DNA from: a virus | Direction: 5' to 3' (one strand) | IMG/VR virus record: IMGVR_UViG_3300026290_000001 | DNA length: 64,000 nucleotides | In this document: one piece after another, positions 1 to 64,000 of the stretch | Position numbering within the stretch: position 1 is the stretch's first letter | How the letters are laid out: each line of letters opens with the position of its first letter | The notes under the pieces: generated by a model | Seen by the model: the letters and a program-made list of their open reading frames with translations, nothing else | Databases searched by the model: none | What the model was told of the DNA's origin: nothing | Translations under genes and position numbers: made by a program

Positions 1-1
1 T

Positions 2-130
2 ATAGAACATGTAATTAACGAACAAGACTTATATGATAATTGGATTAAAATATCAAGAATTAATGAAAATTATATGCTTGATGATTTAGAAGGTTGTTCA
101 TATCAACCATCAATAAAACTATTAAAATAA
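2..130 (+). CDS. 3' end of a gene truncated by the window start (hypothetical protein)
   Basis: Open frame from position 2 ending at TAA 128-130 (…QPSIKLLK*); no recognisable motif. Confidence 0.35.
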   Translation: MEHVINEQDLYDNWIKISRINENYMLDDLEGCSYQPSIKLLK

Positions 131-173
131 AATCACAGATTGGTAATGAAATTTAGAAAGGAGTAGAAATACA

Positions 174-1475
174 ATATTAGAAGTAATTTATAAAACAGAA
201 AAAGGTAGACTTGTTCATGGTGATAATATTGAAGCAATGAGAAAAATTAAAGAAAATTCAGTTGATAGTTGTATATCAGATTTTCCTTATGATTTATCAT
301 TTATGGGTAAGAAATGGGATACTACAGGAAATTTTTATGAGTGGTGTAAAGATCGAGCAGAACCATTATATAGAATAATTAAGCCGGGAGGTTATGTTTG
401 TATCTTTGGGCATCCTAAAACTAATCACAGAATGAAGTCAGCTTTTGAAGATGTAGGGTTTAATATAGTTGAAGAAATTGATTGGGTTTATGGAACTGGT
501 TTTCCTAAGAATCAAGATATAGGAAAATTGTTTGATAAGAAAGCAGGAGCAGAAAGAGAAATTGTTGGATATTTAGATAGAAATGATAGAAAATTACCTA
601 GTGGCGAAGGTGGTACTCATGGTACGGCACATCAAGATTATTGTAATAATGGTAGAGAAACTATAAATTTATCAATTACTGCACCAGCTACAAATCAAGC
701 AAAGAAATGGGATGGATGGAAAACATCAGGATTAAAACCAGCACATGAACCAATTACTGTATTTCAAAAACCATTGGAAGGTACTTATATAAATAATATA
801 AATACATATGGTGTTGGTGGAATGAATATTAATGCTTGTAGGATAGAACATAATGAACCTATTAAAACAACAAATAGAAAACCAAGAAGTGCTACATGGA
901 ATATGGACACTTGTGGATTTGATAGCACAAACAATACTGTTGCTAGTGCTGATCCAAATGGCAGATTCCCTGCTAATATGATATTTGATTCTTCTATGGG
1001 AGAAGTATTAGATAATCAGAGTGGAATTAGTAAGTCAACGGGTGGAAGTGGAGATAAGAGCAAAGGTGCTTTAGGGGATAGTGTTTATGGAAAATATAAA
1101 AATGAAGAATTATCAGCTAATGCAGGAGGATTAGGAGATTCAAGTGGTGCTAGTAGATATTTCTTAAAGATAGATGCAGAAGATTTTGTACCATTTTTAT
1201 ATTGTCCTAAAGCATCTAAAAAAGAAAAAGGCGAAGGGAATACTCATGTAACTGTTAAACCTAAAGAATTAATAAAATGGCTCATTAAATTAGTTACACC
1301 TATAAATGGAAAAACAATTGATATTACTGCTGGTTCTGGTACACATGGTTTGGCTTGTGAAGAACTTAATAAGAATGAAGGTTATAATCTAAGATGGATT
1401 GATATTGAATTATTAAATACAGAGAAAGAACCTTATTGTGAAATTGCAATGAATAGAATTAAAAATGTAATATAA
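174..1475 (+). CDS. DNA methyltransferase, beta-class amino-MTase (N6A/N4C), motif IV variant DFPY; probable ATA start
   Basis: Track ORF 237..1475; motif IV-like SVDSCISDFPYD near N-terminus, motif I-like DITAGSGT near C-terminus; N-terminal homology (ILEVIYK…GDNIEAM) runs upstream of ATG 237 to in-frame ATA 174, 10 nt after AAAGGAG. Confidence 0.7.
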   Translation: MLEVIYKTEKGRLVHGDNIEAMRKIKENSVDSCISDFPYDLSFMGKKWDTTGNFYEWCKDRAEPLYRIIKPGGYVCIFGHPKTNHRMKSAFEDVGFNIVEEIDWVYGTGFPKNQDIGKLFDKKAGAEREIVGYLDRNDRKLPSGEGGTHGTAHQDYCNNGRETINLSITAPATNQAKKWDGWKTSGLKPAHEPITVFQKPLEGTYINNINTYGVGGMNINACRIEHNEPIKTTNRKPRSATWNMDTCGFDSTNNTVASADPNGRFPANMIFDSSMGEVLDNQSGISKSTGGSGDKSKGALGDSVYGKYKNEELSANAGGLGDSSGASRYFLKIDAEDFVPFLYCPKASKKEKGEGNTHVTVKPKELIKWLIKLVTPINGKTIDITAGSGTHGLACEELNKNEGYNLRWIDIELLNTEKEPYCEIAMNRIKNVI

Positions 1476-1606
1476 AAATATACAGAAAAATACAAATATA
1501 CATACTATATATAGTGGCATTAAGCAATTCATACCACAATATATAGAAAAATATTTGAATAAAATTCGGGTTTTGTCACAAAATTATTAAATAGAAAGGA
1601 GAATAT

Positions 1607-1867
1607 ATGAAAAAAATAAAATATTACTGTGACAAATGTAATAAAGAAATCCAAAAGGAAGATATTATTAAAAAAGAAATACCTACTATAGATAAAATTG
1701 AAGCAAGAGGTGGTAAGGGTAATCCTACCCCTGTATTATTAGTATTTGAAAACTTAGTTATGGATGAATATGAGTTATGCAAAAATTGTGCAGATTCATA
1801 TGAAATATTACATAATTATTTCTTAACTTTACTTGCAAAACAATGGTCTAAAGTAAATACCAAATAA
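1607..1867 (+). CDS. small zinc-ribbon protein (hypothetical)
   Basis: RBS AAAGGAG then ATG; two CxxC pairs (CDKC…CKNC). Confidence 0.5.
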   Translation: MKKIKYYCDKCNKEIQKEDIIKKEIPTIDKIEARGGKGNPTPVLLVFENLVMDEYELCKNCADSYEILHNYFLTLLAKQWSKVNTK

Positions 1868-1905
1868 TGCTTTCATAAAAACTAAAAAATAAGGAGAATA
1901 AATAT

Positions 1906-2340
1906 ATGAAAACTTTACTATTAATCTTAGGAATTATAATTCTAATTTCAAAGAAAAAGGCTATTCCAAATATTTTTAAATCTAAAGAAGTTAAGAGAAA
2001 AATGGCAGAAAAAATGTTTGATGAATTACCAGATAAGGCAAAGGAGTTACATATTGATCTTACCACATTAAAAGGCTTGTTAATTATATTTTTAGGTCTA
2101 TTTTGCTTGTTGTATATAATTTTTTATTTATTATCAGCAATATTTATTAATACCTTCGTATTCACTGTAATATCAATTCTATTAATGTTTCTTACAGTTA
2201 AAACTTTAAGTAATTTTCTAAAAGGTTTTGATAATACCGGAAATATAAAAGTAGAAAGTGTTGCATTTAGTATATTTAATATTATTGTTGATTTAGGATA
2301 CATAGGATATGTGTTTTTCAATATATATAAGATGTGGTAA
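1906..2340 (+). CDS. hypothetical membrane protein
   Basis: RBS AAGGAG; several strongly hydrophobic segments. Confidence 0.45.
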   Translation: MKTLLLILGIIILISKKKAIPNIFKSKEVKRKMAEKMFDELPDKAKELHIDLTTLKGLLIIFLGLFCLLYIIFYLLSAIFINTFVFTVISILLMFLTVKTLSNFLKGFDNTGNIKVESVAFSIFNIIVDLGYIGYVFFNIYKMW

Positions 2341-2387
2341 AACATCATAGAATAACGGTTTGGTGCAAAGTGAGGTGAAATTATTAA

Positions 2388-2552
2388 ATGACTTTTGGAT
2401 TTACTTATTTTATCTCTAAAAGGGATAAAAGCGCAGAAAGAATAATTAATATTGAAGCAGAGTCGGAAGAACAGGCATTTGATAAATACATAAAGTTTTT
2501 AAGTGAGCATCATATGGTTATGGGTGAATCACTTGGAGAAAAGTTAAAATAA
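2388..2552 (+). CDS. small hypothetical protein (54 aa), absent from the ORF track
   Basis: ATG 2388 after GTGAGGTGA RBS-like sequence; fills the gap between flanking genes. Confidence 0.3.
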   Translation: MTFGFTYFISKRDKSAERIINIEAESEEQAFDKYIKFLSEHHMVMGESLGEKLK

Positions 2553-2607
2553 AAACAACACAAAAAATCAATTTGGTTCAAACTTTTACAAAAAACACAA
2601 TATAAAA

Positions 2608-3378
2608 ATGAAAGGAGAATTAGTATATAAGTTGCAATTATACTATAAAGATGAATACATAAGATTATTTCAAGGTGATTGTTTAGAAGTAATGGATAGG
2701 TTAATTGAGAAAGGTGTTAAATTTGATGCAATAATTACTGATCCTCCTTACGGGACTACAGCTTGTAAATGGGATAGTATCATACCATTTGATAGTATGT
2801 GGGAAAGATTAAATAAGTTAATAAAGGATAATAGTGCAATAGTTTTATTTGGTAGTGAACCATTTAGTAGTCATTTAAGAGTAAGTAATATTAAAAATTT
2901 TAAATATGATTGGATATGGAATAAAAAGAAGGGAGGAAGTCCTTTACTTTCTAAAATACAACCAATAAAAATATTTGAAATTATATCTGTTTTTGGGAAA
3001 GGGAAAATAAATTATTATCCAGTAATGGTTGATAGAGATAAACCTAAATCAAGGGGTAAGAATAGAGGAACTATTAGTGATACAACAAATAATTGTTTTT
3101 CAGAAGATAAGATTTATACGCAATATTATCCTAAAGCAATTATAGAATTTTCAAATGCTAGTCAAAAAAATAAATTTCACCCAACTCAAAAACCAGTGGA
3201 GCTAATGGAATATCTTATTAACACATATACACAAGAGAATGAAATTATATTAGATTTTACTTGCGGTTCTGGTACAACATTATTAGCATCAAGAAATCTT
3301 AAAAGAAAATGTATCGGTATTGAATTGGAAGAAAAATATTGTGAAATAACTAAACAAAGATTAGAAAAAGCAAGTTAA
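2608..3378 (+). CDS. DNA methyltransferase, beta-class (DPPY)
   Basis: Motif IV AIITDPPYG, motif I DFTCGSGTT, TQKP motif; ATG 2608 overlaps the AAAGGAGAA RBS, so in-frame TTG 2632 may be the true start. Confidence 0.8.
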   Translation: MKGELVYKLQLYYKDEYIRLFQGDCLEVMDRLIEKGVKFDAIITDPPYGTTACKWDSIIPFDSMWERLNKLIKDNSAIVLFGSEPFSSHLRVSNIKNFKYDWIWNKKKGGSPLLSKIQPIKIFEIISVFGKGKINYYPVMVDRDKPKSRGKNRGTISDTTNNCFSEDKIYTQYYPKAIIEFSNASQKNKFHPTQKPVELMEYLINTYTQENEIILDFTCGSGTTLLASRNLKRKCIGIELEEKYCEITKQRLEKAS

Positions 3379-3505
3379 ATATAAAAACAGCATAAAATTC
3401 TAGTTTGGTTCAAAAATAGACGCCTAAAGATTGGGATTCTTAGAGTATGGATTTTTCAAAATAATTATTAAAATAAAAATATAAATATTGGAGGTAAATA
3501 TATAA

Positions 3506-4345
3506 TTGATAGAATTAAATAATTTTTATATAGGGGAATCTGTTAATTTTATGCGTAAAAATATTCCTGATAATTTTGTAGATTTAACAGTTACAAGTCC
3601 ACCTTATGATGATTTAAGAAAATATAATGGATTTATTTTTGATTATGAAACAATTTTTAAAGAACTTTTTAGAATAACTAAAAATGGTGGAATTGTTGTA
3701 TGGATAATAGGAGATAAGACAGAAAAAGGAACGGAAAGTCTAACAAGTTTTAAACATGCTTTAAGTGCTAAAAATATAGGATTTAATGTTCATGATACAA
3801 TGATATGGTTAAAACCTAATCCAACACCAACTGATCCTAAATGTTTAAGATATTATAATGCTTTTGAATACATGTTCGTTTTTTCTAAAGGAAAACCAAA
3901 AACATGTAATTATATAAAAGAAAAATCTAAAAATACAGGTAAAGAATTTGGTTCAGCTCCAATGAAAAGAGTAGATGGAACTAACAGAGATGACAGAACT
4001 GAAAAGTTAAAGGGTATAAAAATAAAAGACTATAAAATTAAAAGTAATGTATGGGAATGTGCTATAGGTTCAGGGGTATCTAAAGATAAAATTGCTTTTA
4101 AACATCCAGCAATTTTCCCTGAAAAATTAGTTGAAGATCACATAATTTCTTGGACTAATAAAAATGATATTGTACTAGACCCTATGTGTGGTTCGGGTAC
4201 AACGTGCAAAATGGCATGGTTAAACAAGCGTAATTTTATTGGAATTGATATGAGTGAAGAATACATAAATAACATTTGTATACCAAGATTAAATACATAT
4301 GGTTGGGAACAGAATAAAGAAAACGTATTTCAAGATTGCCTATAA
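3506..4345 (+). CDS. DNA methyltransferase, SPPY type (N4-cytosine-like or N6-adenine)
   Basis: TTG start 9 nt after GGAGG; TVTSPPYDDLRKYNG and DPMCGSGTT; paralog of 8521..9323. Confidence 0.8.
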   Translation: MIELNNFYIGESVNFMRKNIPDNFVDLTVTSPPYDDLRKYNGFIFDYETIFKELFRITKNGGIVVWIIGDKTEKGTESLTSFKHALSAKNIGFNVHDTMIWLKPNPTPTDPKCLRYYNAFEYMFVFSKGKPKTCNYIKEKSKNTGKEFGSAPMKRVDGTNRDDRTEKLKGIKIKDYKIKSNVWECAIGSGVSKDKIAFKHPAIFPEKLVEDHIISWTNKNDIVLDPMCGSGTTCKMAWLNKRNFIGIDMSEEYINNICIPRLNTYGWEQNKENVFQDCL

Positions 4346-4419
4346 ATTGGGCTTTATAATCTATAAAATCATTACCAAATTTGAGTTTGGTTCAAAGTTA
4401 TAGAAAGGAGAAATTATAA

Positions 4420-5256
4420 ATTATCAATACATATTATAAAAATAAATATGCAAGGATATATCAATGTGACAATTTAGAATTATTAAAACAATTACCAAAT
4501 GAATACATAGATTTAATTTATTGTGATATTTTATACAACACTGGTAAGAAATTTAAGGATTATGATGATCAATTAGGCACAACACAAGAAGCAATTAAAT
4601 GGTATAAACCAAGATTAATAGAAATGAAAAGAGTATTAAAGGAAACAGGATCAATTTATTTACATATGGATTTTAGATTAATACATTATTTAAAAGTAAA
4701 AATGGATGAAATATTTCAATTAAATAATTTTAGAAATGAGATTATATGGGATAAAGGATTTAGGGGTACGGAGCAAAAAGAGTTTTATCAACATTCGCAT
4801 GATTCAATATTATTTTATACAAAAACTAATAACTACATATGGAATAAAGTTTTTTGTGAATATGCTGATAAAAATATGAGTAGGTATAATAAAACTGATG
4901 AAGATGGAAATAAATATGCTTTAATTAAAAGAAAAAGAACAGACGGAAGTGTTTATTATGGCAAAACATATCCACAATCAGAAGGAAAGAAAGCAGACGA
5001 TGTATTTAGAGATATAAAAACTTTTTCATCAACAGCTAAAGAAAGAATTGGTTATGATACTCAAAAACCAAAGGCATTATTAGAACGTATTATTAAAGCA
5101 TCTTCTAATGAAGGAGATATAGTAGCAGACTTCTTTATGGGATCAGGCACTACTGGCGAAGTGGCATTAGAATTAGGTCGTAAATTTATTGGTTGTGATA
5201 TTGGGGAAAGGGCATGTGAGATTACTAAAAATAGATTAGATAAAATTATAATATAA
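4420..5256 (+). CDS. DNA methyltransferase homolog with degenerate motif IV (DILY); start uncertain (ATT 4420) or pseudogene
   Basis: Track ORF 4624..5256 has TQKP and DFFMGSGTT; upstream in-frame sequence ([31 protein letters not shown]) is clearly MTase N-terminus; no ATG/GTG/TTG between TAA 4417-4419 and 4624; ATT 4420 lies 9 nt after AAAGGAG. Confidence 0.55.
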
Positions 5257-5308
5257 AAACATGACAAAAACTATGTTTTATTTAGATTTTAAAAGAAAGG
5301 AGAAACAT

Positions 5309-5614
5309 ATGAAATTTATTAAAGATATTTCTAATATTATAATATTGCAAAATGATCATTGTAAATTTGAAATCAGAAGTGTACAAGGATTTAATGAAGA
5401 TGAAAATAAAATAATCTTAAAATGTGCCGAAGATATATCAGAGTTTAAAAAAGGTTATGTTTGTGATATGGAATGTCATTTTCCATTAGTTGAAAATGAT
5501 GGAGTTGAAGTTGGTGAAAGAATTGATACGATTCGAGACTTGGTATTGGTTTATATCAATAAAGATATTCAAATGGAATATGCCCCTAGTTTTGAATATG
5601 TATTTTATAAATAA
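5309..5614 (+). CDS. hypothetical protein
   Basis: Track ORF 5261..5614; ATG 5309 preceded by AAAGGAGAA is the likelier start. Confidence 0.5.
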   Translation: MKFIKDISNIIILQNDHCKFEIRSVQGFNEDENKIILKCAEDISEFKKGYVCDMECHFPLVENDGVEVGERIDTIRDLVLVYINKDIQMEYAPSFEYVFYK

Positions 5615-5659
5615 TAAAACAAAATTTCGATTTTATAACGATTTTAAAAGGAGGATATT

Positions 5660-5890
5660 ATGTTTAAAAAAATTAAAGTTAGAGAATTTTTAGAAGAAGT
5701 TTGCGGAGCAAAAGTTGATTGGATTTCTGGTAATGTAATTAAAGTAAATGAACATTATATTTATTTAGATAAAAAGAAATTTATTTTAAATTATGATTGG
5801 CATTTTTATGGAACAAAAAGAGATATATTAAAAACACTAAAAGAATATGGGTTTGTGATTAAAAAGAAATTACAGTTAAATTATTATTAG
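5660..5890 (+). CDS. hypothetical protein
   Basis: RBS AAAGGAGG then ATG. Confidence 0.5.
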   Translation: MFKKIKVREFLEEVCGAKVDWISGNVIKVNEHYIYLDKKKFILNYDWHFYGTKRDILKTLKEYGFVIKKKLQLNYY

Positions 5891-5906
5891 AAACGAAAGG
5901 AGAAAT

Positions 5907-6047
5907 ATGCATACTGAACTAACAGAGGATCAACTTAAACTAATAAAAAAGTATGGGGAAATTAATCCACCACATCATACTATTGAAGAAATTGAAGAAG
6001 CATTGAAAAAATCATCTGAAATTAAAATAAAATTACAAGAAAAATAA
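5907..6047 (+). CDS. small hypothetical protein (46 aa), absent from the ORF track
   Basis: AAAGGAGAAAT then ATG 5907, stop TAA 6045-6047. Confidence 0.3.
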   Translation: MHTELTEDQLKLIKKYGEINPPHHTIEEIEEALKKSSEIKIKLQEK

Positions 6048-6165
6048 ATATCGTGATAAAATCTCTATTTGGTGCAGAAATGGATGGCTATATATTGGGA
6101 TTTGTGGGGCTATAAATTTTGAAAATAAAAACAAAAAATAAAGATAGGAGGTAAATATATAAAAT

Positions 6166-7158
6166 TTGCTTGAATTGAATAAAATATATAATGAAGATTG
6201 TATAATCGGCATGAAAAAATTATTAAAAGATGGTTACAAAAATACTTTTGATTTTATAGAAATTGATCCACCTTATAATATAGGCAAAGATAAATGGGAT
6301 AAATTTAAAAACCATCAAACATATTTAAATTTTATTAATGAAGTTATAAGTTTATCTAATGAATTAATGAGCGATAATGGAACCTTATTTTTATGGCATA
6401 ATAATATCGAGGTGTTATCAGATTTTATTAAATTAATTAATACTACAGATTTAAAATTAATGCAATTATGTATATGGAATAAATATTATAAATATAATGA
6501 TGACGGTAATTTGAATAATCAATACGGATTTTTAAATGGATTTATTCAAAGTGATTTAAATAGGAATTATCAAAAAATGTGCGAATATATTTTATATTAC
6601 ACTAAACAAAACGAAGAATTAACTGAATATAATGAAAAAGACCCATTTAAATCACTAAAGGAATATTTTTTTAATGCCCAAAAATCTTCTGGTTTATCAA
6701 GAAATAAAATTAATCAAATATTGGGGCATAGACAATCTGAGCATACTTTTTATACTAAAACTCAATGGACTTTTCCAACAGAAGAAACATATTTAGAATT
6801 ACAAAATATAATGAATCTACCTATCCCTTATAATGATTTAAAAAATACATATGAAACAATGAGATATACATATAATTCAGAGAAAAACAATTATCGAAGT
6901 TGTATTTGGAATTACCCGATAAGTAAAGAATCAAAACACAAGACAGAGAAACCGTTACAATTGTATTATGATTTATATGAAATACATACAAAAAATAATA
7001 GTAAATGTTTATTCCCGTTTGTGGGTAGTGGTAATAATATTTTAAGTTTATTTAAAATAAATAATTTTGATGGAGGGAAACGAGAGTTTGTAGGTTTTGA
7101 AACTGACAAAACATGGTTTACTTATATAAATGAAAAAATAGATTTAAGAATCCCGTAA
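6166..7158 (+). CDS. DNA methyltransferase, beta-class (DPPY)
   Basis: TTG start after AGGAGG; FIEIDPPYNIGKDKWD and FPFVGSGNN. Confidence 0.8.
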   Translation: MLELNKIYNEDCIIGMKKLLKDGYKNTFDFIEIDPPYNIGKDKWDKFKNHQTYLNFINEVISLSNELMSDNGTLFLWHNNIEVLSDFIKLINTTDLKLMQLCIWNKYYKYNDDGNLNNQYGFLNGFIQSDLNRNYQKMCEYILYYTKQNEELTEYNEKDPFKSLKEYFFNAQKSSGLSRNKINQILGHRQSEHTFYTKTQWTFPTEETYLELQNIMNLPIPYNDLKNTYETMRYTYNSEKNNYRSCIWNYPISKESKHKTEKPLQLYYDLYEIHTKNNSKCLFPFVGSGNNILSLFKINNFDGGKREFVGFETDKTWFTYINEKIDLRIP

Positions 7159-7211
7159 TATTGGGATTCTTAAACCCAAAAATCAACACCAAACTTCGGT
7201 TTGGTTCAAAG
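7149..7211 (+). promoter_or_regulatory. copy of the repeated intergenic module (GC-stem hairpin, AAAATCA…AAAC box, TTTGGTTCAAA box)
   Basis: ATCCCGTAATATTGGGAT hairpin overlapping the upstream stop, then AAAAATCAACACCAAAC, then TTTGGTTCAAA ~10 nt before the RBS. Confidence 0.35.
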
Positions 7212-7232
7212 TTATAGGAAGGAGAAAATAAT

Positions 7233-7427
7233 ATGTTTGATTGTAGATTCGCTAAAAGTATTCTATTGGATAAAAATGAAGATGATACTTATCATATGAC
7301 AATAAAAGGAGATATTTATAATCTTGATCCTGAAGCGGAAATTGATTTTTCTAGAGTGAAAATTATTAATTTTGATATTGAGGCATTAGCAACAACTGGG
7401 ACAATATGTAAAATAAAAATAATATAA
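7233..7427 (+). CDS. hypothetical protein
   Basis: GGAAGGAGAA RBS then ATG. Confidence 0.4.
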   Translation: MFDCRFAKSILLDKNEDDTYHMTIKGDIYNLDPEAEIDFSRVKIINFDIEALATTGTICKIKII

Positions 7428-7521
7428 AATTTTTGTTTGGTTAAGAAATTTATAATTATTATAGGGATTGATTTTACCATAATTTTAATATATAATAAAA
7501 ATAAAAACGGAGGTTTTATAT

Positions 7522-7692
7522 ATGGCGATTAAATTAGAATGTGATAAAATCATTCCAAAGTGTAGTGATTGTAAATATAATAAGGATTATTCTTCTTGGC
7601 AACATAAAATTCCTTGTGGAAAACAATTCTGTGTATATGGTTGTAATGTATGTAAAAATCCATGTGATGCAAAGGAGAATATGTCTTGGTAA
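7522..7692 (+). CDS. small cysteine-rich protein (56 aa, 10 Cys), absent from the ORF track
   Basis: RBS ACGGAGG then ATG 7522; stop 7690-7692. Confidence 0.35.
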   Translation: MAIKLECDKIIPKCSDCKYNKDYSSWQHKIPCGKQFCVYGCNVCKNPCDAKENMSW

Positions 7693-7720
7693 AAATTAAT
7701 ATTAATAAAGGAGTTATAGT

Positions 7721-8461
7721 TTGTATAAATCGCCTCTTAGATATCCAGGAGGTAAAAGCAGGGCGATAAAAATAATTATCGAGTATTTTCCGAAAAGTAT
7801 AAAAGTTATGAGTTCTCATTTTGTAGGAGGAGGATCAATTGAACTTTATTTATCTGAAAATAATAAAATAATTGCGTATGATAATTTCGATCTGCTTATT
7901 AACTTTTGGAATCAATTAAAATATAAAAATAAAAATTTACATAATACAATATTAAAATATTACCCGTTAACAAAAGAACAATTTTTAGATATACAAAAAA
8001 ATATTTATAATTCAGATGATGAAGTTGAAATGGCCGCTAAATTTTATGTTTTAAATAGATGTAGTTTTTCAGGTAGTACATTAAGCGGTGGAATGTCACT
8101 AAATCATCCAAGATTTAATATTAATTTAATACATAAACTTCAGGAAGTAAATTTAAAAAATATTGAGTTTATTTGTATGGATTTCAAAGAATCAATATTA
8201 TTACATCAAAATAATTTTAAGTATTTAGACCCACCCTATTATATTGAAAATAATTTATATGGAGTAAAAGGAGGGTTACATAAAAATTTCGATCATATTG
8301 GTTTGAATGGTATTTTAAAACAATCATCTAATTGGGTATTAAGTTACAATGATTGTGAATACATAAGAAAACTTTATGAAGGATGCAAAATAATACAAGT
8401 TGATTGGAAATACGGAATGAGTAAAGATAAAAAATCTAATGAAATTCTTATAATAAATTAG
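7721..8461 (+). CDS. Dam-like N6-adenine DNA methyltransferase (D12 class)
   Basis: TTG start after AAAGGAG; N-terminal LRYPGGKSR and later FKYLDPPYY, the Dam-family motif order. Confidence 0.8.
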   Translation: MYKSPLRYPGGKSRAIKIIIEYFPKSIKVMSSHFVGGGSIELYLSENNKIIAYDNFDLLINFWNQLKYKNKNLHNTILKYYPLTKEQFLDIQKNIYNSDDEVEMAAKFYVLNRCSFSGSTLSGGMSLNHPRFNINLIHKLQEVNLKNIEFICMDFKESILLHQNNFKYLDPPYYIENNLYGVKGGLHKNFDHIGLNGILKQSSNWVLSYNDCEYIRKLYEGCKIIQVDWKYGMSKDKKSNEILIIN

Positions 8462-8520
8462 TAATATAAAAACAATATAAATATTTGGTTTGGTCATGAA
8501 ATATGAAAGGAGATTATATT

Positions 8521-9323
8521 TGATAGAATTAAATAATTTTTACATAGGCGAGTCTGTTAATTTTATGCGTTACAATATTCCAGACAACTACATTGATTTA
8601 ACTATTACTTCACCACCTTATGATGATTTAAGAAAATATAATGGATTTATATTTGATTATCAAAGTATGTTTAAGGAATTATATAGAGTTACTAAAGACG
8701 GTGGAATTGTAGTTTGGGTAGTAGGAGATAAAACTGAAAATGGTAGTGAAACATTAACAAGTTTTAAACATGCTTTATATGCTAAAGAAATCGGTTTTAA
8801 TGTTCACGATACACAAATTTATTATAAGAATAATCCTATACCAACAACAGGCAATAGATATCATCAACACTTTGAATATATGTTCGTATTTAGCAAGAAT
8901 AAACCAAGGGTATTTAATCCAATCAAGGAAGATTGTAAATATAGTGGTTTGGCTAATATGAAAAATAGAGGCAAGGATGGTTCATTAAATTATACTAAAA
9001 TTGAAAGAACTAAAGATAAAAAGGTAGGTAATGTTTTCTTTTATTCTATTGGAGGGGGTATTACTACTAAAGATAAAATTGCTTATAGTCATCCTGCGTT
9101 GTTTCCAGATAAATTAGCCGAAGATCAAATAATAACTTGGAGCAATAAAGAAGATATTATTTTTGACCCAATGTGCGGTAGTGGTACTACTTGTAAAATG
9201 GCATGGTTAAATAAAAGAAATTTTATTGGAATTGATATAAGTGAAGAATATATAAATGATATTTGTATACCTAGACTAAATATATATGGTTGGCAACAAA
9301 AGCAAAATATAAAAATATCATAA
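8521..9323 (+). CDS. DNA methyltransferase, SPPY type; paralog of 3506..4345
   Basis: Track ORF 8490..9323; the ATG lies upstream of the AAAGGAGA RBS, so TTG 8521 is the probable start; TITSPPYDDLRKYNG, DPMCGSGTTCKMAWLNKRNFIGID. Confidence 0.8.
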
Positions 9324-9428
9324 AATAAAAATCCCAATTTCTAGGGATTTACAAAACTCAAAAACATGATCAAAACTTCGTTTTGTTACATCAATAAAAC
9401 AATAAAATAAATTAAGGAGGGAAATAAA

Positions 9429-9884
9429 ATAGCGGATTTTGATAACAATAGATTTGCTTCAAAAAATCAAGAGTACGCAACACCTTGGGAATTATTTAAT
9501 AAGATAAATGAAGAATTTAATTTTACCTTAGATGTGTGTGCAGATGAAAATAATCATAAAGTTGATACATATTTTACGGAAGAACAAAATGCTCTTATCC
9601 AAAATTGGAAAGGAGTATGTTGGATGAATCCACCTTATAAGGATATGAAAAAATGGGTTATAAAAGCATACGAAGAATCAGTTAAAAATGATAGTATTGT
9701 GGTTTGTTTAATTCCAGCAAGAACTAATACCAAATGGTGGCATGAGTATTGCATGAAAGGTGAAATAAGATTTATTAAAGGTAGACCAAAATTTGAAGGA
9801 TGTATTCATGGTTTACCACAACCATTAGCAATTGTTGTTTTTGGAAAAGAATATAAAAATACATATGGTTCATTAGCAATTTAG
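9429..9884 (+). CDS. phage-type N6-adenine DNA methyltransferase (NPPY); probable ATA start
   Basis: Track ORF 9534..9884 (GTG) carries VCWMNPPYK; upstream in-frame ADFDNNRFASKNQEYATPWELFNKINEEFNFTLDVCAD is the family N-terminus; frame opens at 9411; ATA 9429 is 8 nt after AAGGAGG. Confidence 0.7.
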   Translation: MADFDNNRFASKNQEYATPWELFNKINEEFNFTLDVCADENNHKVDTYFTEEQNALIQNWKGVCWMNPPYKDMKKWVIKAYEESVKNDSIVVCLIPARTNTKWWHEYCMKGEIRFIKGRPKFEGCIHGLPQPLAIVVFGKEYKNTYGSLAI

Positions 9885-9910
9885 TAAAAATATCAAGCAA
9901 ACAATGATAT

Positions 9911-9955
9911 ATAGGCATTTTCAACTTATCACAAATGCCTATATATTGGGCTTTT
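9911..9955 (+). terminator. perfect 10-bp stem hairpin followed by a short T-run, candidate intrinsic terminator
   Basis: ATAGGCATTT (9911-9920), 12-nt loop, AAATGCCTAT (9933-9942), then ATATTGGGCTTTTAC. Confidence 0.35.
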
Positions 9956-10014
9956 ACAAAAATCATTACCAAAATATCATTTTATATTAATTAGAAAGGA
10001 GAAACAAAATATAA

Positions 10015-10584
10015 TTGAGTAAAAAATATAACATTATATATGCTGACCCACCTTGGAAACCTACTGAGAGTGGTACAGGAGTTAGAGGTACGGCAGATTT
10101 AAAAAAACGATATCAAGGTGTAATGAGTATAGAAGAAATATGTGCTTTACCAGTAAAAGATATATGTGAAGATACATGCATACTGTTTTTATGGGTTACA
10201 TTTCCAAGATTACAAGAAGGAATGAAAACTATTGAAGCGTGGGGATTTCAATATTATGGGTTGGGATTTGATTGGATTAAAACTAATCTTAAAAGTGGAA
10301 CTCCATTTTGGGGAATGGGTTATTATACTAGACAAAATTCAGAAATATGCTTAATAGGAGTAAAAAAGGATAAAAATAAAAGAATTAAACCACAAGTTAA
10401 AAATATTTTATCTGTAGTTCATTCACCAAGAAGAGAACATAGTCAAAAACCTGATGAAATAAGAGATTACATAGTTAAAATTTGTGGTGATTTACCTAGA
10501 ATAGAATTATTTGCTAGACAAAAAGTTGAAGGTTGGGACGCATGGGGCAATGAAATTGAAAATGATATTATATTAAATACATAA
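10015..10584 (+). CDS. MT-A70 family N6-adenine DNA methyltransferase (DPPW)
   Basis: TTG start after AAAGGAGAA; IIYADPPWKP motif and family-typical downstream blocks. Confidence 0.75.
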   Translation: MSKKYNIIYADPPWKPTESGTGVRGTADLKKRYQGVMSIEEICALPVKDICEDTCILFLWVTFPRLQEGMKTIEAWGFQYYGLGFDWIKTNLKSGTPFWGMGYYTRQNSEICLIGVKKDKNKRIKPQVKNILSVVHSPRREHSQKPDEIRDYIVKICGDLPRIELFARQKVEGWDAWGNEIENDIILNT

Positions 10585-10667
10585 AATAAAAATTATCATA
10601 AAAGTCTGAATTGGTTTAGAGTTAATAAAAATGAAAAATAAAAATAGGGAGGTATCTAATACATAAA

Positions 10668-11438
10668 TTGATTGAATTGAATACTATTTATAATGAAGAT
10701 TGTATTAACTTTATGAAGAAACTACCTAATGAATCTATTGATTTAATAATTGCCGATCCACCTTATTTTGAAATATGCGGAGAGTTTGATTTTATATGGA
10801 AATCATTAGATGACTATTTAAATTGGTCTAAAGAATGGATTTTACAATGTTATAATATTTTAAAACCATCAGGCAGTATTTATATATGGGGTAAAATTGG
10901 ATTTGGTAAGGGGTATTCTTTATTTAAAATTGCAGATTGGATAGAGAATGAAAAACTGTTTATTATAAAAAATTGGATTACTCAACGTAATACAAGAGGG
11001 AGAGGAACAAAGAAAGGGTATATAGAGGCAAGAGAAGAACTTCTGTTTTGCGTAAAGTCTAATCAATGTACTTGGAATATTGCTTATACCGAAGAAAAAT
11101 CTAATAGAAAAGATTTAGGATTTGATGGCAAACCTAGAAAAAATGAGTTTAAAAGATGCTCTGATGTATGGATTGATATAGCTGAAGCAAGTCAATCAAG
11201 TAATGAAAGATTTAAAACATTTAATGGTAAAACTTTTCCAACAGTTAAAGCACAAAAATTATGTAATAGAATTATTTTGGCAAGTTCTAATGAAAATGAT
11301 TTAGTTTATATTCCCTTTGCTGGTTCTGGAAGTGAAATTGAATCTTGTATAAAAAATAAAAGAAATTGGATTGCGACAGAAATTAATAATCAATACATAA
11401 ATGAAATCATTGAACCTAGAATTAAACGTATAATATAA
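10668..11438 (+). CDS. DNA methyltransferase, beta-class (DPPY)
   Basis: TTG start after GGGAGG; LIIADPPYFE and IPFAGSGSE. Confidence 0.8.
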   Translation: MIELNTIYNEDCINFMKKLPNESIDLIIADPPYFEICGEFDFIWKSLDDYLNWSKEWILQCYNILKPSGSIYIWGKIGFGKGYSLFKIADWIENEKLFIIKNWITQRNTRGRGTKKGYIEAREELLFCVKSNQCTWNIAYTEEKSNRKDLGFDGKPRKNEFKRCSDVWIDIAEASQSSNERFKTFNGKTFPTVKAQKLCNRIILASSNENDLVYIPFAGSGSEIESCIKNKRNWIATEINNQYINEIIEPRIKRII

Positions 11439-11665
11439 AAAATAAAAATCATGATAAAATAAGTGTTTTATCATAATATTGCAGAAATCAGTATTTTGGT
11501 AGGTTATCAACAAATACACACAACAAAGCCCTAAATGGTGGGAATGAAAAGGTATTTTAAGTGGATTAACTCTACCAAAGTAAAAAATATTTGAACCAAA
11601 TGCGTCTTTTATTCAAAGTTTATTAAAAACATAAAATAAATATAAAGAAAAGAGGATTATATATA

Positions 11666-12370
11666 TTGAAACATATTTTAAGTTTTAGTGGCGGCAAAGA
11701 TTCAACCGCAATGTTACTCATAATGTTAGAGAGAGAATATCCAATAGATGAAATTATATTTTGCGATACTGGTAAAGAATTTCCTGCTTTATATAGACAT
11801 ATTGATAAAGTTGAAGAATACATAAACCAACCTATAACTAGGCTTAAAGGAGAAAAAACTTTTGATTATTGGATGTTCGAACATGAAAAAACCAAAGGTA
11901 AACATTTAGGTAAAAAGGGTTATGGTTGGGCAGACACCAGAGCAAGATGGTGTACAGCATATTTTAAGCGTGAAATTATGAATAAATACATAAAAGAAAA
12001 ATATAATAATGAATATAAAGAGTATGTAGGTATTGCTTATGATGAGTTTAAAAGATATGAGAAAACACAAAATGGTCATAAAAAATATCCTTTAATTGAA
12101 TGGAAAATAACTGAAGGTATGGCTCTAAAATATTGCTATGATAAAGGATTTGATTGGGAAGGAGTATACACACATTTTGAACGGGTATCTTGCTGGTGCT
12201 GCCCTTTAAAAAATCAGAGAGAATTATATATGCTTTATTCTTTCTATCCTGAATTATGGGCAGAACTCAAAGATATGGATAGTAGAGCATGGAACCAGTT
12301 TAAAAGAGATTACAGTGTTCAGGATTTAGAAGATAAATTTAGGGGATGGCAAGACATAATAAAAATATAA
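11666..12370 (+). CDS. PAPS reductase family protein (PP-loop, with C-terminal CC cluster)
   Basis: TTG start after AAGAGGA; PP-loop SFSGGKDS; C-terminal SCWCCP. Confidence 0.7.
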   Translation: MKHILSFSGGKDSTAMLLIMLEREYPIDEIIFCDTGKEFPALYRHIDKVEEYINQPITRLKGEKTFDYWMFEHEKTKGKHLGKKGYGWADTRARWCTAYFKREIMNKYIKEKYNNEYKEYVGIAYDEFKRYEKTQNGHKKYPLIEWKITEGMALKYCYDKGFDWEGVYTHFERVSCWCCPLKNQRELYMLYSFYPELWAELKDMDSRAWNQFKRDYSVQDLEDKFRGWQDIIKI

Positions 12371-12434
12371 ATATTTACTTTCTTTATAGTATGGTGTATA
12401 ATAAATATATCATATCTATATAGGAGGTTAAATT

Positions 12435-12644
12435 ATGAAAACATATAAAACTGAATCAGGAGAAGAATGGTTATATTTTGATGAATGGTTAGTAGAAAAC
12501 AGTTATTATAAATGGAAAAAACAATATGATATTTTAGCAAGTACGGGGACAGATGAAGAAGAAATAGATAGGATTAAAGACGATTTATTAAAACAATTCT
12601 ATGATTTTTGTGAAGAATATGGGTATGTTGGTCAGGAAGTATAA
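12435..12644 (+). CDS. hypothetical protein
   Basis: RBS TAGGAGG then ATG. Confidence 0.45.
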   Translation: MKTYKTESGEEWLYFDEWLVENSYYKWKKQYDILASTGTDEEEIDRIKDDLLKQFYDFCEEYGYVGQEV

Positions 12645-12668
12645 TTTATAATTTTTGTGTTTTACGAA

Positions 12669-12728
12669 CCCCTAAATAATGGGGTTTGTGAAACCAAAAA
12701 TCATGATAAAACTCATCTTTTGTGTTGA
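12669..12728 (+). promoter_or_regulatory. copy of the repeated intergenic module
   Basis: CCCCTAAATAATGGGG hairpin, AAAAATCATGATAAAAC, TTTTGTGTTGA. Confidence 0.35.
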
Positions 12729-12764
12729 TATTAAAATTTAAATATAAGGAGGTAATATTATTAA

Positions 12765-13517
12765 TTGTTTGAATTAAATAAAATATATTGTGTTGATTGT
12801 TTAGAAGGGATTAAAAATATAGAAAGTGGCAGTATTGATATGGTATTTTTTGATCCTCCTTTCAATTTAAACAAAGATTATGGAATTAAAATTAATGATA
12901 ATTTAATAAAAGAAAAATATTTAAACTGGCAGTATGAAATATTAAAAGAATCTATTAGAGTGCTATGTGATAATGGGGCAATAATTTATCATACTATCCC
13001 AAAATGGGCATTTAAAATAGCTAATTATCTTGATGAACAAGGAATGGTTTTTCAAAATTGGATTTGTTGGAATGAATCAGGATCAACACCTACCCCTTCA
13101 AGATTATATCCTAAACATTATCCTATTCTTTGGTTTTCTAAGAATAAACTCAAAACTTTTAATAAACAATATATTCCCATAGAAAGATGCAGAAAGTGCA
13201 ATACTACTATAAAAGATTATGGTGGCAAATTTAAAGATTTAAAAGAAATAGATGGTGAAAAAGTAACTGTTTTAAGTGATGTATGGGACGATATACATAG
13301 AATAAGACATAATAAAAATAAAAATAGAAAATCAAATGAACTTCCCGAAATTTTAATGGAAAGAATAATTAACTTATATTCTAAAGAAAATGATATAATT
13401 TTAGACCCATTTTCAGGTAGTGGGACAACATGTAAAATAGCAAAGAAACTAAATAGACAATATATTGGATTTGAAATTAATCCTGAATACATAAAAATCT
13501 CAAAAGAACGTATTTAA
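12765..13517 (+). CDS. DNA methyltransferase, beta-class (DPPF)
   Basis: TTG start after AAGGAGG; VFFDPPFNLNKDYG and DPFSGSGTT. Confidence 0.8.
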   Translation: MFELNKIYCVDCLEGIKNIESGSIDMVFFDPPFNLNKDYGIKINDNLIKEKYLNWQYEILKESIRVLCDNGAIIYHTIPKWAFKIANYLDEQGMVFQNWICWNESGSTPTPSRLYPKHYPILWFSKNKLKTFNKQYIPIERCRKCNTTIKDYGGKFKDLKEIDGEKVTVLSDVWDDIHRIRHNKNKNRKSNELPEILMERIINLYSKENDIILDPFSGSGTTCKIAKKLNRQYIGFEINPEYIKISKERI

Positions 13518-13598
13518 AACAACAAAATAATATTATTGACGTTGTTGACTTTGTTTGTGAAAATTGATATAATTAATAAAAATGTAGGAGGTATATTT

Positions 13599-13859
13599 AT
13601 GGCAGTACGCAGACAAAGGGCAACAACTAGTGCAGAAATAATGGATAAAGATATTAAAATAGTAATTAAAAAATCAAAAGTTCGCTATAGAAGTGTAGAA
13701 TCAAAATCTCATGGTTTTGTTAATGAATTTTGGATTGAAAAAATTGATGATTTATTTTTTTCAGGAGGTAAAATAAGTGAAGAAAGAATTTATCAACATT
13801 GGAAATTCAACTTTGATAAAAATAAGTGGGAGTGTATAGAAGACAAATCTAAAAATTAA
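13599..13859 (+). CDS. hypothetical protein
   Basis: Track ORF 13536..13859; ATG 13599 after TAGGAGG is the likelier start. Confidence 0.45.
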   Translation: MAVRRQRATTSAEIMDKDIKIVIKKSKVRYRSVESKSHGFVNEFWIEKIDDLFFSGGKISEERIYQHWKFNFDKNKWECIEDKSKN

Positions 13860-13878
13860 TTTAATAAGAAAAATACAA

Positions 13879-13940
13879 ATCCCATTATATCGGACTTCAT
13901 TTTTATAAAAATCATGATAAAACTTGTCTTTTGTCATGAT
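13879..13940 (+). promoter_or_regulatory. copy of the repeated intergenic module
   Basis: ATCCCATTATATCGGA, AAAAATCATGATAAAAC, TTTTGTCATGA. Confidence 0.35.
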
Positions 13941-13972
13941 ATTAAAACAAAAATAAATATGGAGGTTAAAAT

Positions 13973-15394
13973 ATAATTAAATTAAATAAGTTTGCATTAG
14001 TACAATTAACTCCAAAAGATATGCGAAGCCAAGATAGTATAAATTTAGGATTAGAAATTATATCTGAAATAGTTAAAAAACAAGGTTGGCAATTAGATAC
14101 ATATAAATTCGGAGATAAAATTCAAGATGTTAATTCATATGATATTATAGGGTTTAGTTTATTCTATTTTACACAAATGTTAAATTTAGTTCCATTCCTA
14201 AAGAGTAATAATATTAAACCATTAAGTAGTAAAAGAAACAATCAACCACTATTATTAGCTGGCGGTCAAGGTATTCAAAATCCTAAACCAATTAGTAAAT
14301 TTATTGATGTATTTTGTATGGGTGAGGGTGAGGGGGTTTTGGAATATATCTTAGAAAATTATAAAAATAAAAATATTTTATCAAACCATAAGTCTTTGTA
14401 TATACCAAATATAAATGATAATTTTATATTCAACTCAATAAAAGATGTTGATTCTAAACCTATAATTTATGGTAAAAATAGCATGATAGAATTAACGAGG
14501 GGATGTAAAAATAGATGTAAGTTTTGTCAGTATGGATGGACAAATGGTAAATATCGAGAAAAAAACATCGAACTAGTAAAACAACAAATATTAGAGGTTA
14601 AAGATAAAGGCATTAAAAATATTAACTTGTTAAGTTGTAATTTGGGTGGTTATTCTAAGATAAATGAAGTTCTTGATTTTTGTATAGAAGAAAATATTAG
14701 ATTAATGAATACCGATATGAGAATTGACGAATATAGTGAAGAAATAGCTATAAAATTAGACCTACTAAAAGTGAGAACTCTAAAAGTTGGAGTAGAAAGC
14801 TTTTCTGATCAAACACGAATTGGTATTAATAAGAATATTTCAAAAATACAATTAGATACTTTTATTGACAGAGCTTTGAAGCATAATATATCAAATTTAC
14901 ATTTTTATTTAATATACGGACTTCCAAACGAAGAAAACTATAATGAATGGTTTAATTATATGGAATACATAAAAAATAGAATAAAATCTGTTGATAGAAA
15001 TATAAGAATTGAATTTAGTATTACTAATTTTGAACCAGCAATATATACACCCTTTGAAAAAAGTCCTTTAATTAATTTCCAAGACAAGCATAAATTTATG
15101 AGAGAATATTTAATAAAACAAGAAGAATTGGGTTATATAAAACAACCCGCACAAACAAAAGATTATAAAAATAGTCATGGAAGATTAGGCAGAAAAGAAC
15201 GAAGTTATAATATTGGAATGTGGTTACTACATGGGGACGAAACTGTAGGGGATGTGTTATATGAATTAAACATTAAAGGAATAGGTAGGAGTATAAATGA
15301 AAAGATTTATAATCAAATTTATAAAATATGCCAATCAAAAACTGATGTTTATCAAATAAGAAACATTCAAGATTTAAATGAAAATATATGGTGA
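13973..15394 (+). CDS. B12-binding-domain radical SAM protein; probable ATA start
   Basis: CX3CX2C radical SAM motif (GCKNRCKFCQ); upstream GEGEG-containing B12-binding-like segment; frame opens at 13970; ATA 13973 is 7 nt after GGAGG; track ATG 14021 has no RBS. Confidence 0.7.
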   Translation: MIKLNKFALVQLTPKDMRSQDSINLGLEIISEIVKKQGWQLDTYKFGDKIQDVNSYDIIGFSLFYFTQMLNLVPFLKSNNIKPLSSKRNNQPLLLAGGQGIQNPKPISKFIDVFCMGEGEGVLEYILENYKNKNILSNHKSLYIPNINDNFIFNSIKDVDSKPIIYGKNSMIELTRGCKNRCKFCQYGWTNGKYREKNIELVKQQILEVKDKGIKNINLLSCNLGGYSKINEVLDFCIEENIRLMNTDMRIDEYSEEIAIKLDLLKVRTLKVGVESFSDQTRIGINKNISKIQLDTFIDRALKHNISNLHFYLIYGLPNEENYNEWFNYMEYIKNRIKSVDRNIRIEFSITNFEPAIYTPFEKSPLINFQDKHKFMREYLIKQEELGYIKQPAQTKDYKNSHGRLGRKERSYNIGMWLLHGDETVGDVLYELNIKGIGRSINEKIYNQIYKICQSKTDVYQIRNIQDLNENIW

Positions 15395-15402
15395 TGTCCA
15401 TG

Positions 15403-15460
15403 CCTATAAATTGGGATTCTCAACACTCAAAAACATGATAAAACTAGTTTTTGGTCATGA
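15403..15460 (+). promoter_or_regulatory. copy of the repeated intergenic module
   Basis: CCTATAAATTGGGATTC, AAAAACATGATAAAAC, TTTTGGTCATGA. Confidence 0.35.
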
Positions 15461-15470
15461 AATTAAATGC

Positions 15471-15499
15471 TTGACAAATATTAATTAAAATAGTAATAT
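15471..15499 (+). promoter_or_regulatory. sigma-70/sigmaA-type promoter upstream of the ligase gene
   Basis: TTGACA (15471-15476), 17-nt spacer, TAATAT (15494-15499); RBS GGGAGGAAGG; ATG 15526. Confidence 0.5.
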
Positions 15500-15525
15500 A
15501 AAGATACTGCGAAGGGAGGAAGGTT

Positions 15526-17397
15526 ATGAGTGAAATAGAAAATCTCAAACAACAATTAGATTACCATGATGATTTGTATTACAATCAAGACGATCCTGAA
15601 TTATCTGATGTGGAATATGATGCTTTAAAACAAGAATATCTTAATTCAGTTAATCAACAAGAATACAACTATATACCTGGGCAAGCACAATTTAAAAAAT
15701 TCACACACACATTCCCTATTAAATCATTGGGGAAAATAAATACTATTGAACAAGCAAGAAAAGAAATTGAAAGGTTATATCCAGTAGTTATTGAACCTAA
15801 ATATGATGGATTAACCTTAGTGTTATATGGTGAAGGGAAAGTAGTAACTAGAGGTAGTGGTCAAATCGGAGAAGATGTTACTGCAAATGCTTCTAGATTT
15901 ATGCGTACTTATAATCCATATGGTTTACCTATTCGTGGCGAAGCAATTATGCCTATATCAGTGTTCCATGAAATTAACAAACAAAGGGATGTAGAAGGTA
16001 AGGAATTATTTAAAAATCCAAGAAATGCAATAGCAGGTATTCTTAGAAATAAAGATAATAGTAATATCCCTAAAGGGTTAAGATTTATTGCTTATGAAAT
16101 CGTAGGATCAGCAGAATCCCATATTCAACAATTATTAGAACTTAAAAAATACTATGATATACCTGAAGCAGATACTATTTGGAATTATAGTGAAATTGAT
16201 GATGCAGTAAAATTCATAGAAAACTTTGATCGTTCTAAATTAGATTATGAAATTGATGGATTAGTTATTAAATCTAATAAGACAAATGCATTAGATATTT
16301 TTGGTGAAACTGAACATCATCCGAACCATAGTGTTGCCTACAAGTTTCCTTCTCAGGGAGAATGGACTGTATTAAAATCTATAACTTGGCAAACTGGTCG
16401 CACGGGCAGAATTACCCCTGTGGCAGAATTGGAACCAGTAGATATTATGGGAAGTACAATCGAACGTGCTACATTGCATAATATAGGGTATATTAGTGGT
16501 TTAGATTTACAGCTATATGATAAGGTGTTTTTAGTGAAAAGTAATGATATTATTCCCGCTGTGATTAAATGTGAGCATACTAAAAATAGTAAACCTATTG
16601 AAATTATAAACAAGTGTCCTTCATGTGGAAGTGAATTAAAAATTATCAATGATCAATTATTCTGTATTAATGATGATTGTTTGGCAAAATTATTATATAG
16701 AACTTCTCATATGGTTAGTCGAGATGCCCTTAATATAGATGGTCTTAGTGAGCAAACCATTTTAAAAATGATTGAAGCAGGATATATTAATAAACCTTGG
16801 GATATATTTGATGTTACTGAAACAGAAATATTAAAATTAGATGGTTTTGCAAAGAAATCTGCCAAAAAAATATATGAAAATATTCAAAATGCAAGAAATT
16901 GTGATTTTGATAGAGCAATTTACGCTTGTGGAATTGAACTGATAGGCAGAAAGGTTAGTAAAGATATTGCAAAAGAATTTGAGACTATTGATAATTTGTT
17001 ATATTGTTTAAGACGTGATGATGCTAGAAGTATATTAGGTATGATTGATGGTATTGGTAATACCACTATAGATAGTTTATTGAATAACGTTAATATTTTA
17101 GAAAATATGGTGGATTATTTAAGTATTAGTAGTGTTGAAAAGAAAGAAACAACTTTTAAATCTCTTGAAAATATTACATTTGTAGTTACCGGAAATGTAG
17201 AAACATTTAAAAACCGTAAAGAGTTAGAAGAATTGATCACTTCTCTTGGTGGTAAGTTAAGTGGATCAGTTTCAAGTAAAACTAATTATTTAATCAACAA
17301 CGATATTACCTCCAATTCTGGTAAGAATAAAAAGGCAAACGAATTAGGGGTAGAAATTATTAGTGAAATACGATTTAATGAAATGATAGGTAGGTAA
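15526..17397 (+). CDS. ligA: NAD-dependent DNA ligase (LigA type)
   Basis: Adenylation motif KYDG (EPKYDGLTL); Cys4 zinc finger (CPSCGSEL…C…C); C-terminal BRCT-like region; 623 aa. Confidence 0.85.
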   Translation: MSEIENLKQQLDYHDDLYYNQDDPELSDVEYDALKQEYLNSVNQQEYNYIPGQAQFKKFTHTFPIKSLGKINTIEQARKEIERLYPVVIEPKYDGLTLVLYGEGKVVTRGSGQIGEDVTANASRFMRTYNPYGLPIRGEAIMPISVFHEINKQRDVEGKELFKNPRNAIAGILRNKDNSNIPKGLRFIAYEIVGSAESHIQQLLELKKYYDIPEADTIWNYSEIDDAVKFIENFDRSKLDYEIDGLVIKSNKTNALDIFGETEHHPNHSVAYKFPSQGEWTVLKSITWQTGRTGRITPVAELEPVDIMGSTIERATLHNIGYISGLDLQLYDKVFLVKSNDIIPAVIKCEHTKNSKPIEIINKCPSCGSELKIINDQLFCINDDCLAKLLYRTSHMVSRDALNIDGLSEQTILKMIEAGYINKPWDIFDVTETEILKLDGFAKKSAKKIYENIQNARNCDFDRAIYACGIELIGRKVSKDIAKEFETIDNLLYCLRRDDARSILGMIDGIGNTTIDSLLNNVNILENMVDYLSISSVEKKETTFKSLENITFVVTGNVETFKNRKELEELITSLGGKLSGSVSSKTNYLINNDITSNSGKNKKANELGVEIISEIRFNEMIGR

Positions 17398-17400
17398 AAT

Positions 17401-17640
17401 ATGAACGATAAAATCTATATTATACCTAGAGAAGATAAACCAATAAAATTCATTATTGAAGAATTACCATGTCCTATCTGTTCACAAATTGGATATGATT
17501 TTAGATGTGAACATGCCAAAAGTAGTTTTAAAGATTTAATATATACAATATCTTGTACTAATTTTAATCATTGTGAAAATGCAGAGAATATATCATTGAA
17601 ATTCAATGAGTTAATACAAGATGAGTTGTTAACCACTTGA
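17401..17640 (+). CDS. hypothetical Cys-rich protein
   Basis: ATG immediately after the ligase stop; CPICSQ…CEH…C. Confidence 0.45.
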   Translation: MNDKIYIIPREDKPIKFIIEELPCPICSQIGYDFRCEHAKSSFKDLIYTISCTNFNHCENAENISLKFNELIQDELLTT

Positions 17641-17950
17641 CAGATTAGTAAAATAAATATATAATAAAATTACAACAAAATATCAAAAATATCAATTTTA
17701 CAAATCCCAATATATAGCCATTCTTGAAGGTGAAAATCAACACCAAATCTGCGTTTTGTCACAACTTTTATGAATGCTAATATACAGGGCTTGAGAATTG
17801 CTATTTTAAGCGAAAATACGGTAAAATCAATGGTTTTAAGTAATTACTAAAATTAGCTTTACATAAAGTCCAATATATAGGCGTTTATAATTCTAAAAAT
17901 CGTGACAAAAGTGTCATTTTGTTTAGAAATTATAGAAAGGGGAATTAAAT

Positions 17951-18136
17951 ATGGATAAAAATTTTTTATTGCTTTGTTCATATGAGAATATGGAAGGAAT
18001 GCTAGAAAGAGATTTTGAATGGTATCAAACAGAAGAAAACATGAGAGAAAGCATTGAAGATAAAAAAGAATTTATAAAAGATTTTACGGTCAATAAAGCA
18101 ATAGAAATATTACAAGTTAGAAATATAGAAATATAA
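17951..18136 (+). CDS. hypothetical protein
   Basis: RBS AAAGGGGAA then ATG. Confidence 0.4.
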   Translation: MDKNFLLLCSYENMEGMLERDFEWYQTEENMRESIEDKKEFIKDFTVNKAIEILQVRNIEI

Positions 18137-18192
18137 TTTAAATAATAAACCTTAGTAATAAAAACATTAAAAGGAGATGAATTATACATAAT

Positions 18193-18951
18193 TTGATTGA
18201 ATTGAATAAAATTTATAATGAAGATTGTATAGGTGGAAGGGGTATGTGTTTAATCCCAAATGAATCAATCGATATGATTTTATGTGATCTTCCGTATGGA
18301 ACTACGATGGCGAAATGGGATAAGATTATCAACCAAGAAGAATTGTGGACGCAGTATAGAAGGATAATTAAACCCAGAGGGGCAATTGTACTAACTTCTA
18401 GTCAGCCATTTTCAAGTGCTTTAATATATAAAAACCTAGACATTTATAGGCATTCATGGGTTTGGGAAAAGAACAATTCTGCAGATTATGCCAATGCAAA
18501 TTGTAGACCAATGAAAATACATGAGGAAGTATTGGTATTTTCATTCGCACATGATGTTGCTCCTGCTAAAGTAAAGATGATTTATAATCCACAGGGGCTA
18601 ATACCAGTTAATAAGCCCAATCGGAGAGGTAGACATAGTGAAACAACAGGTCATTTTAGAGAGAATGAGTACATACAAAAATACACAAACTATCCTACTA
18701 CAATATTGAGGTTTGCTTCAGATAAAGATAAAATTCACTCTACACAAAAACCTGTGGCGTTGTTTGAATATCTTATAGAAACATATAGTAATGAAGGTGA
18801 TTTGGTTTTAGATAATTGTATAGGCTCAGGCACAACAGCGATTGCGTGTATAAACATCAAACGTAAATTTATAGGGTTTGAAAATGACAATACATATTTT
18901 GAGTTAGCAAACAAAAGAATAGAAGAACATAAATGTAAAATAAATATTTGA
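18193..18951 (+). CDS. DNA methyltransferase, beta-class, motif IV variant DLPY
   Basis: TTG start after AAAGGAGA; MILCDLPYGTT; TQKP; DNCIGSGTT. Confidence 0.75.
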   Translation: MIELNKIYNEDCIGGRGMCLIPNESIDMILCDLPYGTTMAKWDKIINQEELWTQYRRIIKPRGAIVLTSSQPFSSALIYKNLDIYRHSWVWEKNNSADYANANCRPMKIHEEVLVFSFAHDVAPAKVKMIYNPQGLIPVNKPNRRGRHSETTGHFRENEYIQKYTNYPTTILRFASDKDKIHSTQKPVALFEYLIETYSNEGDLVLDNCIGSGTTAIACINIKRKFIGFENDNTYFELANKRIEEHKCKINI

Positions 18952-19212
18952 CATTTAACCACAAACAGTATATAATAAAATTACCAGCAATATGCATCAA
19001 AAATATTAAAAATTTGCTTTTTACAAATTCCATTATATAGGTATTTATCAATACCCACAAAGCCCGATATATTGGGATTTTTACAAAAACATTACCAAAA
19101 ACAAATTTGGTCATGATTTTAAATTTGTCTTATATAAATTCAATATATAAGAATTTATTTTAAAATAAATTGCTGAGTTGAAATACGAAAGAAAGGAGGA
19201 AATACATAAAGT

Positions 19213-19473
19213 ATGATTAATGTTTTAGAAACACCCTATAAGTCAATTCAAGTAGAAACTAAAGAGAATGGTATTCAGACTATTTCCGAAGGTAATAAAA
19301 TAAGTTTTACTACCGAAAATGGTGAATTAAAAGAAGGTACTATTACTGGATTTGTAGGATCAAAACCTGAAAAAGTTGAAATTGAAATAATTCCTAGTGG
19401 CGAAAATCATAAAGAAATTTGGAAAGTTATTGATATGATCGAAGGAAGTTTAAAGTTGGTCGAAGATGAATAA
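19213..19473 (+). CDS. hypothetical protein
   Basis: RBS AAAGGAGG then ATG. Confidence 0.45.
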   Translation: MINVLETPYKSIQVETKENGIQTISEGNKISFTTENGELKEGTITGFVGSKPEKVEIEIIPSGENHKEIWKVIDMIEGSLKLVEDE

Positions 19474-19530
19474 ATTTTTATTTATTAATAAGTAAAATAG
19501 AAAAATAAAAATGGAGGTATAGTTATACAT

Positions 19531-20589
19531 ATGGCAAAAGAAACAAAGGGGAAAAACAAAGGACTAGAATTACCCCAAACTAGAGGAAATTTCCAGATTA
19601 AAGGTATTGTAACTGGCACACAAAAAGACAATTTTTATAAGGAAACTCAAACCAAGACGCAAAAACCTTGGAGAATTCTTAATTTTGGAGTAAAAAACAA
19701 TAAAGATTCTACTATTTATGTTACTCTTTCTGATGGTGAAAAAGATAAGGTATATTTTTATAAGAGCGAAACTGTTGATGGAAAAAGAAAAACTGATGTT
19801 CAAGATGTTTCTTGGAAGGATAGGTTTAAATTTAATAAAGAAGGTTATCGTCTTATAGGTGTTAATACTGGTGTTTCTAAAATTACAGACAGTAAGGGTA
19901 ATGAAGTTAATGATAAGAAAATGCTTACCGGATATGATGCTTGTAAGGAAATCAGCGATAATTTAGTTGATGATCAAAGTGTATTTATTCGTGGTGCTAT
20001 TGATTATAGTCATTATGAAGTTAATGGTGAAACAAGAAGAGTAGTTAAATTTGTTCCCAATCAAGTATCACTTTGTAAAGATGTGGATTTTGATGAAGAA
20101 GATTATGTACCTACTGCTGATTTTACACAGATTATAGTTTTTACTGGAATTGAACCTGAAGATGAAGAAAAGAAGCGTTTTGTAGTATCTGCAAAAATAG
20201 TTAATTACAATTCTATTGAAGATGCAGAATTTATTGTTGAGAAAAAGGATTTGGCAACTACCCTTAAAAAGAATCTTAAACCTTATACTGCTATTAAAGT
20301 GTGGGGAAATATTTCTGTTTTAAAAGATGTTGAAGAAGTAGAAGTTTCCGATGCATGGGGAGAAGAAAATAAAATGGATAAAATAAATTCTCCTACTAAA
20401 AGAGAATTGATTATTACTGGTGCAGACCCCAAAACGATTGATGAAGAAACTTATGCCGAAGAAGTTATAGAAAATGCTTTGGCAAAAATCAAGGCAAGCA
20501 AGGAAGCAGAAAATGAGTTTGGTGTATCTGACGAGTGGGGTAGTGTTAGTAGTGATAGTTCTTCTGATGAAGACGATGAAGCATGGTAG
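19531..20589 (+). CDS. hypothetical protein with acidic C-terminal tail, possible ssDNA-binding protein
   Basis: RBS GGAGG; C-terminus SSDSSSDEDDEAW resembles SSB acidic tails; sits at the head of the replication module; weak call. Confidence 0.35.
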   Translation: MAKETKGKNKGLELPQTRGNFQIKGIVTGTQKDNFYKETQTKTQKPWRILNFGVKNNKDSTIYVTLSDGEKDKVYFYKSETVDGKRKTDVQDVSWKDRFKFNKEGYRLIGVNTGVSKITDSKGNEVNDKKMLTGYDACKEISDNLVDDQSVFIRGAIDYSHYEVNGETRRVVKFVPNQVSLCKDVDFDEEDYVPTADFTQIIVFTGIEPEDEEKKRFVVSAKIVNYNSIEDAEFIVEKKDLATTLKKNLKPYTAIKVWGNISVLKDVEEVEVSDAWGEENKMDKINSPTKRELIITGADPKTIDEETYAEEVIENALAKIKASKEAENEFGVSDEWGSVSSDSSSDEDDEAW

Positions 20590-20663
20590 AATTTATAAGG
20601 GAGTATTAATTTACTCCCTGTAAATTACTATCAAAATAAAAATATAGGAGGAATAAAACACAT

Positions 20664-21827
20664 ATGGCTACTGGTCGTGGAGGTAGTAAAGTTAGAACAA
20701 ATTTAGCTTTTTTACTTTATGGAGAACAGGGAACTTGGAAATCTTCTTTGTGTTTAGAATTTATGAAATTTAAAAGAGAAGATGGAAAACCTTTTAGAGT
20801 TTTATATATTGATCCAGAGCAGGGAAGTATTGATAGTTATTTAGAAAACTATGAAAACGAAGGTTATGATTTAAGAAATATTTATATTATATACACTCAA
20901 TCTATTTCAGAAGTTAAAGAATATATTAAACGTGCAAAAGATAATGAAGATTTTTATGAATTTGATGAAGATGGCAATGAAACAGATCAAGTATATTTAG
21001 ATGCAGAAGGATTACCATTTAGACCTGATGCAATAGTAGTTGACGGTGTTACCTTGCTTTATGTAGCTAAACAACAGAGTATGTTGAATTTTAGTAAAAA
21101 GAGAGCAACCGTAAGGGCAAAGAAAAATGAATTAATTGGTATGGAAAAAGAAGTTGCAATTGATGGGGCTGGTATCGAAATAAAGGATTACCAGACACTA
21201 AGATTTGAAGGACAGGATTTAATTCTTGATTTACTTGCTTGTGGAAAGCATTTTGCTGTTACTTGTCGGGAAGAAGATGAAAAAGAATCATATAGAGACA
21301 AAGATGGTTCAATTAAGGCAATGGCAACAGGTAGAAAACAACCAAGTGGATTTAAAGACGTAAGATATAATGTTAAAACAGTCCTTCGTACTTTCAAAGA
21401 TGATGATGGAATAATTAAAGCAATGGTTGAAAATAAAGACAGAACTCGTGTGCATGAACAAGATGAAGTTCTTGTTGAACCTACTCTATTAGATTGGCAA
21501 GTAATTATTGATAAAAATAAAGGTAAGAAGGATTTTACTATTGCTAATAATTTAAACGAATCTGTTGATAAAGAAATGAAAACAATTGAAAAAGAAAATG
21601 CTAAGTTTGATGAAGAATGGGATAATTCCAAATCAAACAATTCTGAAACAGAATTAAAAACTGCCGAAGATTATCATGATGCAATTAAAACTACCATTAC
21701 TAAATTATCTGCCAAGGACAAATCTTTAAAACAAGCAAAAATTGCTGAAGCAGGACTTCCAAAGGCATATCAAAAACTCAAAGATATTGAACAACTTAAA
21801 ACATATCTTAATATTGTAAGTAACTAA
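20664..21827 (+). CDS. P-loop ATPase, phage AAA_24/Sak4-like
   Basis: Walker A LLYGEQGTWKSS; Walker B-like AIVVDGVT; coiled-coil C-terminus. Confidence 0.5.
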   Translation: MATGRGGSKVRTNLAFLLYGEQGTWKSSLCLEFMKFKREDGKPFRVLYIDPEQGSIDSYLENYENEGYDLRNIYIIYTQSISEVKEYIKRAKDNEDFYEFDEDGNETDQVYLDAEGLPFRPDAIVVDGVTLLYVAKQQSMLNFSKKRATVRAKKNELIGMEKEVAIDGAGIEIKDYQTLRFEGQDLILDLLACGKHFAVTCREEDEKESYRDKDGSIKAMATGRKQPSGFKDVRYNVKTVLRTFKDDDGIIKAMVENKDRTRVHEQDEVLVEPTLLDWQVIIDKNKGKKDFTIANNLNESVDKEMKTIEKENAKFDEEWDNSKSNNSETELKTAEDYHDAIKTTITKLSAKDKSLKQAKIAEAGLPKAYQKLKDIEQLKTYLNIVSN

Positions 21828-21892
21828 ATAATTGAATAATAAGGGAGGTTTTATAACTTCCCTTATTGTATAAAAAGTAGGTGATAAATTTA

Positions 21893-22543
21893 ATGAACAA
21901 TATAAATATCACTCGCAAATGTAAACATTGCAAAGAATATCTTAATATAGAAAAAGATAATTTTATTTATTATAAAAAAAGATATTATCATTTTGATTGT
22001 GCAGTAAATGAGCAACTAATTAGAAAAAACAATAAGTTATCTATAGAACAATGTATTGATAAATTTACACAACTACAAAATGAAACTCAAGAAGAAATTA
22101 ATAATATTATTAGTAAAGAAAGATTATACAAATGGTTGCAAATTACATACAATACAGTTGTTTTACCTAGTTATTTTTATATAAAAATGGATGAAATATT
22201 TTCTGGCATATATAAAGGGTTATCTAAGGAGATATCACCTGAAGATTTGCTTGATATGTGGACACGAAAGAAAAATGAATTAGATAGAATAAATGATTCA
22301 AATAGTAGGAAGGGTAAAAATTTAATTGGAGTTGCTAGAATAAATTATGATCTGGCAATATTGTTAAATAAATATGATAGTTATTTGAAATGGAAGGAAA
22401 AACAGAGAATTATTGAACAAGAACGCCAACAAGTTAAAGATGATTTTAAAAATAAAATAGAGTTTAATAAAATAAATATCACGAATAAACCAAATACCAA
22501 TTCAAATAATTTTAATATATCAGATATAATTGATGAAATATAG
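21893..22543 (+). CDS. hypothetical protein with N-terminal zinc-finger-like motif
   Basis: Track ORF 21881..22543; ATG 21893 after AGGTGA; CKHC…HFDC. Confidence 0.45.
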   Translation: MNNINITRKCKHCKEYLNIEKDNFIYYKKRYYHFDCAVNEQLIRKNNKLSIEQCIDKFTQLQNETQEEINNIISKERLYKWLQITYNTVVLPSYFYIKMDEIFSGIYKGLSKEISPEDLLDMWTRKKNELDRINDSNSRKGKNLIGVARINYDLAILLNKYDSYLKWKEKQRIIEQERQQVKDDFKNKIEFNKINITNKPNTNSNNFNISDIIDEI

Positions 22544-22546
22544 GAG

Positions 22547-24097
22547 TTGTTTATGGCAGAAAAAATAGATAAGTCAGAAATTGTTAATATCCAAAATGAA
22601 ATTATGTTAACAGGATGTATCTATAAGAAACCAGATATATTTGTAGAATATGGTCAACATATTAAAAGTAAATATGACTTTGCAGATGATGTTACTAAAT
22701 TCTTTTATGATAATGCTGAAATTATATATCAAAAAAGAACACAAACCTTTAATCAAAATGCTATAAATGCTTATATGACTGAAGATAAAGAACGATTAGC
22801 AATATATAAAAAATATGGAGGTTGGAAAACATTACAATCATGGATAGACCTTGCGGTAGTAGATGATTTTAAAAATTATTTTGACATATTAAAAAAATAT
22901 TCGTTGTTAAGAGAATATGATCGTAATGGATTTAATGTTCAAAAAATAATAAAACATCCCAAATTTGAATTATTTAATGCTGTTGATATATATAGATTAA
23001 TTAGAAGTAAAGCGGATAGAATACATACGGTTATTTTAACTAACAATGAGAGTGAAATTTTAAATGAAAAAATGTGCATGTTGATTGATACATGTTTAGA
23101 GAAACCAGATGTTGGATTATCCCTGCCATTCCCCATTATGAATGATTTATTTAGGGGAATAAGGACTGGTACTATGATGGCAAATGGTGCTTTATCTAAC
23201 AGTGGTAAATCAAGATATTTGTTTAAAATAGTTGCTTATATAGCACTTATTTTAAAACAAAAAGTGTGTGTATTGCTAAATGAAATGTCAATTGATGATA
23301 TGAGACTAGCATTATTAACTACAGTTATAAATAATCCAGAGTTTGCTCAATTGCATGGGTTTAAAATTACAAAAAATGAACGAGAAATAGCATTGGGATT
23401 ATATAAAGATAAAGATGGTAATTTTATTTATAGAAAAATAGATGATTCAGGAAATTATCTTGAAACACTAGACGAGTATAGGAATAAATTAATTGAACAA
23501 TCAGATGAATATAAAATAATTTATCAAATAGGCAATTGGATCGAAAGGGAAATGGACGGATTAATATATGCAAAAGATGTTAGTGATGGATATGATGACA
23601 AAAGTTTGTCATATGAAATAAGAAAACATAATTTAATTTATGGAGTTAAATATTATTTTTATGACACTTTAAAAAATGAACAAAGCACTATTGGAGATTG
23701 GTCGGCACTTAAAAGAACTGTAACAAAGTTATCCGAATTAACTACTCAATTAGATGTTTTTGTTTTTGGAAGCATACAACTTACTGATGATGTAAATCAC
23801 ATTGAACCATTAATGATGAGTTCAAGTAATATTGCAGAATGTAAGGCTGTTAAACATGTTTTAGATTCATTAACTATGTTCAAACATCTAAGAAAAGATG
23901 AATATAATAAATATTATTATATTACTACATCTGATTGGGGAGAACCAGAAGAAAGAGATTTGGATTTTAATAAACGATATTGTATTTTTGTTGTGGATAA
24001 AAACAGGACGGGAAGAAAAACTACCATGTTATTTGAAATTGATCTTGATAAAAACATATGGATAGAATGTGGGGAAGTTTTTAGAAAAGAAAAATAA
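22547..24097 (+). CDS. replicative DNA helicase, DnaB-like
   Basis: Walker A-like GALSNSGKSRY followed by LLNEMSIDDMRLALL, resembling the DnaB SLEMS block. Confidence 0.55.
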   Translation: MFMAEKIDKSEIVNIQNEIMLTGCIYKKPDIFVEYGQHIKSKYDFADDVTKFFYDNAEIIYQKRTQTFNQNAINAYMTEDKERLAIYKKYGGWKTLQSWIDLAVVDDFKNYFDILKKYSLLREYDRNGFNVQKIIKHPKFELFNAVDIYRLIRSKADRIHTVILTNNESEILNEKMCMLIDTCLEKPDVGLSLPFPIMNDLFRGIRTGTMMANGALSNSGKSRYLFKIVAYIALILKQKVCVLLNEMSIDDMRLALLTTVINNPEFAQLHGFKITKNEREIALGLYKDKDGNFIYRKIDDSGNYLETLDEYRNKLIEQSDEYKIIYQIGNWIEREMDGLIYAKDVSDGYDDKSLSYEIRKHNLIYGVKYYFYDTLKNEQSTIGDWSALKRTVTKLSELTTQLDVFVFGSIQLTDDVNHIEPLMMSSSNIAECKAVKHVLDSLTMFKHLRKDEYNKYYYITTSDWGEPEERDLDFNKRYCIFVVDKNRTGRKTTMLFEIDLDKNIWIECGEVFRKEK

Positions 24098-24112
24098 AGT
24101 GAGTGAATATCT

Positions 24113-25126
24113 TTGGATATTAAATTATTAAAAGAATACATATATGAAAACAATAGAATAGAAGATATTCTCCAACAAATAGGATGCCATTCAATAAAAT
24201 ATCATTCTTCAGGTTATTATACTTGTGGTAATATTGATGGTGACAATAAACAATCTGTTACTGTTTATAAAAATGAAAATTTAAATTGTATTAACTATAC
24301 AAGAGATATTGGCAATCCTTCTGATTTAATATCTTTAGTATGTTATAATACAAAATTATCTTTTTTTGATGCGTTAAAATATTTATGTAATCTATTAGGA
24401 ATTTCATATTACCATGATTTTGAAGAAGAAATACCAGAAAGTCTTCGTATTACCAAACTAATTTATGAAATGCAACAGGGAGAATATCAAAAAGAAGAAA
24501 GACCATTAAAACCAATTTCCGAAAAAATACTTTCATATTATAAACCATATTTAAACGATATGTTTTTAAATGATGGTATTTCTTATGAAACACAGCAAGA
24601 ATTCGAGATAGGATATGACGAACTGACCAATAGAATTACCATTCCTATAAGGTCAGAGATACATGATTTAATAGGGATAAAAGGTAGGTTATTTAAAGAA
24701 CATATAGACGAATGGGAACAAAAATATATCTATTTAGAACCTTGTGCCAGATCAAAAATATTATATGGACTACATAAAACATATCCATATATAAAACAAG
24801 AAGGTAAAGTTTTTATTACAGAATCAGAAAAAGGCTGTTTGCAACTTTGGTCTATGGGATATTGTAATTCTGTTGGAATAGGTGGTAAGAAAATATCATC
24901 TCAACAAATAGAAAAACTTACTCGTTTAGGAGTAGATTTAATTTTTTGCTTTGATAAAGATGTTACAAAGAAAGAAATAGAAAATATAGCAGATAGATTT
25001 GTTGATGGTGTAAATATTTTTTACTTATTTGACGATAAAGATATTTTGGAAGAAAAAGAATCACCGTCTGATAATCAAGAAAAATTTAAATACTTACTAA
25101 ACAACTGTTTATATAAAATAAAATAA
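24113..25126 (+). CDS. DNA primase, TOPRIM domain
   Basis: N-terminal Cys/His cluster (CHS…H…C); TOPRIM-like ITESEKG … FCFDKD. Confidence 0.55.
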   Translation: MDIKLLKEYIYENNRIEDILQQIGCHSIKYHSSGYYTCGNIDGDNKQSVTVYKNENLNCINYTRDIGNPSDLISLVCYNTKLSFFDALKYLCNLLGISYYHDFEEEIPESLRITKLIYEMQQGEYQKEERPLKPISEKILSYYKPYLNDMFLNDGISYETQQEFEIGYDELTNRITIPIRSEIHDLIGIKGRLFKEHIDEWEQKYIYLEPCARSKILYGLHKTYPYIKQEGKVFITESEKGCLQLWSMGYCNSVGIGGKKISSQQIEKLTRLGVDLIFCFDKDVTKKEIENIADRFVDGVNIFYLFDDKDILEEKESPSDNQEKFKYLLNNCLYKIK

Positions 25127-25146
25127 AGGAGAAACAATAAGATATA

Positions 25147-26880
25147 ATGCAGTATAAATTAATAAACAATAGTTTAAATGATATTTATAATCCTAAAGAA
25201 ACTGTTCTTAGAAATAGAGGGATTGAAGACGTAGACGCATATTTGAATTTAGATGATAGTGTGCTAATACATTATAGTGAGTTGGACAATATAGGTAAAG
25301 CAGTTCAATGTTTGTTAAAACATTTAGAGAATGATAGTGAAATACATATTTTAGTTGATCCAGATGCTGATGGTCAGACTTCATCTGCAATAATGTATAG
25401 ATATTTAAAATTAATAAAACCAGATGTAAAGTTAACATATTCTATACATACTGGCAAGCAACATGGATTATCTAGGGATGTTGAAATGCCTGAAAATATA
25501 GATTTGTTAATAATGCCCGATAGTGGAAGTAATGATATAGAAAAATGTCAAGAACTTAAAGAAAATGATATTGATATACTTATATTGGATCACCATGAAA
25601 TTAATAACCCTAATCCTTATGCAATAGTAGTTAATCCACAAAACTGCAATTATGCCAACAAAAGCATTTCAGGAGTAGCAGTAGTTTATAAATTCCTTCA
25701 AGCACTTGATGAAGAATTGTGGAATGATTATGCTGATAACTTTCTTGATTTAGTTGCGCTTGGGTTAATAGGTGATTCTATGGATATCAAACAATTAGAA
25801 ACTAAAAGACTTATAGATAAGGGTTTATCTAAAATAAGAAGTAAACTATTCAAGGCACTTATTGATAAACAATCATATTCTATGAATAATATTATAAATA
25901 TAAATAATGTCCAATTTTATATAGTACCATTAATCAATGGTTTAATACGTGCAGGTGACTATGACGAAAAAGATTTATTGTTTAGGGGATTTATTGAAAC
26001 GGATGAAGTGTTTAAATACAAACCTAGAAGAAAATCAAAAAATGATCCAGAACCAGAAGAAATTGACGAGGATATATATACTAGGGTAGCAAGGTTATGC
26101 AGTAATGCTAGACAAAGACAAAATAATTCTAAAGATAAAGATGTTGAAAAACTGCTTGAATATATAGATGAAAAAGAATATAATAATAATAAAATAATAT
26201 TTGTTAATGTTACAGATAAATTAAATGAAAATTTAACTGGACTTGTTGCAATGAATATTGCGACAAAATACAATAAACCCTGTTTGTTATTAAGGAAAGT
26301 TAAAAATAAACCAGATTATTATGCAGGAAGTGCTAGAAATATTAATAGATCACCACTTCCAAACTTAAAGGATTATTTGGAAGAAACAAATATGTTTGAA
26401 TACTGTCAAGGTCATCAAGGTGCATTTGGTGTGGAAATACATAAAGATAATATACCAAAAGCAATTGAATTAATTAATGAGCAATTGAAAAATGTTGATT
26501 TTGCTTCATACTATGAAGTTGATTTTATTATTGATATTGATGATTTAGACATTAGTTTTATTAAAACAATGGATGAATTAAAAGATTTTTATGGACAGGG
26601 TATTGGAGAAGCATTAGTTTATATTAGTAATATAAAAGTAAGTAGAAATGATATTAATTTTATGGGTAAAGATAATAGTACTATTAAATTTGTATATAAC
26701 GATGAAATAACTTTTATAAAGTTTAGAATTGGAGAGAATGATCCAATTTATAAATGGTTAAATGATTGGGAAAATGATGATGATTTTATTGTTATTAATG
26801 TGATAGGTAAAGTAGGACTGAATAATTACAAAGGCATTTTAACACCACAGGTGATAATTGAAGATTATCAGGTAATATAA
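25147..26880 (+). CDS. DHH-family phosphoesterase, RecJ-like ssDNA exonuclease
   Basis: DHH motifs DPDADG and LDHHE. Confidence 0.7.
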   Translation: MQYKLINNSLNDIYNPKETVLRNRGIEDVDAYLNLDDSVLIHYSELDNIGKAVQCLLKHLENDSEIHILVDPDADGQTSSAIMYRYLKLIKPDVKLTYSIHTGKQHGLSRDVEMPENIDLLIMPDSGSNDIEKCQELKENDIDILILDHHEINNPNPYAIVVNPQNCNYANKSISGVAVVYKFLQALDEELWNDYADNFLDLVALGLIGDSMDIKQLETKRLIDKGLSKIRSKLFKALIDKQSYSMNNIININNVQFYIVPLINGLIRAGDYDEKDLLFRGFIETDEVFKYKPRRKSKNDPEPEEIDEDIYTRVARLCSNARQRQNNSKDKDVEKLLEYIDEKEYNNNKIIFVNVTDKLNENLTGLVAMNIATKYNKPCLLLRKVKNKPDYYAGSARNINRSPLPNLKDYLEETNMFEYCQGHQGAFGVEIHKDNIPKAIELINEQLKNVDFASYYEVDFIIDIDDLDISFIKTMDELKDFYGQGIGEALVYISNIKVSRNDINFMGKDNSTIKFVYNDEITFIKFRIGENDPIYKWLNDWENDDDFIVINVIGKVGLNNYKGILTPQVIIEDYQVI

Positions 26881-26892
26881 AGGGGAATAGAT

Positions 26893-27732
26893 ATGAGTTA
26901 TATAATAGATTTATACACCCAAGGCAATTCTGCGTTAAAAATTTCTAAACAAGAAAATATTCCTGTTCATCAAATATACAAAATATTGGAAAAAAACAAT
27001 ATTCCAAGAAGAAGCAATCGAATAAATAATAAAAAATATAGTTGCAATGAAGATTATTTTGAGAATATAAATACGTCAGAAAAAGCATATTGGTTAGGTT
27101 TTTTATACGCTGATGGCTTTGTTTCAAAAAATGAAAAATTTTATAATAGAGGATCGTTAGGAATATCTTTGGCAATAGAAGACAAAGAACATTTAGAAAC
27201 ATTAAATAAAGATTTAAATTCAAATTATCCTATAAACATATATAGTGTAGTTAATGGTTATAAAATTGGTATTCAATATGCAAGAATAATTATTAAAAGT
27301 GAAAAAATATTTAATGATTTGATTGATAAGGGTTTAAGTGAAAGAAAATCAGAGATTAAAAAACGTCCAAAAAAAATACCAGAAGAATTAATTAAATATT
27401 TTATACTTGGATATTTTGATGGGAATGGTTGTATTTCAATACATAGAAGAAAAAATAATGATAAGTTGGATTTTAAATTTAGAATTACAAGTACAGATGA
27501 TGTATTATATTTTATTACAGATTATTTATATAACAATAAATTAATATACAATAAAAGAAAATTAGACAAACGACACATATACGATATTGTCTCTAATTTA
27601 GAATACGGAGGAAATAGGCAAGTATATAAAATTATGCACCATCTGTATCAAAATACACCCAGATTTTTAAAAAGAAAACATGAAAGATATTTAATATTAA
27701 AAAATCAACTTATGAAAGAAGGGGAAATATGA
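26893..27732 (+). CDS. free-standing LAGLIDADG homing endonuclease
   Basis: Two LAGLIDADG-type motifs (LGFLYADGF, LGYFDGNGC) about 100 aa apart. Confidence 0.7.
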   Translation: MSYIIDLYTQGNSALKISKQENIPVHQIYKILEKNNIPRRSNRINNKKYSCNEDYFENINTSEKAYWLGFLYADGFVSKNEKFYNRGSLGISLAIEDKEHLETLNKDLNSNYPINIYSVVNGYKIGIQYARIIIKSEKIFNDLIDKGLSERKSEIKKRPKKIPEELIKYFILGYFDGNGCISIHRRKNNDKLDFKFRITSTDDVLYFITDYLYNNKLIYNKRKLDKRHIYDIVSNLEYGGNRQVYKIMHHLYQNTPRFLKRKHERYLILKNQLMKEGEI

Positions 27733-30700
27733 TTAATTTACATGTTCATGATGCAAAAGGTTCATTGTTGGATTCTATTGCAACAGTTGATAAAATAGTT
27801 GAATTTGCAAAAAAAAATAATCAAACTGCGATAGCATTAACCAATCATGGACTTATGACTTCATTTGTTGATTTTGTGAAAGAATGTAATAAAAATGATA
27901 TTAAACCTATCATTGGATGTGAAATTTATGAAACTGATGACATGCATGAGAAGCAAGACACTAGAGATTATCAACAACCAAGATATCATTTAATATTATT
28001 GGCAAAAAATAAGATTGGTTTGCAAAACTTATTTAAAATAGTATCTATTTCCAATACAGAAGGTTTTTATAAAAAACCAAGAGTATCCTTAGATTGGATT
28101 GAAAAAAATAATTGTGGGAAAGGAATTATATGTTTAACTGCTTGTCAAGCAGGTAGATTAAGTAAGTATTTAATTAATGATAAAGAATTAGAAGCAATAC
28201 AATTTGTTAAACAATTGCAATCTATATTTGATTATGTGTCATGTGAGATACAATCCCATAAAACGATTGATCAGCACAATGCAAATAAAAAAATATATGA
28301 ATTTTCACAAAAATATAATTTGCCTTATGTTATTACCACTGATGCTCATATGATAAATAAAAATGAAATTGACACTCATACAATTTTTGTTGAAATCGGA
28401 GAAGGAAGAGAAGTAGGAGAGAGTTATGTTGATTGTTATTTACAAACAGATTCAGATGTTTACAATATTTTAGAAAAACAATTTTCAAAAGAAATTATAA
28501 AAGAGGGTATTAATGAAACTATTTTAATTTCAAATATGATTGAAAATATTGATATTGGTTTAAATAATGGTGTTATAATGCCTAAAATACCTGTGCAAGA
28601 AGGATTTAATTCAAATAAAGAATATTTGAGACATTTAGTTTTCAAAGATTTTGAAAAAAAGTTTTCTCATTTATTAGCAGAAGATCAACAAATAAGAAAA
28701 GATAGACTTGAAATGGAATTGCCTATTTTATATGAGTTAAATTATACAGATTATTTTATTATGTTATATATGTTGGTAGAAGAAGCAAAAAAGAGGGATA
28801 TCCCAAGAGGGTATTCTAGAGGTTCAGGAGCAAATTGTTTATGTCTTTATATGTTAGGTGTAACTCAAATAGACAGCATTAGATGGGACTTAGATTTTTC
28901 AAGATTTGCTAATTTGGGTAGAAAATCAATTGCTGATTTTGATTTTGATATTTCCAAAAATAGACGAAAAGAATTTATTGAAATATCGGAAGAACTTTTT
29001 GGGAAAGAGAATGTTGCACCAATTGCTACATTTAATACTTTAAGTACAAAAGTAGCAATAAGAGACGTTGGTAAAGTATTAGATGAAAAATCAGAAGAGT
29101 ATAAAGGTAAGATACCTTATAAATTACGTGATGAAGTGGCAAAGATGATACCTACTATTAATACTATAAATGATTTAGGTGAGGAAGAAGAAAAAGAAGT
29201 ATTATTAAGAGATGTGTTGTTTAAAAACGAAAGATTAAAAGAAATATATGAGCAATATCCCTTGTGGTTTAAGTATGTTATGGAATTAGAAGGTTTGCCT
29301 AAAAGCATGGGTAGACATGCAGCAGGAACTATAATAACTCCCAATCCAGTTGTTGAATATTGTCCTATTTGTTATGATTCTGAAGATAATATTATGATTC
29401 AATTAGAAATGCATTCAGCAATGGATGATTTAGGTTTAACTAAAATGGATTATCTTGGACTTGAAACAGTAGACATTGTAGATGACACATTAAGAATGGC
29501 AGGATTAACTTGGGATGATGTAAATATAGATCACTTAAACCTTGAGGATTCAGAAGTATATGAAAAAGTTTATAAAAGTGGCAATACCATTGGAATATTT
29601 CAAATGGAATCTGCTGAGGCAAGAAGAATGTGTATAGAGGCAGAAGTTGATAATGTAGAAGATATAATAGTCATTAATGCAGCAAACCGACCAGGAACAA
29701 AAGACAATTTCCCTGATTATTGTAAAAACAAAAAATATCCCAATGAAATTGAAGTGTTGCATGAGGATTTGAAGAAAATATTTAATAAAACTCAATATGT
29801 TTTACTTTATCAGGAGCAAGCATTACAGTTATTTAGATACGCTGGTTTTCCTGAAGAAGAGGTAGATTCTGCGAGAAGAGCAATTGGGAAAAAATTGAAA
29901 GATGAAATGGAAAAATTAGAGATTAAGTTTAAAGAGGGATTGTTAAACAAAAATTGGAATGAAGATCAGATTAATGAAATATGGGGACTAATGCTTAAGC
30001 AAGCCGATTATTCGTTTAATCGAGGGCATGCCGTAGCATATGGTTTACTTAGTTATCTTACAGCATATTTAAAAACGCATTATCCTTTAGAATTTATGAC
30101 AGCATGTTTAACCGCTAAGAGTGATAATATGTCAAAATTAAGTATCTTTATTAATGAATGTCACAGGTTAAATATTCAAGTTGCACCACCAAACATTAAT
30201 TTATCAGAACGAAATTTTACTGCAATAAAAAATAAAAATAAAATATTATTTGGATTATATGCAATTAAAGGCATAGGAGATGCAGTAGTAAATACAATCA
30301 TAGAAAATAGAAGATATGAAGGGTTTGATGACTTTTTATCTAAAACAAAGGAGTCTGGAAAGATAACCAAAGGAACAATTATCAAGTTGGCAAAAAGTGG
30401 TTGTTTTCCAACAAAAAATAAAAGAAATTTTTTGCTTAGATATGCAAATAAATTATTTGAAAATGATTATAAAAATGAAATTTTTGAAGAAAGAAAAACT
30501 TTTAAATCAGTTAAGGAATTAAAAGAAGTATGGGGAATTGATACTGATACAATCAAAAATAAGCAAGAGAGACTTAAATTATTCAATCAAAAAAGAAAAG
30601 AAAAATTTGACAATGAAGAAGTAGATAGAACATTCAAAAAAGAAGATGCCCGACAAAAATATATTAAAGAATTTTCGTCAAAATATTTACAAGAAGAATT

Positions 30701-31061
30701 TATGTGGGAGTTTGAAACTTTATCAATGTTTATTACATATAACCCATTAAAAGAAGCATATAAATATGTTACTCCTTGGGACGAAGTAGACGATGGAGAA
30801 AAAGCAGTTGCTATCTGTGTAGTTGTAGACATTAAAAGAAAAAAAGATAAAAACAACAATACTTTTGCCTATTTAGACTTATATACTCCTTATGGGATAA
30901 TTGAAGCTACTTGTTGGGCAAGGCAATATAAAAACTTTAATGATTTAATTAAAAAAGGGAATAGTCTTGCAATTTTAGGACGGAAAAGAGATGGACAGTT
31001 TTTTGTTGAGTCAATGAAAACCTATCAGCAATGGTTAAAAGATAGAAATATAAACAACTAG
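27729..31061 (+). CDS. dnaE: DNA polymerase III alpha subunit, DnaE type with N-terminal PHP domain
   Basis: N-terminal PHP motif INLHVHDAKGSLLDS; 1110 aa; polymerase core and C-terminal OB-like region. Confidence 0.8.
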   Translation: MINLHVHDAKGSLLDSIATVDKIVEFAKKNNQTAIALTNHGLMTSFVDFVKECNKNDIKPIIGCEIYETDDMHEKQDTRDYQQPRYHLILLAKNKIGLQNLFKIVSISNTEGFYKKPRVSLDWIEKNNCGKGIICLTACQAGRLSKYLINDKELEAIQFVKQLQSIFDYVSCEIQSHKTIDQHNANKKIYEFSQKYNLPYVITTDAHMINKNEIDTHTIFVEIGEGREVGESYVDCYLQTDSDVYNILEKQFSKEIIKEGINETILISNMIENIDIGLNNGVIMPKIPVQEGFNSNKEYLRHLVFKDFEKKFSHLLAEDQQIRKDRLEMELPILYELNYTDYFIMLYMLVEEAKKRDIPRGYSRGSGANCLCLYMLGVTQIDSIRWDLDFSRFANLGRKSIADFDFDISKNRRKEFIEISEELFGKENVAPIATFNTLSTKVAIRDVGKVLDEKSEEYKGKIPYKLRDEVAKMIPTINTINDLGEEEEKEVLLRDVLFKNERLKEIYEQYPLWFKYVMELEGLPKSMGRHAAGTIITPNPVVEYCPICYDSEDNIMIQLEMHSAMDDLGLTKMDYLGLETVDIVDDTLRMAGLTWDDVNIDHLNLEDSEVYEKVYKSGNTIGIFQMESAEARRMCIEAEVDNVEDIIVINAANRPGTKDNFPDYCKNKKYPNEIEVLHEDLKKIFNKTQYVLLYQEQALQLFRYAGFPEEEVDSARRAIGKKLKDEMEKLEIKFKEGLLNKNWNEDQINEIWGLMLKQADYSFNRGHAVAYGLLSYLTAYLKTHYPLEFMTACLTAKSDNMSKLSIFINECHRLNIQVAPPNINLSERNFTAIKNKNKILFGLYAIKGIGDAVVNTIIENRRYEGFDDFLSKTKESGKITKGTIIKLAKSGCFPTKNKRNFLLRYANKLFENDYKNEIFEERKTFKSVKELKEVWGIDTDTIKNKQERLKLFNQKRKEKFDNEEVDRTFKKEDARQKYIKEFSSKYLQEEFMWEFETLSMFITYNPLKEAYKYVTPWDEVDDGEKAVAICVVVDIKRKKDKNNNTFAYLDLYTPYGIIEATCWARQYKNFNDLIKKGNSLAILGRKRDGQFFVESMKTYQQWLKDRNINN

Positions 31062-31072
31062 GAGATAAACAA

Positions 31073-34000
31073 ATGAATCAAACCACTAACCAAATATATG
31101 AATTTAAAGCAACACCGATATTTGAAAGGTATTATAATGACGAAACAAATTGGGGAGTATATAACTTCACCACTACAGATGATATTCCCCATTGTAATGA
31201 TTATAATGATCCTTTTCAAGAAAACTATACTGATAATATTAAACAAAGTACTTTAGTGGGTAAGTGTCAACAACTTTTTCTTGGTTCTGAATACATAGTA
31301 AATGCTAAACTTGAATACAATTCAAAATATAAAAAACACCAGTATGTACCTATTAATGTTACTGCAATTGTTCCTAAATCCGAACAATCACAAAGAGCAT
31401 TTTTAGAAGCAATAATTACCAAAAAACAAGCAGATATATTACTTGAAGTATATCCTAATATTGTTGAAGATACTATCAATGGGAATACGGACAATATTGA
31501 TTTGTCAAAAACTAAAGGTATTAAAGATTATACTTGGAATTATATTAAGGAAAGAATTATTAATAATTATGTAATATCAGATATTATTACATTGCTTCAA
31601 CCTATTGGTGTTACTTATTCAATGATTAAAAAACTATTAATGCACTATGGCAATCCTACTTTACTTAAAAATGATTTGTTAGACAATCCATATATTTTAA
31701 CTAAGATTTATGGATTGGGTTTTAAAAGAGTAGATGGATTGGCATTAAAATTAAAACCAGAATTAAAAGTATCAAATAAAAGGACTTATGCTTTTTTAAA
31801 TTATTATCTAAGAGAAATAGGAGAATCAAACGGTCATACATGGGTTACTTTTGATTTTCTTGAGAATGCAGTTCGTGACAATATTATTGAATGTGAAGAA
31901 TTGTATTATAAAATTTTAGATGTTGAAAGAGATACACAAGCATTATTATATATTGATGATGAAAAAAATAGAATTGGGTTAAAATATTATAGAGATATTG
32001 AAATTGCTATTTATGATATTTTAAAAGAATTGGATAGTTATAAGTCTGATTGGGATTTAGATGTTGAGAAGGGGATACAGCAAGCAGAAAAAGAACAAGG
32101 ATTTGAATTTTCTGATGAGCAAAAAAATATTATTAAAGAATCAGTAAAACATAATGTTGTTAGTATTTCAGGCAAGGCAGGTTGTGTTGATTGTGATACT
32201 GAATATTTTAATGGAATTGAATGGATTAAAATATCAAAATATAAAAATAAAGATAAGGTATTACAATATAATAAAGATGGGAGTGCTGAATTAGTTACCC
32301 CCTTAGAATATCATAAGTATCCGGCAGAATATTTATGGCACTTTGAAACAAAGTATGGATTAGATCAATGTTTATCAGATGAACATAATGTATATTACAT
32401 AACTTCAAAAAATAATTTATATCACAAAACATTTAAGGAAGTTAGAGAAAATCATAATACAACTGGATTTAAAGGTAGATTTATTACTACTTTTAATTAT
32501 GAAGGTAAGGGATTACCTTATAATGAATGGGAAATAAGATTAAAAGTAGCAATAAAGGCAGATGGTAGTTTTTATAGTTCAAATCCTTATACTTGTTATA
32601 TTAATGTTAAAAAACAAAGAAAAAAAGATAGAATTGAATACTTGTTAGATAAAAATAATATAAATTATGAAATAATGAAAAGTGGGGAAGGATATAATAG
32701 ATATAAGTTTACATATTTAGATAACGAAAAAACATACACTAATGAATGGTATAATTGTAATAAGGAACAATTTAAAATCATTTTTGATGAAATATTTTAT
32801 TGGGATGGAAATTTTAATGATAGAGATCAATATTATACTTCATTAAAATCGGATGCAAATTTTATTCAATTTGTAGGAACAACATTAGGTTATAAATCAA
32901 CTATTCAAATTCAAAACAGATTAAATAGAAAATATAAAACTGCTGGAAAAGAATATACTAGAAAATCAATTGGTTATATAGTTGTTTTTACAAAAAGAAA
33001 TTTAATAGGTTTATGTTCAGACTCAAGAGAGGATCATACAAAAACCCCAATTATTCAATATAAAACATTAGATGGTTTTAAATATTGTTTTACCGTTCCT
33101 TCAGGTATGTTAGTTTTACGTAGAAATAATAAAATATTTATTACCGGGAATTCAGGTAAAACCACTATTTCTAGAGCATTACTAACAATATATAAAAATG
33201 CAAATAAAACAATAGGAACCTGTGCACTTTCTGCCAAAGCTGCACAACGTATCACTGAAGCAACTGGTTTTCAAGCATCTACTATTCACCGTTTATTAGG
33301 AGCAAAAGGATTAAATGAATTTACTTTTAATTATGAAAATCCATTACCTTATGATGTGATTTTAGCAGATGAATGTAGTATGAATAATGCAAGAATTTTT
33401 TATGATTTGATCTCAGCAATTAAACCAGGATCGAAATTAATCATGTCTGGTGATTGTCGGCAGTTACCTCCTATTGGTTTTGGGAACATTTTTAGTGACG
33501 TTCTTGAATTAAAAGAGCAATTTAATATTTATGAACTTACTAAAGTACATAGGCAAGCAGAAAAATCAGGAATATTAACCGATGCTAATCTAATTAGAGA
33601 GGGTATTAATCCTATTCAACAACCTGAATTTAAAATTGTTAGTGGTGAATTGCAAGACATGTACTACATGTTTAGAGATAATAAACAAGCATTAAATGAT
33701 ATTGCAATTAAAATGTATTTAAAATCAATTGAAGAAGATGGGTTGGATGATGTTATAATTATTACTCCAAGAAAAAAAGATTGTATTAATAGTACTATTG
33801 AAATTAATAGAATAATTCAAGATAAATTAATTAGTGACAATAAACCATTTTTAAAAAAGGGTAATTTAAAATTTAAACTTGGTGCAAAGGTAATTCAAAG
33901 AGTAAATAATTATGATAAGAATATTTTTAATGGTGAAATAGGATATATTGTTGATATTTTTAAGGCAAAACCTACAGATGAATATGACAATATGTTTACA

Positions 34001-34282
34001 GTACAATATCCTAGTAAAACCATTACCTATTCAAAGAACGAATTGGATCAGATTGATTTAGCATATGCCCTTACGATCCATCTCGCACAGGGTAGCGGAT
34101 ATAAAACTACAATAGTTATTATTGATAATTCTCATTATATTTTACTTGATAGTTGTTTACTTTATACAGGTATTACTAGAGCGAAACAAAGGTGCTTATT
34201 ATTGGCTGAACCTTCAGCATTTAAAAAATGTATTGTTAATAATAAAAGTATTGAAAGGCAAACATGGTTTAAAGAATTTTAA
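31073..34282 (+). CDS. RecD-like (superfamily 1) DNA helicase with an apparent intein in the P-loop
   Basis: C-terminal AYALTIHLAQGSGYKTT and LLYTGITRAK; Walker A split as ISGKAG / SGKTT by a 323-aa insert. Confidence 0.7.
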   Translation: MNQTTNQIYEFKATPIFERYYNDETNWGVYNFTTTDDIPHCNDYNDPFQENYTDNIKQSTLVGKCQQLFLGSEYIVNAKLEYNSKYKKHQYVPINVTAIVPKSEQSQRAFLEAIITKKQADILLEVYPNIVEDTINGNTDNIDLSKTKGIKDYTWNYIKERIINNYVISDIITLLQPIGVTYSMIKKLLMHYGNPTLLKNDLLDNPYILTKIYGLGFKRVDGLALKLKPELKVSNKRTYAFLNYYLREIGESNGHTWVTFDFLENAVRDNIIECEELYYKILDVERDTQALLYIDDEKNRIGLKYYRDIEIAIYDILKELDSYKSDWDLDVEKGIQQAEKEQGFEFSDEQKNIIKESVKHNVVSISGKAGCVDCDTEYFNGIEWIKISKYKNKDKVLQYNKDGSAELVTPLEYHKYPAEYLWHFETKYGLDQCLSDEHNVYYITSKNNLYHKTFKEVRENHNTTGFKGRFITTFNYEGKGLPYNEWEIRLKVAIKADGSFYSSNPYTCYINVKKQRKKDRIEYLLDKNNINYEIMKSGEGYNRYKFTYLDNEKTYTNEWYNCNKEQFKIIFDEIFYWDGNFNDRDQYYTSLKSDANFIQFVGTTLGYKSTIQIQNRLNRKYKTAGKEYTRKSIGYIVVFTKRNLIGLCSDSREDHTKTPIIQYKTLDGFKYCFTVPSGMLVLRRNNKIFITGNSGKTTISRALLTIYKNANKTIGTCALSAKAAQRITEATGFQASTIHRLLGAKGLNEFTFNYENPLPYDVILADECSMNNARIFYDLISAIKPGSKLIMSGDCRQLPPIGFGNIFSDVLELKEQFNIYELTKVHRQAEKSGILTDANLIREGINPIQQPEFKIVSGELQDMYYMFRDNKQALNDIAIKMYLKSIEEDGLDDVIIITPRKKDCINSTIEINRIIQDKLISDNKPFLKKGNLKFKLGAKVIQRVNNYDKNIFNGEIGYIVDIFKAKPTDEYDNMFTVQYPSKTITYSKNELDQIDLAYALTIHLAQGSGYKTTIVIIDNSHYILLDSCLLYTGITRAKQRCLLLAEPSAFKKCIVNNKSIERQTWFKEF
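32183..33151 (+). other. candidate intein (Hint plus LAGLIDADG-like endonuclease domain) in the helicase Walker A motif
   Basis: Starts CVDCDT (Cys1, DT at 5-6); ends ITGN with +1 Ser; internal IKADGSF and FYWDGNF about 100 aa apart; removal restores GKAGSGKTT. Confidence 0.5.
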
Positions 34283-34392
34283 TCAAAAACATAATATAAA
34301 TATATTGACAAACAACAACATAAATAATATACTATTACTAAGGAGCGAGGCACAGAAAAACAGAATTTTGGATTGATGAGACTATAAATATT

Positions 34393-34578
34393 TTGTCAAC
34401 TAGGGAATTATCTTTAAAAGATTTTGGTGGTATAGAAAGTGTTTGTATAGGAGATTCTGGATATCCACTTTGTACAATTACTTTTAAAAACGGTATAGAA
34501 ATATATGCGGAAAATCAATCTCCACTTTGGGCAGTAGAAGAGAATGATAAAATATTAGATAGTTTAAACCAAAGGTAA
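34393..34578 (+). CDS. hypothetical protein
   Basis: 61-aa ORF in a coding-dense region; weak RBS. Confidence 0.35.
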   Translation: MSTRELSLKDFGGIESVCIGDSGYPLCTITFKNGIEIYAENQSPLWAVEENDKILDSLNQR

Positions 34579-34619
34579 ATTTCGTTCAAACTTAAAAAGA
34601 AAGGAGGATAAATTTAAAA

Positions 34620-35219
34620 ATGCCAGCACAAATACCAGACACAGAATACATGCTAGACGATTCAAAGAGACAAATTCTAGAAAACAATATAGATTTTATT
34701 CACTATATAACTAACAAACTTTTAAATACCCACGATATATCCAGGGATCAATATGATGATATTTTTCAAGATTGTACTATTGACTTTATCAAATGTTTAA
34801 AAGAATTTGACAAATCTAAGTCTAAAATCACTACTTATACAGGTAAAAAAATGATATCCGAACACAATAGAAGAATGGATAGATACTACAAAAAGAAAAA
34901 TGTTTTAGGCGAATATTTCTTTGATGACATTATCAATAGTGATTCCGAAGATACATTAGAAGTACTTAATGTTTTATCTGCTACATATGATTTTGAAGAC
35001 AATATAATTCATAATATTTTTATTCAAGATATATTAAATCAGTTAGAAAATAAATTTTCATCAAGAAATTTAGAAATTTTTAATTTACATATGAACGGAA
35101 TAAAGCAAACCAAAATAGCAAAGATGTATAATATTACTAGTCAAAGAGTAGGGCAAATTATTAGTAAATTTAGAGAAGAGGCACAAAAGTTAATGATAGA
35201 AAATGGGATATATCAATAG
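34620..35219 (+). CDS. sigma-70 family RNA polymerase sigma factor
   Basis: Region-2-like FQDCTIDFIKCLKEFD…TTYTGKKMISEHNRRM and region-4 HTH NGIKQTKIAKMYNITSQRVGQIISKFREEA. Confidence 0.6.
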   Translation: MPAQIPDTEYMLDDSKRQILENNIDFIHYITNKLLNTHDISRDQYDDIFQDCTIDFIKCLKEFDKSKSKITTYTGKKMISEHNRRMDRYYKKKNVLGEYFFDDIINSDSEDTLEVLNVLSATYDFEDNIIHNIFIQDILNQLENKFSSRNLEIFNLHMNGIKQTKIAKMYNITSQRVGQIISKFREEAQKLMIENGIYQ

Positions 35220-35343
35220 GAGGCAATATAAATGATTTGTAGATTTAAAATATGGTTTAATACTAAAGTTTTAAAAAGAAATGGGAATAAAAATAAAGTA
35301 GTTAAAATCACTAATATTAAATATTATTAAGGAGAATTGAATT

Positions 35344-35688
35344 ATGAAAATTATAAACAATCCTTTTGATACTATAATTCAAGCAGTAGAAGAATTATAT
35401 CCTAATACACATGCACTTATTCAGTTTAATCCAGAATTAAGAGGCAGAGATTATGGAGAATGTGGATGCACCACCTTCCCTACTAACCCAGACGAAGAAA
35501 TATTAATAGACATATCTACTAACATCCCTTTTATTCACATGCCTGAGATTCTTGCACATGAATTAGCACATGTAGTAGTTGGCACAAATGAAGAAAATGA
35601 TCATGGTGATAAATGGCAGGAAGTGTTTGATGCTATTCATGTAAAATATGAAGAGTTAGTAGATTTTGCTGAGAAAGAATATTCGTAA
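35344..35688 (+). CDS. small HExxH metallopeptidase-like protein
   Basis: HELAH motif with downstream acidic residues. Confidence 0.4.
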   Translation: MKIINNPFDTIIQAVEELYPNTHALIQFNPELRGRDYGECGCTTFPTNPDEEILIDISTNIPFIHMPEILAHELAHVVVGTNEENDHGDKWQEVFDAIHVKYEELVDFAEKEYS

Positions 35689-35865
35689 AGGAGGTTAACC
35701 CCATCAAACACATACAAGATATTAGAAAGTTAATCCCAACGGGAAATACATTTTTAAAAACTTACACAAAGCATTATTTAATGTGTCAAATATTAAGTAG
35801 TTTATTATTAATAATTATTACAATTTGTATTGCGGTTTATATTATAAATATAAAAGGAGGGTAAA

Positions 35866-36153
35866 ATGAAAAAAATTTACCGTAATTTTGAATTAGATGC
35901 ACATAAAGAAAAATCTTTAGCAGGTTATCTATTATTATACTTTGCCATTTATGATAAAGACGGTTATGAATGGGTTTGTGGTTTTGAAGATTCTGTTGAA
36001 AAAGTAATTGATAAAATTGACGATCTTGAAGAATGGGTGGATGAATTTTATGAAAATATTAAAAACAAAATTTGCTCAGATTGTTATGAAGAATTAAATG
36101 ATATGTTGTATTGTAAGTTTTGTGATTTAGATTATAATAAATACATAAAATAA
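35866..36153 (+). CDS. hypothetical zinc-ribbon protein
   Basis: CSDC…CKFC. Confidence 0.45.
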   Translation: MKKIYRNFELDAHKEKSLAGYLLLYFAIYDKDGYEWVCGFEDSVEKVIDKIDDLEEWVDEFYENIKNKICSDCYEELNDMLYCKFCDLDYNKYIK

Positions 36154-36171
36154 AAATAGGAGGGAAACAAA

Positions 36172-36381
36172 ATGTATAAAAATACTCGTACTGCCGAAGT
36201 ATTAGTTAATGGAGAGTGGATTCATATTGAACCAATTAACATTAAAAAGGGTATGGGGTTTAGAATGTTTGAGGAAGATGGGACTCCTGTAACTACAAAT
36301 GGAATTAATTCTTTTATAGCATCTAGTGATGCATTTATCAATAAACATGGTGTAGTTTGCATTAATACATACTCAATATAA
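36172..36381 (+). CDS. hypothetical protein
   Basis: RBS AGGAGGG then ATG. Confidence 0.45.
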   Translation: MYKNTRTAEVLVNGEWIHIEPINIKKGMGFRMFEEDGTPVTTNGINSFIASSDAFINKHGVVCINTYSI

Positions 36382-36422
36382 AAGTAACATTTGGTATTAA
36401 ATTATAAAGATATGGAGGCAAA

Positions 36423-36758
36423 ATGAACACATCTTATTTTGCAAAATACAAAGGAGAAAACGCGGTTTCAATAGCAGGTAAATGTCCAGACTGGTTTAAG
36501 GGTAGACAATATAAAAAACTTGCCCCAAAATATAATTGGTGGAAGAAATGGCATGATGAAAAATTAAGTGAAGAATGGTATATAGAGCAATATTACAAAA
36601 CAATATTAAATAAACTAGATGCTAAAAAAGTTTATGAAGAACTAGGTAAAAATGCAGTTTTACTTTGTTGGGAAAAATCGGGAAAGTTTTGTCATCGTCA
36701 TTTAGTTGCCGAATGGTTTAAAAAAGAATTAGGAATTGAAGTTGATGAATTAAAATAA
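36423..36758 (+). CDS. hypothetical protein, DUF488-like
   Basis: LLCWEKSGKFCHRHLVAEW resembles the DUF488 CxE…CHR block; recalled from memory. Confidence 0.35.
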   Translation: MNTSYFAKYKGENAVSIAGKCPDWFKGRQYKKLAPKYNWWKKWHDEKLSEEWYIEQYYKTILNKLDAKKVYEELGKNAVLLCWEKSGKFCHRHLVAEWFKKELGIEVDELK

Positions 36759-36790
36759 TTTTAAACAATAAAGTTTTAAAAGGAGGAATA

Positions 36791-37069
36791 ATGACAAAAC
36801 AATACTTTAAAATCATATCATTAAATAATACCAGAGCAATAGAATTAGAAAGATACGGAGATTTCAACGAAGAATATCATCAGAAATATATTGGTCAAAT
36901 AGGCTATATGATAGGTCACTCTATATCAGATAAAAGTATATTTAAAGATTTTAAATGTTTGATCACTAAAACAGATAATATGGGTAGGCCATTAGATGGT
37001 GATTGGTTCCATAAAGACGATTTGGAAAAAGTGAAAAGAAAGGAGGAAATATTAATATGGCAGAAATAA
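36791..37069 (+). CDS. hypothetical protein
   Basis: RBS AAAGGAGG then ATG. Confidence 0.45.
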   Translation: MTKQYFKIISLNNTRAIELERYGDFNEEYHQKYIGQIGYMIGHSISDKSIFKDFKCLITKTDNMGRPLDGDWFHKDDLEKVKRKEEILIWQK

Positions 37070-37133
37070 TTGCCATAAACCATAAACATCTAATTAAAAC
37101 AATAAAATAAATATGGAGGTAATAAATTATTGA

Positions 37134-37373
37134 ATGGATGAAATAATAGAAATGCTAGAAGAAAGGCATACACCATTAGAAATAGTTGAAATTTTGTATG
37201 GTTTAGATAAGTTTGATATTGACAATTATGCTGTCGAGCATGATATATGCCCTGTATGTTTAGGAGAATTGGTTATGCGTAGGTATAAAGAACGTAGACC
37301 TGATTTTTGGGGATTCCCCGCTTATGAGGAAATGTGTGATTTAGTTTGTAGTAGATGTGGAGAGGTATTTTAA
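37134..37373 (+). CDS. hypothetical zinc-ribbon protein
   Basis: CPVC…CSRC. Confidence 0.45.
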   Translation: MDEIIEMLEERHTPLEIVEILYGLDKFDIDNYAVEHDICPVCLGELVMRRYKERRPDFWGFPAYEEMCDLVCSRCGEVF

Positions 37374-37391
37374 AGGAGGGATTATTACATA

Positions 37392-37592
37392 TTGAATATT
37401 ACATTGTATTCTACTGATTGCCCTAAATGTAAAATATTAAAACAAAGATTGGATGAAAAAAATATTAATTATGAAATATGTAAAGATGTAAATTTTATGT
37501 TATCTAAGGGGATTAAGTCTGTGCCAATGCTAGAAGTGAATGATGAAATGATGAATTTTGACAAAGCAATATTTTTTGTTAAGGAGATATAA
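37392..37592 (+). CDS. nrdH: glutaredoxin-like protein NrdH
   Basis: CPKC redox motif in a 66-aa thioredoxin-fold-sized protein immediately upstream of nrdD; TTG start. Confidence 0.6.
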   Translation: MNITLYSTDCPKCKILKQRLDEKNINYEICKDVNFMLSKGIKSVPMLEVNDEMMNFDKAIFFVKEI

Positions 37593-39347
37593 ATGGATAG
37601 TAAATCGATTATTGACGAATATATAAAGAAAACAGATTGGAGAGTAAATGAAAATTCAAATTCACCTTATAGTTTTGGTGGATTAAATAAACATATAATT
37701 GCTGAAATATCAAAAGATTATTGGCTAAGGAATGTTTATCCCAAAAGAATAACTAATACTTATCTTAATGGGAAAATGCATATTCATGATCTTGGAGGAA
37801 TGACGTTATATTGTTGCGGATATTCTCTTAAAGATATACTAATGATGGGTGTACAAGGAGTACCTAATATTCCTACTTCTGCCCCTGCTAAACATTTTGA
37901 TGCTGTACTTAATCAATTAAGTAATTTAGTTACTGTGTTTCAAAATGAAATTATGGGTGCAGTAGCTTTTAATTCTTTTGATACATTACTTGCACCATTT
38001 GTTAAAAAAGATAATTTAACTTTTAAAGAAGTTAAGCAAAGTATGCAAAATTTTATTTTTAGTATTAACTCTAATTCTAGAGGTGGTGCGGAACCTGCTT
38101 TTTCAAATATTACATTTGATCTCACACCACCAGATGATTTATTAAATGAAAATGCAATTATTGGTGGAGATTTTGTTGGTTTTACATATAAGGATTGTCA
38201 AAAAGAAATAGATATGATAAACAAAGCATTTTATGAATTAATGCTTAAAGGAGATGCTAAGAAACGTCCGTTTGCATACCCAATACCCACATATAATATC
38301 CATTCTCGTTTTGATTGGAATAATCCTAATAATGATTTGTTATGGGAAATGGCAGGTAAATATGGTTATCCATACTTTGCAAATTTTTTAAATAGTGATA
38401 TGAACCCAAGTGATATAAGAAGTATGTGTTGCAGACTTAGTATTAATTTAAAAGAATTATCAAGAAAAAATGGTGGGTTATTTGGTGCAGGAGATTCTAC
38501 TGGCTCTATTGGTGTAGTTACAATAAATCTGCCAAGAATAGCATATTTAAATAGTAGTAATAAAAAGAAGTTCTATAAAGATTTAGAACGCACTTTAAAT
38601 ATTGCCAAAGATAGTCTTGAAATTAAACGAAAATGGTTACAAGAAAATATTGTTGATAAAAATATGATTCCTGCCTTTTGTACATATGTAGGCACTTTAA
38701 AAAATCATTTTAGTACAATTGGTGTAGTTGGTATGAATGAAATGTGTGAAAATTTTTTTGGGAAAGATATTGATATATTAACTTCGCAAGGAAAAGAATT
38801 TGCAATTGAAGTTGGTAATTTTATTCGTAATAAACTTATACAATATCAAGAAGAAACTGGCAACCTTTATAATTTTGAGGCTACCCCTGCCGAGTCTACA
38901 TGTTATAGATTAGCAAAAAAAGATTGTGAAGAATTTGATGATATTATTATTAGAGGAACAAGAGAAGCACCTTATTATACAAATTCTTGTCATATGCCAG
39001 TTAATAAAGTTAAAAATATCCATCAAGTATTTGAACATCAAAATGATTTGCAAATTCTATTTACGGGTGGAACCGTAATTCATATATTTATGAATGGTGC
39101 TATTAGCGGACAACAAGCGAAAAGCATTATTAAAACAGTTTGCGAACAATATAAAGTTCCATATGTAAGTATTTCACCATTAAATAGATATTGTCCTAAT
39201 CATAATTATATCGAAGAAAAAGTTGATTATTGTCCTATATGTAATACGCCAGTTGAAATGTATCAAAGAATTACGGGTTATCTTAGGAGAGTTGAATTTT
39301 TTAATGATGGTAAAAAATCAGAATTCAGAGATAGAGTACAATTATAA
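37593..39347 (+). CDS. nrdD: anaerobic ribonucleoside-triphosphate reductase (class III)
   Basis: C-terminal glycyl-radical motif RITGYL; zinc ribbon CPNH…CPIC; 584 aa. Confidence 0.85.
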   Translation: MDSKSIIDEYIKKTDWRVNENSNSPYSFGGLNKHIIAEISKDYWLRNVYPKRITNTYLNGKMHIHDLGGMTLYCCGYSLKDILMMGVQGVPNIPTSAPAKHFDAVLNQLSNLVTVFQNEIMGAVAFNSFDTLLAPFVKKDNLTFKEVKQSMQNFIFSINSNSRGGAEPAFSNITFDLTPPDDLLNENAIIGGDFVGFTYKDCQKEIDMINKAFYELMLKGDAKKRPFAYPIPTYNIHSRFDWNNPNNDLLWEMAGKYGYPYFANFLNSDMNPSDIRSMCCRLSINLKELSRKNGGLFGAGDSTGSIGVVTINLPRIAYLNSSNKKKFYKDLERTLNIAKDSLEIKRKWLQENIVDKNMIPAFCTYVGTLKNHFSTIGVVGMNEMCENFFGKDIDILTSQGKEFAIEVGNFIRNKLIQYQEETGNLYNFEATPAESTCYRLAKKDCEEFDDIIIRGTREAPYYTNSCHMPVNKVKNIHQVFEHQNDLQILFTGGTVIHIFMNGAISGQQAKSIIKTVCEQYKVPYVSISPLNRYCPNHNYIEEKVDYCPICNTPVEMYQRITGYLRRVEFFNDGKKSEFRDRVQL

Positions 39348-39349
39348 AT

Positions 39350-39802
39350 ATGGAAATTCTTATTAAAGGTATTTTTCATGAACGCACAGAAGATGCTCCT
39401 TTTATTGGGGCATTAATCTGTGCAAATAATTGTAAATTTAATTGCCCTAATTGCTATAATAAAGAATTAAAATTTTCACCTAGTTATTATATAAATGATA
39501 ATGAAATAATTCAAGAGGTAAAATCCAATCTATTTAATAAAGGTATTATTCTTGCAGGATTAGAATGGACTTTACAAGCAGAAGAAATGTTTAGGTTAAT
39601 TGAATTAGCATTAAATAATCAATTAGAAATTATTTTGTATACTGGAATGGATTATGATGTATTAATTAAAAAGTTTCCTGAGTTATTGAATTATCATATT
39701 TATATAAAAACAGGCAAGTATATAAAGGAATTATCAACAGATGATAATATTCAATTTGGAGTTAAATTAGCAAGTTCAAATCAAAAAATATATAAAATAT
39801 AG
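39350..39802 (+). CDS. nrdG: anaerobic RNR activating protein-like (radical SAM)
   Basis: Cys cluster CANNCKFNCPNC directly downstream of nrdD. Confidence 0.55.
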   Translation: MEILIKGIFHERTEDAPFIGALICANNCKFNCPNCYNKELKFSPSYYINDNEIIQEVKSNLFNKGIILAGLEWTLQAEEMFRLIELALNNQLEIILYTGMDYDVLIKKFPELLNYHIYIKTGKYIKELSTDDNIQFGVKLASSNQKIYKI

Positions 39803-40002
39803 AAAGGAGGGAAATAACCATACCACAATTCATTCTCTGTAAAAAAACAACTTGTCCTAACCCGAACATGAAAATCATCCTTACAATGATTTTATAAATT
39901 TATGTGATGATAATGATGAGTATAGATATTTTGTGAAGATTCGTGAAACTGACAAAGTGATTAAATTAGATGTAAATAAAAAAGAAGATGAGGAGAAAAT
40001 TG

Positions 40003-40431
40003 ATGAATATTAAAATTAAATACTTTAATGACCAACTAGAAAAAATACAAAAAATATCTCAAGGAGATTGGATTGATTTACGTTCATCTATTAATTGTGA
40101 ATTAAAACAAGGAGAATTTAAATTAATACCACTAGGTGTTGCTATGGAATTACCAAAAAATCATGAAGCACATATTGTTCCTAGGTCAAGTACTTATAAA
40201 AATTTTGGAATTATTCAAACTAATCATAAAGGCGTAGTTGACGAATCTTATTCGGGCAATAACGATCAGTGGTTTATGCCTGTTATTGCCTTTAGAGATA
40301 CAAAGATAAATATGAATGACAGAATATGTCAATTCAGGATTGTAGAAAAAATGCCAGAAGTTAATTTTATTGAAGTTGAAGAATTAGGTAATAAAGATAG
40401 GGGAGGGCATGGAAGTACAGGTATTCAATAA
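40003..40431 (+). CDS. dut: dUTP diphosphatase
   Basis: dUTPase motifs VVDESYSGN and C-terminal RGGHGSTG; track ORF starts at 39988, ATG 40003 follows GAGGAG. Confidence 0.8.
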
Positions 40432-40496
40432 ATATAGCAGAGGTTATCCCTCTGCTATCCCTTCAATAAACAATTTAATTCAAAGGAGGCAATTAT

Positions 40497-40691
40497 ATGA
40501 AATGTACCGATCCTAAATTATGCATCCACTATTTTGAATTTGATATTTCACCAACAAAAATAAAATCAGTTTGTATAAAACATGAATTTGATATTAATTT
40601 TCACAACATAAATCAAATAGAAAAATGCCAAGATCATAAAACATACGAGCAAGCTAGGGAAGAACGGAAAAACTACTTGAAAATTAATTAG
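40497..40691 (+). CDS. hypothetical protein
   Basis: RBS AAAGGAGG then ATG. Confidence 0.4.
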   Translation: MKCTDPKLCIHYFEFDISPTKIKSVCIKHEFDINFHNINQIEKCQDHKTYEQAREERKNYLKIN

Positions 40692-40742
40692 TTATGTATT
40701 AAAATAGTAATATAAAAATACATTAATTATTGGGAGGTATTT

Positions 40743-40982
40743 ATGGAATATACGAGCGTAAATAATATCGCAGACGCTACCCATTGGATATCATTGCCTG
40801 ATGCTGATAGTCCAGTCAGAGATTCAATTATTCCCCACAAAACATATAAATTACACAAAATAAAAGATGATATTGATTTTGAAGAATATTATATAATTGA
40901 TGAAAATAATAATTATGCTATGACATATATTTGTCATAAAGGAATGTTTGTAAAAGAAAGGATAATTAATGAAAATCCCTAA
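40743..40982 (+). CDS. hypothetical protein
   Basis: RBS GGGAGG then ATG. Confidence 0.4.
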   Translation: MEYTSVNNIADATHWISLPDADSPVRDSIIPHKTYKLHKIKDDIDFEEYYIIDENNNYAMTYICHKGMFVKERIINENP

Positions 40983-41274
40983 AACTATAAAAATTGGCTG
41001 GAGAATTTATGAAGTAAAATTTATTGATGAAGAAATTAGAGATAAGAATGGTGATTTACTAGATGGGCAAATCGACTTCAATAATCATATTATCTATATC
41101 GATAATGGCATGATATATGAAGATGAAAGAATAGTTACATTTTTACATGAAGTTGTGCATGGAATATTCCATAGTTACTGCAATTCAAAGTGGAATGATG
41201 ATGAAGATTTAGTGGAGTGTGTTGCAGAAGGGATATTCCAATTGATTAAAGATAATCCTAATTTATTTAAATGA
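40969..41274 (+). CDS. small HExxH metallopeptidase-like protein
   Basis: HEVVH motif. Confidence 0.4.
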   Translation: MKIPKTIKIGWRIYEVKFIDEEIRDKNGDLLDGQIDFNNHIIYIDNGMIYEDERIVTFLHEVVHGIFHSYCNSKWNDDEDLVECVAEGIFQLIKDNPNLFK

Positions 41275-41290
41275 GAAAGGAAATATAAAT

Positions 41291-41554
41291 ATGGATAATA
41301 TAATTAAACAAATACGTAAAATTATTGGAAATAATGATTCTAGTCATATACAAGTTAATATTGGTATTAATGAGATATGGTTTAATATCTATGAATCGGA
41401 AGTATTGATAACTATTGATACAAAAAAGAAAGAAATTTACGTTGACTGTGAATTATCAAACCATCATTTAACTAGCAGTATGTTATACGAATTATATATG
41501 ATTACTGAATTATTAGAAACTAAATGGGATGTGTTTGAGGAATTATTAAAATAG
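41291..41554 (+). CDS. hypothetical protein
   Basis: RBS GAAAGGAAA then ATG. Confidence 0.4.
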   Translation: MDNIIKQIRKIIGNNDSSHIQVNIGINEIWFNIYESEVLITIDTKKKEIYVDCELSNHHLTSSMLYELYMITELLETKWDVFEELLK

Positions 41555-41568
41555 AAAGGAAAGGTAAA

Positions 41569-42240
41569 TTGATTAAAGTAGAAAATATAGAAGTGTTCAA
41601 TTTTCAAGGGGCTTTAAGGGGCATGCGGAATCCTTTAGAATCTTGGGATAAATCAGATAGTTATTGGAATGACACTACTATTGAAAGTGTCAAAGATTTC
41701 ATCATTGGTGAAAAAGATATGACACTTGCTTTAAAACTTATTAAAGCAGGAAATGAACATGCAAAATTCATGCGTCAAATTTTTGTCTCAATGGATATTA
41801 CTGCGCCTTTATATTGGTGGAAGGAAGCAGACACATATAAAATTTCTACAGTAGCAAACAGTACATCCACTATGCACAAAATGGGCAGCAGACCATTAAT
41901 TTATGAAGATTTTTCTTGGGATAAATTCTTTGAAACAAATTTAGGTAATATTACTGATGAATATATCTACAACTCAATTGAAAAATACCGACAGGATACT
42001 TTATCTCACTTAAACGAATTGATAGAAATATGGCAGGAACGAAGAGATAAGAAAATATGGCTGGCAATAATTCAAAACTTACCTTCTTCGTTTAATCAAA
42101 TGAGAACTTGGACTGGTAATTATCAAGTATTAAGAAATATGTATTTTCAGAGACGTAATCACAAGTTAAAGGAGTGGAAAGATTTTTGTAAGGTGATTGA
42201 GGAGTTACCTTATAGTGAATTGATTATAGTGGAAAAATAA
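41569..42240 (+). CDS. hypothetical protein in the nucleotide-metabolism cluster
   Basis: 223-aa ORF after AAAGGAAAGG; no motif I can name. Confidence 0.45.
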   Translation: MIKVENIEVFNFQGALRGMRNPLESWDKSDSYWNDTTIESVKDFIIGEKDMTLALKLIKAGNEHAKFMRQIFVSMDITAPLYWWKEADTYKISTVANSTSTMHKMGSRPLIYEDFSWDKFFETNLGNITDEYIYNSIEKYRQDTLSHLNELIEIWQERRDKKIWLAIIQNLPSSFNQMRTWTGNYQVLRNMYFQRRNHKLKEWKDFCKVIEELPYSELIIVEK

Positions 42241-42257
42241 AAAGAAAGGAAGAATAT

Positions 42258-42788
42258 ATGAAAATAATAAATATATCGGGCAAGGCGCAACACGGGAAGG
42301 ACACAACGGCATTAATTTTAAAAAAGAAATTAGAATCAAAAAATAAAAAAGTTATAATAACTCACTATGCAGACCTACTCAAATATGAAGCAAAACAATT
42401 TTTTAATTGGGACGGAAATAAAGATGAAAAAGGTAGACAAATACTTCAGTATATGGGTACTGATGTAATAAGAAAAATAAATCCTGATTATTGGGTTAAT
42501 TTCATTAAAGAATTTATGTCAATGTTTGAAAATGAATGGGATTATGTAATAATTCCTGATTGCAGGTTCCCCAATGAGATTGAAGTGTGGGGCATTGATA
42601 ATTGGCCTAATGTATCGGTTAGAATTATTAGAGATAATTTTATTAGTAATCTCACTCCTGAACAATTAAATCATCCATCTGAAACTGCTTTAGATGATTA
42701 TGAATTTGATTATTACATATTTAATTCTGATGATATAAATTATTTAAATAAAGAAGTAGATTATTTAGTTGAATGGCTGGAGGTATAA
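42258..42788 (+). CDS. deoxynucleoside monophosphate kinase-like P-loop protein
   Basis: P-loop ISGKAQHGKDT. Confidence 0.55.
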   Translation: MKIINISGKAQHGKDTTALILKKKLESKNKKVIITHYADLLKYEAKQFFNWDGNKDEKGRQILQYMGTDVIRKINPDYWVNFIKEFMSMFENEWDYVIIPDCRFPNEIEVWGIDNWPNVSVRIIRDNFISNLTPEQLNHPSETALDDYEFDYYIFNSDDINYLNKEVDYLVEWLEV

Positions 42789-43346
42789 ATGAAAAGAAAG
42801 TTTTTTATTGATTTTGATAATACAATTATAGATACAACCAACGCTTTCTGCGCAGTTTATAATGAGCTTTATTGCGATCATCCTAATTTTAAAACAGCAG
42901 AACCAGATCAAGTTAAGGTTTACAATTTTTCTGACGAATGTCCTTTAGTTACAAATGTAGAAGAAATTTTTACTCATCCATTATTCTTTCAATTTGCAGA
43001 ATTTATAAATCACAATACATATGAAACTCTAGAAAAATTAAACAATAAATATCAACTTATAGTATGTTCAATAGGTTGGCCTAAAAACTTAGCATACAAG
43101 GCACGTTGGTTGGAAGAAAAACTACCTTTTATTAAAGACTATGTTCTAATCAGTAATCCTACATGCAAAATGAATAAGAGCATTGTAAATATGGAAGGTG
43201 CAATATTTTTGGACGATATACCGTCAAACTTATATAGTTCAAATGCTGAAAGAAAGATATTATTTGGTAAGAGATATATTTGGAATAAAGAATGGGATGG
43301 AGAATGGGTAAGAAGTTGGAGTGAAGTTGAAGGAAGGTTTTTGTAG
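42789..43346 (+). CDS. HAD-family 5'(3')-deoxyribonucleotidase-like protein
   Basis: N-terminal DxDxT motif FFIDFDNTIID. Confidence 0.55.
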   Translation: MKRKFFIDFDNTIIDTTNAFCAVYNELYCDHPNFKTAEPDQVKVYNFSDECPLVTNVEEIFTHPLFFQFAEFINHNTYETLEKLNNKYQLIVCSIGWPKNLAYKARWLEEKLPFIKDYVLISNPTCKMNKSIVNMEGAIFLDDIPSNLYSSNAERKILFGKRYIWNKEWDGEWVRSWSEVEGRFL

Positions 43347-43398
43347 AAGAATTAAAATAGTAATATAAATATATGTTTATATAATAAACATTATTTAA

Positions 43399-43734
43399 GA
43401 TTTAGTTAAATTTAGTTATAGGACAATCATAGGTGTTCATAAGTTTATATGGGAAAATGGTGAACCATATAGACCAAATTATTTAAGTGATTTATTTAAA
43501 AAGACAGTTACTGATAATAATTTACCACCAATAAGACTGCATGATTTAAGACATACATTCGCAAGTGTAGCAAATGAATTAGGAGTTGGATTATATGATA
43601 TTAGCAAAGCATTAGGTCATAGTCAAATAGGTACTACTAGCGAAATATACACACATATGTTTGATAAGACCCATAAGAAAACCATTAGTAAAGTTGCCGA
43701 TGCCTTTAAAGAAACAGAAAAAAATAAGGAATGA
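43399..43734 (+). pseudogene. C-terminal remnant of a tyrosine recombinase (integrase) lacking a start codon
   Basis: In-frame RLHDLRHTFAS … LGHSQIGTTSEIYTH (HxxR … Y catalytic region); frame opens after TAA at 43396 with no ATG/GTG/TTG for a full-length product. Confidence 0.55.
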
Positions 43735-43792
43735 TATTTCTACCATTCCTTACATTCTTTATACATTTTTTAAAGTTATCCACAGGCTACAA

Positions 43793-43853
43793 ATCCCAAT
43801 ATATAGGCATTTGTTTTTCTGAAAATCATGATAAAAACCTTATTTGGTTCAAA
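43793..43853 (+). promoter_or_regulatory. copy of the repeated module in plus orientation with no plus-strand gene downstream
   Basis: ATCCCAATATATAGG, AAAATCATGATAAAAAC, TTTGGTTCAAA; abuts the stop of minus-strand ORF 43857..44216. Confidence 0.3.
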
Positions 43854-43856
43854 TTA

Positions 43857-44216
43857 TTATCTAACTTGTTCTTTCCATGCATTTCCAAATTGCTTTTTCA
43901 ATGTTTTTAAAGACGATTCAATTAAAATTTGAATTTCACTTTCAGTTAAAGCAATACCTTTTTTATTCAACATTTCCGATAAAGCAATAAATGCTTCTCT
44001 ATATTTAGTTTGACCATCAACATCTTTAAAACTCTTTTGAACATATAAAACTGCAAGTCTAGCTAATTCTTGATTAGTCTGAATTTCATGATCAATCTTT
44101 TTAAGATTCTCTATACCTAATTTTTTCTTTAAAAGTGCAATTATAAAATATGAAAAAATCAATCCTATGATATACATAATATTTAAAAATAATTCACTAA
44201 TGATTTGATTATCCAT
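43857..44216 (-). CDS. membrane-anchored protein at the end of the lysis cassette (holin-like)
   Basis: Single N-terminal TM segment then charged domain; directly downstream of the endolysin. Confidence 0.4.
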   Translation of the reverse strand: MDNQIISELFLNIMYIIGLIFSYFIIALLKKKLGIENLKKIDHEIQTNQELARLAVLYVQKSFKDVDGQTKYREAFIALSEMLNKKGIALTESEIQILIESSLKTLKKQFGNAWKEQVR

Positions 44217-44236
44217 ATGTAACCTCCCTCTACCCT

Positions 44237-44953
44237 CTACTTCTTCAATTCTTTAAGTAAATATTCAACGGCATTATCAATTAAAACAGCACATTCTATT
44301 CGTGTAATACTACTATTAGGATCTAAAATCCCATCGCCTTTACCAGAAAGTATTTTCTTCTCATATAATCTATCTGCACTTTTTGCTCCCCAATGATCTT
44401 TAGGCAAGTCTTTAAAATACTTTGACATTTCTTCAATCACCTTACCTTTCAACAATTCCTTCTGAACTTCATTTTTAAATTTATCCCATGTCCAACCTAA
44501 ATGACCTGCTCTTATTAAACGTGGACAATTTTTTCCATTCCAATCCCAATGCTGTCTTAATGATTCTACATTTTTATTTTTAGATTTTAATAATTCTGCC
44601 ACAAGTAAAACTGCATTTTCTAATGTTTTTTGGTAATTCCCACTTTCACATATTTCAATTCCTATACTACGTCTATTACCAGCACCACTTCCTCCATCTC
44701 CTGCGTGCCAAGCATTTTCAAATAAAGGAATACATTCAATTGCTTGTTTTTCATCAATGGCAATATGATAACCTGTAGAAGATGTATTTGAAGGATTGGT
44801 TAAATAATCTCTTTCATTTCTTGCAGTAGATTTTGAATTCCCTGTGTTGTGAATAGTAATATATTCCCAATCCATTTTATATTTTGGACGTTTATTAGAA
44901 TTCATAGGAATGTGATCTATTACATAAGGAAAAGGTAAATTAAATTTACTCAT
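44237..44953 (-). CDS. endolysin: N-acetylmuramoyl-L-alanine amidase (Amidase_2/PGRP) with C-terminal SLH-like domain
   Basis: ITIHNTGN … HIAIDE … AWHAGDG … CPRL; C-terminal GKGDGILDPNSSITRIECAVL. Confidence 0.8.
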   Translation of the reverse strand: MSKFNLPFPYVIDHIPMNSNKRPKYKMDWEYITIHNTGNSKSTARNERDYLTNPSNTSSTGYHIAIDEKQAIECIPLFENAWHAGDGGSGAGNRRSIGIEICESGNYQKTLENAVLLVAELLKSKNKNVESLRQHWDWNGKNCPRLIRAGHLGWTWDKFKNEVQKELLKGKVIEEMSKYFKDLPKDHWGAKSADRLYEKKILSGKGDGILDPNSSITRIECAVLIDNAVEYLLKELKK

Positions 44954-45217
44954 TTATTTTTCACCACCTTTAACTAATCTCTCAATAAAGTCCGTTCCAG
45001 CATATCCAACGGTAATAAAAACTATCATTATCAACTTGCTTGTTTCAACACCTAGTAAGGCAATAGCAGTTATAGTCCCAATAGCACAACTTACCAATAA
45101 ACTTATAAATATTTGAGGTAAACTTTTATTGTTATTTACAACCATTCGTAAGACTTGACCTGCCATTCCTAAGATTGCACCTAGCAAAATAAATGATTGA
45201 ACTTCAAAAATATTCAA
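44954..45217 (-). CDS. holin
   Basis: 87 aa, two to three TM segments, charged C-terminus, immediately upstream of the endolysin. Confidence 0.55.
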   Translation of the reverse strand: MNIFEVQSFILLGAILGMAGQVLRMVVNNNKSLPQIFISLLVSCAIGTITAIALLGVETSKLIMIVFITVGYAGTDFIERLVKGGEK

Positions 45218-45239
45218 TTTACCACCTCAGAATTAAAAA

Positions 45240-45536
45240 TTAAATACTAGGAATATTGTCATTATCATCCAAAGTATTTATATCATTTATATTATTACTA
45301 TAATCAGGTTTATCAGGCCAAGTATTATGTTTACTTAAATTTTCAAATAATGATTTTACACAATAAATTAATGTCACTCCGATTATTTGAATGACGATTT
45401 TTTCTGAAAGATTTTCAGCAATTTGTTCTCTTCCTAGAAAGGCCAATAAATAAGAAAGATAAACCCAAATTACGCTGTTAATCATTAATAAATAAACTAT
45501 TCTTTTGCTAAATTCATCTATGTTAAATATTTTCAT
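45240..45536 (-). CDS. hypothetical membrane protein
   Basis: Hydrophobic segments. Confidence 0.4.
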   Translation of the reverse strand: MKIFNIDEFSKRIVYLLMINSVIWVYLSYLLAFLGREQIAENLSEKIVIQIIGVTLIYCVKSLFENLSKHNTWPDKPDYSNNINDINTLDDNDNIPSI

Positions 45537-45547
45537 AACTCACCTTC

Positions 45548-45772
45548 TCACAAACGTATTTGTTGATGACAACTTGGACAATGTTCAATAGGTGAAGCAG
45601 GATAAGTTATTATATAATAAATAACCCATAAAATTACTAATAACCAAAACAATGGAGAACGAATAATAGTTGATAATATATTCCAAACTAAAAACAAGAT
45701 ACCTTGAATAAAAGATGTAGTTATATCTGTTATGTTATTAAAAAATATATCTACTTTGTTTTTATATTTCAT
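45548..45772 (-). CDS. hypothetical membrane protein
   Basis: Two TM segments; C-terminal CPSCH. Confidence 0.4.
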   Translation of the reverse strand: MKYKNKVDIFFNNITDITTSFIQGILFLVWNILSTIIRSPLFWLLVILWVIYYIITYPASPIEHCPSCHQQIRL

Positions 45773-45779
45773 AATCTAC

Positions 45780-46361
45780 CTACTTTAAAACCATACTTAT
45801 CACTGCACCAAATCCCATAGACATTGCAATTATAAATAAATTCTTTAAAATATCTGATAATTTTATTTTATTATCACCACTTACTTCATCAATCTTCTTG
45901 CTTAATTTCTCCACACTAACTTCTGTACTGTTCATTCTATTGCTTAGTACGTCTAATGAATTACTGATCTTCGCTTGATTTTCACTAATTTCAGCAATCA
46001 ATTTATCTCTTTTAATTCCGTCTTCTCTCTGTAATTTTGTGAGCAATTGGAGTTCGGACAAAACACTTGTAATATCATATATTTTGTTTGTTTGGCTTTC
46101 CAAATCATCTATACGGTGATTTGCCACCTTTATTTTTTCATCAACATTCTTAAATACTTCGGCACAAATTTTTGGTTGTTCACATTCTTGATTTATGACC
46201 AATTCACAACACCATCCAATCTTTGTATTCATTCCTCCTTTGCGGTATAATGGGTACAAGGTAATTAATTTGACCGCAAAATTAATTACCATAACGAATA
46301 AGGCAGGATACCTATTTTTATCCTGCCTTATTTTTATTTTATTAAATTTAAAAAATCTCAA
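45780..46361 (-). CDS. coiled-coil protein with C-terminal membrane anchor
   Basis: Heptad-rich middle; C-terminal hydrophobic IIAMSMGFGAVISMVL. Confidence 0.45.
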   Translation of the reverse strand: MRFFKFNKIKIRQDKNRYPALFVMVINFAVKLITLYPLYRKGGMNTKIGWCCELVINQECEQPKICAEVFKNVDEKIKVANHRIDDLESQTNKIYDITSVLSELQLLTKLQREDGIKRDKLIAEISENQAKISNSLDVLSNRMNSTEVSVEKLSKKIDEVSGDNKIKLSDILKNLFIIAMSMGFGAVISMVLK

Positions 46362-46377
46362 AAAATCATTTTTAAGA

Positions 46378-46442
46378 ATCCCAATATATAGGGATTTCTA
46401 AACCCGAAAATTTGAACCAAATTAAAGATTTGTTATGATACA
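46378..46442 (-). promoter_or_regulatory. copy of the repeated module in minus orientation upstream of 45780..46361
   Basis: ATCCCAATATATAGGGAT hairpin and TTTGAACCAAA (reverse complement of TTTGGTTCAAA). Confidence 0.3.
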
Positions 46443-46456
46443 AAATAAAAACATAA

Positions 46457-47461
46457 TTATTGATAGAAATATTGAGTATAACTTTGTTGCTTGTGTTCAA
46501 ACGTTTGTTTTGCGTAAATGCCCGTAGTTTGAATATCATCATGACCTAAAAGTTCTTGTAATACCGACATTGGACAACCGTTATTTAGCATCAAGGTTGC
46601 GAAAGTATGTCTGAGCATATGGGGATGAGTTCTCTTGTCAAGCCCTGCACGTTTACCTATTGCTGCTATTTCTCGTTGAATACCTCGATTGCTTAATCTT
46701 CTATATTCCTGCCGTTCTGTTACAAATAATGCTTCACAGTCATCCTTACGACTTTCAAGATATTTTTTAAGGTAAATTGCAGCTCTAGCAGAATAGAATA
46801 CAATTCGCTCTTTGTTTCCTTTGCCTAATACCTTAATCGTCCGATTTGATTGTCCTATATCATCTTTATTTAGTGCCGATATTTCAGATAATCGACAACC
46901 TGTTGAATACATAATTTCAGTTAATGCTTTTTCTCGCAAAGTGAAACAACTTTCACGGAATAGTTCCAATTCTTCAATTGTTAATGCCTTTGCCATTGCT
47001 TTTCCCACTTTATAAGGTTTAATTCTAATCATCGGATTTTCTTCAATAATCTGTTCCTCACAAAGCCATTCAAAGAAACTGCGAAGTACTGAGCGAATTG
47101 TCTCAACAGTACTTTTAGCATTTACTGTTGGGTCGCTTTCCCGATCATCCAGATAGTTAATTATGTCCTGCTTGGTTATTTCATTTACTGGTTTTTCTTC
47201 GGTTCTATCGGTAAATATTTTAAGATGAAGTCGATAATTATCAATAGTTATTGGACTTAATCCTTGCCGTTTTTTATCCTTCAAAAACAGTTTTATGTTT
47301 TTCCGCAAATTATAATATTCTGGATCGCTGTTTTGTTTTATAACTCTGTATTCATCAAGAATGGAGGCTAATTGATTTTTAGCCTCCATCTTATTCATGC
47401 CTTTTTCTATGATTCCATCTACAATTTTAGCATATAGCTCATAATTGAGATTAGGGTGCAT
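46457..47461 (-). CDS. tyrosine site-specific recombinase (integrase), XerC/D-like
   Basis: Catalytic signature RLSE … HPHMLRHTFAT … LGHDDIQTTGIYA; 334 aa. Confidence 0.85.
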   Translation of the reverse strand: MHPNLNYELYAKIVDGIIEKGMNKMEAKNQLASILDEYRVIKQNSDPEYYNLRKNIKLFLKDKKRQGLSPITIDNYRLHLKIFTDRTEEKPVNEITKQDIINYLDDRESDPTVNAKSTVETIRSVLRSFFEWLCEEQIIEENPMIRIKPYKVGKAMAKALTIEELELFRESCFTLREKALTEIMYSTGCRLSEISALNKDDIGQSNRTIKVLGKGNKERIVFYSARAAIYLKKYLESRKDDCEALFVTERQEYRRLSNRGIQREIAAIGKRAGLDKRTHPHMLRHTFATLMLNNGCPMSVLQELLGHDDIQTTGIYAKQTFEHKQQSYTQYFYQ

Positions 47462-47729
47462 AGAATACCTCCTTTTATTTAGTTGTTACTGAAGGTTCAT
47501 AGTCTACTGCGAAGTAACTTCTTAATACACATTTGCGAAGTCAGAAAACTTTTTAACCAATATCAAACAACCCCGACAATTTCTCTAACTTTTTCCCTAT
47601 ACATATTAGGCACAAAATCAATTATAATTCGCCCACTTTCTACTGCATATACCCACATTCCTAATATAGCTTCACTCATATCATTCATCTCCTTTTAGAT
47701 TAAACAATTCGGTTCTTAACATATCGATT

Positions 47730-47962
47730 TCAGCCATCATCAAAGTGAGTAGAAGTGCTATTCCTTCTGCATCTTCGTTGAAAGCCAACTTCGATATAGT
47801 CATTCTTGTTGAACACTTGCTCATCATATTCCCAACCACTAAACCCCTTCATGGCGTCAATATCTTCTTCCTCAATTCGCACTATATTCGTCCGAACATA
47901 GACTGTATCAGCATTCACTTCAATGGGCTTAACTGTTTCCTGTGTCCCTCTTATTCTCACGC
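47730..47962 (-). CDS. small hypothetical protein
   Basis: GTG 47960 after AAAGAGGTGA; composition differs from the flanking AT-rich DNA. Confidence 0.3.
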
Positions 47963-48035
47963 TTTATCACCTCTTTATAGTATTTTCCTTGATAGGCTTC
48001 TATTCGACCCATTCGACCAATTACCACTGTTATTA

Positions 48036-49187
48036 TTAAAAATACACGAGGCGAGCGCCGATAACCGAATACTTTTCAGACTCCGAATAACCCACATGCA
48101 GCCGAAACGCCCCCGCCTTATCCGCAGCCGACCAATCACCACCGAAACGCGGCAAGCGCGAAACATTCAGAACCGCGGAATCGGGATAATGCGTGCTTTC
48201 GCTTCCGTTTGCTGTTTTGACGATAAAACCCGTTTCCGTACCACCTTGTATGTCGTCTATGTAACCGACTATATTCGTTGTCGCACCCTGTCCGTAATTT
48301 GTATATCCAGAACCAATATCGTTAAAACTTTCATTGCCGATTAGGATGTTTCGGTCTGCATCACTAAATAATCCGTCAATCCAATAGTAAATATTACCCC
48401 AAAAATCTTCTATGCCACAAAATTTTAATTGTTGTTTTCCTGTAGTTTCACCATAGAACATACCTTTAGCATTTGTAGCACCCGTATTAACTTTGGCACT
48501 ATTCCCATCGACATAACCTCTGCCTAAAGCAGTTTGCCAATCCCTACTCTTAAACATCACCGTACCTAAGACTTGCAACATTAAAAGTTGAAAATAAGCC
48601 ATTTGGTCATAACCACTGCCATTCGCCTGTGCAATAGTTCTAAATGCACCGATAGTTTCATAAGCGGTTGTTATTTTTCCGCTTAAACTTCTTAATTTAG
48701 AACCGTCAGAATATCCTAAATAAGCTGAAATGTAACACTTGGCTTTTTCGGTTGTACCCCTCATATGTGCTAAACATTTATACCCACTATCTACCTTTGC
48801 ATTAGCATATCTTACATACAAGTCAGTCCCAATGGTTTCAAATTTCCACCAAATCTTAGGAAATTCAATCATTACGTCACCATCTGCACCACTTGTAATG
48901 TCTGCATTTGTCCCGTCAATTTTTTTAGTATAATCGTTTGGATTTAGATAGTATTGCACCACTCCATTTTTAAGTAAACATGGTTTAATCTGATTAAATG
49001 GAAACTTGTCTTGCCAACTACCATAAGAAAAATTGCCATTATTTCCTTGGGCTGGAGTAAAACCTATTGCATTATCTGTATAGGCTAAAGCAGTTTCGGG
49101 GTTGCTATTTGTAGTATCAATTTTGATGCCATATATTTTAGGTGGTGATTTTACTGGTTTTCTTTTCCTAATTAATGCCTCACCCAT
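48036..49187 (-). CDS. tail fibre / receptor-binding protein with compositionally distinct (GC-rich) C-terminal domain
   Basis: 383 aa, Gly/Ser/Thr/Asn-rich; last ~100 codons (48040-48330) are 50-60% GC. Confidence 0.5.
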   Translation of the reverse strand: MGEALIRKRKPVKSPPKIYGIKIDTTNSNPETALAYTDNAIGFTPAQGNNGNFSYGSWQDKFPFNQIKPCLLKNGVVQYYLNPNDYTKKIDGTNADITSGADGDVMIEFPKIWWKFETIGTDLYVRYANAKVDSGYKCLAHMRGTTEKAKCYISAYLGYSDGSKLRSLSGKITTAYETIGAFRTIAQANGSGYDQMAYFQLLMLQVLGTVMFKSRDWQTALGRGYVDGNSAKVNTGATNAKGMFYGETTGKQQLKFCGIEDFWGNIYYWIDGLFSDADRNILIGNESFNDIGSGYTNYGQGATTNIVGYIDDIQGGTETGFIVKTANGSESTHYPDSAVLNVSRLPRFGGDWSAADKAGAFRLHVGYSESEKYSVIGARLVYF

Positions 49188-50030
49188 TTACCTCACCACC
49201 TTTAGCTGAATTGGCAAACTAACTTCAGGTTTATCCATCGCATATAATGTTATAGAATTATTAGCAGTTGTTACACGATAAATTTTACCCCACTCATTTA
49301 CTCGTTCTTTATCTGTAGCAAATGTGCCACTCATTACTACGTCAACTATAGGATTGTCATTTGACGATATTCCAGTTACCGTTTGCGTTTTCGTATATGG
49401 GGCTTCTGTACCTGTCCAAGTAGTATCAAGTGTTGTCGTAAGCGTAGCGTGATATACGTGTCCTAATTTACTTATTGTCGCACCATCTGCCAGATGGTTA
49501 GCAAACTTTTTCCCAACCCCACTAACCAAAGGTCTTTTATCGACAATTATATTTACAGTTTTATCCGCATTTGTACTAATAGTACCAATTAATAGACTTC
49601 CATCTGTAATTGTTCCATCTATACTACTAGCAAAATTTCCATCATTTTTAAGATATATAGTATAGGTTATACTGGCCGATACTGGATTAATAGTAAAAGT
49701 TGTATCAGATGTTTTAGTTATAGTATTTATTGTATTTCCACTAAATGTTTCACCAGTACCACTAGCAATAACTATACTTAATGTATCTGTACCACTCGTA
49801 TAAAATGCAGATTTTATTCTAAATGGACTATCCAATTCTAATGAATTTAATAAAAATCTCGCATCTTTCCATGTTGCTCCTAAATCTCTAGGATCAGTAC
49901 CACCTAAAGTAACATTTGCATCATCAGCAACATGGATAATATCTAAACCACTATATTTATTTCTAATTTCTGCTACTTGCTCATCTGTATGTATAGCAAA
50001 TACTTTGCTATTTTTAATTACACAAATCAT
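49188..50030 (-). CDS. tail fibre protein sharing a module with the upstream tailspike
   Basis: Thr/Ser/Asn-rich; ~110-aa segment (TLSIVIASGTGETF…ISTNADK…DKRPLVS) paralogous to 50050..51813. Confidence 0.5.
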   Translation of the reverse strand: MICVIKNSKVFAIHTDEQVAEIRNKYSGLDIIHVADDANVTLGGTDPRDLGATWKDARFLLNSLELDSPFRIKSAFYTSGTDTLSIVIASGTGETFSGNTINTITKTSDTTFTINPVSASITYTIYLKNDGNFASSIDGTITDGSLLIGTISTNADKTVNIIVDKRPLVSGVGKKFANHLADGATISKLGHVYHATLTTTLDTTWTGTEAPYTKTQTVTGISSNDNPIVDVVMSGTFATDKERVNEWGKIYRVTTANNSITLYAMDKPEVSLPIQLKVVR

Positions 50031-50049
50031 AAATTTATATCTCCCTCCT

Positions 50050-51813
50050 TTACACTATTATCCATGAACCTTTATTTCCCTCAGAATTAGGTTCAGGAGA
50101 GAAAATAGGACTGCCACTATAATTAGAACAACGTACATATCCATTGTTATATGCAAATATATCAATTAAACCTGCATCACCAACATTAGAATTTGAAGCA
50201 AATAAAGAACCTTCTTCACAACAATCTATATTGTATTCCACATTGTTTTTTGCAATAATTCCCGAACTAAATCCTTTTCCACCATTATTAACTGTTAATC
50301 CTGATTTATTTCCACAAACACATATATTTTCTGCCATCATACCCCCACCAGTAGAATCATAAGCACCTTTTTCAGAATTACCATTTGCTATACAATTATT
50401 TATATAAATCCCTGCGAAATTGGAACATTCATAACCATTTTCATTATTGGAAGATGCTGTATATGGTGCAGTAATACCTGCTCTGTTAGTTACAAAAAAA
50501 CCAGATTTAAAACCAGATACTCCAACATTTGTACCACAAGTTATGCTTGCGCCTGTTGTTGATAATATTCCATAATTAGTACTAGCATTAGAACCAATAA
50601 TTGCAACATTATTTAATAATCCTAATTCAGAACGGTCAGCAACAATACCATTACAATTTGTAAATTTTAACGTTGTAGTTAAAACAACAAAATCTCCACC
50701 CGTTAATGCAACAGCAGGGAATGGAGTACCTTGAAAAGTATTTTTAACCGTTACTACGTTTCCATTTATATTTATAATTTCATACATTCCACGTAAAACT
50801 TCATGATTACCTGTGCCTGTAGTATTTTTTATAATAGCATATTGTCCTACTTGCATACCTACTGCACTAGCAACTGTTATAGGTACAGACCAATTTCCAG
50901 CAGTATCAGAAACACTACCTACGTTTGAAACGGTTGTGGCAATAGGAGTAGCACCAATTATTCTTATATTAGAACCATTAACATGATTTATTTTAAGTTG
51001 AGAAGTATGTTCATACATTTCTGTTAATAAAGAAATAGTTACAGTAGTTGAACTAGTTATACTAGCAGTTTTTATACTATCTAAAGCATTTGGTATTGTA
51101 GTAAAATCACATCCAGTAGAGCCAACAGTTATAGTTTTATTGGCATCTATAATAGTATCTGTTAAATGTTTAATAAATTCACTACCTACAGCACTAACTA
51201 AAGGTCTTTTATCAGTAATTGTATTTATAGATTTATCTGCATTGGTACTAATTGTTCCTATTAAAATACTTCCATTTGGAATACTACCATTTGTACTTTT
51301 ATCAAAATTACCATCATTCTTTAAATAAATATTATAGGTCACGCTAGCACTTACTGGATTAATATTAAAAGTAGTATCAGATGTTTTTGTAATAGTGTTT
51401 AAAGTAGTACTATTAAAACTTTCACCTGAACCCGAAGTAATTATTATTGATAAAGTATCTGTTACTGAATTATATTCAGCAGATTTTATCTGAAACGGAT
51501 ACCCATATACATCTTCTACATTACTTTTTAAACTATCATGATCATATGCTGTAAATAATCTTCCTATTATCGTTCCATTACTCCATGTCTGTGCTGTCCC
51601 TTGAAATCCCCTAGTTACACCAACCAAACTACTACCACTTTTATCTGTATATAAAATAGTTTCTGCATTATTACCAGTTCCTATAGTAGCAAGATTAGGT
51701 GCATTGGGAAAAACTGAAATATCAGTTACGGGGATGGTAGTTGCAATACTATTTATATCAGAAGAAAGTGTTGTAAGAGGGGAGTTAATTTTAGCATTAT
51801 ACATTGTTTCCAT
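50050..51813 (-). CDS. tailspike/tail fibre with beta-helix-like Gly/Asn-rich repeats (possible depolymerase)
   Basis: 587 aa; C-terminal half rich in short N/G/S/V repeats typical of right-handed beta-helix. Confidence 0.5.
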   Translation of the reverse strand: METMYNAKINSPLTTLSSDINSIATTIPVTDISVFPNAPNLATIGTGNNAETILYTDKSGSSLVGVTRGFQGTAQTWSNGTIIGRLFTAYDHDSLKSNVEDVYGYPFQIKSAEYNSVTDTLSIIITSGSGESFNSTTLNTITKTSDTTFNINPVSASVTYNIYLKNDGNFDKSTNGSIPNGSILIGTISTNADKSINTITDKRPLVSAVGSEFIKHLTDTIIDANKTITVGSTGCDFTTIPNALDSIKTASITSSTTVTISLLTEMYEHTSQLKINHVNGSNIRIIGATPIATTVSNVGSVSDTAGNWSVPITVASAVGMQVGQYAIIKNTTGTGNHEVLRGMYEIININGNVVTVKNTFQGTPFPAVALTGGDFVVLTTTLKFTNCNGIVADRSELGLLNNVAIIGSNASTNYGILSTTGASITCGTNVGVSGFKSGFFVTNRAGITAPYTASSNNENGYECSNFAGIYINNCIANGNSEKGAYDSTGGGMMAENICVCGNKSGLTVNNGGKGFSSGIIAKNNVEYNIDCCEEGSLFASNSNVGDAGLIDIFAYNNGYVRCSNYSGSPIFSPEPNSEGNKGSWIIV

Positions 51814-53031
51814 TTACTCTATCACCCCTTCATAATTAACCTTCCAAACATCATTAACTTTGCCATAGATGCCAATGATAGGTTTCCATTTTCCATTAAT
51901 TTTTACATAAACATTATTAATATTTTTCCAATTACCATTTACTTTATAAATCAGCGCAGTATTGTAAACTGAAATATCATTAATATTTAATAATAAATTA
52001 TCATTAGCATTGGTTTCTACAAATACATTTGTAGTTTCATGTATATTTATATTTAAACTATCATTAGAATTAATATCAACATTTTTGTGAATATAACTTT
52101 CATTAATAGACAATCTAATTGAATCAGTTATATTATTAGATGCAGTTAAATTATTTACATTATCCGTTGAAGAAATATTTAATGTATCACTAACATTTGG
52201 CAAGGCAGTAACATTTGCATTGTCAGCACAATAAATATTAATAGCATCATTTTTATTAAACTCATTAATAGTTAAATCTATGCCATTAATATCTAAATTT
52301 TCAGATGTGCTAATATCTACCAATATATTTTTGGTTTCATTTACACCTATATTTAAATTATCACCAGTATTTATATTAGTAATTAATTGACTTTCTTCGG
52401 TAATATCTAAATATAAATTGTTTTCAATATCCTTGGATAATACTAATAAAGAATCTTCTTGTAGATTGATATCTAAAGAATCTTCTAGGTTTAAAGAAAT
52501 ATATGATGATTCATCTATTGTTAAATTAATATCATCTTCTACTTCAATGTTTTTATCTAAATTATTAGTTTCACTTAATGATAAATCAAGATCGTCATAA
52601 GTTTTTATATTGTAAGCATCAGGAGAATCCCATATAGATAATTCTTGTATATTTATAGACAAAGAATCATTAACATTTATATTTACATTTAATGATTGCG
52701 AATCACTTACAGTTAAGTTAAGTGCATCTTGAAGTGTATTAGTTACTTCTAAATCCGAAACATCATTTAGTGTAATTATAGGCGGGTCAGTACCTGAAGC
52801 ATTTACAAGCCTTTCACTTTCCTCTACAGATGTAATAATTAAATTGTCAGAAACACTAAAAGTCCAAATTTTATTACTTTCTTCAGTTATAGTTATTGTT
52901 AATTCATCATGTACATTTATTTCTATAACTGCTGATTCTGTAATATTTAGTGTTAATTCATCCGAAGAGGAAGATGATATATCGTTTAATGTGTTGAAAG
53001 ATGTTTGGTTAAAACGTCCTTGATTAAACAA
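51814..53031 (-). CDS. repeat-rich fibrous structural protein
   Basis: Degenerate ~12-aa repeats (e.g. DSLSINIQE, DSLDINLQE, DNLNIGVNE); acidic, Asn/Leu/Ile-rich. Confidence 0.45.
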   Translation of the reverse strand: MFNQGRFNQTSFNTLNDISSSSSDELTLNITESAVIEINVHDELTITITEESNKIWTFSVSDNLIITSVEESERLVNASGTDPPIITLNDVSDLEVTNTLQDALNLTVSDSQSLNVNINVNDSLSINIQELSIWDSPDAYNIKTYDDLDLSLSETNNLDKNIEVEDDINLTIDESSYISLNLEDSLDINLQEDSLLVLSKDIENNLYLDITEESQLITNINTGDNLNIGVNETKNILVDISTSENLDINGIDLTINEFNKNDAINIYCADNANVTALPNVSDTLNISSTDNVNNLTASNNITDSIRLSINESYIHKNVDINSNDSLNINIHETTNVFVETNANDNLLLNINDISVYNTALIYKVNGNWKNINNVYVKINGKWKPIIGIYGKVNDVWKVNYEGVIE

Positions 53032-53091
53032 TAAATATCACCTCCTCATTAATTAAAAATAGGACTATATATAATTTTTATATTAATAATA

Positions 53092-53472
53092 TTAACTAAT
53101 ATTAATTGTAAGTGTTACGGTAAGAAGCCAGTTTCCACCGGATTTTGTGCCTAAATTTTCCACCTTCCTATTCAACATAACTCCTCCACTAGAAGCATTA
53201 AAAACTCCCCATTCCTGCCATGCAAAATTAGCATCAGTAGTTCCAAAACTAGATTTAAATACTAACTGATTATTAGTTCTTGTAGGGAAAGTGGCTTCCA
53301 TGCCCTTTCTTACTTTGTTAGAACTTGCTTGTAAATCAATCTGTGAAGCTGCAAAAGCAGTAGTAGAATCACCGACTCCGATATGCGAATTTGTCGAATT
53401 AAAGAATACGGGTGAATCATCATTAATTATACAAGCTGCTATAAAATCTCTACCACTATTTGTTAATGCCAT
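53092..53472 (-). CDS. hypothetical structural protein
   Basis: 126-aa ORF collinear with the tail genes. Confidence 0.4.
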   Translation of the reverse strand: MALTNSGRDFIAACIINDDSPVFFNSTNSHIGVGDSTTAFAASQIDLQASSNKVRKGMEATFPTRTNNQLVFKSSFGTTDANFAWQEWGVFNASSGGVMLNRKVENLGTKSGGNWLLTVTLTINIS

Positions 53473-53536
53473 TTTTATAATTCCTCCTTAAATTTATATT
53501 TGTAAAATAATAAATAATTTAATAAATATTTAAATA

Positions 53537-53716
53537 TTAAATATTAAAACCCATATCTTTTAAATTATCTTCTGATGCCATAAAATCATCTTCAGATATA
53601 ATAACTTCAATGGGTTTTACCAAACCTTTATCAATTTGTTCCTGTGTTGCCCAATCAGGATATTTTTCTAATCTGAGCGTTGCTTTCATGCTAATTCCCA
53701 TTTTTTCATTATTCAT
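53537..53716 (-). CDS. small hypothetical protein (59 aa), absent from the ORF track
   Basis: Minus-strand ATG 9 nt after AAGGAGG; fills the gap between structural genes. Confidence 0.3.
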   Translation of the reverse strand: MNNEKMGISMKATLRLEKYPDWATQEQIDKGLVKPIEVIISEDDFMASEDNLKDMGFNI

Positions 53717-53779
53717 AAAATCTAATAATTACCTCCTTATTTTTCTAGTATATTTATATTAATAAAATAATTAATATCT

Positions 53780-54286
53780 TTATTCTTGATAGACGAACCA
53801 AATGTCCCCATCCTCACCGTCTTCATTACTAGGTTGTACAGTAGAAAATATAAAATGGTGTGCAGAAGTTTGTATTATATCTTCAAGTGTTTCTTTAATA
53901 TCATAAGAACCACTACCATTAGATTGAAAACTACTATAAATCCTACTTGCGGGTATATAAACTCCACCACTACCATAAAAAGAAAATTGTAATATACTTC
54001 CACTTACATCAGGATGAAAATAAACGTATCCATATACATAATCTACTTTATATGTACCAATTTTACTTTCTGTGTCTAATGTAGGAAAACCATCAACAAT
54101 TTCATACCACTGGTAAGTTTCCAATCCAAAATTACCCATGACCTGAACTTTATTTTGCCTATGCGGAATTTCTGATAATATTACTAATCCATTTATTATT
54201 TTTTTATATTCACTTAATGAAACTAAAGGTTGCTCATTATTACCTCTTCGTATTGAAATAAAAGGATCATAAAAAATTTGATTCAA
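53780..54286 (-). CDS. hypothetical structural protein
   Basis: 168-aa ORF with GGAGGTGA RBS. Confidence 0.45.
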   Translation of the reverse strand: MNQIFYDPFISIRRGNNEQPLVSLSEYKKIINGLVILSEIPHRQNKVQVMGNFGLETYQWYEIVDGFPTLDTESKIGTYKVDYVYGYVYFHPDVSGSILQFSFYGSGGVYIPASRIYSSFQSNGSGSYDIKETLEDIIQTSAHHFIFSTVQPSNEDGEDGDIWFVYQE

Positions 54287-54448
54287 AATTTATCACCTCC
54301 AACCTAATTTTTCAAAAAATAGAAAAATCAAAAATGTTCAAAAATTTATCTTCTGTTTTCTCTTGTTTTCTTCCATTTACTCTGTTTTTCAAGCACAAAA
54401 TTTGAATAAAAGGAATATTTTATTGTTGAGCCAAGAACACTCGTGACT

Positions 54449-55741
54449 TCAGTCATGAGATGAATTGGCTCTGTTCTGTTCATATATAATCCATGATTTT
54501 CTTGCATTAATTCTTTGCATGTTAGATATTTTCGGTGTCTTCATACCTCTGGGTGCATTACTAAAATCTATTTTTTCACCATCTATACCCATAAGAATGG
54601 CATAACCCGTAGACATTCTACCTTTAATAAAATATTCATTACCTATATACCTTACTTTATCAAACTTCCTAAATCCTTCTATTTTACCTGTAGGTATCTT
54701 CTGATGACTTCTTACTCCTTTTGCCTGTTGGTAATCGCCTTTAGGGATACACTTTTTTAATACAGCTTTTTCAGTTTTAAAGCTTACATCAATTAACCCT
54801 ATATCTTCAATATTATTTAAACAGGCAATAGCTACAGCATCGTAGTAATGCTCTTTTGGTAATCCCATTAGCTGTCTATGTTCTTTGGTAATAAATCCAA
54901 AGGTTTCTTTTGCATTTGGTAGCTGTCTTAATAATTGTTGTCTTATACTATTCATCTGTGTTGTGTGTTTTAATTGTCCTTTAATTTTACCATTCTTCTT
55001 TAATTTAATTCCTCCTTTGTGCAAACTATTATGACAAGTTTTACAAAGTGTAATTAAATTTTCTGCATCATCTGAGCCACCATTTTTTCTAAAAACTATA
55101 TGATGTACCTCTAATCTGCTGTCTTTACTTTTTCCTTTGCAATACTGGCAAATATATTTATCTCTACTTAATACATAAGCTTTAGTATTAGCAAATCCAT
55201 AATTAGTTCCTTTTTGATAAAGCCATTTATTACTTAATACTGCTGGATTTTTTAAAGCATGTGGGTCAAATGTTGCTGTTTCTATTATTATATTTGTAAT
55301 GGGCATTATTGATTTTGCAAAATCAATTTCTTTTAAGTGTGAATTAATTTTACTTGTCATTGTAGGAGAAAATCTATCTTTTTTAATGCTGTTTTTCCTA
55401 TTATTAAATCTAGGTTCCCTATATCTAGTTTTCCTATTCCTTCTAGTTCTCCTATATTTAGCTCTTTTGTCCATTTTGTCAGATATATCATTTCTAATTT
55501 CTACTTCTGATATATAATACACTTCATTTTCGTCATTTGCTACTGCACTTCCTATTTTACTACTACCAGTATCAATTCCTAAAGTTAAATCTTGTGTATA
55601 GTCTGTAGCATGATATAGTAATTTAATTGTAAATGGAGTTCTTCTTATGCATTTTGCTTTACCATCTTTTAACAATAATCTTGCTATTGCTGGTTTACAA
55701 GGCATTAAAGGACTCCCATCTTCATTAATTACATAAACCAT
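54449..55741 (-). CDS. iscB: IscB, OMEGA-family RNA-guided endonuclease (PLMP domain, split RuvC, HNH)
   Basis: PLMP (EDGSPLMPCKPAIARLLLKDGKAK); RuvC-I LGIDTGSSKIGSAV; RuvC-II IIIETATFD; HNH CQYCKG…HHIVFRKNGGSDDAENLITLCKTCH; RuvC-III PKEHYYDAVAIAC; 430 aa; RBS AAAGGA. Confidence 0.8.
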   Translation of the reverse strand: MVYVINEDGSPLMPCKPAIARLLLKDGKAKCIRRTPFTIKLLYHATDYTQDLTLGIDTGSSKIGSAVANDENEVYYISEVEIRNDISDKMDKRAKYRRTRRNRKTRYREPRFNNRKNSIKKDRFSPTMTSKINSHLKEIDFAKSIMPITNIIIETATFDPHALKNPAVLSNKWLYQKGTNYGFANTKAYVLSRDKYICQYCKGKSKDSRLEVHHIVFRKNGGSDDAENLITLCKTCHNSLHKGGIKLKKNGKIKGQLKHTTQMNSIRQQLLRQLPNAKETFGFITKEHRQLMGLPKEHYYDAVAIACLNNIEDIGLIDVSFKTEKAVLKKCIPKGDYQQAKGVRSHQKIPTGKIEGFRKFDKVRYIGNEYFIKGRMSTGYAILMGIDGEKIDFSNAPRGMKTPKISNMQRINARKSWIIYEQNRANSSHD

Positions 55742-56025
55742 AAAATCAAATCCTTTCGGATAAATACTCTGCTTAAAAGCAGGTTATGCGTATCTATATA
55801 CTATTACCATATATAGAATTCGTCCTCATCTCGACAATGATAAAATAGCTTATATGTATATCACACCGAGCCTTACCCTCCAACTCTACTTAGTGATATA
55901 CGATAGAGCAATGGTCTGATGCGTCAACCAAAGGTATCATAACTATTCTATCGTAGTATAAATTTCTCTATACTAAGTCTGGTGAACTTAGACTTTAGAA
56001 GCCTCCGACTTTAGTCGGGGGTAGT
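55742..56025 (-). ncRNA. candidate omegaRNA of the IscB locus
   Basis: ~280-nt non-coding stretch directly 5' of iscB; GC well above surroundings; nested inverted repeats (GTGAACT…CCGACTTTAGTCGG…AGTTCAC at 55982-56030; GTATATCAC/GTGATATAC; CTGCTTAAAAGCAG). Confidence 0.4.
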
Positions 56026-56271
56026 TCACTCTATTTCAGGATTGATAGATAAATCATCTTTGCTTGTACTATTTACATTAGATAAATTATCTTCATTGGA
56101 CAAATCATCATTAATAATTTGACTTAATTCGTCTATTTTAGAACTTAATTTGATAATCTCTATCTGATACATATTATTTTGTAAACATAAAGTGACTACA
56201 TCTAAGGGCAAATTACTATTGTTTATTAACTCTGCCAGTTTAATATTAAAATCACTTATAATAAAAATCAC
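56026..56271 (-). CDS. hypothetical protein
   Basis: 81-aa ORF; overlapping plus-strand ORF 56192..56539 is hydrophobic low-complexity and less plausible. Confidence 0.35.
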   Translation of the reverse strand: MIFIISDFNIKLAELINNSNLPLDVVTLCLQNNMYQIEIIKLSSKIDELSQIINDDLSNEDNLSNVNSTSKDDLSINPEIE

Positions 56272-56328
56272 TTCCTTTATATTATTTTTTTATCTTATTA
56301 TATTGTTATTTTTTATCTTACTATCTTG

Positions 56329-56649
56329 CTATATTGTTATCTGCGCTTTTATTTCAATCCTACAAGTGTTATTAAAAATATCTTTGTTAATATTTATTAC
56401 TTTTCCATCTAATAATCTATTTATCTCATTTTCGTATTTATCAATAAAAACCACATCGATTTTATTATCTAGATTTAATTCTAAAAAACTACAAACATCT
56501 GAACTTTTATTTGTTGGGATTTGCCCTATAAATCTGTGATAATAAATATTTTCCATTTCATGATAATAAACATCTAAAGTTCCTTGTTGAAAATCGTCTG
56601 AATAGATATGGTTGTCTAGGCAATTAAATTTTATTTTTAATTTCATCAC
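56329..56649 (-). CDS. hypothetical protein
   Basis: 106-aa ORF with balanced composition. Confidence 0.45.
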   Translation of the reverse strand: MMKLKIKFNCLDNHIYSDDFQQGTLDVYYHEMENIYYHRFIGQIPTNKSSDVCSFLELNLDNKIDVVFIDKYENEINRLLDGKVININKDIFNNTCRIEIKAQITI

Positions 56650-56679
56650 CTTCTTTCAAGTTTATTTATTTTTATATTG

Positions 56680-57606
56680 TTATTGAACTCCGTTTAATTT
56701 ATCTTCAAGTGTTATAAAATATGAACCATACACTATATCACCTGGAATCCTATCTGTAATCCCTGTTGAATTCATATTTCCTATTGCTGTTCTTGCAATA
56801 TTAAATTTCAAAGCAGTTAATGTTTTATTGCTAGATGAAACTTTTGCATTAGTTATATGATAAGATGTTCCACCTACTGTTACATATTCAGTTAAACCTT
56901 TGTAATTCCTAAACTCTACTATTTTATCAACAAACGAATTCCATCGATCCCATGTCAAAGTTGTTACTGCACCATGATTATTGAAAGCATTTCTTTCTGC
57001 TGTAGTCCAAGACCAATTAGTAGGACGAGATTTTGAAGTAGTTAAATAAGTATAACCAGACCAATCCGAAACCTCATAATTATAATTACGATCCCTTGCT
57101 CTACATCTAAATCCATATTGTGTATTTGGTTGTAAATTATTAAATGTGTCTGAAGGAGAATATGGTGAAGCAGTAATTCCATTAGTGCATTGAATATCAT
57201 AAACATTAGCATTAGATACATTAGAATAGTTTATAGTAATTGAATTAGAAGATATTGATGAACTAATATAATATGGTGTAGACAATTTTGATCTTGCTGT
57301 AGTTACATATATTGTATCTATTAAATACCAAGTTCCGTTCCATTTTCCAGATACTGAAACTTTATATTCAGTATTAGGTGTTAATTTTTGATATAAAGGA
57401 GGACTAGGCATTGAATTATAAATATCGTGCCATGTATTATAAGTAGAATTGGTTGATGTCCAATTATTCCAATATACATACTCTTGTGTACTTGACTTTA
57501 CAAGCACAATCTCAAATCCACCATAATCTTTTGCAGGATATGTTAATTCAGTAACATTGATTCGCATAGAATTGGAAGTTACATTATTGGCATATATTCT
57601 AGCCAT
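56680..57606 (-). CDS. structural protein with fibronectin type III-like repeats
   Basis: Repeated FN3-like blocks (PNTEYKVSVSG, PNTQYGFRCRARD), Trp/Tyr/Ser/Thr-rich. Confidence 0.5.
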   Translation of the reverse strand: MARIYANNVTSNSMRINVTELTYPAKDYGGFEIVLVKSSTQEYVYWNNWTSTNSTYNTWHDIYNSMPSPPLYQKLTPNTEYKVSVSGKWNGTWYLIDTIYVTTARSKLSTPYYISSSISSNSITINYSNVSNANVYDIQCTNGITASPYSPSDTFNNLQPNTQYGFRCRARDRNYNYEVSDWSGYTYLTTSKSRPTNWSWTTAERNAFNNHGAVTTLTWDRWNSFVDKIVEFRNYKGLTEYVTVGGTSYHITNAKVSSSNKTLTALKFNIARTAIGNMNSTGITDRIPGDIVYGSYFITLEDKLNGVQ

Positions 57607-57735
57607 AAAATCACCTAAATTTCTTTATAATTGAATAAATTATTTAAAAAAGAATAATAATAATTAATAAGCAAAATAGTTAAATAGTATTGTAAAAAAT
57701 TAGATAATATGATAGTATAAATATATATTATTAAA

Positions 57736-58335
57736 ATGAAAGGATGTATAATAATGAAAATTAAAAACTTATCTTATCTGTTTATTGGTTTGCTAGTTGG
57801 GTGTTTATTTCCCATTCAATCTTTATTTGCCGAACAACCTATTACATTAATTATCAATGGTAAAACAATTACTAATGCTTCACCACAAATAGTTTCAGAT
57901 AGAACGTATGTACCTTTGAGGGTAATATCCGAAGAATTAGGTGCAACAGTTGAATGGGACGGAGTAAATAGGGTAGTTAGGGTTAATAGTGGGGATGGAC
58001 AAAAAATTGAAAAGATTAATCAAAATCAAACTCAAAACAATAATGATAATAGTAATGTGGAGAGCAACCCTAGAGATAATATCAATTATATTAGTAGTGA
58101 TGATATGGAAAAATATTACGAAAGAGATACAAATAAAGGTTTTGTAAAAAATCGTTGGGTAGATGGTAAATATTTTATTGACTATGATAGAAAAATTACA
58201 CGTTTTGAAGATTATGAATATTATTATGATAGAGAAAGAGATATATTTTATTGGGCAGATTATAAGGCAATTTTAATCTTTGGAGAAACAATAAAAGATT
58301 ATCCTAAATATAAATTTAACCAAATACAGCAGTAG
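57736..58335 (+). CDS. secreted/lipoprotein with copper-amine-oxidase-N-terminal-like domain, opposite strand to the tail module (moron-like)
   Basis: Signal peptide with lipobox-like LLVGC; domain NGKTITNASPQIVSDRTYVPLRVISEELGATVEWDGVNRVVRV. Confidence 0.55.
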   Translation: MKGCIIMKIKNLSYLFIGLLVGCLFPIQSLFAEQPITLIINGKTITNASPQIVSDRTYVPLRVISEELGATVEWDGVNRVVRVNSGDGQKIEKINQNQTQNNNDNSNVESNPRDNINYISSDDMEKYYERDTNKGFVKNRWVDGKYFIDYDRKITRFEDYEYYYDRERDIFYWADYKAILIFGETIKDYPKYKFNQIQQ

Positions 58336-61189
58336 AAGAAATAGCATCTCCTTCAACTAAAACTCTTTTTGCTCCATACCAACTACTACCAACATAAACT
58401 TCATCACCTAATAAAACTTGATTAGCACTTATTTGTAAATGTGGATAAGTAGAACCACCTGCTGAAATAATAACATTATGACCAGAAGTAGTGTACATTA
58501 AAATTTCTTTATTACTACTATTTTTTCCACCTATTTGCAAAGAATTAAATGCAGTAAAATCTCCAGCAGTTATTTGATTAGCATATATTTTACCAGTAAT
58601 AACATAATCTTTTCCTAATTGTGTAGTTAAGGCAGTATTAGTAACATAGTTTGCTAAATCACCAGAATATACTAAATCTGTTGGTTTATCTATCACTTTG
58701 CCCCATGCTATATAAGCATTCGGACCCATTTGAATATTGTCACCAACAATTAACTCATTAACTTTTAGTTTATTTGCACCAACACTACCATTGGACAAAT
58801 AATTACCATTGATTTTATTTAAAGAATCCAATACATTAGTACCTGCAATTTTTAAACTCGAACAATCTATATTACCTTGAATATCTGCTGATGTTGCCAC
58901 TAAGTGACCTGAAAGGGAAACCCTGAAGGGTGCATAATTATAGTTACTACTACCTAAATATATTCCATTCGTGTCGGCTTTAAATATGGCATTACCCGAT
59001 CCTATCTGCATATGTCCTTTTAATATTAAATTACCATCAATGTCAGCATATAATTTTTTGTTCCATTGAGAACCTTCATATTTTTCAATAGTGAATCCAT
59101 CTGTTGCGTTAGATATGGAACGTACTTTATTGTCTGAACGGGTAATTGTTAGTCCATCTGTTATATCTATTTTTACACCATTATAGAGTTTATTTTCTAA
59201 GAGTACTCCTTCTGCTAATTCTGAAACTGGTAATCCACCATCCGTTATTTGTAGGGAAAGACCTGAAATTTTTACTCCCGTTTCATTGACGGTGAAGAAT
59301 TTTTTACCTTCGTTGTTTGATGCGTCTATTATGAGGTTTTGACCAATTAATAAAGTACCTAAAATTCTTTCTGCTACAATCCGATCTGGCAAAATCGCAG
59401 TATGAAATGTATTACCTCCATCTTGGGTAAGAGTAATTACACCATGCATCATACGAATAAATTTATCAGAATCGTTCGGATCTATAATACTGATGCCTCT
59501 TCTATCAGTAATTACCGTCTCATTACCACAAGCAATTACTGCTTGTTTAGTAGCATCCCATGCATTATTTATAATTTTCTGTACTTCATTATTAGCATTT
59601 TCACCCAATGACCATTTATATTTTTCCATATCAACAGTAGTAGATGTGCTCACTGCTTGATTTATTCTCTTTAAAAACAAATCATAATCACGATTAATAT
59701 TTTCAATATTACTAATTACAAGATTGACACTATTTTCTTCAAAATCAAAATCCATTTCAATAATTTTTGCCATAATGCTAATATCAAAAGTTTCATGGTC
59801 AATTCTAACCAAATCACCTAAAATCAATTTACCTTTATCTAATTGACAATCTTCATCTAAATATTGATCAATATTTATCGAATCTATCTCTATTAATATT
59901 TGTGGTGTATTTATTTTTACAAACTGTTCTTTACCCCAAGATAATAATTCTTTAGCATCAAAGATGTATTGATTTTCAACAGTTTTTACAACTATATAAT
60001 CAGTAAGTTCAAATAATTCAGATTGAGTAAAATTACTTTCCATACGCAATGTGTCACCAAGAGAAATTATATTAGATTGTACAGAATTTATTTGTGATTG
60101 TTTATTACTAATTTCAGTGTTTTTATTATTTATTTCATTTTGTTTGGCAGATTGTTGTGCTAATAAATCATAAGCACTTTGACCCTTAGATTGTGCCAAA
60201 TCTATATTGTCTTGAATTATTATTAATTCAGATTGTAGTGTAATTAATTGACTATTTAAAATTATTAGTTCTGCTTCATATGTTTCTAATTGAGATAAAT
60301 AACCTTGATATATACCATCATTATCTTGTAATTTTTTATTATAAGCCAATAAAGCATGACATAATTCATTGGACATATAATGACTACTTTGAATTACATT
60401 GCCTTGCTCATCTTCTGTATATGGATAAAGAAAATATCCAAAGTTATCTAAATAGTCAGTACCAGTTATATTGTATTCATTTATACTTAATCCCGATTTG
60501 CCATAAATTTTTAAACGAGTGCAAAAATCTGAATCATCCAAAGATTGATTTAGTGATTTCAAATAGATACCATAATTAAAATTTAAACCAGTGTAGTTTC
60601 CGATTTGGTCTAATTTATAAAAACTTATCTTTTTATTTTCAGTATCCCATTTAATAATTGCACTAAATGTTTCTGAAACTGTAAATATTGCATCTAGTAC
60701 CGTAGCAGAAGTAATTTCTAACATGCGAAATTTAGTGTCGAACTCTGAATTCACGTACCCCAAAGACCATGTAGTTTCCTTTAACAAATCGGTCATTATT
60801 TGTGATAATGTTTTGGATTCAACTTTATATCCTCTAATTAAATTATCTTTTAATTTAAAGGGGAGAGAAAAACATTCCACTTGAAACGAATCTATATCTT
60901 CACCCATATTTTGAATTGGTTTTTGTATAATAAACCATTCAATTTTATTATTATATTCAAATTTTATTAGGTATTTATAACGAATCATATTAAGATGTTT
61001 GTTATAAACTAATTCGTTCTCTATTTCAATATATAAAGGAAGATCAAACGATAATTCTGAAATATTACCAAGTTTACAGTTATATTGTATATTAAATGCC
61101 TGATTAGATAAATCTGCAATAATATTTCTATCAGGTTTTGTAAGATATAGTTTTGGTTTTTGTAGTAAGTCTATTATAAATATCACCAC
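58316..61189 (-). CDS. large tail protein (tail-associated lysin/baseplate hub-like) with coiled-coil and C-terminal fibre region
   Basis: 957 aa; central coiled-coil; Gly-rich C-terminal region; position between distal tail gene and fibre genes. Confidence 0.5.
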   Translation of the reverse strand: MVIFIIDLLQKPKLYLTKPDRNIIADLSNQAFNIQYNCKLGNISELSFDLPLYIEIENELVYNKHLNMIRYKYLIKFEYNNKIEWFIIQKPIQNMGEDIDSFQVECFSLPFKLKDNLIRGYKVESKTLSQIMTDLLKETTWSLGYVNSEFDTKFRMLEITSATVLDAIFTVSETFSAIIKWDTENKKISFYKLDQIGNYTGLNFNYGIYLKSLNQSLDDSDFCTRLKIYGKSGLSINEYNITGTDYLDNFGYFLYPYTEDEQGNVIQSSHYMSNELCHALLAYNKKLQDNDGIYQGYLSQLETYEAELIILNSQLITLQSELIIIQDNIDLAQSKGQSAYDLLAQQSAKQNEINNKNTEISNKQSQINSVQSNIISLGDTLRMESNFTQSELFELTDYIVVKTVENQYIFDAKELLSWGKEQFVKINTPQILIEIDSINIDQYLDEDCQLDKGKLILGDLVRIDHETFDISIMAKIIEMDFDFEENSVNLVISNIENINRDYDLFLKRINQAVSTSTTVDMEKYKWSLGENANNEVQKIINNAWDATKQAVIACGNETVITDRRGISIIDPNDSDKFIRMMHGVITLTQDGGNTFHTAILPDRIVAERILGTLLIGQNLIIDASNNEGKKFFTVNETGVKISGLSLQITDGGLPVSELAEGVLLENKLYNGVKIDITDGLTITRSDNKVRSISNATDGFTIEKYEGSQWNKKLYADIDGNLILKGHMQIGSGNAIFKADTNGIYLGSSNYNYAPFRVSLSGHLVATSADIQGNIDCSSLKIAGTNVLDSLNKINGNYLSNGSVGANKLKVNELIVGDNIQMGPNAYIAWGKVIDKPTDLVYSGDLANYVTNTALTTQLGKDYVITGKIYANQITAGDFTAFNSLQIGGKNSSNKEILMYTTSGHNVIISAGGSTYPHLQISANQVLLGDEVYVGSSWYGAKRVLVEGDAISSTAVFG

Positions 61190-61208
61190 CTTTCTAAATA
61201 ATTAAATA

Positions 61209-61982
61209 CTAATAAAATCTGAATTCATATTTCATGTCCAAAAAACACTTGCCATCAACCTTTAGTCTATTTTTACCATAAGGCAAACTCATATAATAAT
61301 TATTTATAAGTTTGTCATATCTATAAATAGGTGGAGGTGTGCTTTCTAACGAACTTTCTATATTTCTTCTCTTACAATCGATTTGTACAATTTCATTATC
61401 TTCTAATTCTGAAAATCCAAATTCTTTACCGTTAGATAAATTTAAAATAGATACTTTACCTTTTTCTAGTTTTTTAATTGTTATTATAGGTAAAACATCC
61501 ACATCTCCTAAATTATTAAATACAAAATGATTAGTACTTTCTTTGCTAAAATCATAAGATTCTAAATAGATATGCGAATGTGCATAAGAACTCTTACATC
61601 TAAATTGACAAGTTATATAACCTTGATTTATACCATTATGAGATATTTGTGGATCAGAAATTAAAATACAATAATAAATTTTATCAGGATTTTCCGAAAA
61701 ACGCATTTTAGCATAATATGGTTTTCTTAACCATCGTTTAACCCTTTGTAAAGATTCTTCCGTCCATCCCTTTTTAAAAGCAAAAACTAAATCCAGTATT
61801 AAAGGTTTTGGTTTAACTTCTTGAAAATAAGGTTCATTTCTACCACGTATTTCAGTTTCAATTATTTCTACTTCTGCTACAAAAGGTTCTTCTGTCATTC
61901 CAGAAGAAAGATTACAATTTATAATATCGTAATCATATGAATATTCATTATCAAATTCAAAATACGCAGAATCTTTTATCAT
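61209..61982 (-). CDS. tail component (distal tail protein-like)
   Basis: 257-aa ORF between the large coiled-coil protein and the large tail protein; assignment by synteny. Confidence 0.4.
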   Translation of the reverse strand: MIKDSAYFEFDNEYSYDYDIINCNLSSGMTEEPFVAEVEIIETEIRGRNEPYFQEVKPKPLILDLVFAFKKGWTEESLQRVKRWLRKPYYAKMRFSENPDKIYYCILISDPQISHNGINQGYITCQFRCKSSYAHSHIYLESYDFSKESTNHFVFNNLGDVDVLPIITIKKLEKGKVSILNLSNGKEFGFSELEDNEIVQIDCKRRNIESSLESTPPPIYRYDKLINNYYMSLPYGKNRLKVDGKCFLDMKYEFRFY

Positions 61983-62030
61983 TGCTGTTCACCACCTTAA
62001 AACAAAACAGAAGGGGAGTAGATACCCCTT

Positions 62031-64000
62031 CTATTTACCAAGTTTACTCATTCCATTATTTATCCGTTTAAAGAAACCATCAACACCTTTTTCTGTGTTT
62101 TCTACTTTATCTATATGAACATTCATATTATAAGTTACGTTACCTCCACCAGCAAACTGTAATTGTGGAGTTGCATTGGCAATTAATTTTTGCATATTAG
62201 GAATTAGATATCTTTCAATATTTTTTGGTGGAATTAAAATTTCATTTGTTAGTGCTTTGATTATATGTTCATTGGCACTGGTATTGAAAAATTTATTAAA
62301 TTTATCAACAAAACCAAATGATTTATCTCCGACTATACCACCTTCATGATATATCCTAATTTGTCTTTTCTTTTCATCCCATTCTACTTGATGACCTAAT
62401 GCTTCTGCAACTTCCCTGATAGAAAGATATGTTGTTCCGTCAACATTTTTAGCTGGTTTAAATCTCTTTCCACCAATTATAATTGTCTGGTTTTGTCCAT
62501 AACCTTCCCAATCAGCAGATGCTCCTAAAAGTGATGCAAGAAGTCTAGATTGCATAATTGCTCTATTATTGACAAGTTCAAAAGAACCAGAATCCAATAC
62601 TGCCATAGGTTGTCTACCAGATGTGTTAGAACTAGGATTAGTACTTTCCAAAGAGGGAATAGACATATTCGCACTATTTGCACTTTCTAATAATGCTAAT
62701 GCCTGTTCCATTTTTGTAATTAAATTAGCACTAATACTATTACCAATAAACTCTAAATTGCCATTTACAAAAGTTTTAAATTCTGCAAAAGCTGATTTAA
62801 CTTTATCAATATTACCATTTATAATATCAGAACGAATTTGGGCAAACTTTTGTTCGTCATTAATTAAATCGTCATAGTGTTTTTCGGTTTCTCTTTTAAT
62901 TCTATCCAACCTATCTTTTTCTAAGTTAAGTTTAGTATCTTCTGCTTTTTTCTTTGCATCAATATCTTTTTTATAAGCATCTAATTGGTCTTTAAGATTT
63001 TCTTTACGTAAATCAATTGAATGGTCATGTTGATATTCATTAATTTCATCCTCTTGTTCTGCCAATTGTTTTATTAATTCTGCTTTTTTTGCTTTTGCTT
63101 CAAAAGAATCATCTAATGATAAAACGTCAATATTTTTTTGAGTTTCTAATATTGCTTTTTGTTTCTTTTCCAATTCACGATTATAATCATGCTCATTTTC
63201 TTCTCTATCTAGTGCTTTGATTCGTGCATTGATGTAATCTTCAAATTGTTTTAATTCATCATCAAGATTATCAGTTGCTTGTTTATGACGTTTTTCTTCT
63301 GCTTTCATTTGTTCATCTATGGCATCTAATGCAACTTGTTTTTGTTTTTCATAGATATTTTTATAGATAGAGATGATTTCGTCTGCTATGGATGCTAGTT
63401 GTTGTTTGATAGAGAATTGGAGATTGATATATTCTTGCTTTAGTTGTTTTAAAGTATTTATCAATTCTTGTTTTTGGTCAGCATTGTATCTATCACTTGC
63501 TAATTCCTGTTGAACTAATGCTATTTTATTTCTTAAAATATTAACACTTTCAATATTAATTTGATTTTCTCGTTCTAATAATGCAATATATTCAGCAGAC
63601 CCTTTTTCTAATAAAGACATTTCATTTCTAAGGTTTTCTTTTTCTTGAGTTAAATCAGATAGTTTAATATCTTCAATTGATAAATTAATTTTAAATTCAG
63701 CAAAACTCAAATCTCTTATTTCATCATCTATACCTTGAATTTCTTTTTTAAGACCTTCTGCACTATCTTTGAGTTTTTTAAAATCTTCAATCGCTTTTGC
63801 AATTTTTTCATTCTTTATATCAACTTCAATTGTATCTGTTGAACCAGACATTATTTTGTTAAAGTCAGATTCAGACAACCCTTTTCCAATATAAGACCGT
63901 AGATTCTGTTCTGCTTGTTTTAGACTTGAATCAAAAGTGTTATTTATATCTAAAAGCAGGTTTTGTTTTTTTTGTAATAAAAGTATCATTTGGTCATATA
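62031..64000 (-). CDS. coiled-coil structural protein, probable tape measure protein; 5' end beyond the window
   Basis: Open to the window edge; extended coiled-coil; C-terminal copper-amine-oxidase-N-like domain (TYLSIREVAEALGHQVEWDEKKRQIRI). Confidence 0.45.
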   Translation of the reverse strand, partial: YDQMILLLQKKQNLLLDINNTFDSSLKQAEQNLRSYIGKGLSESDFNKIMSGSTDTIEVDIKNEKIAKAIEDFKKLKDSAEGLKKEIQGIDDEIRDLSFAEFKINLSIEDIKLSDLTQEKENLRNEMSLLEKGSAEYIALLERENQINIESVNILRNKIALVQQELASDRYNADQKQELINTLKQLKQEYINLQFSIKQQLASIADEIISIYKNIYEKQKQVALDAIDEQMKAEEKRHKQATDNLDDELKQFEDYINARIKALDREENEHDYNRELEKKQKAILETQKNIDVLSLDDSFEAKAKKAELIKQLAEQEDEINEYQHDHSIDLRKENLKDQLDAYKKDIDAKKKAEDTKLNLEKDRLDRIKRETEKHYDDLINDEQKFAQIRSDIINGNIDKVKSAFAEFKTFVNGNLEFIGNSISANLITKMEQALALLESANSANMSIPSLESTNPSSNTSGRQPMAVLDSGSFELVNNRAIMQSRLLASLLGASADWEGYGQNQTIIIGGKRFKPAKNVDGTTYLSIREVAEALGHQVEWDEKKRQIRIYHEGGIVGDKSFGFVDKFNKFFNTSANEHIIKALTNEILIPPKNIERYLIPNMQKLIANATPQLQFAGGGNVTYNMNVHIDKVENTEKGVDGFFKRINNGMSKLGK

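Follow-up and report, generated by a model that had tools for sequence, protein, structure and literature searches.

The analysed window, a 64,000-nt stretch of viral DNA, contains two related genes on its plus strand, MT-A (3506..4345, 279 aa) and MT-B (8520..9323, 267 aa), each encoding a beta-class SPPY DNA methyltransferase from a TTG start. Both reading frames had been listed in the first-pass annotation and both exist, but the start given there for MT-B, position 8521, is out of frame, and translation from it runs into 21 stops. The open frame of MT-B reaches further 5', to TTG 8490 and ATG 8496. Because the RBS (AAAGGAG) lies 9 nt before TTG 8520 and family homology begins at that codon, the start was placed there. 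A TTG start had also been presented as a trait linking the two genes; it is present in both, but is not peculiar to them, as it is used by 8 of 14 methyltransferases in the surrounding gene island.

The two proteins share 180 of 275 aligned residues (65%; BLASTP, E 1e-132), and all invariant family residues are kept in both. Two blocks that had been quoted as common to them, TSPPYDDLRKYNGFIFDY and DPMCGSGTTCKMAWLNKRNFIGID, are indeed the same in MT-A and MT-B. The DNA alignment spans 825 nt, contains 12 gaps and is 72.6% identical; it consists of one block of 300 nt (82%; 3501-3800 with 8515-8814) and another of 235 nt (81%; 4080-4314 with 9067-9301). Similarity sets in 5 nt ahead of the start codon and ends ~30 nt short of the stop, and no duplicated flanking DNA was found around the genes, whose flanks have in common only a generic intergenic motif. 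The window has 12 methyltransferase ORFs, and no two of them are as similar as this pair, the next closest being 38% identical and the rest 25-30%. The relationship is confirmed, while the description “near-duplicate” overstates what is a protein identity of 65%.

MT-A and MT-B are part of an island in which at least 14 methyltransferase genes are clustered, in a phage genome of ~135 kb with a G+C content of about 27%. At least 7 metagenome assemblies contain this genome in identical form, with circularly permuted contigs of 135-138 kb, and its phage identity is indicated by a replication module, an integrase and SPbeta-like tail genes. Further members of the island, all on the plus strand, include the PF01555 methyltransferases M1 (237..1475, 412 aa), M2 (2608..3378, DPPY motif), M5 (6166..7158, DPPY motif), M10 (10668..11438), M11 (12765..13517, DPPF motif) and M12 (18193..18951). 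M4 (4420..5256) also belongs to PF01555, but has DILY instead of DPPY in motif IV; its probable start is ATT 4420, from which it scores 186 bits, versus 159 bits from ATG 4624. Other families are represented by M6 (7721..8461), a D12-class (Dam-like) N6-adenine methyltransferase (PF02086), M9 (10015..10584), an MT-A70 family enzyme with a DPPW motif (PF05063), and M8 (9429..9884), a phage Dam-family enzyme with an NPPY motif (PF05869). The probable start of M8 is ATA 9429, with a score of 112 bits compared to 83 bits from GTG 9534. A third member of the MT-A/MT-B family, MT-C, carrying a third recognition type, is located 2.2 kb upstream of the window. No cognate restriction endonuclease was found adjoining MT-A or MT-B, as the scanned neighbours are methyltransferases or small ORFs without a significant Pfam match; the orphan status of the two genes holds within the sensitivity of Pfam.

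MT-A and MT-B are homologues from one very widespread DNA methyltransferase family. Their scores against Pfam PF01555 (N6_N4_Mtase), 149.1 and 135.0 bits respectively, are above the gathering threshold of 26.7 bits (whole protein). In MT-A, TSPPY occupies residues 30-34 and DPMCGSGTT residues 225-233, with a variable segment (136-186) in between, and this order, with the catalytic motif IV N-terminal and the AdoMet motif I C-terminal, is that of the beta class. The AlphaFold2 model of MT-A (pLDDT 88.6) gave N4CMT, MboIIA, CcrM, PvuII and RsrI as top Foldseek matches, with E of 1e-17 to 1e-15 against 8s9m, 1g60, 6pbd, 1boo and 1eg2. These solved beta-class enzymes, M.PvuII (1boo), the N4-cytosine methyltransferase N4CMT of the rotifer Adineta vaga (8s9m/8s9o), M.MboIIA, M.RsrI and CcrM, have the same fold (TM 0.6-0.8) and a like motif order, with (S/D)PP(Y/F) at the N-terminal and FxGxG at the C-terminal side, although sequence identity is only 16-25% and the recognition segments are unrelated. 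SPPY or SPPF in motif IV, instead of a motif with D or N, is a sign of N4-cytosine specificity, and SPPY, with its serine, is found in MT-A, MT-B and MT-C. Based on this motif, on the fold neighbours and on one literature link through synteny, MT-A and MT-B are probably N4-cytosine specific.

In beta-class enzymes, the target-recognition domain separates the catalytic half with SPPY from the C-terminal half that binds AdoMet. It had been noted that the two proteins diverge in such a central region, and the alignment agrees, with 30% identity in MT-A residues 136-186 versus 73% elsewhere. The putative target-recognition domains correspond to 3911..4063 in MT-A (residues 136-186, the A class) and to 8919..9047 in MT-B (residues about 134-176, the B class), both on the plus strand. 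Since divergence centres on this segment, MT-A and MT-B likely differ in sequence specificity. On a common, highly conserved catalytic and AdoMet-binding scaffold they have different putative target-recognition segments of ~45-50 residues, and the two enzymes should therefore methylate two distinct short DNA sequences. The segment of MT-A shows a mean identity of 80%, and up to 96%, to 37 other database proteins, and that of MT-B a mean of 77%, and up to 86%, to 67 others; conservation within the two classes is 72-96%. About 40 recognition classes were distinguished among 202 family sequences, and no mosaics between classes were seen among them. Elsewhere, A-class and B-class relatives turn up singly, as orphan genes of further phage-like contigs. 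The recognition classes of MT-A and MT-B are thus already established ones.

In cellular genomes, the family provides the modification component of Type II systems. Helicobacter and Brachyspira have proteins with 53-57% identity to MT-A, and next to these, on the downstream side, lie Hpy99I-type His-Me/SH3 endonucleases. The enzyme M.Hpy99I, from Helicobacter pylori J99, is listed as a Type IIP, beta-class m4C methyltransferase with the target CGWCG (PMC3936762). It is assigned to the family of MT-A and MT-B by synteny-backed homology, and shares the beta-class layout, SPPY being verified here for MT-A, MT-B and MT-C only. While M.Hpy99I is paired with a cognate endonuclease in the cell, MT-A and MT-B are solitary phage genes. 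The recognition segments also differ, the best cellular match to that of MT-A being 41% identical.

The recognition segment of MT-B is 74-79% identical to those of cellular copies from Bacteroidota and Ignavibacteria. Six loci with such B-class copies were inspected, and in 4 of them the copy adjoins a homologue of R.HinP1I (PF11463), represented by full-length matches in three (L094, L079 and L063; E about 1e-86) and by a fragment in one (L078); no endonuclease partner was found beside the copies in L082 and L097. Because of this association with HinP1I-type restriction enzymes, MT-B probably methylates, and so protects, GCGC. The HinP1I-type modification enzymes of Bacteroidota and Ignavibacteria share the recognition class of MT-B and are about 66% identical to it overall, but have an endonuclease partner, which MT-B is without; they are uncharacterised, and their own target is deduced from the family of the partner. 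A GCGC assignment has to be read bearing in mind that few substitutions can shift specificity, also at a segment identity of 74-79%. In this phage genome GCGC is rare, with 10 sites in 64 kb, and protecting it would consequently be of limited value.

A conserved AT-rich bipartite motif is located ahead of almost every island gene. About 20 copies were found in the first 19.1 kb (1-19.1 kb) versus about 3 across the remaining 45 kb, and all are intergenic. Around MT-A, the motif is situated at 3383..3416 on the 5' side (nhmmer E 0.0019) and at 4365..4402 on the 3' side (E 1.2e-6), and around MT-B at 8468..8502 and 9360..9392, respectively, all on the plus strand. A small terminator-like hairpin, GCCTATAAATTGGGC, at 4338-4352 lies ahead of the motif downstream of MT-A, and a hairpin at 9329-9350 precedes the one downstream of MT-B; small G+C hairpins are found ahead of only some motif copies. 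Pairing of the palindromic halves of the motif (69.1% vs 71.1% in shuffles) and covariation gave no support for a hairpin, and no consistent sigma-70 consensus was found in it. L007 and L008 carry the MT-B cassette at 99.3% identity, in an unrelated and G+C-richer context. In this one case, the left and right breakpoints of the shared cassette fall inside the intergenic motifs 5' and 3' of MT-B.

The first-pass annotation accounted for the pair by duplication followed by divergence of specificity. For this genome, such an origin is not supported, in view of a non-sister phylogeny, pre-existing segment classes and saturated synonymous sites. Similarity goes far beyond shared motifs, yet it is of the family or subfamily level: 39 database proteins are nearer to MT-A than MT-B is, and 63 are nearer to MT-B than MT-A is. 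Ranked by alignment distance, MT-B is the 36th neighbour of MT-A, and MT-A the 42nd of MT-B. The closest relatives reach 83% (MT-A) and 86% (MT-B) identity, and close relatives of one copy are just 48-64% identical to the other. MT-A and MT-B appeared as sisters in none of 100 bootstrap neighbour-joining trees, and are separated by at least 8 internal branches. Their synonymous sites are saturated, with 113 identical codons at conserved residues compared to 101.9 ± 5.9 expected from codon bias (z 1.9), and no significant excess of identical codons was found in any region or pair. A recent local duplication to a site ~5 kb away, with positive selection then remodelling the central segment, would agree with the pair being by far the most alike among island methyltransferases, with its 38-nt exact direct repeat, the longest in the first 20 kb, and with slightly more identical codons than expected among the first 60 (36 observed vs 29.5 expected, z 2.1). 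We nevertheless regard it as highly improbable, given the tree and the saturation, flanking DNA that was not duplicated, and conserved parts only 73% identical, inside the family-wide plateau of about 66-77% outside the recognition segment. In addition, each recognition segment recurs, at 72-96% conservation, in dozens of further proteins and was therefore not remodelled in this genome. Judged from these comparisons, MT-A and MT-B are not recent in-genome duplicates.

A duplication could also be ancient, placed in an ancestral phage lineage from which MT-A, MT-B and MT-C were inherited vertically, other phages having gained single copies by transfer. Recognition segments of the family would then have diversified within phages of this type. 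This agrees with N- and C-terminal segments shared by MT-A, MT-B and many other classes at 74-88% identity, with some same-class members having more diverged termini (54-57% on average), and with a methyltransferase cluster in a relative with a 137-kb genome. Moreover, cellular copies in 185,579 species-representative genomes are at most 60% identical to MT-A; as the mutual identity of MT-A and MT-B (65%) exceeds that to any copy in these genomes, the two share a phage-borne subfamily. The explanation is unlikely, however, in the light of the MT-B cassette shared with an unrelated genome (99.3% identity, breakpoints at the borders of the cassette), which shows recent horizontal movement of single cassettes, and of the B class being common among restriction-modification systems of cells from other phyla. 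Related large phages (L016-L018) are also without homologues of MT-A, MT-B and MT-C in the regions examined. Decidedly unlikely is concerted evolution, in which the three genes were acquired separately and gene conversion among them homogenised their termini, lending them a similarity beyond what separate origins would suggest. The terminal ~60 residues (N and C) of the three are 80-86% identical, MT-C ranks 1st of 202 for the C-terminal 56 residues of MT-B but 112th-180th in other regions, and the match of MT-A with MT-B ranks 7th-30th in the terminal regions but 60th-139th in the central ones. Such regional ranks are inflated by sampling bias, since homologues were picked by similarity to MT-A or MT-B. 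Many unrelated database proteins are equally similar at the termini (up to 88-93%), and no terminus has a significant synonymous-codon excess (z 0.9-2.1 over 12 tests).

We consider it highly probable that MT-A and MT-B are separately collected, solitary anti-restriction methyltransferases of two old recognition classes, and not recent duplicates. Concerning their acquisition, we infer that they may have arrived as separate single-gene cassettes, or that their split may be older than the spread of both classes through phages. The pair itself is ordinary biology, while the island is notable. Phage DNA self-methylated at many motifs would escape Type II restriction enzymes of the hosts, and because cellular relatives have restriction-enzyme partners, help in this escape is the most likely role of the island methyltransferases. 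Lactococcal 936-type phages are known to have one or two orphan methyltransferase genes each, whereas the cluster described here has at least 14, and a single family contributes three of them, each of a different recognition type. In the 936-type phages, orphan methyltransferases are reported to protect phage DNA from host restriction enzymes (PMC4190342), and these are likewise solitary phage-borne genes gained by horizontal transfer.

More tentatively, and with considerable doubt, the island could be a dedicated methyltransferase-collecting device, in which the AT-rich motif would have two roles, those of expression signal and of recombination junction for cassette swaps between unrelated phages. 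If so, a phage of ~135 kb could by this means gather at least 14 specificities, three recognition types of one scaffold among them, and widen its host range, in a process functionally analogous to the PeSL shuffling of T4 and specialised for anti-restriction. PeSL (promoter-early stem-loop) cassettes of T4-type phages (PMC2839356, PMC4122927) likewise feature a short repeated intergenic motif around variable single-gene cassettes, and the position of the breakpoints of the exchanged MT-B cassette, inside island motifs, adds to the likeness. Sequence and phage group are unrelated, however, and a single exchanged cassette was observed here.

The two copies had further been suggested as repeats that could mediate deletion or inversion. 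Neither a deletion variant nor an MT-A/MT-B chimera was found, the comparison covering at least 7 assemblies and the protein clusters at 90% identity. The longest exact match between the genes is 38 nt, and because the copies are direct repeats, deletion or duplication between them is feasible, while inversion is impossible.

Over its first 19 kb, the window carries a series of + strand genes, the majority of which encode DNA methyltransferases. Twelve of them have significant methyltransferase Pfam matches. Matches to PF01555 characterize the genes at 237-1475, 2608-3378, 3506-4345 (MT-A), 4624-5256 (M4), 6166-7158 (M5), 8520-9323 (MT-B), 10668-11438, 12765-13517 and 18193-18951, while the remaining ones are M6 of the D12/Dam class (7721-8461, PF02086), M8, a phage Dam (9534-9884, PF05869), and an MT-A70 methyltransferase (10015-10584, PF05063). 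As two further PF01555 genes lie on contigs reaching upstream of the window, the island (window 1-19000 together with 3250-5145 of the upstream contig L001) comprises at least 14 methyltransferase genes on one strand: 11 PF01555, one D12 Dam, one phage Dam and one MT-A70. Only weak, sub-threshold N6-methyltransferase-like matches were obtained for the upstream ORFs 5541-6113 and 8540-9232 of contig L015. No description of a comparable array in phages was found in the literature consulted (including one review), a coverage that is incomplete and leaves novelty unproven.

Within this island, MT-A (279 aa) and MT-B (267 aa) stand out by being 65% identical across 275 residues (E 1e-132), while all other pairs of methyltransferases in the window are at most 38% identical. 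Their DNA is 72.6% identical across 825 nt, mostly in two blocks of 82% and 81%. The first-pass annotation considered them near-duplicate genes that arose by duplication followed by divergence in specificity. Pairwise alignment bore out the two related ORFs and the identical blocks quoted for them, although the term “near-duplicate” is too strong for 65% identity, and the ORF of MT-B, correctly recognized, had been started one base out of frame (8521 instead of 8520). As for the interpretation, relatedness and differing recognition segments hold, but recent duplication and inversion do not. No NCBIfam model above cut-off was obtained for MT-A, MT-B, or the third family member, MT-C.

Recent duplication is contradicted by four independent tests, based on database neighbours, phylogeny, synonymous sites and the extent of similarity. 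A search of 5.8 billion proteins disclosed 39 clusters nearer to MT-A than MT-B is (up to 83%), and 63 clusters nearer to MT-B than MT-A is (up to 86%); close relatives of one copy share merely 48-64% identity with the other. When 201 family members were placed in a neighbour-joining tree, no bipartition side with fewer than 141 leaves held both MT-A and MT-B; the two were sisters in none of 100 bootstraps and were separated by at least eight internal branches every time. At residues shared by the two proteins, 113 of 171 codons are identical, compared with 101.9 ± 5.9 predicted from phage codon usage alone, so the similarity in DNA can be ascribed to protein conservation combined with extreme A+T codon bias. 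Similarity begins 5 nt 5' of the start codon and stops short of the stop codon, and no duplicated flanking DNA was found around the two genes. In this family, 65% identity is about the family background and gives no sign of recent duplication, which corrects an otherwise tempting reading.

Older events could also be envisaged. A duplication in an ancestral phage that produced both MT-A and MT-B is improbable. Earlier homogenisation of the termini of MT-A, MT-B and MT-C by gene conversion is likewise improbable: MT-C is indeed the best of 202 matches to the MT-B C-terminus, but the codons gave no support for such a process. MT-C (L001 4330-5145), positioned 2.2 kb upstream of the window, is 55-57% identical to MT-A and MT-B and bears a third type of recognition segment.

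The two genes were also proposed to mediate deletion or inversion. Being direct repeats, they make inversion impossible, and recombination between them would delete 5,014 bp with M4, M5, M6 and small ORFs, leaving a chimeric gene. No exact direct repeat in the first 20 kb is longer than a 38-nt match at 3599/8613, located inside just 82% identity; this length is near or under the minimum for efficient RecA-type recombination. Wherever other contigs overlap the island (JGI 3300009647, 3300009607, 3300026194, 3300026195 and 3300009671; ENA ERZ27268616 and ERZ27268626), it is 100% identical, with one mismatch in L004. Chimeras of MT-A and MT-B were absent from the 90%-identity clusters of either protein, although consensus assemblies could miss rare variants. 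P0223 and P0226, at first sight a diverged strain, are the same DNA, the difference coming from translation of the TTG start as L.

Differences between MT-A and MT-B are concentrated in residues 136-186 of MT-A, with 30% identity inside this segment and 73% outside it, the latter value falling within the plateau of ~66-77% that both proteins show to most family members. The AlphaFold2 model of MT-A (pLDDT 88.6) matches a rotifer N4-cytosine methyltransferase, MboIIA, CcrM, PvuII and RsrI. In beta-class enzymes, the N-terminal half is catalytic, the C-terminal half binds AdoMet, and the recognition domain lies between the two. Since the variable segment occupies the place expected for this domain, a difference in specificity between the two enzymes, as proposed, is reasonable. 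Divergence of specificity within this genome is nevertheless contradicted, because both segments pre-existed and each is shared by dozens of other proteins: mean identity is 80% (maximum 96%) between the MT-A segment and those of 37 others, and 77% (maximum 86%) between the MT-B segment and those of 67. Single-linkage clustering at 50% separated 202 sequences into about 40 segment classes. In the family alignment, termini and the central module show unlike patterns of similarity. Some class members have recognition segments 90% identical and termini only ~ 55% identical, which may reflect family-wide recombination that exchanged recognition modules between scaffolds, albeit in a biased sample of homologues. 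From Clostridia to Asgard archaea, the family combines one conserved scaffold with recognition classes that are discrete, exchangeable and number in the dozens, making it a good system for studying how about 45 residues set the specificity of N4-cytosine methyltransferases.

More than 591 family loci were detected in species-representative genomes, all at most 60% identical to MT-A, in Clostridia, Helicobacter, Brachyspira, Bacteroidota, Patescibacteria, Acidobacteriota, DPANN and Asgard archaea. Directly behind the methyltransferase gene, with stop and start overlapping, Helicobacter vulpis and two Brachyspira genomes carry a gene for a His-Me finger endonuclease with a restriction-endonuclease SH3 domain, which is the architecture of Hpy99I. 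Together with the SPPY motif and the entry for M.Hpy99I in PMC3936762 (Type IIP, beta class, m4C, target CGWCG), these neighbours support N4-cytosine chemistry. CGWCG does not occur anywhere in the window. At four of the six loci inspected, cellular proteins of the B class, that is, with the recognition segment of MT-B (74-79% segment identity), have an R.HinP1I-family endonuclease as neighbour. HinP1I cleaves GCGC, and for these reasons MT-B probably protects GCGC, which is a testable prediction; nothing direct about m4C at GCGC with HinP1I-type systems was found in the literature. For the corresponding A class, six metagenomic contigs contained no restriction partner, all genes being orphans in phage-like contexts.

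Neither MT-A nor MT-B has an endonuclease neighbour, and every invariant family residue is kept in both. Most probably the two enzymes methylate the phage's own DNA and thereby evade host Type II restriction, each island methyltransferase covering a different motif. As orphan methyltransferases in phages are already known, the pair as such is ordinary, while the 14-gene island suggests a phage confronting many restriction systems or many hosts. The features that deserve follow-up are the island of at least 14 genes, the modular motif between its genes and the predicted GCGC target of MT-B.

The intergenic motif is repeated, AT-rich and bipartite, roughly AAAAtCATGAyAAAA, about 6 nt, and TTTGGTyMwrA. 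It is always intergenic and precedes almost every island gene, with about 20 copies in 1-19.1 kb (1559, 2551, 3383, 4365, 5255, 5611 on the - strand, 6050, 7179, 7421, 8468, 9360, 9959, 11445, 11586 on the - strand, 12697, 13908, 15429, 17733, 17896 and 19085) and about three in the other 45 kb (among them 43822 and, on the - strand, 46408). A small G+C hairpin precedes some copies. The sigma-70 consensus is absent from the motif, and pairing of its two halves into a hairpin finds no support, since covariation does not exceed that of shuffled sequences (69.1% of cells pair vs 71.1%).

Two short contigs from two other samples (L007 and L008) carry MT-B at 99.3% identity, similarity being limited to window 8471-9386. 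Their flanks are unrelated and G+C-richer, and breakpoints on both sides fall within the intergenic motif. This single exchanged cassette shows MT-B to have moved between genomes as a unit; it bears on MT-B only, not on the arrival of MT-A. The motif-flanked cassettes resemble PeSL cassettes of T4-type phages (PMC2839356, PMC4122927), and if the motifs are exchange junctions, this would be a second, independent case of PeSL-like cassette shuffling.

Weak start codons are over-represented among the methyltransferases. TTG, GTG, ATT or ATA opens 11 of the 14 methyltransferase genes vs 9 of 41 remaining long ORFs, the starts of the latter having been called mechanically (Fisher p 2.7e-4), and such weak starts may limit methyltransferase dosage. 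M4 appears to be translated from ATT 4420, 9 nt past a GGAG ribosome-binding site; with this start (4420-5256) its PF01555 score is 186 bits instead of 159. In its catalytic motif IV, DILY stands in place of (D/N/S)PPY, so that the enzyme may be inactive or unusual. A complete N-terminus of M8 requires the ATA 9429 start, immediately 3' of AAGGAGGG, and the score of the extended gene (9429-9884) rises from 83 to 112 bits. Scattered among the methyltransferases are a PAPS-reductase-like gene, a B12-type radical SAM gene and an NAD-dependent ligase; the first two (11666-12370 and 14021-15394) might be involved in another DNA modification.

The remaining window is a phage replication module (DnaB-like helicase, primase, RecJ-like exonuclease, PolIII-alpha-type polymerase, Dda-like helicase and NrdD), accompanied by a tyrosine integrase and SPbeta-like tail proteins, with a G+C content of 26-30%. 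The same sequence occurs in 135-138 kb contigs with differing end points, one having the island divided between both ends, and the genome is thus circular or circularly permuted. No close cultured relative was found: DNA of window 1-20000 gave a 69-nt match only in the phage collection and no match in the plasmid collection. The nearest cultured phage by polymerase (48%) is Clostridium phage Amboise, with only one annotated methyltransferase in the 30 kb surveyed around the polymerase gene; L017, a 137-kb IMG/VR relative, has at least five in 13 kb. Across the whole window, the palindromes GGCC (0.23), CCGG (0.27), AGCT (0.43) and GATC (0.52) are below expectation, even though two Dam-type genes are present in the phage, while GCGC is not clearly under-represented (10 observed vs 13.6 expected). 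Among late or structural genes, at 54449-55741 on the - strand, a gene for an RRXRR + HNH endonuclease was observed.

Follow-up and report, generated by a model that had tools for sequence, protein, structure and literature searches.

A PP-loop protein and a B12-type radical SAM enzyme encoded in the DNA methyltransferase island of a phage of an anaerobic Firmicute

Two genes within the methyltransferase island of a phage of an anaerobic Firmicute encode a PP-loop protein and a radical SAM (rSAM) enzyme, both of which are plausible as DNA-modification or anti-restriction tools. The reading we favor, and to which we give slightly less than an even chance, is that the two act independently, as stand-alone accessory enzymes of an early anti-restriction region, and a mechanism is proposed below for each. 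The window (the whole stretch of DNA analysed, 64,000 nucleotides of IMG/VR record IMGVR_UViG_3300026290_000001) has no near-identical phage in INPHARED by megablast, and BFVD viral structures gave no close relative. The initial annotation had described both genes as embedded among methyltransferases, and this description holds, as 12 ORFs with DNA methyltransferase domains (positions 237 to 18951) flank them on both sides. The features of the locus are collected in Table 1. Neither of the two small ORFs matched anything in Pfam, PHROGs or PADLOC. The internal ATG of the basic one comes after a GGAGG-coding stretch, its translation includes NVGGIFMAVRRQR, and it is not kept beside the rSAM gene at other loci in a neighbor comparison of 32 contexts. 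The promoter-like site could drive this ORF together with the rSAM gene, which is weak evidence, since in our promoter and terminator scan consensus sites of this AT-rich region were not enriched over shuffled sequences. The window yielded no riboswitch for cobalamin or SAM.

Table 1. Features of the region that holds the PP-loop and rSAM genes (positions of the window)
Feature	Coordinates	Strand	Length	Remarks
PP-loop gene	11666..12370	+	234 aa	orphan ATP pyrophosphatase with PAPS-reductase fold (SspD/DndC/BrxP-like; phrog_424)
Small acidic ORF	12435..12644	+	69 aa	follows the PP-loop gene, before the next methyltransferase gene
N6/N4 DNA methyltransferase	12765..13517	+		between the PP-loop and rSAM genes; PF01555 2.5e-53, phrog_67 4.7e-57
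Promoter-like site	13545..13573	+		TTGACT / 17 nt / TATAAT with TG; 11/12 consensus match
Small basic ORF	13599..13859	+	86 aa from internal ATG	just 5' of the rSAM gene
rSAM gene	13976..15394	+		probable ATT start; canonical-start ORF 14021-15394

The PP-loop protein resembles SspD, BrxP and DndC more than CysH, judging from its sequence. Its ORF encodes the N-terminus MKHILSFSGGKDSTAML and, further on, RVSCWCCPLKN, thus the SFSGGKDS and C-terminal CWCCP motifs that had been read from this gene are both present, and in 26 homologs SGGKDS, C96, C157 and C176-W-C178-C179-P are all invariant. The HMM classification that had been suggested as a check was run, and it confirmed the PAPS-reductase fold, with a match to PF01507 (PAPS_reduct, 3.9e-11, over the cutoff) and to phrog_424 (1.2e-49, 170.5 bits, residues 1-205); the protein has more than 3,594 homologs. 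In a PADLOC scan of four window ORFs the top profile was SspD (8.4e-28, 95.9 bits, a match spanning profile positions 1-205 of 277 with the C-terminal quarter unmatched, in a collection that has no curated cutoff), followed by BrxP and DndC. The DndC model TIGR03183 scored 19.7 bits, far below its curated cutoff of 290, and the sequence search of the PDB returned no match.

A role in sulfur assimilation, as PAPS/APS reductase, is assumed for such proteins in phage annotations and some papers. The protein would then be a product of an auxiliary metabolic gene (AMG), a genuine reductase raising host sulfur assimilation, as put forward in a study of Bifidobacterium prophages (10.64898/2026.02.18.706556). 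The PF01507 match and the PHROG label agree with this, the fold of PAPS/APS reductases (CysH) is present, and APS and PAPS reductases rank among the top fold matches. However, the CysH model PRK02090 reaches only 18.4 bits (cutoff 154), over residues 3-64 only, while the SspD model scores some 96 bits. The string ECGLH, which we take to be the catalytic C-terminal cysteine motif of CysH, is absent, no further sulfur-assimilation genes were seen, and the gene is located in anti-restriction or early regions beside methyltransferases. We regard the metabolic explanation as very improbable, and the protein does not classify as a housekeeping enzyme.

With SspD, DndC and BrxP (subunits of the Ssp, Dnd and BREX type 4 systems) the phage protein has in common the SGGKDS PP-loop and the PAPS-reductase fold, and its conserved cysteines would suit either an Fe-S or a persulfide site. 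It differs from them in being small, solitary and phage-encoded, instead of residing in a host defence island. DNA phosphorothioation needs a PAPS-reductase-domain protein and an NTPase, and BrxP and DndC produce phosphorothioate DNA (PMC12914056). The window ORFs that were scanned against Pfam include none of the partner genes (DndD/DndE, an SspC-type NTPase, a cysteine desulfurase), and there is no BrxC nearby; directly beside the gene lie methyltransferases and small ORFs that matched nothing, with neither the nickase SspB nor the ATPase SspC among them. The gene is likewise solitary in many unrelated phages, where its settings include the interval between TerL and portal, a group of methyltransferases in phiCD119, and a position beside a C5 methyltransferase. 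The precedent is p0018 of Vibrio phage 44E38.1, a PAPS-domain::Dam fusion that confers escape from host Dnd according to Piel et al. (10.1101/2021.05.05.442762); the recombinant also bore a second gene of unknown function. In both cases the phage protein has a PAPS-reductase domain, and within an anti-restriction cassette it is physically associated with adenine methylation of DNA. Unlike p0018, which is one 479-aa polypeptide with two domains, the protein studied here is encoded by a separate gene between methyltransferase genes. The fusion belongs to a different clade, and no Vibrio phage occurs among the 25 listed of 34 tblastn matches to the PP-loop protein.

On this basis a mechanism may be sketched. 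C96 and the CWCC cysteines are probably the ligands of an Fe-S cluster like those of APS reductase, TtuA and DndC, and the enzyme would adenylate its substrate and pass sulfur to nucleic acid. Using host sulfur donors, it could set a phosphorothioate-type mark, or an imitation of one, on the DNA of the phage; alternatively, it may blunt Dnd, Ssp or BREX-4-type defences in some other way.

The second protein is a class-B-like rSAM enzyme. The canonical-start ORF (457 aa) includes FCMGEGEGVLEY and TRGCKNRCKFCQYGW, the latter with the CX3CX2C motif. The true start is probably ATT 13976 or ATA 13973 and not ATG 14021, because the frame stays open 5' to 13970, the extension encodes NIIKLNKFALVQLTPKD, which is like the N-termini of homologs, and GGAGG stands upstream at 13961-13965. 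Both HMM matches were above their cutoffs: PF19864 (Radical_SAM_N2, 3.3e-19) and PF04055 (Radical_SAM, 4.8e-15, 56.5 bits vs a cutoff of 29.5). The predicted architecture consists of an N-terminal Rossmann-type, B12-binding-like domain, as in class B rSAM methylases, then a partial TIM (3/4) barrel with CX3CX2C, modelled with pLDDT 94.6, and then a helical C-terminal domain in which the motif N-x2-GRxGRK-x2-SY-x3-M is conserved. All 38 homologs compared retain C162-x3-C166-x2-C169, and since these are the only invariant cysteines, the enzyme has a single Fe-S cluster. The class assignment in the initial annotation was sound. The exact string GEGEG, its B12-binding landmark, is present in the ORF but not conserved among homologs, which keep only G101 and an acidic residue at each of 102 and 104. 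The classical B12 motif is DxHxxG...SxL...GG. Possible remnants of it in the family are S-[IV]-N-L-G (N8 and G10 invariant), [GA]-F-[NS]-[VI]-F-Y49 and G81-G82-Q-G84, whose spacings differ from the canonical ones, and PF02310 (B12-binding) gives weak or faint matches in a few members. AprD4, which is not known to use B12, has the same architecture. It is conceivable, although we consider it unlikely, that the Rossmann domain, like that of AprD4, is a vestigial scaffold; the enzyme would then be neither cobalamin-using nor a methylase, and a nucleotide or a small molecule would be the substrate of a different radical reaction, such as dehydration, isomerisation or ring contraction.

The best NCBIfam match was TIGR03960 (B12-binding rSAM/DUF2344; 5.7e-38), with which it has the PF19864 N-domain and the rSAM core in common. 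The score, however, was 130.8 bits against a cutoff of 462.3, over profile positions 253-481 only, and the phage protein has no DUF2344 domain (no PF10105 match). Membership would in any case give no function, because the literature searched does not mention TIGR03960, and its mentions of DUF2344 concern other subjects. MiaB/RimO methylthiotransferase identity was rejected: TIGR00089 scored 37 bits vs a cutoff of 251, there is no TRAM match, and no N-domain cysteine is conserved besides those of CX3CX2C, so the second-cluster triad is missing. MgmA (TIGR04014) was rejected at 40.9 bits vs a cutoff of 360. This enzyme, MgmA/QCMT (PDB 9ccb), the B12-dependent rSAM glutamine C-methyltransferase of methyl-coenzyme M reductase, is 17% identical to the phage protein; it comes from a methanogen and not from a phage, and the C-terminal domain with the GRxGRK...SY...M motif is particular to the phage family. 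A PDB sequence search recovered the rSAM core motif only, with MiaB and MgmA at 1e-6 to 1e-7.

The rSAM family is rare and small and occurs almost only on phage-like contigs, which speaks against a housekeeping enzyme. Among 1.84 billion representatives it accounts for some 55 clusters (50% identity), beyond which the score falls steeply, a gap that clearly divides it from the next-best proteins. We found about 90 metagenomic homologs, and all contexts in which neighbors could be read look phage-derived; among 185,579 species genomes the family was present only in three short MAG contigs, and tblastn against INPHARED gave weak matches only. Gene neighborhoods were compared in 15 and later in 32 independent contexts, taken from homolog-encoding contigs, IMG/VR, metagenome contigs and GTDB genomes, with all neighbors up to 5 kb away clustered. 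No neighbor is conserved across the 32 contexts; the clusters that recur (N6/N4 methyltransferase, C5 methyltransferase, RlaP) do so in at most three of them.

These comparisons bear on the proposal, made when the genes were first annotated, that the PP-loop enzyme, the rSAM enzyme and the ligase jointly build one hypermodified base or nucleotide of the thio, deaza or C-methyl type. The genes share a strand and fit into 6 kb of a DNA-modification island, and 7-deazaguanine synthesis offers a precedent, as it pairs the PP-loop protein QueC with the rSAM enzyme QueE. Against this, a PP-loop gene is absent from every fetched flank (up to 10 kb) of the other rSAM loci, no neighbor accompanies the rSAM gene throughout, and the PP-loop gene is found alone in many phages. 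The ligase, NAD-dependent and complete, is a canonical LigA and belongs to replication. The window ORFs scanned against Pfam contained no match to a 7-deazaguanine-pathway protein, and the combination of QueC-type PP-loop protein and QueE-type rSAM with DpdA, FolE and QueD was not found. We thus hold a joint pathway to be highly unlikely. What survives of the hypermodification proposal is that both enzyme classes are present and neither is housekeeping, whereas the single pathway and the deaza route do not.

As to the substrate of the rSAM enzyme, phage DNA seems to us the most likely target, tentatively, with RNA or protein as the main alternatives. Three cases together hint at a role on DNA. 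L096, the closest relative whose context can be read, is 73% identical and has the same replication module; its gene order is N6/N4 methyltransferase, MetK (SAM synthetase), C5 methyltransferase, rSAM, N6/N4 methyltransferase, Mom. In a second lineage (L003) Mom lies 467 bp downstream of the rSAM gene, and in P0247, one sequence on a 6-kb contig, a ParB-like/N6_N4-methylase-like module is fused to the family rSAM domain. An action on RNA or protein, with the island serving as a general region of accessory genes, is possible and somewhat less probable. Examples would be methylation of host or phage tRNA or rRNA, against anticodon nucleases or to retune translation, and MgmA-like C-methylation of a protein. 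The closest solved structures belong to enzymes that modify a protein (MgmA, Gln; RimO, S12) or tRNA (MiaB), and none of them acts on DNA. RlaP is found in 3/32 contexts (L002, L111, L119), the peptidyl-tRNA hydrolase PTH2 lies directly upstream of the rSAM gene in L097, and an RNA ligase and an AAA_33/KTI12-type kinase are among the neighbors in L013-L018. A DNA methyltransferase or Mom was present within 5 kb in 6-7 of the 32 contexts, compared with 11 of 65 for other viral B12-like rSAM genes, i.e., no family-wide enrichment (Fisher p 0.6-1.0). On the other hand, the enzyme has neither TRAM or another RNA-binding domain nor an auxiliary cluster, the window is devoid of tRNA genes, and both the L096 gene order and the fusion point away from RNA or protein. 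The family's median pI of 8.4 is uninformative on nucleic-acid binding.

In the reading favored here, the enzyme would act as a partner-free, one-enzyme modifier that reductively cleaves SAM and, with the predicted cobalamin, methylates an unactivated carbon. In the most specific form of the DNA reading, which taken with all its details we find doubtful, the family would be a single-enzyme cobalamin-dependent DNA C-methyltransferase reaching carbons beyond conventional methyltransferases; candidates are C2 or C8 of a purine, a carbon of the deoxyribose, or the methyl of 5mC, m6A or T, which would be converted to ethyl. The marks of neighboring methyltransferases could be co-opted, the phage MetK of relatives could supply SAM, and the ParB/methylase-like::rSAM fusion may represent a DNA-targeted version. 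In the 2021 account the first, and as of then the one, rSAM enzyme shown to install a DNA modification was gp53 of Pseudomonas phage M6, a spore photoproduct lyase-like isomerase of Nα-GlyT to Cα-GlyT (PMC8989533). Like gp53, our enzyme is a phage-encoded rSAM in a modification gene cluster, with its action on DNA proposed only. We found no description of a phage cobalamin-dependent rSAM in the literature search.

Phage DNA modifications fuel the arms race against defence by restriction, BREX, Dnd/Ssp and CRISPR systems, and useful enzymes came from them. If the DNA reading is true, the enzyme would be the first known case of a class-B rSAM acting on DNA, introducing a new base or sugar modification into phage genomes, and radical C-alkylation would join the known chemistry of genomes. 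Even with an RNA or protein target the family is unusually tractable for biochemical characterisation, because it is compact, partner-free, almost phage-only and modelled with high confidence. PP-loop proteins of the type described here are among the commonest AMG annotations in viromes. The likeness to SspD and DndC, together with the lack of the CysH catalytic motif, argues against tallying such genes as sulfur-metabolism AMGs, and the classification points instead toward phosphorothioate-related counter-defence.

The PP-loop and radical SAM (rSAM) genes lie inside a methyltransferase island. Both ORFs were found at the coordinates and with the motifs that the initial annotation had given for them, and their embedding among methyltransferases holds as well, as 12 ORFs with DNA-methyltransferase domains were detected at 237-18951 (nine N6_N4, one D12 Dam, one PF05869 Dam and one MT-A70). 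The classification of the two proteins was also correct: the PP-loop protein matches PF01507 above the cutoff and phrog_424 at 1e-49, and the rSAM, which matches PF19864 (Radical_SAM_N2) and PF04055, has the class-B architecture. No MetK or Mom was seen in the 64 kb of the window. The density of methyltransferases, 12 ORFs in 19 kb, is exceptional. Two of them are apparently short at the N terminus, the ORF at 9534-9884 covering positions 34-123 of the 169 of the Dam profile, and the match of that at 4624-5256 beginning at position 39 of the N6_N4 profile; they may be truncated, or unlisted start codons may be in use.

The rSAM belongs to a small family, so far almost confined to phage-like contigs. 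A search of a 5.8-billion-protein collection returned about 90 relatives at 30-100% identity. When 1.84 billion representatives were searched exhaustively with the profile, scores above 200 bits came from about 55 clusters (50% identity), after which scores fell to 176 bits or less. Of 185,579 species-representative genomes, family-level matches came from just three short MAG contigs. All of the family loci with neighbours that were read appear phage-derived (terminase, portal, UvsW, ThyX, RNR, Mom, many small ORFs). The protein has no match in PHROG, and its best NCBIfam matches are far under the cutoffs (TIGR03960, 131 vs 462; MgmA, 41 vs 360). In architecture it is a member of the class-B group, yet it falls under every curated family threshold and makes up a clade of its own, found so far almost exclusively in phages. 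The only invariant cysteines in the family are the three of CX3CX2C, therefore an auxiliary cluster is absent, and a MiaB/RimO-type methylthiotransferase was ruled out on this basis. At the place of the classical B12 motif in the Rossmann domain, S-[IV]-N-L-G, F-[NS]-x-F-Y and GG-x-G are invariant or near-invariant; the literal GEGEG is not kept across the family. The same layout is shared by AprD4, which is not known to use B12, and no cobalamin or SAM riboswitch was found in the window. The Rossmann domain is of the B12 type and may bind cobalamin. Dozens of other viral contigs in IMG/VR (L019-L090) carry distinct B12-like/COG1032-type rSAM genes scoring 37-132 bits against the family profile, so class-B-like rSAM enzymes are fairly common in viromes, where they appear largely uncharacterised. 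We found no description of a phage cobalamin-type rSAM in the literature searched.

The listed rSAM ORF lacks the first β-strand of the Rossmann domain of its homologs (MKKFALVQLTPKD...). Upstream of the listed start the frame is open and codes for NIIKLNKFALVQLTPKD, with GGAGG at 13961-13965 and no ATG, GTG or TTG in the open stretch. In the closest relative with readable context, the 73%-identical gene of contig L096, AGGAG is followed after 7 nt by ATT AAG AAG TTT GCA, and these codons line up one by one with those of homologs starting MKKFAL. Thus, in both sequences (13961-14023 in the window, 9950-10003 in L096) the GGAGG/AGGAG is followed 7-10 nt on by an ATT in frame with residues matching the MKKFALVQLTPKD N-terminus of the homologs. 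Because L096 shows the same arrangement, aligned with the MKKFAL homologs, the rSAM likely starts at the ATT at 13976, and this start appears to be conserved between the two genes. Gene callers place the start 15 codons late, and the first β-strand is thereby lost. The conserved weak ATT start may keep rSAM expression low.

As to what the rSAM modifies, several observations were counted for DNA in addition to the methyltransferase setting here. L096, which carries the same DnaB-primase-PolIIIα module as the window, has the order N6/N4 methyltransferase, 167-aa ORF, MetK SAM synthetase, C5 methyltransferase, rSAM, 69-aa ORF, N6/N4 methyltransferase, 101-aa ORF and Mom; the MetK within this cluster suggests that this phage supplements the SAM supply of its modification enzymes. 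On a 198-kb contig (L003; rSAM 39% identical), Mom lies 467 bp downstream. Also counted was P0247, an 867-aa protein encoded by an intact ORF (3362-5965) of contig L099, which combines ParB-like, N6_N4-methylase-like and family rSAM domains and is a single sequence from a 6-kb contig. Its N-terminal 440 residues align to P0355, a ParB-like/N6_N4 DNA methyltransferase (E 1e-16 pairwise; phrog_67, phrog_4715, phrog_21315), with WINEI in place of VDPEY, at the usual position of DPPY-type catalytic motifs. In view of this change, the module appears to be a DNA-targeting domain that has been inactivated and joined to the rSAM. A 448-aa ORF without a Pfam match precedes the P0247 gene.

Other observations were counted against DNA. 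Methyltransferase or Mom neighbours occur in 6-7 of 32 family contexts vs 11 of 65 for unrelated viral B12-like rSAM genes, which is no difference. Instead, RlaP, PTH2, or the pair of an RNA ligase and a kinase accompanies the gene in some contexts, and ThyX, RNR or thymidine kinase in others, and the nearest solved enzymes act on proteins or tRNA. On balance, we consider action on DNA possible but short of probable; action on RNA or protein is slightly less likely, and the remaining chance goes to a small molecule or nucleotide. In a lineage of seven contigs with an identical rSAM protein (L005, 9211-11099), the gene overlaps a 341-aa ORF without a Pfam match, followed by a PALP gene of the PLP-dependent, cysteine-synthase-like fold; the three could form a small lineage-specific operon.

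The PP-loop and rSAM genes are unlinked. A search with the PP-loop family profile turned up no copy beside any other rSAM locus in the flanks that were fetched, which reach up to 10 kb. For 32 independent family members, all genes lying within 5 kb were clustered, and no cluster recurred in more than three contexts. The ligase is a canonical NAD-dependent LigA in its domains (adenylation, OB, HhH, BRCT), and its gene lies at the margin of the replication module. The proposal that the three act in one hypermodification pathway is thus unsupported.

With more than 3,594 homologs in a metagenomic protein collection, the phage family of the PP-loop protein is a very common one. A CysH-type reductase was rejected: the CysH model gave 18 bits vs a cutoff of 154, covering the PP-loop end alone, and the sequence has no ECGLH string, the C-terminal catalytic motif of CysH. 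Among defence-system profiles the nearest is SspD (8.4e-28, 96 bits), then BrxP and DndC, which are PP-loop subunits of DNA phosphorothioation systems (PMC12914056; PMC10853773). Phosphorothioation requires a PAPS-domain protein and an NTPase (PMC12914056); the window ORFs scanned against Pfam include no DndD/SspC-type NTPase or cysteine desulfurase, and the gene is an orphan in every context examined. A Vibrio podophage PAPS-domain::Dam fusion gene, moved with one neighbouring gene, allows phage to escape host Dnd (10.1101/2021.05.05.442762; cited as such in PMC13551039), and we found no other experimental precedent for phage PAPS-domain genes. We infer a counter-defence or DNA-marking role tied to sulfur/phosphorothioate chemistry.

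The window, AT-rich at about 27% GC, carries phage genes, and the identical rSAM protein is also encoded by contigs as long as 138 kb. Together, the SprT-like and DUF488-N3a genes, the nucleotide module, the tyrosine integrase, the YomG-type tail proteins and the polymerase of PolIIIα type suggest a large temperate SPbeta-like phage. Because the nearest cultured relative of the polymerase is that of Clostridium phage Amboise (48% identity), the host is probably a Firmicute anaerobe. The phage also contains an IscB-like element (54449-56029, minus strand); in RNA-guided nucleases of the IS200/IS605 type, HEARO serves IscB as its ωRNA.

Features of the window and of related loci
Feature	Location	Strand	Remark
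PP-loop protein	11666-12370	+	234 aa
rSAM	14021-15394	+	457 aa as listed
DnaB, primase, RecJ, PHP/PolIIIα-type polymerase, RecD/Dda-type helicase	up to ~43 kb	+	
SprT-like metalloprotease motif	35344-35688		
DUF488-N3a protein	36423-36758		
NrdD, NrdG-like activase, dUTPase, dNMP kinase, 5'-nucleotidase (NT5C)	37593-43346	+	anaerobic nucleotide module
Holin, amidase with SLH domain, YomG-type tail proteins	beyond ~43 kb	−	
Tyrosine integrase	46457-47461	−	
RRXRR + HNH protein	54449-55741	−	430 aa, IscB-like
HEARO RNA	55819-56029	−	full-length; Rfam RF02033, 121.7 bits; precedes RRXRR + HNH gene
MetK	L096 7640-8683		full three-domain SAM synthetase
Mom homolog	L096 12888-13634		
PP-loop gene, Oscillospiraceae phage	between large terminase and portal		
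PP-loop gene, phiCD119	among methyltransferases		
PP-loop gene, one temperate phage	adjoins C5 methyltransferase		
PP-loop gene, further temperate phages	early regions		

That either enzyme modifies DNA is a reasonable, testable hypothesis. The PP-loop protein adds a member to a phage family that is well populated but biochemically uncharacterised and whose sole functional precedent is anti-Dnd activity, and the main interest of the finding comes from the rSAM family. As of 2021, M6 gp53, part of a conserved 5-hmdU pathway, was the sole rSAM with a known role in installing a DNA modification (PMC8989533); in contrast to the class-B architecture described here, it has an unrelated fold of the spore-photoproduct-lyase type. 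It is unlikely that the family C-alkylates DNA; if it did, this would be a notable discovery.

What the first reader, a model, noticed from the sequence alone, without database searches (positions are those of the whole stretch)
26893..27732. Free-standing LAGLIDADG homing endonuclease between recJ-like and dnaE genes
A double-motif LAGLIDADG protein with an N-terminal HTH-like region sits between two essential replication genes. Its frame overlaps the dnaE start by 4 nt, typical of a selfish homing endonuclease gene parked in an intergenic site. Together with the intein and IscB this phage carries three different selfish-nuclease types.
Basis: partly seen in the sequence, partly recalled or inferred. 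Interest (0 to 1): 0.45.

Follow-up and report, generated by a model that had tools for sequence, protein, structure and literature searches.

The report
Free-standing LAGLIDADG homing endonuclease beside dnaE
This is a real selfish homing-endonuclease gene wedged between a phage's recJ-like and DNA polymerase (dnaE) genes; it is present in some close relatives and exactly absent in others, sits at the edge of a swapped polymerase gene, and has an unusual Asn in one of its two catalytic sites, but it is an ordinary kind of element.

Summary
The ORF at 26893..27732 (+, 279 aa) is a two-motif LAGLIDADG protein with an N-terminal three-helix HTH. It lies 12 nt after the recJ-like stop, and its TGA overlaps the dnaE ATG (ATGA).

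The homing-endonuclease reading is supported. Relatives show exact presence/absence at this junction in two phage clades.
- HEG present: window/L004, L043, L044, L042, and L010/L024/L025/L041.
- HEG absent: L002, L003, L006-8, L021, L011.

dN/dS is 0.18.

New findings:
1. Against L002, with about 99% identical flanks, the window differs by one cassette, 26903..31072. The window has the HEG plus a whole dnaE; L002 has a dnaE only about 36% identical in protein.
2. The HEG's first 10 nt are the dnaE start of the HEG-less relatives.
3. In clade 2, dS drops from about 1.0 to 0.3 across the HEG site.
4. The closest non-syntenic homologues examined sit inside dnaE, one in a confirmed group I intron.
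5. The second metal-binding position is Asn (DGNG), a change that arose at least 8 times in the family, while D74 is invariant. The enzyme may therefore nick DNA or be attenuated.

Verdict: a new member of a known kind, of moderate interest.

The parts
25147..26880 (+). recJ-like ssDNA exonuclease gene (upstream neighbour, complete)
   Evidence: Pfam DHH and RecJ_OB; phrog_2484 E=5e-163 over residues 1-576. The last ~1 kb (25888-26902) is 96-100% identical to HEG-less L002.
26882..26885 (+). Shine-Dalgarno (GGGG) used by the HEG; the same sequence serves dnaE in HEG-less L002
   Evidence: Read directly from the sequence.
26893..27732 (+). HEG ORF: 279 aa, N-terminal HTH plus two LAGLIDADG motifs
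   Evidence: dN/dS 0.18 against the L042 copy. GC 0.230 against 0.255-0.282 in neighbouring genes.
26893..26902 (+). Left junction: ATGAGTTATA (M-S-Y), identical to the first 10 nt of dnaE in HEG-less L002 and L003; similarity to those genomes stops after 26902
   Evidence: The HEG N-terminus is about 10 aa shorter than the family norm: 4 residues before residue 5, against a mode of 14 in 108 HTH-bearing homologues.
26896..26994 (+). N-terminal three-helix HTH-like DNA-binding region (residues 2-34)
   Evidence: AF2 helices at 2-9, 14-21 and 25-34. Weak HTH_7 and TrmB hits. phrog_1303 'DNA binding protein'. The family profile hits 2lvs and the Sleeping Beauty PAI subdomain.
27088..27120 (+). 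LAGLIDADG motif 1 (YWLGFLYADGF); metal-binding Asp74 at 27112-27114
   Evidence: D74 is invariant in 121/121 family members.
27400..27432 (+). LAGLIDADG motif 2 (FILGYFDGNGC); Asn178 (AAT, 27424-27426) where the family consensus and characterised enzymes have Asp/Glu
   Evidence: D in 102/121 and N in 19/121 members; at least 8 independent D-to-N changes.
27721..27732 (+). Internal GGGG Shine-Dalgarno for dnaE (27721-27724) inside the HEG 3' end, and the ATGA stop/start overlap (27729-27732)
   Evidence: Read directly from the sequence.
27729..31061 (+). dnaE ('B' allele, 1110 aa, uninterrupted), which travels with the HEG
   Evidence: Pfam and PHROG hits. 83% aa identity to HEG-less L006-8 but only ~36% to the dnaE of the otherwise near-identical L002.
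26903..31072 (+). Swapped cassette relative to L002: HEG from codon 4 onward, the whole of dnaE-B and the dnaE-recD2 spacer
   Evidence: No blastn similarity to L002 for 26903-30403 and only 42-75% identity up to 31048. The flanks 25888-26902 and 31109-31828 are 96-100% identical.
27732..27773 (+). Candidate target / self-immunity patch (dnaE codons 2-15). Speculative.
   Evidence: Both HEG+ lineages read TTG TTG at codons 13-14; HEG- relatives read TTA TTA or TTA CTT. TTG is 17% of Leu codons. L011 (HEG-) against L024 (HEG+) shows 8 synonymous mismatches in the first 45 nt, which is in the top ~4% of such windows.

Best explanation
The ORF is a free-standing, monomeric two-motif LAGLIDADG homing-endonuclease gene with an extra N-terminal HTH. 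It belongs to a large family whose members characteristically live in or next to phage dnaE genes.

Shown: it is a dispensable insertion at the recJ-dnaE junction, segregating as presence/absence in two phage clades. It is kept under purifying selection. In both clades it lies exactly on a boundary of genetic exchange.

Inferred mechanism: the gene is co-transcribed with recJ and dnaE. The protein recognises a long site in HEG-less genomes near the junction, most plausibly the first ~15 codons of dnaE, and breaks the DNA. During mixed infection, repair from the HEG-carrying genome copies the HEG and drags the adjacent dnaE with it. Where the two dnaE alleles are too divergent to recombine, the whole polymerase gene is carried along. 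In the window's lineage this gave a recombinant whose left joint fused the resident dnaE start (RBS + ATGAGTTATA) onto the HEG and whose right joint lies at the recD2 start codon.

Because the second metal-binding residue is Asn, the break may be a nick or a slow sequential cut, converted to a double-strand break by replication. This would resemble the nicking HNH homing enzymes of other phages.
For: - Identity and fold.
- Free-standing: a 12-nt upstream spacer, ATGA overlap downstream, both neighbours complete, and no Rfam intron at gathering threshold in the window.
- Presence/absence: in L002 and L003, dnaE starts at the same RBS and ATG that the HEG uses. L006-8, L021 and L011 have recJ directly abutting dnaE-B. 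In clade 2 the HEG cassette is a clean 861-nt indel (L024 4134-4994 against L011).
- Purifying selection: dN/dS 0.18 over 837 nt with dS 0.46.
- Exchange boundary, clade 1: the cassette is 26903-31072, and the flanks are 96-100% identical to L002.
- Direction of the swap: dnaE-A in L002 against L003 is 85% nt identical, in line with recJ at 80%, so dnaE-A is resident in that backbone.
- Exchange boundary, clade 2: dS is 1.01 (recJ) and 0.85 (primase) upstream, against 0.30 (dnaE) downstream of the HEG site.
- Family association with dnaE: homologues 34-44% identical are inserted at DnaE residue ~403-405. This was seen in L070, L071/72 (Rfam group I intron, 66 bits), L073, Bacillus phage 0305phi8-36 (annotated mobile intron), Lysinibacillus LC76P1 and Alicyclobacillus KKP_3916.
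- Active site still in use: D74 is retained in all 19 N178 sequences across at least 8 independent lineages, and N clades persist down to 53-64% identity.
- Literature: free-standing phage HEGs cluster next to essential genes and bracket exchanged regions (PMC10448857). Nick-initiated homing is discussed in PMC3017599.
Against: - No enzymatic activity or target site can be shown here.
- The metal-binding pair in characterised LAGLIDADG enzymes is D or E (PMC6294521). One-site D-to-N mutants of single-chain I-CreI and I-MsoI lose double-strand cleavage, and only mMsoI keeps some nicking (PMC2655683).
- The target/immunity signal in dnaE codons 2-15 is weak (about the top 4% of windows, two lineages).
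- The left joint of the cassette lies inside the ORF start rather than in homologous recJ. It therefore needed a microhomology or illegitimate event, which is not what simple double-strand-break repair predicts.
- Ordinary modular recombination at gene boundaries could give the same mosaic without any help from the HEG.
- L042 shows the same HEG start followed by unrelated sequence, which is unexplained.
Confidence: 0.72

Rival explanations
1. A catalytically dead or decaying HEG in the late phase of the homing cycle. It once homed but now only hitch-hikes with the dnaE-B allele, and Asn178 has abolished cleavage.
For: N178 sits at a position where characterised enzymes need D/E (PMC6294521). 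One-site D-to-N single-chain mutants lose DSB activity (PMC2655683). The N-terminus is ~10 aa shorter than the family norm. GC is lower than in the neighbours. The D-to-N change is a single G-to-A transition, favoured in a 28% GC genome.
Against: The ORF is intact, with dN/dS 0.18 at dS 0.46. The N variant persists within clades diverged to 53-64% identity and arose at least 8 times, while D74 never changed: 0 changes against 8, binomial p about 0.004 under equal neutrality. The 54%-identical N-type copy in clade 2 still shows a clean presence/absence polymorphism.
Confidence: 0.17
2. The HEG is a bystander. The dnaE cassette swap and the clade-2 breakpoint reflect ordinary modular phage recombination at short conserved gene-boundary sequences, and the HEG merely lies inside or next to the exchanged module.
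For: Both cassette ends coincide with gene starts (ATGAGTTATA; recD2 ATG) and short conserved RBS-like strings. Other mosaic patches between the window and L002 occur where no HEG is present: 24103-24388 and 25288-25800 at 59-84% identity.
Against: Breakpoints coincide with the HEG position in two independent clades. A second boundary, a drop in identity at 31829-32186, coincides with the intein insertion site. This is the pattern described for HEG-bounded exchange (PMC10448857).
Confidence: 0.3
3. A domesticated LAGLIDADG/HTH DNA- or RNA-binding protein (WhiA-like regulator or maturase-like factor) that serves the phage, for example by controlling dnaE expression through translational coupling.
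For: JGI labels one homologue (P0009) as WhiA. bI3 maturase is among the top structural matches. One catalytic residue is lost. The gene is under purifying selection and overlaps dnaE in an ATGA.
Against: The gene is dispensable: close relatives with the same dnaE-B type lack it (L006-8, L021, L011). There is no intron in the window's dnaE for a maturase to serve. WhiA has its HTH at the C-terminus and lacks both acidic residues, whereas here D74 is invariant. dnaE has its own Shine-Dalgarno.
Confidence: 0.06
4. An intron- or intein-encoded endonuclease misread as free-standing.
For: The nearest non-syntenic homologues examined are intron-encoded or otherwise inserted inside dnaE.
Against: RecJ and DnaE are both complete. 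There are 12 nt upstream and a 4-nt overlap downstream, so no ribozyme fits, and Rfam finds no intron at gathering threshold in the window. The ORF has its own start and stop and is not in frame with a host protein.
Confidence: 0.01

Closest known systems
Free-standing homing endonucleases of T4-like and ICP1 phages (Seg/Mob; 'intronless homing'; HEG-bounded exchange, PMC2988022, PMC2790892, PMC10448857)
   Same: A stand-alone HEG inserted between conserved replication or nucleotide-metabolism genes. It is polymorphic among relatives, lies next to an essential gene, and sits at a boundary of allele exchange and co-conversion.
   Different: Those enzymes are GIY-YIG or HNH/T5orf172; this one is a LAGLIDADG enzyme with an N-terminal HTH. 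Activity is untested here, and the co-transferred segment is an entire, ~36%-identical replicative polymerase allele.
Monomeric two-motif LAGLIDADG enzymes I-AniI (1p8k), I-HjeMI (3uvf), I-Tsp061I (2dch), I-OnuI family
   Same: The same pseudo-dimeric fold (Foldseek E 1e-11 to 1e-8; profile hit to 2dch at 6e-9). The first-motif catalytic Asp is present.
   Different: Sequence identity is only 12-23%. This protein has an extra N-terminal three-helix HTH. The second metal-binding residue is Asn instead of Asp/Glu. It is free-standing in a phage rather than intron-encoded in organelles or archaea.
Bacillus phage 0305phi8-36 gp36 ('mobile intron protein' inside the DNA polymerase III alpha gene), with unannotated equivalents in Lysinibacillus phage LC76P1 and Alicyclobacillus phage KKP_3916
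   Same: The same protein family (34-44% identity, HTH plus two motifs) and the same host gene, phage dnaE.
   Different: Those copies interrupt dnaE at the residue equivalent to window DnaE ~403-405. 0305phi8-36 is annotated as a mobile intron, and the metagenomic equivalent L071 has an Rfam group I intron hit. The window copy sits upstream of an uninterrupted dnaE.
F-CphI next to psbA in cyanophage S-PM2 (a free-standing HEG beside the gene it targets; PMC6083498 and my own knowledge of Zeng/Bonocora/Shub 2009)
   Same: A free-standing HEG sits directly beside a conserved gene that, in related phages, carries an intron at a conserved site. This illustrates the proposed route between free-standing and intron-encoded HEGs.
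   Different: The nuclease family differs (Endo VII-like). For the window HEG, no target has been mapped.
WhiA (degenerate LAGLIDADG plus HTH transcription factor)
   Same: It combines a LAGLIDADG scaffold with an HTH, and one homologue is auto-annotated as WhiA.
   Different: The domain order is reversed. WhiA lacks catalytic acidic residues and is a conserved chromosomal gene. This gene keeps D74 and is a dispensable, polymorphic insertion.

Membership tests
LAGLIDADG homing endonuclease (monomeric, two-motif) | Two LAGLIDADG motifs in one chain forming the pseudo-dimeric alpha-beta-beta-alpha-beta-beta-alpha fold | tested here: met
   Pfam LAGLIDADG_3 above its cut-off. Motifs at residues 66-76 and 170-180. 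AF2 pLDDT 91.9 and Foldseek top hits I-AniI, I-HjeMI, I-Tsp061I and I-OnuI.
LAGLIDADG homing endonuclease (monomeric, two-motif) | An acidic (D/E) metal-binding residue at the end of each motif | tested here: not met
   Motif 1 has D74, invariant in 121/121 members. Motif 2 has N178, where 102/121 homologues have D. The D/E requirement is from PMC6294521. One-site D-to-N single-chain mutants lose DSB activity (PMC2655683).
LAGLIDADG homing endonuclease (monomeric, two-motif) | Site-specific cleavage of a long (~20 bp) target in the element-less allele | not testable with these tools
   Only a weak candidate patch at dnaE codons 2-15.
Free-standing phage HEG ('intronless homing') | Own ORF between intact host genes, not inside an intron or intein | tested here: met
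   RecJ and DnaE are complete. There is a 12-nt spacer upstream and an ATGA overlap downstream, and Rfam finds no intron at gathering threshold in the window.
Free-standing phage HEG ('intronless homing') | Presence/absence polymorphism at the same locus among related genomes | tested here: met
   HEG present: window/L004, L043, L044, L042, L010/24/25/41. HEG absent: L002, L003, L006-8, L021, L011.
Free-standing phage HEG ('intronless homing') | Co-conversion or exchange tracts that begin at the HEG | tested here: met
   The cassette is 26903-31072, and the flanks are 96-100% identical to L002. dS steps from 1.0 to 0.3 across the HEG site in clade 2. The causal role of the HEG is inferred, not shown.
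Free-standing phage HEG ('intronless homing') | Target-site differences that protect the HEG-carrying genome | tested here: inconclusive
   TTG TTG in both HEG+ lineages against TTA TTA or TTA CTT in HEG- genomes. A cluster of 8 synonymous differences in the first 45 nt of dnaE is in the top ~4% of windows.
Group I intron-encoded HEG | ORF embedded in a group I ribozyme that interrupts a host gene | tested here: not met
   Rfam finds no intron at gathering threshold in the window, and there is no non-coding space. By contrast the homologue in L071 has an Intron_gpI hit of 66 bits.
Intein-encoded HEG | In-frame fusion within a host protein, with Hint splicing blocks | tested here: not met
   The ORF has its own start and stop codons, and there are no Hint or intein Pfam hits.
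WhiA-like LAGLIDADG/HTH regulator | N-terminal degenerate LAGLIDADG domains lacking acidic residues, a C-terminal HTH, and a conserved housekeeping gene | tested here: not met
   The HTH is N-terminal. D74 is conserved. The gene is dispensable among relatives.

The most novel reading that the evidence does not exclude
The DGNG sub-lineages of this family, including the window's gene, may be natural LAGLIDADG nicking homing endonucleases. In this reading one active site (D74) is retained and the other is repeatedly converted to Asn (at least 8 times). Homing would be driven by a strand-specific nick that phage replication converts into a break. This may be a less toxic strategy for an element sitting next to the replicative polymerase gene. 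I know of no natural strict LAGLIDADG nickase.
Probability: 0.2. Interest if true: 0.6.

Novelty: new member of a known kind. Interest (0 to 1): 0.36.

Why it matters
Free-standing homing endonucleases next to essential phage genes are well known, so the finding itself is ordinary. Three points add value.

1. Two phage genomes with about 99% identical flanks carry replicative polymerases only ~36% identical in protein. The breakpoint lies at the first codons of a homing-endonuclease gene. This is a clear natural example of a selfish nuclease marking, and possibly driving, wholesale replacement of an essential replication gene.

2. One protein family occupies both a group I intron inside dnaE and a free-standing position in front of dnaE. 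This is useful material for studying how mobile introns and free-standing HEGs interconvert.

3. The Asp-to-Asn change recurs in only one of the two active sites. That is a cheap, testable lead toward natural LAGLIDADG nickases, which would interest genome-editing work.

Tried and rejected
- Megablast of the 5.9-kb region against GenBank phages found nothing, so relatives had to come from IMG/VR and metagenomes.
- The metagenome scan with the HEG added only one close relative, L044.
- I first read the right breakpoint of the cassette as about 30404, from the blastn HSP. A sliding-window alignment showed the HSP had simply run into the weakly similar dnaE 3' end. The true boundary is the recD2 start at about 31073.
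- I tested whether the HEG targets the ancestral intron site at DnaE codon ~404. In clade 2 the HEG+ and HEG- genomes are nearly identical there, so the idea was dropped as unsupported.
- The promoter/terminator scan was uninformative: 59 promoter-like sites against 57.6 expected, and no terminators. This is merely compatible with co-transcription.
The cause may be a chimeric low-coverage contig or a third arrangement.
- Rfam found no intron for the L044 dnaE insertion and only a weak hit in L073.
- Pfam found nothing in the intein-like insert of the helicase.
- The intron-encoded, intein-encoded and WhiA-like readings were considered and rejected on anatomy (see the membership test).
Full report
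**1. The observation**

The window holds an ATG-initiated ORF at 26893..27732 on the + strand (279 aa).
- It starts 12 nt after the stop of a recJ-like gene (25147..26880), behind a GGGG Shine-Dalgarno at 26882-26885.
- Its TGA overlaps the ATG of dnaE (27729..31061) in an ATGA.
- Pfam gives LAGLIDADG_3 (E=4e-7, above the curated cut-off), LAGLIDADG_1 just below its cut-off, and weak HTH_7/TrmB matches at residues 3-34.
- PHROGs gives phrog_4645 'endonuclease' at E=5e-52 over almost the whole protein.
- The neighbours are complete. RecJ-like has DHH + RecJ_OB and matches phrog_2484 over residues 1-576. DnaE has PHP, DNA_pol3_alpha, finger, HHH_6 and OB domains from residue 2.
- The two motifs are YWLGFLYADGF (residues 66-76) and FILGYFDGNGC (residues 170-180).
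- An AlphaFold2 model built on a 30-sequence alignment is confident (pLDDT 91.9). It shows three N-terminal helices followed by two alpha-beta-beta-alpha-beta-beta-alpha halves.
- Its best Foldseek matches in the PDB are monomeric LAGLIDADG proteins: I-AniI, I-HjeMI, bI3 maturase, I-Tsp061I and the I-OnuI group. A family profile hits I-Tsp061I by sequence.

**2. Is it a mobile, free-standing element?**

The window is IMG/VR contig 3300009647_000134, and a 99.6-kb contig from another sample is identical over the locus. GenBank phages hold no close DNA relative. IMG/VR, ENA, JGI and Logan do.

Clade 1 (the window's own group):
- HEG present in the window/L004, L043 (99% aa), L044 (99.6% aa) and L042 (85% aa).
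- HEG absent from L002 (RecJ 90% aa), L003 (79%), L006/7/8 (74%) and L021 (58%).

Clade 2 (RecJ 38% aa, DnaE 68-73% aa):
- A 54%-identical HEG occupies the same recJ-dnaE junction in L010/L024/L025/L041.
- It is cleanly missing from L011. L011 aligns to L024 on both sides of an 861-nt indel at L024 4134-4994.

The gene is not decaying. Against the L042 copy, dS is 0.46 and dN/dS is 0.18, compared with 0.08 for the adjacent recJ segment. There is no room for a ribozyme, Rfam finds no intron at gathering threshold in the window, and the ORF has its own start and stop. It is free-standing.

**3.

blastn of L002 against the window gave three results:
- similarity up to window 26902;
- nothing from 26903 to about 30400;
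- similarity again downstream.

Finer alignments show the last ~1 kb before the junction (25888-26902) is 96-100% identical, and 31109-31828 is 97-100% identical. The dnaE 3' end is only 42-75% identical. The intergenic spacer before recD2 differs, and identity resumes at the recD2 ATG (31073).

The DnaE proteins of the window and L002 are about 36% identical overall, ranging from 20% to 57% in 60-residue windows. The window's DnaE ('B' type) is 83% identical to that of HEG-less L006-8. Two genomes with almost identical flanks thus differ by one cassette, 26903..31072: HEG plus the whole of dnaE-B, against dnaE-A alone.

The left joint is inside the first ORF. The sequence ATGAGTTATA (M-S-Y), with its ribosome-binding site, is the start of dnaE-A in L002 and L003 and the start of the HEG in the window and L042.

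Several observations bear on the direction of the event:
- The HEG's N-terminus is about 10 residues shorter than usual: 4 residues before residue 5, against a mode of 14 in 108 HTH-bearing homologues.
- MSY/MSF is also how several other DnaE proteins in these loci begin.
- dnaE-A of L002 and L003 have diverged in step with their recJ genes (85% against 80% nt).

I infer that dnaE-A is resident in this backbone. The window's lineage then acquired HEG + dnaE-B, and the left crossover fused the resident dnaE start onto the HEG. This direction is an inference, not a demonstration.

**4. The same boundary in clade 2**

Between L011 (HEG-) and L024 (HEG+), synonymous divergence is 0.85 in the primase gene and 1.01 in recJ. 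It falls to 0.30 in dnaE immediately downstream of the HEG site. In two independent clades the HEG therefore lies at a boundary of genetic exchange. This is the pattern described for phage HEGs by Barth et al. (PMC10448857) and for T4 Seg/Mob enzymes (PMC2988022, PMC2790892).

A further drop in window-L002 identity (31829-32186, 75-90%) abuts the intein-like insert of the helicase.

**5. The family lives in and around phage dnaE**

The three non-syntenic top hits whose contexts I looked up (P0006, P0010, P0015; 40-44% identical to the window HEG) are inserted inside dnaE at the position of window DnaE residue ~403-405. That is beside the catalytic DFDxD motif. In L071 a group I intron is detected just downstream of the ORF (Rfam RF00028, 66 bits, E=3e-16).

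The same arrangement is found in three cultured phages:
- Bacillus phage 0305phi8-36, annotated 'coding region interrupted by a mobile intron';
- Lysinibacillus phage LC76P1, unannotated;
- Alicyclobacillus phage KKP_3916, unannotated.

A more distant member splits a recJ-like gene in L060.

L044 is 99% identical to the window over 26096-31185. It carries a precise 1073-nt insertion at window 30029|30030 (DnaE H767|A768) with a second HTH-LAGLIDADG ORF. The window's dnaE is thus an 'empty site' for another element.

The window's gene is therefore the free-standing form of a dnaE-associated HEG family. This is the situation discussed for F-CphI/psbA (PMC6083498; the Zeng/Bonocora/Shub work is from my own knowledge).

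**6. The active site**

The metal-binding residue of motif 1 (D74) is invariant in 121/121 aligned family members. The equivalent residue of motif 2 is Asn178 in the window (AAT, 27424-27426). It is Asp in 102 and Asn in 19 of the 121.

On an NJ tree with Fitch parsimony, the D-to-N change arose at least 8 times. It persists in clades whose members have diverged to 53-64% identity, including the window + clade-2 HEGs. Zero changes at D74 against at least 8 at position 178 is unlikely if both sites were neutral (binomial p about 0.004).

Characterised enzymes use D or E at both positions (PMC6294521). Single-chain I-CreI or I-MsoI with one site changed to Asn lose double-strand cleavage, and mMsoI keeps some nicking (PMC2655683). 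Nick-initiated homing is known for phage HNH enzymes, and replication is thought to convert the nick into a break (PMC3017599).

My reading is that the protein is still a working enzyme, given the purifying selection, the retained D74 and the polymorphic distribution. It may nick DNA or cut slowly. This is inference; a decayed enzyme is the main rival.

**7. Target**

No target can be established computationally. The a priori place to look is the DNA next to the insertion.
- In clade 2, the first 45 nt of dnaE carry 8 mismatches between HEG- and HEG+ genomes, all synonymous. This is in the top ~4% of 45-nt windows.
- Both HEG+ lineages read TTG TTG at dnaE codons 13-14, where HEG- relatives read TTA TTA or TTA CTT. 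TTG is only 17% of Leu codons here.

This is a lead, not evidence. The ancestral intron site at codon ~404 shows no HEG+/HEG- distinction in clade 2.

**8. Expression**

No promoter enrichment or terminator was found between 24000 and 31500. This is compatible with co-transcription of recJ, the HEG, dnaE and recD2. dnaE has its own GGGG Shine-Dalgarno inside the HEG's last codons (27721-27724), so it need not depend on coupling.

**9. Verdict**

It is a new member of a known kind: a free-standing phage homing endonuclease next to an essential gene. Three features make it a somewhat better than average example:
- the fusion of the HEG to the resident dnaE start, together with en-bloc replacement of the polymerase gene;
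- the family's dual life as a dnaE-intron and a free-standing element;
- the recurrent one-sided Asp-to-Asn change.

The host is unknown. The closest cultured DnaE is from Clostridium phage Amboise at 48% identity, one relative comes from an anaerobic-digester metagenome, and window GC is 28%.

Noticed in passing
window 32186..33157 (within the RecD2-like helicase ORF 31073..34282): A 972-nt in-frame, intein-like insert splits the Walker A loop (GKAG | C...N | SGKTT). It is absent from L002. Window-L002 identity drops to 75-90% just upstream of it (31829-32186). Pfam finds no Hint or LAGLIDADG domain, although ADG/DGN-like strings are visible. GC is 0.24.
   Followed up: partly
window 54449..55741 (-) and 55819..56029 (-): An IscB-type ORF (RRXRR E=2e-54, HNH E=4e-14) lies directly downstream of a HEARO RNA (RF02033, 121.7 bits, full length).
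   Followed up: partly
window 30029|30030 (DnaE H767|A768); L044 3935..5007: L044, 99% identical to the window over 26096-31185, has a precise 1073-nt insertion here with a second HTH + two-motif LAGLIDADG ORF (292 aa, canonical DGDG, 25% identical to the window HEG). The upstream exon ends in T and the insert ends in G, as in group I introns, but Rfam gives no hit. The same DnaE position is interrupted in L034 (~1060 nt), L026-L040 (210 nt) and Alicyclobacillus phage KKP_3916.
   Followed up: partly
L070, L071/L072, L073; L074 (Bacillus phage 0305phi8-36), L075 (Lysinibacillus phage LC76P1), L076 (Alicyclobacillus phage KKP_3916): Homologues of the window HEG (34-44% identity) interrupt dnaE at the residue equivalent to window DnaE ~403-405, beside the catalytic DFDxD motif. 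L071 has a clear group I intron hit. In LC76P1 and KKP_3916 all the pieces are annotated 'hypothetical protein', so split dnaE genes and their HEGs are unannotated in GenBank.
   Followed up: partly
A new ORF begins MKGFLVTAGP. It is either a third arrangement or a chimeric 2x-coverage contig.
   Followed up: partly
L060 4258..6514: A more distant family member (39% over residues 49-187) sits inside a recJ-like gene, splitting it at about residue 146-148. The family therefore also invades the other neighbour gene in other phages.
   Followed up: no
window 24103..24388 and 25288..25800: Further mosaic patches between the window and L002 (59-84% identity) lie inside otherwise 93-100% identical primase and recJ sequence. 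These recombination tracts are not associated with any recognisable nuclease gene.
   Followed up: no
L074 1318..1827 (Bacillus phage 0305phi8-36 gp239): A gene annotated 'mobile nuclease' overlaps the start of that phage's dnaE. This is another cultured-phage case of a nuclease gene lying directly upstream of dnaE.
   Followed up: no

What the first reader, a model, noticed from the sequence alone, without database searches (positions are those of the whole stretch)
32183..33151. Apparent intein with LAGLIDADG-like endonuclease domain splitting the P-loop of the RecD-like helicase
The helicase Walker A is interrupted: …VVSISGKAG | CVDCDT … ITGN | SGKTTISRALL. The 323-aa insert begins with Cys followed by DT at positions 5-6 (intein block A), ends in Asn followed by a Ser nucleophile, and contains two LAGLIDADG-like motifs (IKADGSF, FYWDGNF) about 100 aa apart. 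Excision would rebuild a canonical GKAGSGKTT P-loop, a classic intein insertion hot spot.
Basis: partly seen in the sequence, partly recalled or inferred. Interest (0 to 1): 0.7.

Follow-up and report, generated by a model that had tools for sequence, protein, structure and literature searches.

The report
Homing intein splitting a phage helicase P-loop
A self-splicing, mobile protein element (an intein with a homing endonuclease) interrupts the ATP-binding loop of a phage RecD2-like helicase; the type is well known, but this copy belongs to a large unannotated family that hops between ATP-binding loops of unrelated genes and has an unusual set of catalytic residues.

Summary
Nucleotides 32183-33151 encode a 323-aa in-frame insert (CVDCDTEY...FITGN|SGKTT) between G and S of the Walker A motif of a 1069-aa RecD2-like helicase (31073-34282) in a large phage contig.

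The insert has no Pfam hit of its own. It belongs to a family of at least 190 distinct copies. Most sit at G|[S/C]GK of helicases, terminases, PhoH, dNMP kinases, DnaC and others. Some sit in the methyltransferase glycine loop.

Cys1, block B His, terminal Asn and the LAGLIDADG acidic residues are invariant or nearly so. Unusually, block F position 4 is an invariant Cys (normally Asp), G:5 is Thr and the penultimate residue is Gly. That pattern matches the class 3 AceL NrdHF intein, its closest solved relative.

Verdict: a real intein and a new member of a known kind. The splicing route (class 1 or class-3-like) is open.

The parts
31073..34282 (+). Precursor ORF (1069 aa): RecD2-like SF1B helicase containing the intein
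   Evidence: ORF list. Pfam HHH_RecD2, AAA_30, AAA_19, SH3_13, UvrD_C_2. TIGR01448 414 bits in 2 stretches. After in-silico splicing, 439.7 bits in one stretch covering profile positions 24-711 of 713.
31073..32182 (+). N-extein (370 aa), ending ...NVVSISGKAG, the first half of Walker A
   Evidence: Contiguous with the C-extein in the intein-less allele L084.
32183..33151 (+). Intein, 323 aa (Cys1 ... Asn323)
32183..32503 (+). HINT splicing domain, N-terminal lobe (intein residues 1-107): block A (C1-V-D-x-D-T6) and block B (S65-D-E-H68; B:12 = V70)
   Evidence: Invariant C1, V2, D3, T6, W14, P40, H68. The family profile aligns residues 15-94 to the AceL NrdHF intein 6zgq, S65/H68 to its S/H. 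The domain boundary is approximate, taken from the secondary structure.
32504..33028 (+). LAGLIDADG homing endonuclease domain (intein residues ~108-282). Motif 1 ...VAIKADGSF has D127 (nt 32537-32572). Motif 2 ...IFYWDGNF has D208 (nt 32777-32815). K183 and Q229 are also conserved.
   Evidence: D127 158/162, D208 160/165, K183 159/161, Q229 163/164 across the family. I-DmoI and I-Tsp061I structural matches. Pfam LAGLIDADG_3 hits 17 of 30 family members but not this copy.
33029..33151 (+). HINT C-terminal lobe (residues 283-323): block F ...F-K-Y-C302-F-T-V-P-S-G... and block G I-F-I-T321-G322-N323
   Evidence: Y301, C302, F303 in 171/171; T321 163/169; G322 155/169 (His in 9); N323 169/169. 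Assigning C302 to F:4 rests on my alignment of KYCFTVP to the canonical VFDLTVP block F, which I recalled from memory.
33152..34282 (+). C-extein (376 aa plus stop), starting with the Ser+1 nucleophile: SGKTTISRALL...
   Evidence: 100% and 96% identical C-exteins in viral contigs. Across the family +1 is Ser or Cys, and Thr once.
31883..33451 (+). Zone of raised extein divergence around the insertion (about 300 nt on each side of the intein) relative to the intein-less allele; a putative co-conversion tract
   Evidence: Identity to L084 by distance from the site: 98.4% (-1110..-300), 84% (-300..-100), 90% (-100..-30), 67% (-30..0), 77% (0..+30), 90-91% (+30..+300), 97.4% (+300..+915). Excess mismatches within +/-30 nt give binomial P 1.6e-9.

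Best explanation
The 969-nt segment encodes a bifunctional intein: a HINT protein-splicing domain with a LAGLIDADG homing endonuclease inserted in it. It is translated as part of the RecD2-like helicase precursor, where it separates GKAG from SGKTT, so the precursor cannot bind ATP. The intein then removes itself autocatalytically. Cys1 attacks the Gly(-1) carbonyl, assisted by Ser65 and His68 of block B, to form a thioester. The N-extein is passed to Ser+1. Asn323 cyclises and releases the intein. An O-to-N shift then restores a normal GKAGSGKTT P-loop and an active helicase. At the DNA level, the endonuclease domain cuts intein-less alleles at the sequence encoding the glycine-rich loop, and recombinational repair copies the intein in (homing). 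This family recognises a short motif shared by very many nucleotide-binding proteins, so it has repeatedly moved between non-homologous genes. What is shown: the insertion, the fold, residue conservation, presence/absence polymorphism, and the distribution across unrelated hosts. What is inferred: splicing, endonuclease activity, the recognition sequence, and the exact order of nucleophiles. The invariant block F:4 Cys and G:5 Thr, shared with the class 3 AceL NrdHF intein, leave open whether Cys302 is a helper or a second branch-point nucleophile. The confidence of 0.62 is for this Cys1-initiated version; that the segment is a functional or recently functional homing intein of some splicing class I put at about 0.93.
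For: - Exact in-frame insert with Cys1 ... Asn323 | Ser+1.
- Catalytic residues are invariant or near-invariant over 161-171 scored distinct copies (194 unique aligned rows), including the endonuclease Asp pair, Lys and Gln.
- An intein-less 95%-identical allele (L084) reads GRAG|SGKTT, with 99 of 120 nt identical around the site. 78 of 80 closest relatives have no P-loop intein. Brevibacillus phage Sundance reads GKAGTGKTS.
- Divergence peaks at the site, as a co-conversion tract would.
- In-silico splicing gives one continuous TIGR01448 match. AAA_30 rises from 84 to 104 bits and the match extends back from profile position 29 to position 2.
- The same intein family sits at G|[S/C]GK in Terminase_3, PhoH, DNMK and AAA_24 (verified), and by precomputed Pfam labels in DnaC/IstB, guanylate kinase, ABC, RecA and DnaB_C. 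There are 243 viral stretches and 26 extein (host) clusters; cross-cluster intein identity reaches 77%, while some helicase-to-helicase pairs are only ~42%.
- P-loop hopping by inteins between non-homologous proteins is documented elsewhere (PMC10710043).
Against: - No experimental evidence of splicing or cleavage.
- The window copy alone hits no Pfam intein, Hint or LAGLIDADG model, and only 3 of 30 relatives weakly hit Intein_splicing.
- The penultimate His and the block F Asp of standard class 1 inteins are absent, so a plain class 1 route is not guaranteed.
- The window copy has Asn226 where 144 of 164 relatives have Asp, so its endonuclease might be impaired.
- DNA at occupied target sites is conserved only at codon positions 1-2, so no nucleotide recognition sequence could be defined.
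- Block F numbering rests on my own alignment to a canonical motif recalled from memory. The model coordinates could not be inspected.
Confidence: 0.62

Rival explanations
1. It is an intein, but it splices by a class-3-like or relay route. Cys302 (block F:4) forms the first or an obligatory branched thioester with the N-extein, using the Cys-His68-Thr321 triad as in AceL NrdHF. Cys1 is then auxiliary, for example a relay nucleophile or a redox (disulfide) switch partner.
For: - Cys F:4 is in 171/171 copies and Thr G:5 in 163/169. The penultimate residue is Gly, there is no block F His, and B:7 is Ser. This is the residue pattern reported for AceL NrdHF (S65, H68, M70, C124, T144, G145, N146), an experimentally verified class 3 intein in which G145H abolishes activity (PMC7891396).
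- Most class 3 inteins sit in ATPase P-loops and have a proposed phage origin (PMC2807308, PMC4031507).
- Ser+1 is frequent, as in class 3.
Against: - Cys1 is invariant (161/161). In class 3 inteins position 1 is non-nucleophilic by definition (PMC2807308, PMC7891396).
- The Trp at B:12 is absent; the position holds Val, Ile, Cys, Phe, Met or Leu.
- Class 1 inteins with Cys at F:4 are known and polyphyletic (PMC3196547), so Cys F:4 alone does not prove the mechanism.
Confidence: 0.3
2. It is a decayed or inactive intein remnant. The helicase gene would be a pseudogene, or the segment would be tolerated without splicing.
For: The window copy has no direct Pfam intein hit and carries N226 instead of the family's Asp. 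Inactive intein pseudogenes exist in prophage remnants (PMC3196547). Free-standing, catalytically dead relatives of this family also exist (P0132, P0125).
Against: - The 1069-codon frame is uninterrupted.
- Every splicing residue that is invariant in the family is present in this copy.
- Both exteins retain full RecD2 similarity.
- A P-loop split by 323 aa could not bind ATP, so an unspliced product would be a dead helicase in the middle of a replication module.
Confidence: 0.05
3. The segment is an integral accessory domain of this helicase lineage, or an annotation or assembly artefact such as a chimeric contig, and not a mobile element.
For: Some Enterocloster phage helicases carry a homologous segment at the same place and are annotated as a single protein.
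Against: - The same sequence occurs identically in two independent viral contigs (L003, L004).
- 78 of 80 nearest helicases lack it.
- Homologous segments are embedded in at least 26 extein clusters spanning unrelated protein families, always with C...N|[S/C/T] boundaries.
- The fold is HINT plus LAGLIDADG.
Confidence: 0.01

Closest known systems
AceL NrdHF split intein (PDB 6ZGQ; Hoffmann et al. 2020, PMC7891396), an atypical class 3 intein from a phage-like metagenomic contig
   Different: AceL NrdHF starts with Ala1 (no N-terminal nucleophile), is naturally split with a separate GIY-YIG gene, and sits in an RNR beta-subunit gene. The window intein has an invariant Cys1, is contiguous with an internal LAGLIDADG domain, and sits in a Walker A loop.
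Endonuclease-containing class 1 inteins with solved structures: PI-SceI (Sce VMA), PI-PfuI, PI-PkoII, Tli/Pho VMA inteins
   Different: Sequence identity is only 11-15%. The window intein is more compact (323 aa versus 360-540, with no extra DNA-recognition region evident). It has Cys in place of the usual Asp at block F:4, and a penultimate Gly where class 1 inteins typically have His.
P-loop inteins of mycobacteriophage TerL, mycobacterial DnaB (DnaBi1) and archaeal MCM/RFC (PMC5050341, PMC4760082, PMC6195587), and the class 3 'cluster 1' P-loop inteins of Anaeramoeba and phages (PMC10710043)
   Same: They are inserted in the Walker A loop of ATPases. They are phage-associated. Related inteins occur in P-loops of non-homologous proteins, which implies non-allelic spread.
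   Different: The 'classic' site described there is between the invariant Lys and Thr (GK|T). This family inserts two residues upstream (G|[S/C]GK) and also occupies the methyltransferase motif I, MetK and other glycine-rich loops. Those families are WCT class 3 or ordinary class 1. I did not compare sequences with them directly.
RecD2 (TIGR01448) SF1B helicases of large Firmicutes phages (SPbeta-like, Brevibacillus phage Sundance, Enterocloster phages)
   Same: The host protein has the same domain order and 30-38% identity. Enterocloster phages CB457P2, CB473P2 and PMBT24 carry a homologous intein at the same site, unannotated in GenBank.
   Different: The score stays below the TIGR01448 equivalog cut-off even after in-silico splicing (439.7 versus 500), so the host is RecD2-like rather than a certified RecD2 orthologue.

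Membership tests
Intein (HINT protein-splicing element) | In-frame insertion in a conserved host protein, with intein-less homologues and a precise boundary | tested here: met
   L084 is 95% identical and lacks the insert (GRAG|SGKTT). 78 of 80 nearest relatives have no P-loop intein. Sundance helicase reads GKAGTGKTS.
Intein (HINT protein-splicing element) | N-terminal Cys/Ser, block B (T/S)xxH, C-terminal Asn, and a +1 Cys/Ser/Thr | tested here: met
   C1, S65-x-x-H68, N323, S+1. Across the family these are invariant or conservatively substituted.
Intein (HINT protein-splicing element) | Penultimate His (block G:6) and Asp at block F:4. These are typical but not obligatory. | tested here: not met
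   G322 and C302. Both substitutions are documented in functional inteins (PMC5050341, PMC7891396, PMC3196547).
Intein (HINT protein-splicing element) | HINT fold | tested here: met
Intein (HINT protein-splicing element) | Match to curated sequence models (Pfam Intein_splicing, Hint) | tested here: not met
   The window copy has no hit at E<=1. Only 3 of 30 relatives hit Intein_splicing and 2 of 30 hit Hint, all weakly.
Intein (HINT protein-splicing element) | Autocatalytic splicing with extein ligation | not testable with these tools
   Needs expression plus western blot or mass spectrometry.
LAGLIDADG homing endonuclease (two-motif, monomeric type) | Two LAGLIDADG helices, each ending in a catalytic acidic residue, in an alpha-beta-beta-alpha-beta-beta-alpha pseudo-dimer fold | tested here: met
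LAGLIDADG homing endonuclease (two-motif, monomeric type) | Match to Pfam LAGLIDADG models | tested here: inconclusive
   The window copy has no hit, but 17 of 30 family members hit LAGLIDADG_3, best E 1e-7.
LAGLIDADG homing endonuclease (two-motif, monomeric type) | Site-specific cleavage of the intein-less allele | not testable with these tools
   Indirect support only: presence/absence polymorphism and a co-conversion-like divergence tract.
Class 3 inteins | No Cys/Ser/Thr nucleophile at intein position 1 | tested here: not met
   Cys1 in 161/161 copies. Definition from PMC2807308 and PMC7891396.
Class 3 inteins | WCT triplet: Trp B:12, Cys F:4, Thr G:5 | tested here: inconclusive
   Cys F:4 (171/171) and Thr G:5 (163/169) are present. 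B:12 is Val, Ile, Cys, Phe, Met or Leu and never Trp. The proven class 3 AceL NrdHF intein also lacks the Trp, having Met (PMC7891396).
Class 3 inteins | Block F Cys branched thioester intermediate | not testable with these tools
   Needs mutagenesis (C302A, C1A) and trapping of the intermediate.
RecD2 helicase (TIGR01448 equivalog) | Whole-protein score at or above the curated cut-off (500 bits) | tested here: not met
   414.1 bits unspliced and 439.7 bits spliced in silico. The domain architecture HHH_RecD2 + AAA_30 + SH3_13 + UvrD_C_2 is present, so I call it RecD2-like.

The most novel reading that the evidence does not exclude
This phage intein family keeps the class 1 N-terminal Cys together with the class 3 catalytic core (Cys F:4, His B:10, Thr G:5, Gly G:6), and its closest characterised relative is a proven class 3 intein. 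[quoted passage not shown] Structural work has argued that such a transition is improbable (PMC7664689). Its endonuclease may also be a generalist that recognises DNA encoding glycine-rich nucleotide-binding loops (Walker A, methyltransferase motif I, MetK loop), letting one intein lineage colonise dozens of unrelated phage genes.
Probability: 0.25. Interest if true: 0.65.

Novelty: new member of a known kind. Interest (0 to 1): 0.42.

Why it matters
For annotation: the helicase and its Enterocloster phage homologues are deposited as 'hypothetical protein' or 'exodeoxyribonuclease V' with no intein feature. Pfam models miss this family entirely, so hundreds of phage ATPases, terminases, kinases and methyltransferases are probably mis-sized or split in databases.

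For biology: the family is a clear case of non-allelic intein spread, guided by a short motif shared by unrelated proteins. It includes a natural occupied/empty allele pair (window versus L084) with a co-conversion-like footprint, which makes homing directly testable.

For mechanism and tools: a compact 323-aa intein with Cys1 plus Cys F:4/Thr G:5/Gly G:6 is a natural test of how class 3 splicing relates to class 1. Relatives of AceL NrdHF are of interest as fast ligation tools.

Tried and rejected
- Direct Pfam, NCBIfam and PDB-sequence searches with the insert alone found nothing meaningful. A single-sequence search with an artificial mini-intein also failed. Only profiles and structure prediction were informative.
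- I searched the window for further copies of the family and found none.
- I looked for a nucleotide-level recognition sequence by aligning 40 distinct occupied P-loop sites. Only codon positions 1-2 are conserved, which is what amino-acid constraint alone would give, so no target could be defined.
- I searched for class-3-like (non-Cys1) relatives with a HINT-only profile. None appeared. What did appear were fragments and a few free-standing, catalytically dead intein-like proteins.
- I tested whether two family inteins in one genome are recent copies. In L017 they are only 40% identical, so they are not a recent intragenomic duplication.
- GC content of the intein (0.21-0.27) differs little from that of the exteins (0.25-0.31), so composition gives no evidence of recent foreign origin.
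- Tori & Perler 2011 (PMC3133030) is not held in the library. What I say about class 3 inteins with an N-terminal nucleophile rests on secondary citations.
- Rejected explanations: integral helicase domain, assembly artefact, group I intron or free-standing endonuclease gene (the reading frame is continuous), and a BIL or Hedgehog-type domain (the +1 nucleophile and terminal Asn are present).
Full report
**1. Observation**

The window has a single 1069-codon ORF at 31073..34282 on the + strand. NNKIFITGN. The preceding residues are ...NVVSISGKAG and the following ones are SGKTTISRALL. The two LAGLIDADG-like strings are at intein residues 124-130 and 205-211, which is 81 residues apart rather than about 100.

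**2. Host protein**

The ORF is a RecD2-type SF1B helicase.
- Pfam finds HHH_RecD2, AAA_30, AAA_19, SH3_13 and UvrD_C_2.
- NCBIfam TIGR01448 (RecD2) gives E 9e-124, but split into two stretches.
- With the 323 residues removed in silico, TIGR01448 matches in one stretch (residues 54-745 against profile 24-711 of 713, 439.7 bits).
- AAA_30 rises from 84.3 to 104.3 bits, and its match extends back from profile position 29 to position 2, so it now covers the P-loop.
- The score stays below the 500-bit equivalog cut-off, so I call the host RecD2-like.

Neighbouring genes are a radical SAM protein, NAD-dependent DNA ligase, a RecJ-like exonuclease, PolIII alpha, NrdD and an SPbeta-type tail protein. 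The same DNA is present at 100% identity in two IMG/VR viral contigs of 99.6 and 64.9 kb. This is the replication module of a large, AT-rich phage.

**3. What the insert is**

On its own the insert matches no Pfam, NCBIfam or PDB sequence. A search of the large protein collection found 114 homologues, most covering all 323 residues at 31-53% identity.

With 53 of them as an alignment, AlphaFold2 gave a model with mean pLDDT 96.1 and pTM 0.92.
- Foldseek against the PDB returns endonuclease-containing inteins first: TliVMA at E 2e-13, then PI-SceI, PI-PfuI, PhoVMA and PI-TkoII. I-DmoI matches the central domain.
- Among 30 family members, 17 hit Pfam LAGLIDADG_3 and 3 weakly hit Intein_splicing.

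The architecture is therefore HINT N-lobe (about residues 1-107), LAGLIDADG endonuclease (about 108-282) and HINT C-lobe (283-323).

**4. Evidence that it is an insertion, probably acquired by homing**

I searched viral contigs with the C-extein and recovered 80 helicase loci.
- 78 have an uninterrupted P-loop.
- The closest, L084 (IMGVR_UViG_3300010346_000388), encodes a helicase 95% identical to the in-silico-spliced window protein and reads ...GISGRAG|SGKTTISRALL. 99 of 120 nt around the junction are identical.
- Brevibacillus phage Sundance reads GKAGTGKTS.
- Enterocloster phages CB457P2, CB473P2 and PMBT24 carry a homologous intein at the same position, unannotated in GenBank.

Nucleotide identity between the window exteins and L084 varies with distance from the site:

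| Distance from site (nt) | Identity |
|---|---|
| -1110 to -300 | 98.4% |
| -300 to -100 | 84% |
| -100 to -30 | 90% |
| -30 to 0 | 67% |
| 0 to +30 | 77% |
| +30 to +300 | 90-91% |
| +300 to +915 | 97.4% |

The excess of mismatches within +/-30 nt has binomial P 1.6e-9. This is the footprint expected if the intein arrived with flanking extein DNA from a diverged donor (co-conversion). Selection for a cleavage-resistant empty site would look similar.

**5. The family and its targets**

Scanning viral contigs found 243 stretches encoding relatives. In every copy with both ends, the boundaries are x|CVDxDTE[YF] ... [IV]T[GH]N|[S/C].

The commonest context is the Walker A loop, always G|[S/C]GK[S/T/D]. 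Verified hosts after in-silico splicing include Terminase_3, PhoH, dNMP kinase (DNMK) and AAA_24. Precomputed Pfam labels add DnaC/IstB, guanylate kinase, ABC, RecA, DnaB_C, AAA_25, SNF2 and T2SSE.

Other contexts are glycine-rich or catalytic loops:
- methyltransferase motif I (EPx|CGxGH followed by NPPY; only a weak Pfam hit);
- the MetK loop (|[S/C]GKDPSKVDR);
- TSCPD (G|CxNFMxGLSR);
- a RadA-like IEG|TFD site;
- a metallophosphatase GNHE|C site.

Clustering the exteins of 141 unique inteins gave 26 clusters at E<1e-6. That is an upper bound on distinct host families, because some clusters are divergent or truncated members of one family. Inteins from different clusters reach 77% identity, while some helicase-borne inteins are only ~42% identical to the window copy. 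For 30 of 141 inteins the nearest neighbour sits in a different cluster. This indicates repeated non-allelic transfer.

At the DNA level only codon positions 1-2 are conserved around occupied sites, so the recognition sequence cannot be read from these data.

The literature already describes P-loops as intein hot spots (PMC4760082, PMC5050341) and intein transfer between P-loops of non-homologous proteins (PMC10710043). The 'classic' site there is GK|T, whereas this family uses G|SGK, two residues upstream.

**6. Catalytic residues and likely mechanism**

The figures below come from 194 unique aligned rows, of which 161-171 are scored at each position.

| Position | Residue | Count |
|---|---|---|
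| A:1 | Cys | 161/161 |
| B:7 (residue 65) | Ser/Thr/Cys | 121/22/22 |
| B:10 (residue 68) | His | 165/165 |
| C-terminal (residue 323) | Asn | 169/169 |
| Endonuclease D127 | Asp | 158/162 |
| Endonuclease D208 | Asp | 160/165 |
| Endonuclease K183 | Lys | 159/161 |
| Endonuclease Q229 | Gln | 163/164 |

This conservation argues that both splicing and endonuclease activities are under selection. The window copy has all of these residues. Its one departure is Asn226, where 144 of 164 copies have Asp.

Three features are atypical for class 1 inteins:
- Block F position 4 is an invariant Cys (Y301-C302-F303 in 171/171), where standard inteins have Asp.
- G:5 is Thr (163/169).
- The penultimate residue is Gly (155/169), and no block F His is present.

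Against class 3 membership, class 3 inteins are defined by the lack of an N-terminal nucleophile and by Trp at B:12 (PMC2807308). Here Cys1 is invariant and B:12 is an aliphatic or other non-Trp residue. Class 1 inteins with Cys at F:4 are known and polyphyletic (PMC3196547).

My best estimate is Cys1-initiated (class 1) splicing with Cys302 assisting, at a probability of about 0.6. A class-3-like or relay route through Cys302, or a Cys1-Cys302 redox switch, gets about 0.3. Assigning C302 to F:4 rests on my alignment of KYCFTVP to the canonical VFDLTVP motif, which I recalled from memory. It is consistent with the AceL comparison.

**7. Novelty**

Inteins with LAGLIDADG domains in ATPase P-loops of phage replication genes are a known kind, and P-loop hopping has been published.

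Four things are new or under-described:
- this sequence family, which is invisible to Pfam;
- its G|SGK insertion register;
- its breadth of hosts, including methyltransferase and MetK loops;
- its hybrid Cys1 plus Cys F:4/Thr G:5/Gly G:6 catalytic set, related to AceL NrdHF.

I rate it a new member of a known kind, with moderate interest.

**8. Limits**

Nothing here demonstrates splicing or DNA cleavage. Model coordinates could not be inspected. Tori & Perler 2011 could not be read. No direct sequence comparison was made with the Anaeramoeba or mycobacteriophage P-loop inteins. Host names taken from precomputed Pfam accessions, other than those verified, rely on my memory of the accession names.

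Noticed in passing
window 26893-27732 (+): A 279-aa ORF lies between the RecJ-like gene and PolIII alpha, overlapping the PolIII start. It hits Pfam LAGLIDADG_3 (E 4e-7) and looks like a free-standing homing-endonuclease gene in the same replication module.
   Followed up: partly
L084:3437-4795 (IMGVR_UViG_3300010346_000388): The 95%-identical helicase that lacks the P-loop intein carries a different ~453-aa LAGLIDADG intein at another site (TVHL|CLPRNT ... FIGSN|CQGSG, the conserved H-x-x-QGS helicase motif near the C-terminus). Sister phages therefore have the same gene invaded at different sites.
   Followed up: partly
window 42279-42302 (ORF 42258-42788) and window 23189-23212 (ORF 22547-24097): These are other Walker A loops in the window. 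A small kinase-like ORF reads GKAQ|HGKD, resembling the dNMP-kinase (DNMK) hosts; it was not scanned against Pfam. It has His exactly where intein-bearing homologues have Cys+1, so it cannot host this intein without a substitution. A 516-aa ATPase reads ...LSNSGKS and is uninvaded.
   Followed up: no
L054 ORF starting at nt 9950 (IMGVR_UViG_3300029959_000005); L067 on the same contig: One 1378-aa ORF carries two inteins of this family, one in a P-loop (GAPA|C...ITGN|CGKST) and one in a GNHE|C...ITGN|CHLWD metallophosphatase-like motif. The same 94-kb contig has a third copy in its RecD2-like helicase (L067, 75-76% identical to the window intein).
   Followed up: partly
L017 and L018, ORFs at nt 8939 and 14254: Two family inteins lie 5 kb apart in one phage, in the helicase P-loop and in a TSCPD-like protein (GG|CANFMVGLSR). 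They are only 40% identical, so they are independent acquisitions and not a recent intragenomic copy.
   Followed up: yes
proteins P0132, P0125, P0123, P0128: These are free-standing proteins of about 240-257 aa, homologous end to end with the intein (SGDTEFFNG ... VPSGMLVLRRNGKLFITGDC). They lack Cys1, the block F Cys and the terminal Asn. They may be domesticated or decaying intein derivatives.
   Followed up: no
GenBank OP172754.1 50052-53354 (L001:2719-6021), also OP172756.1 and OQ326496.2: Cultured Enterocloster bolteae phages carry a homologous intein at the same helicase P-loop site (NAGAG|CVDSETEY...FITGN|CGKTS). The gene is annotated only as 'hypothetical protein' or 'exodeoxyribonuclease V'. 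These phages offer an experimentally tractable system.
   Followed up: partly
hosts P0054, P0061 and about 13 others: A sub-group of the family sits in motif I (EPx|CGxGH) of small NPPY-type methyltransferases and not in a Walker A loop. This suggests the element targets glycine-rich nucleotide-binding loops in general.
   Followed up: partly
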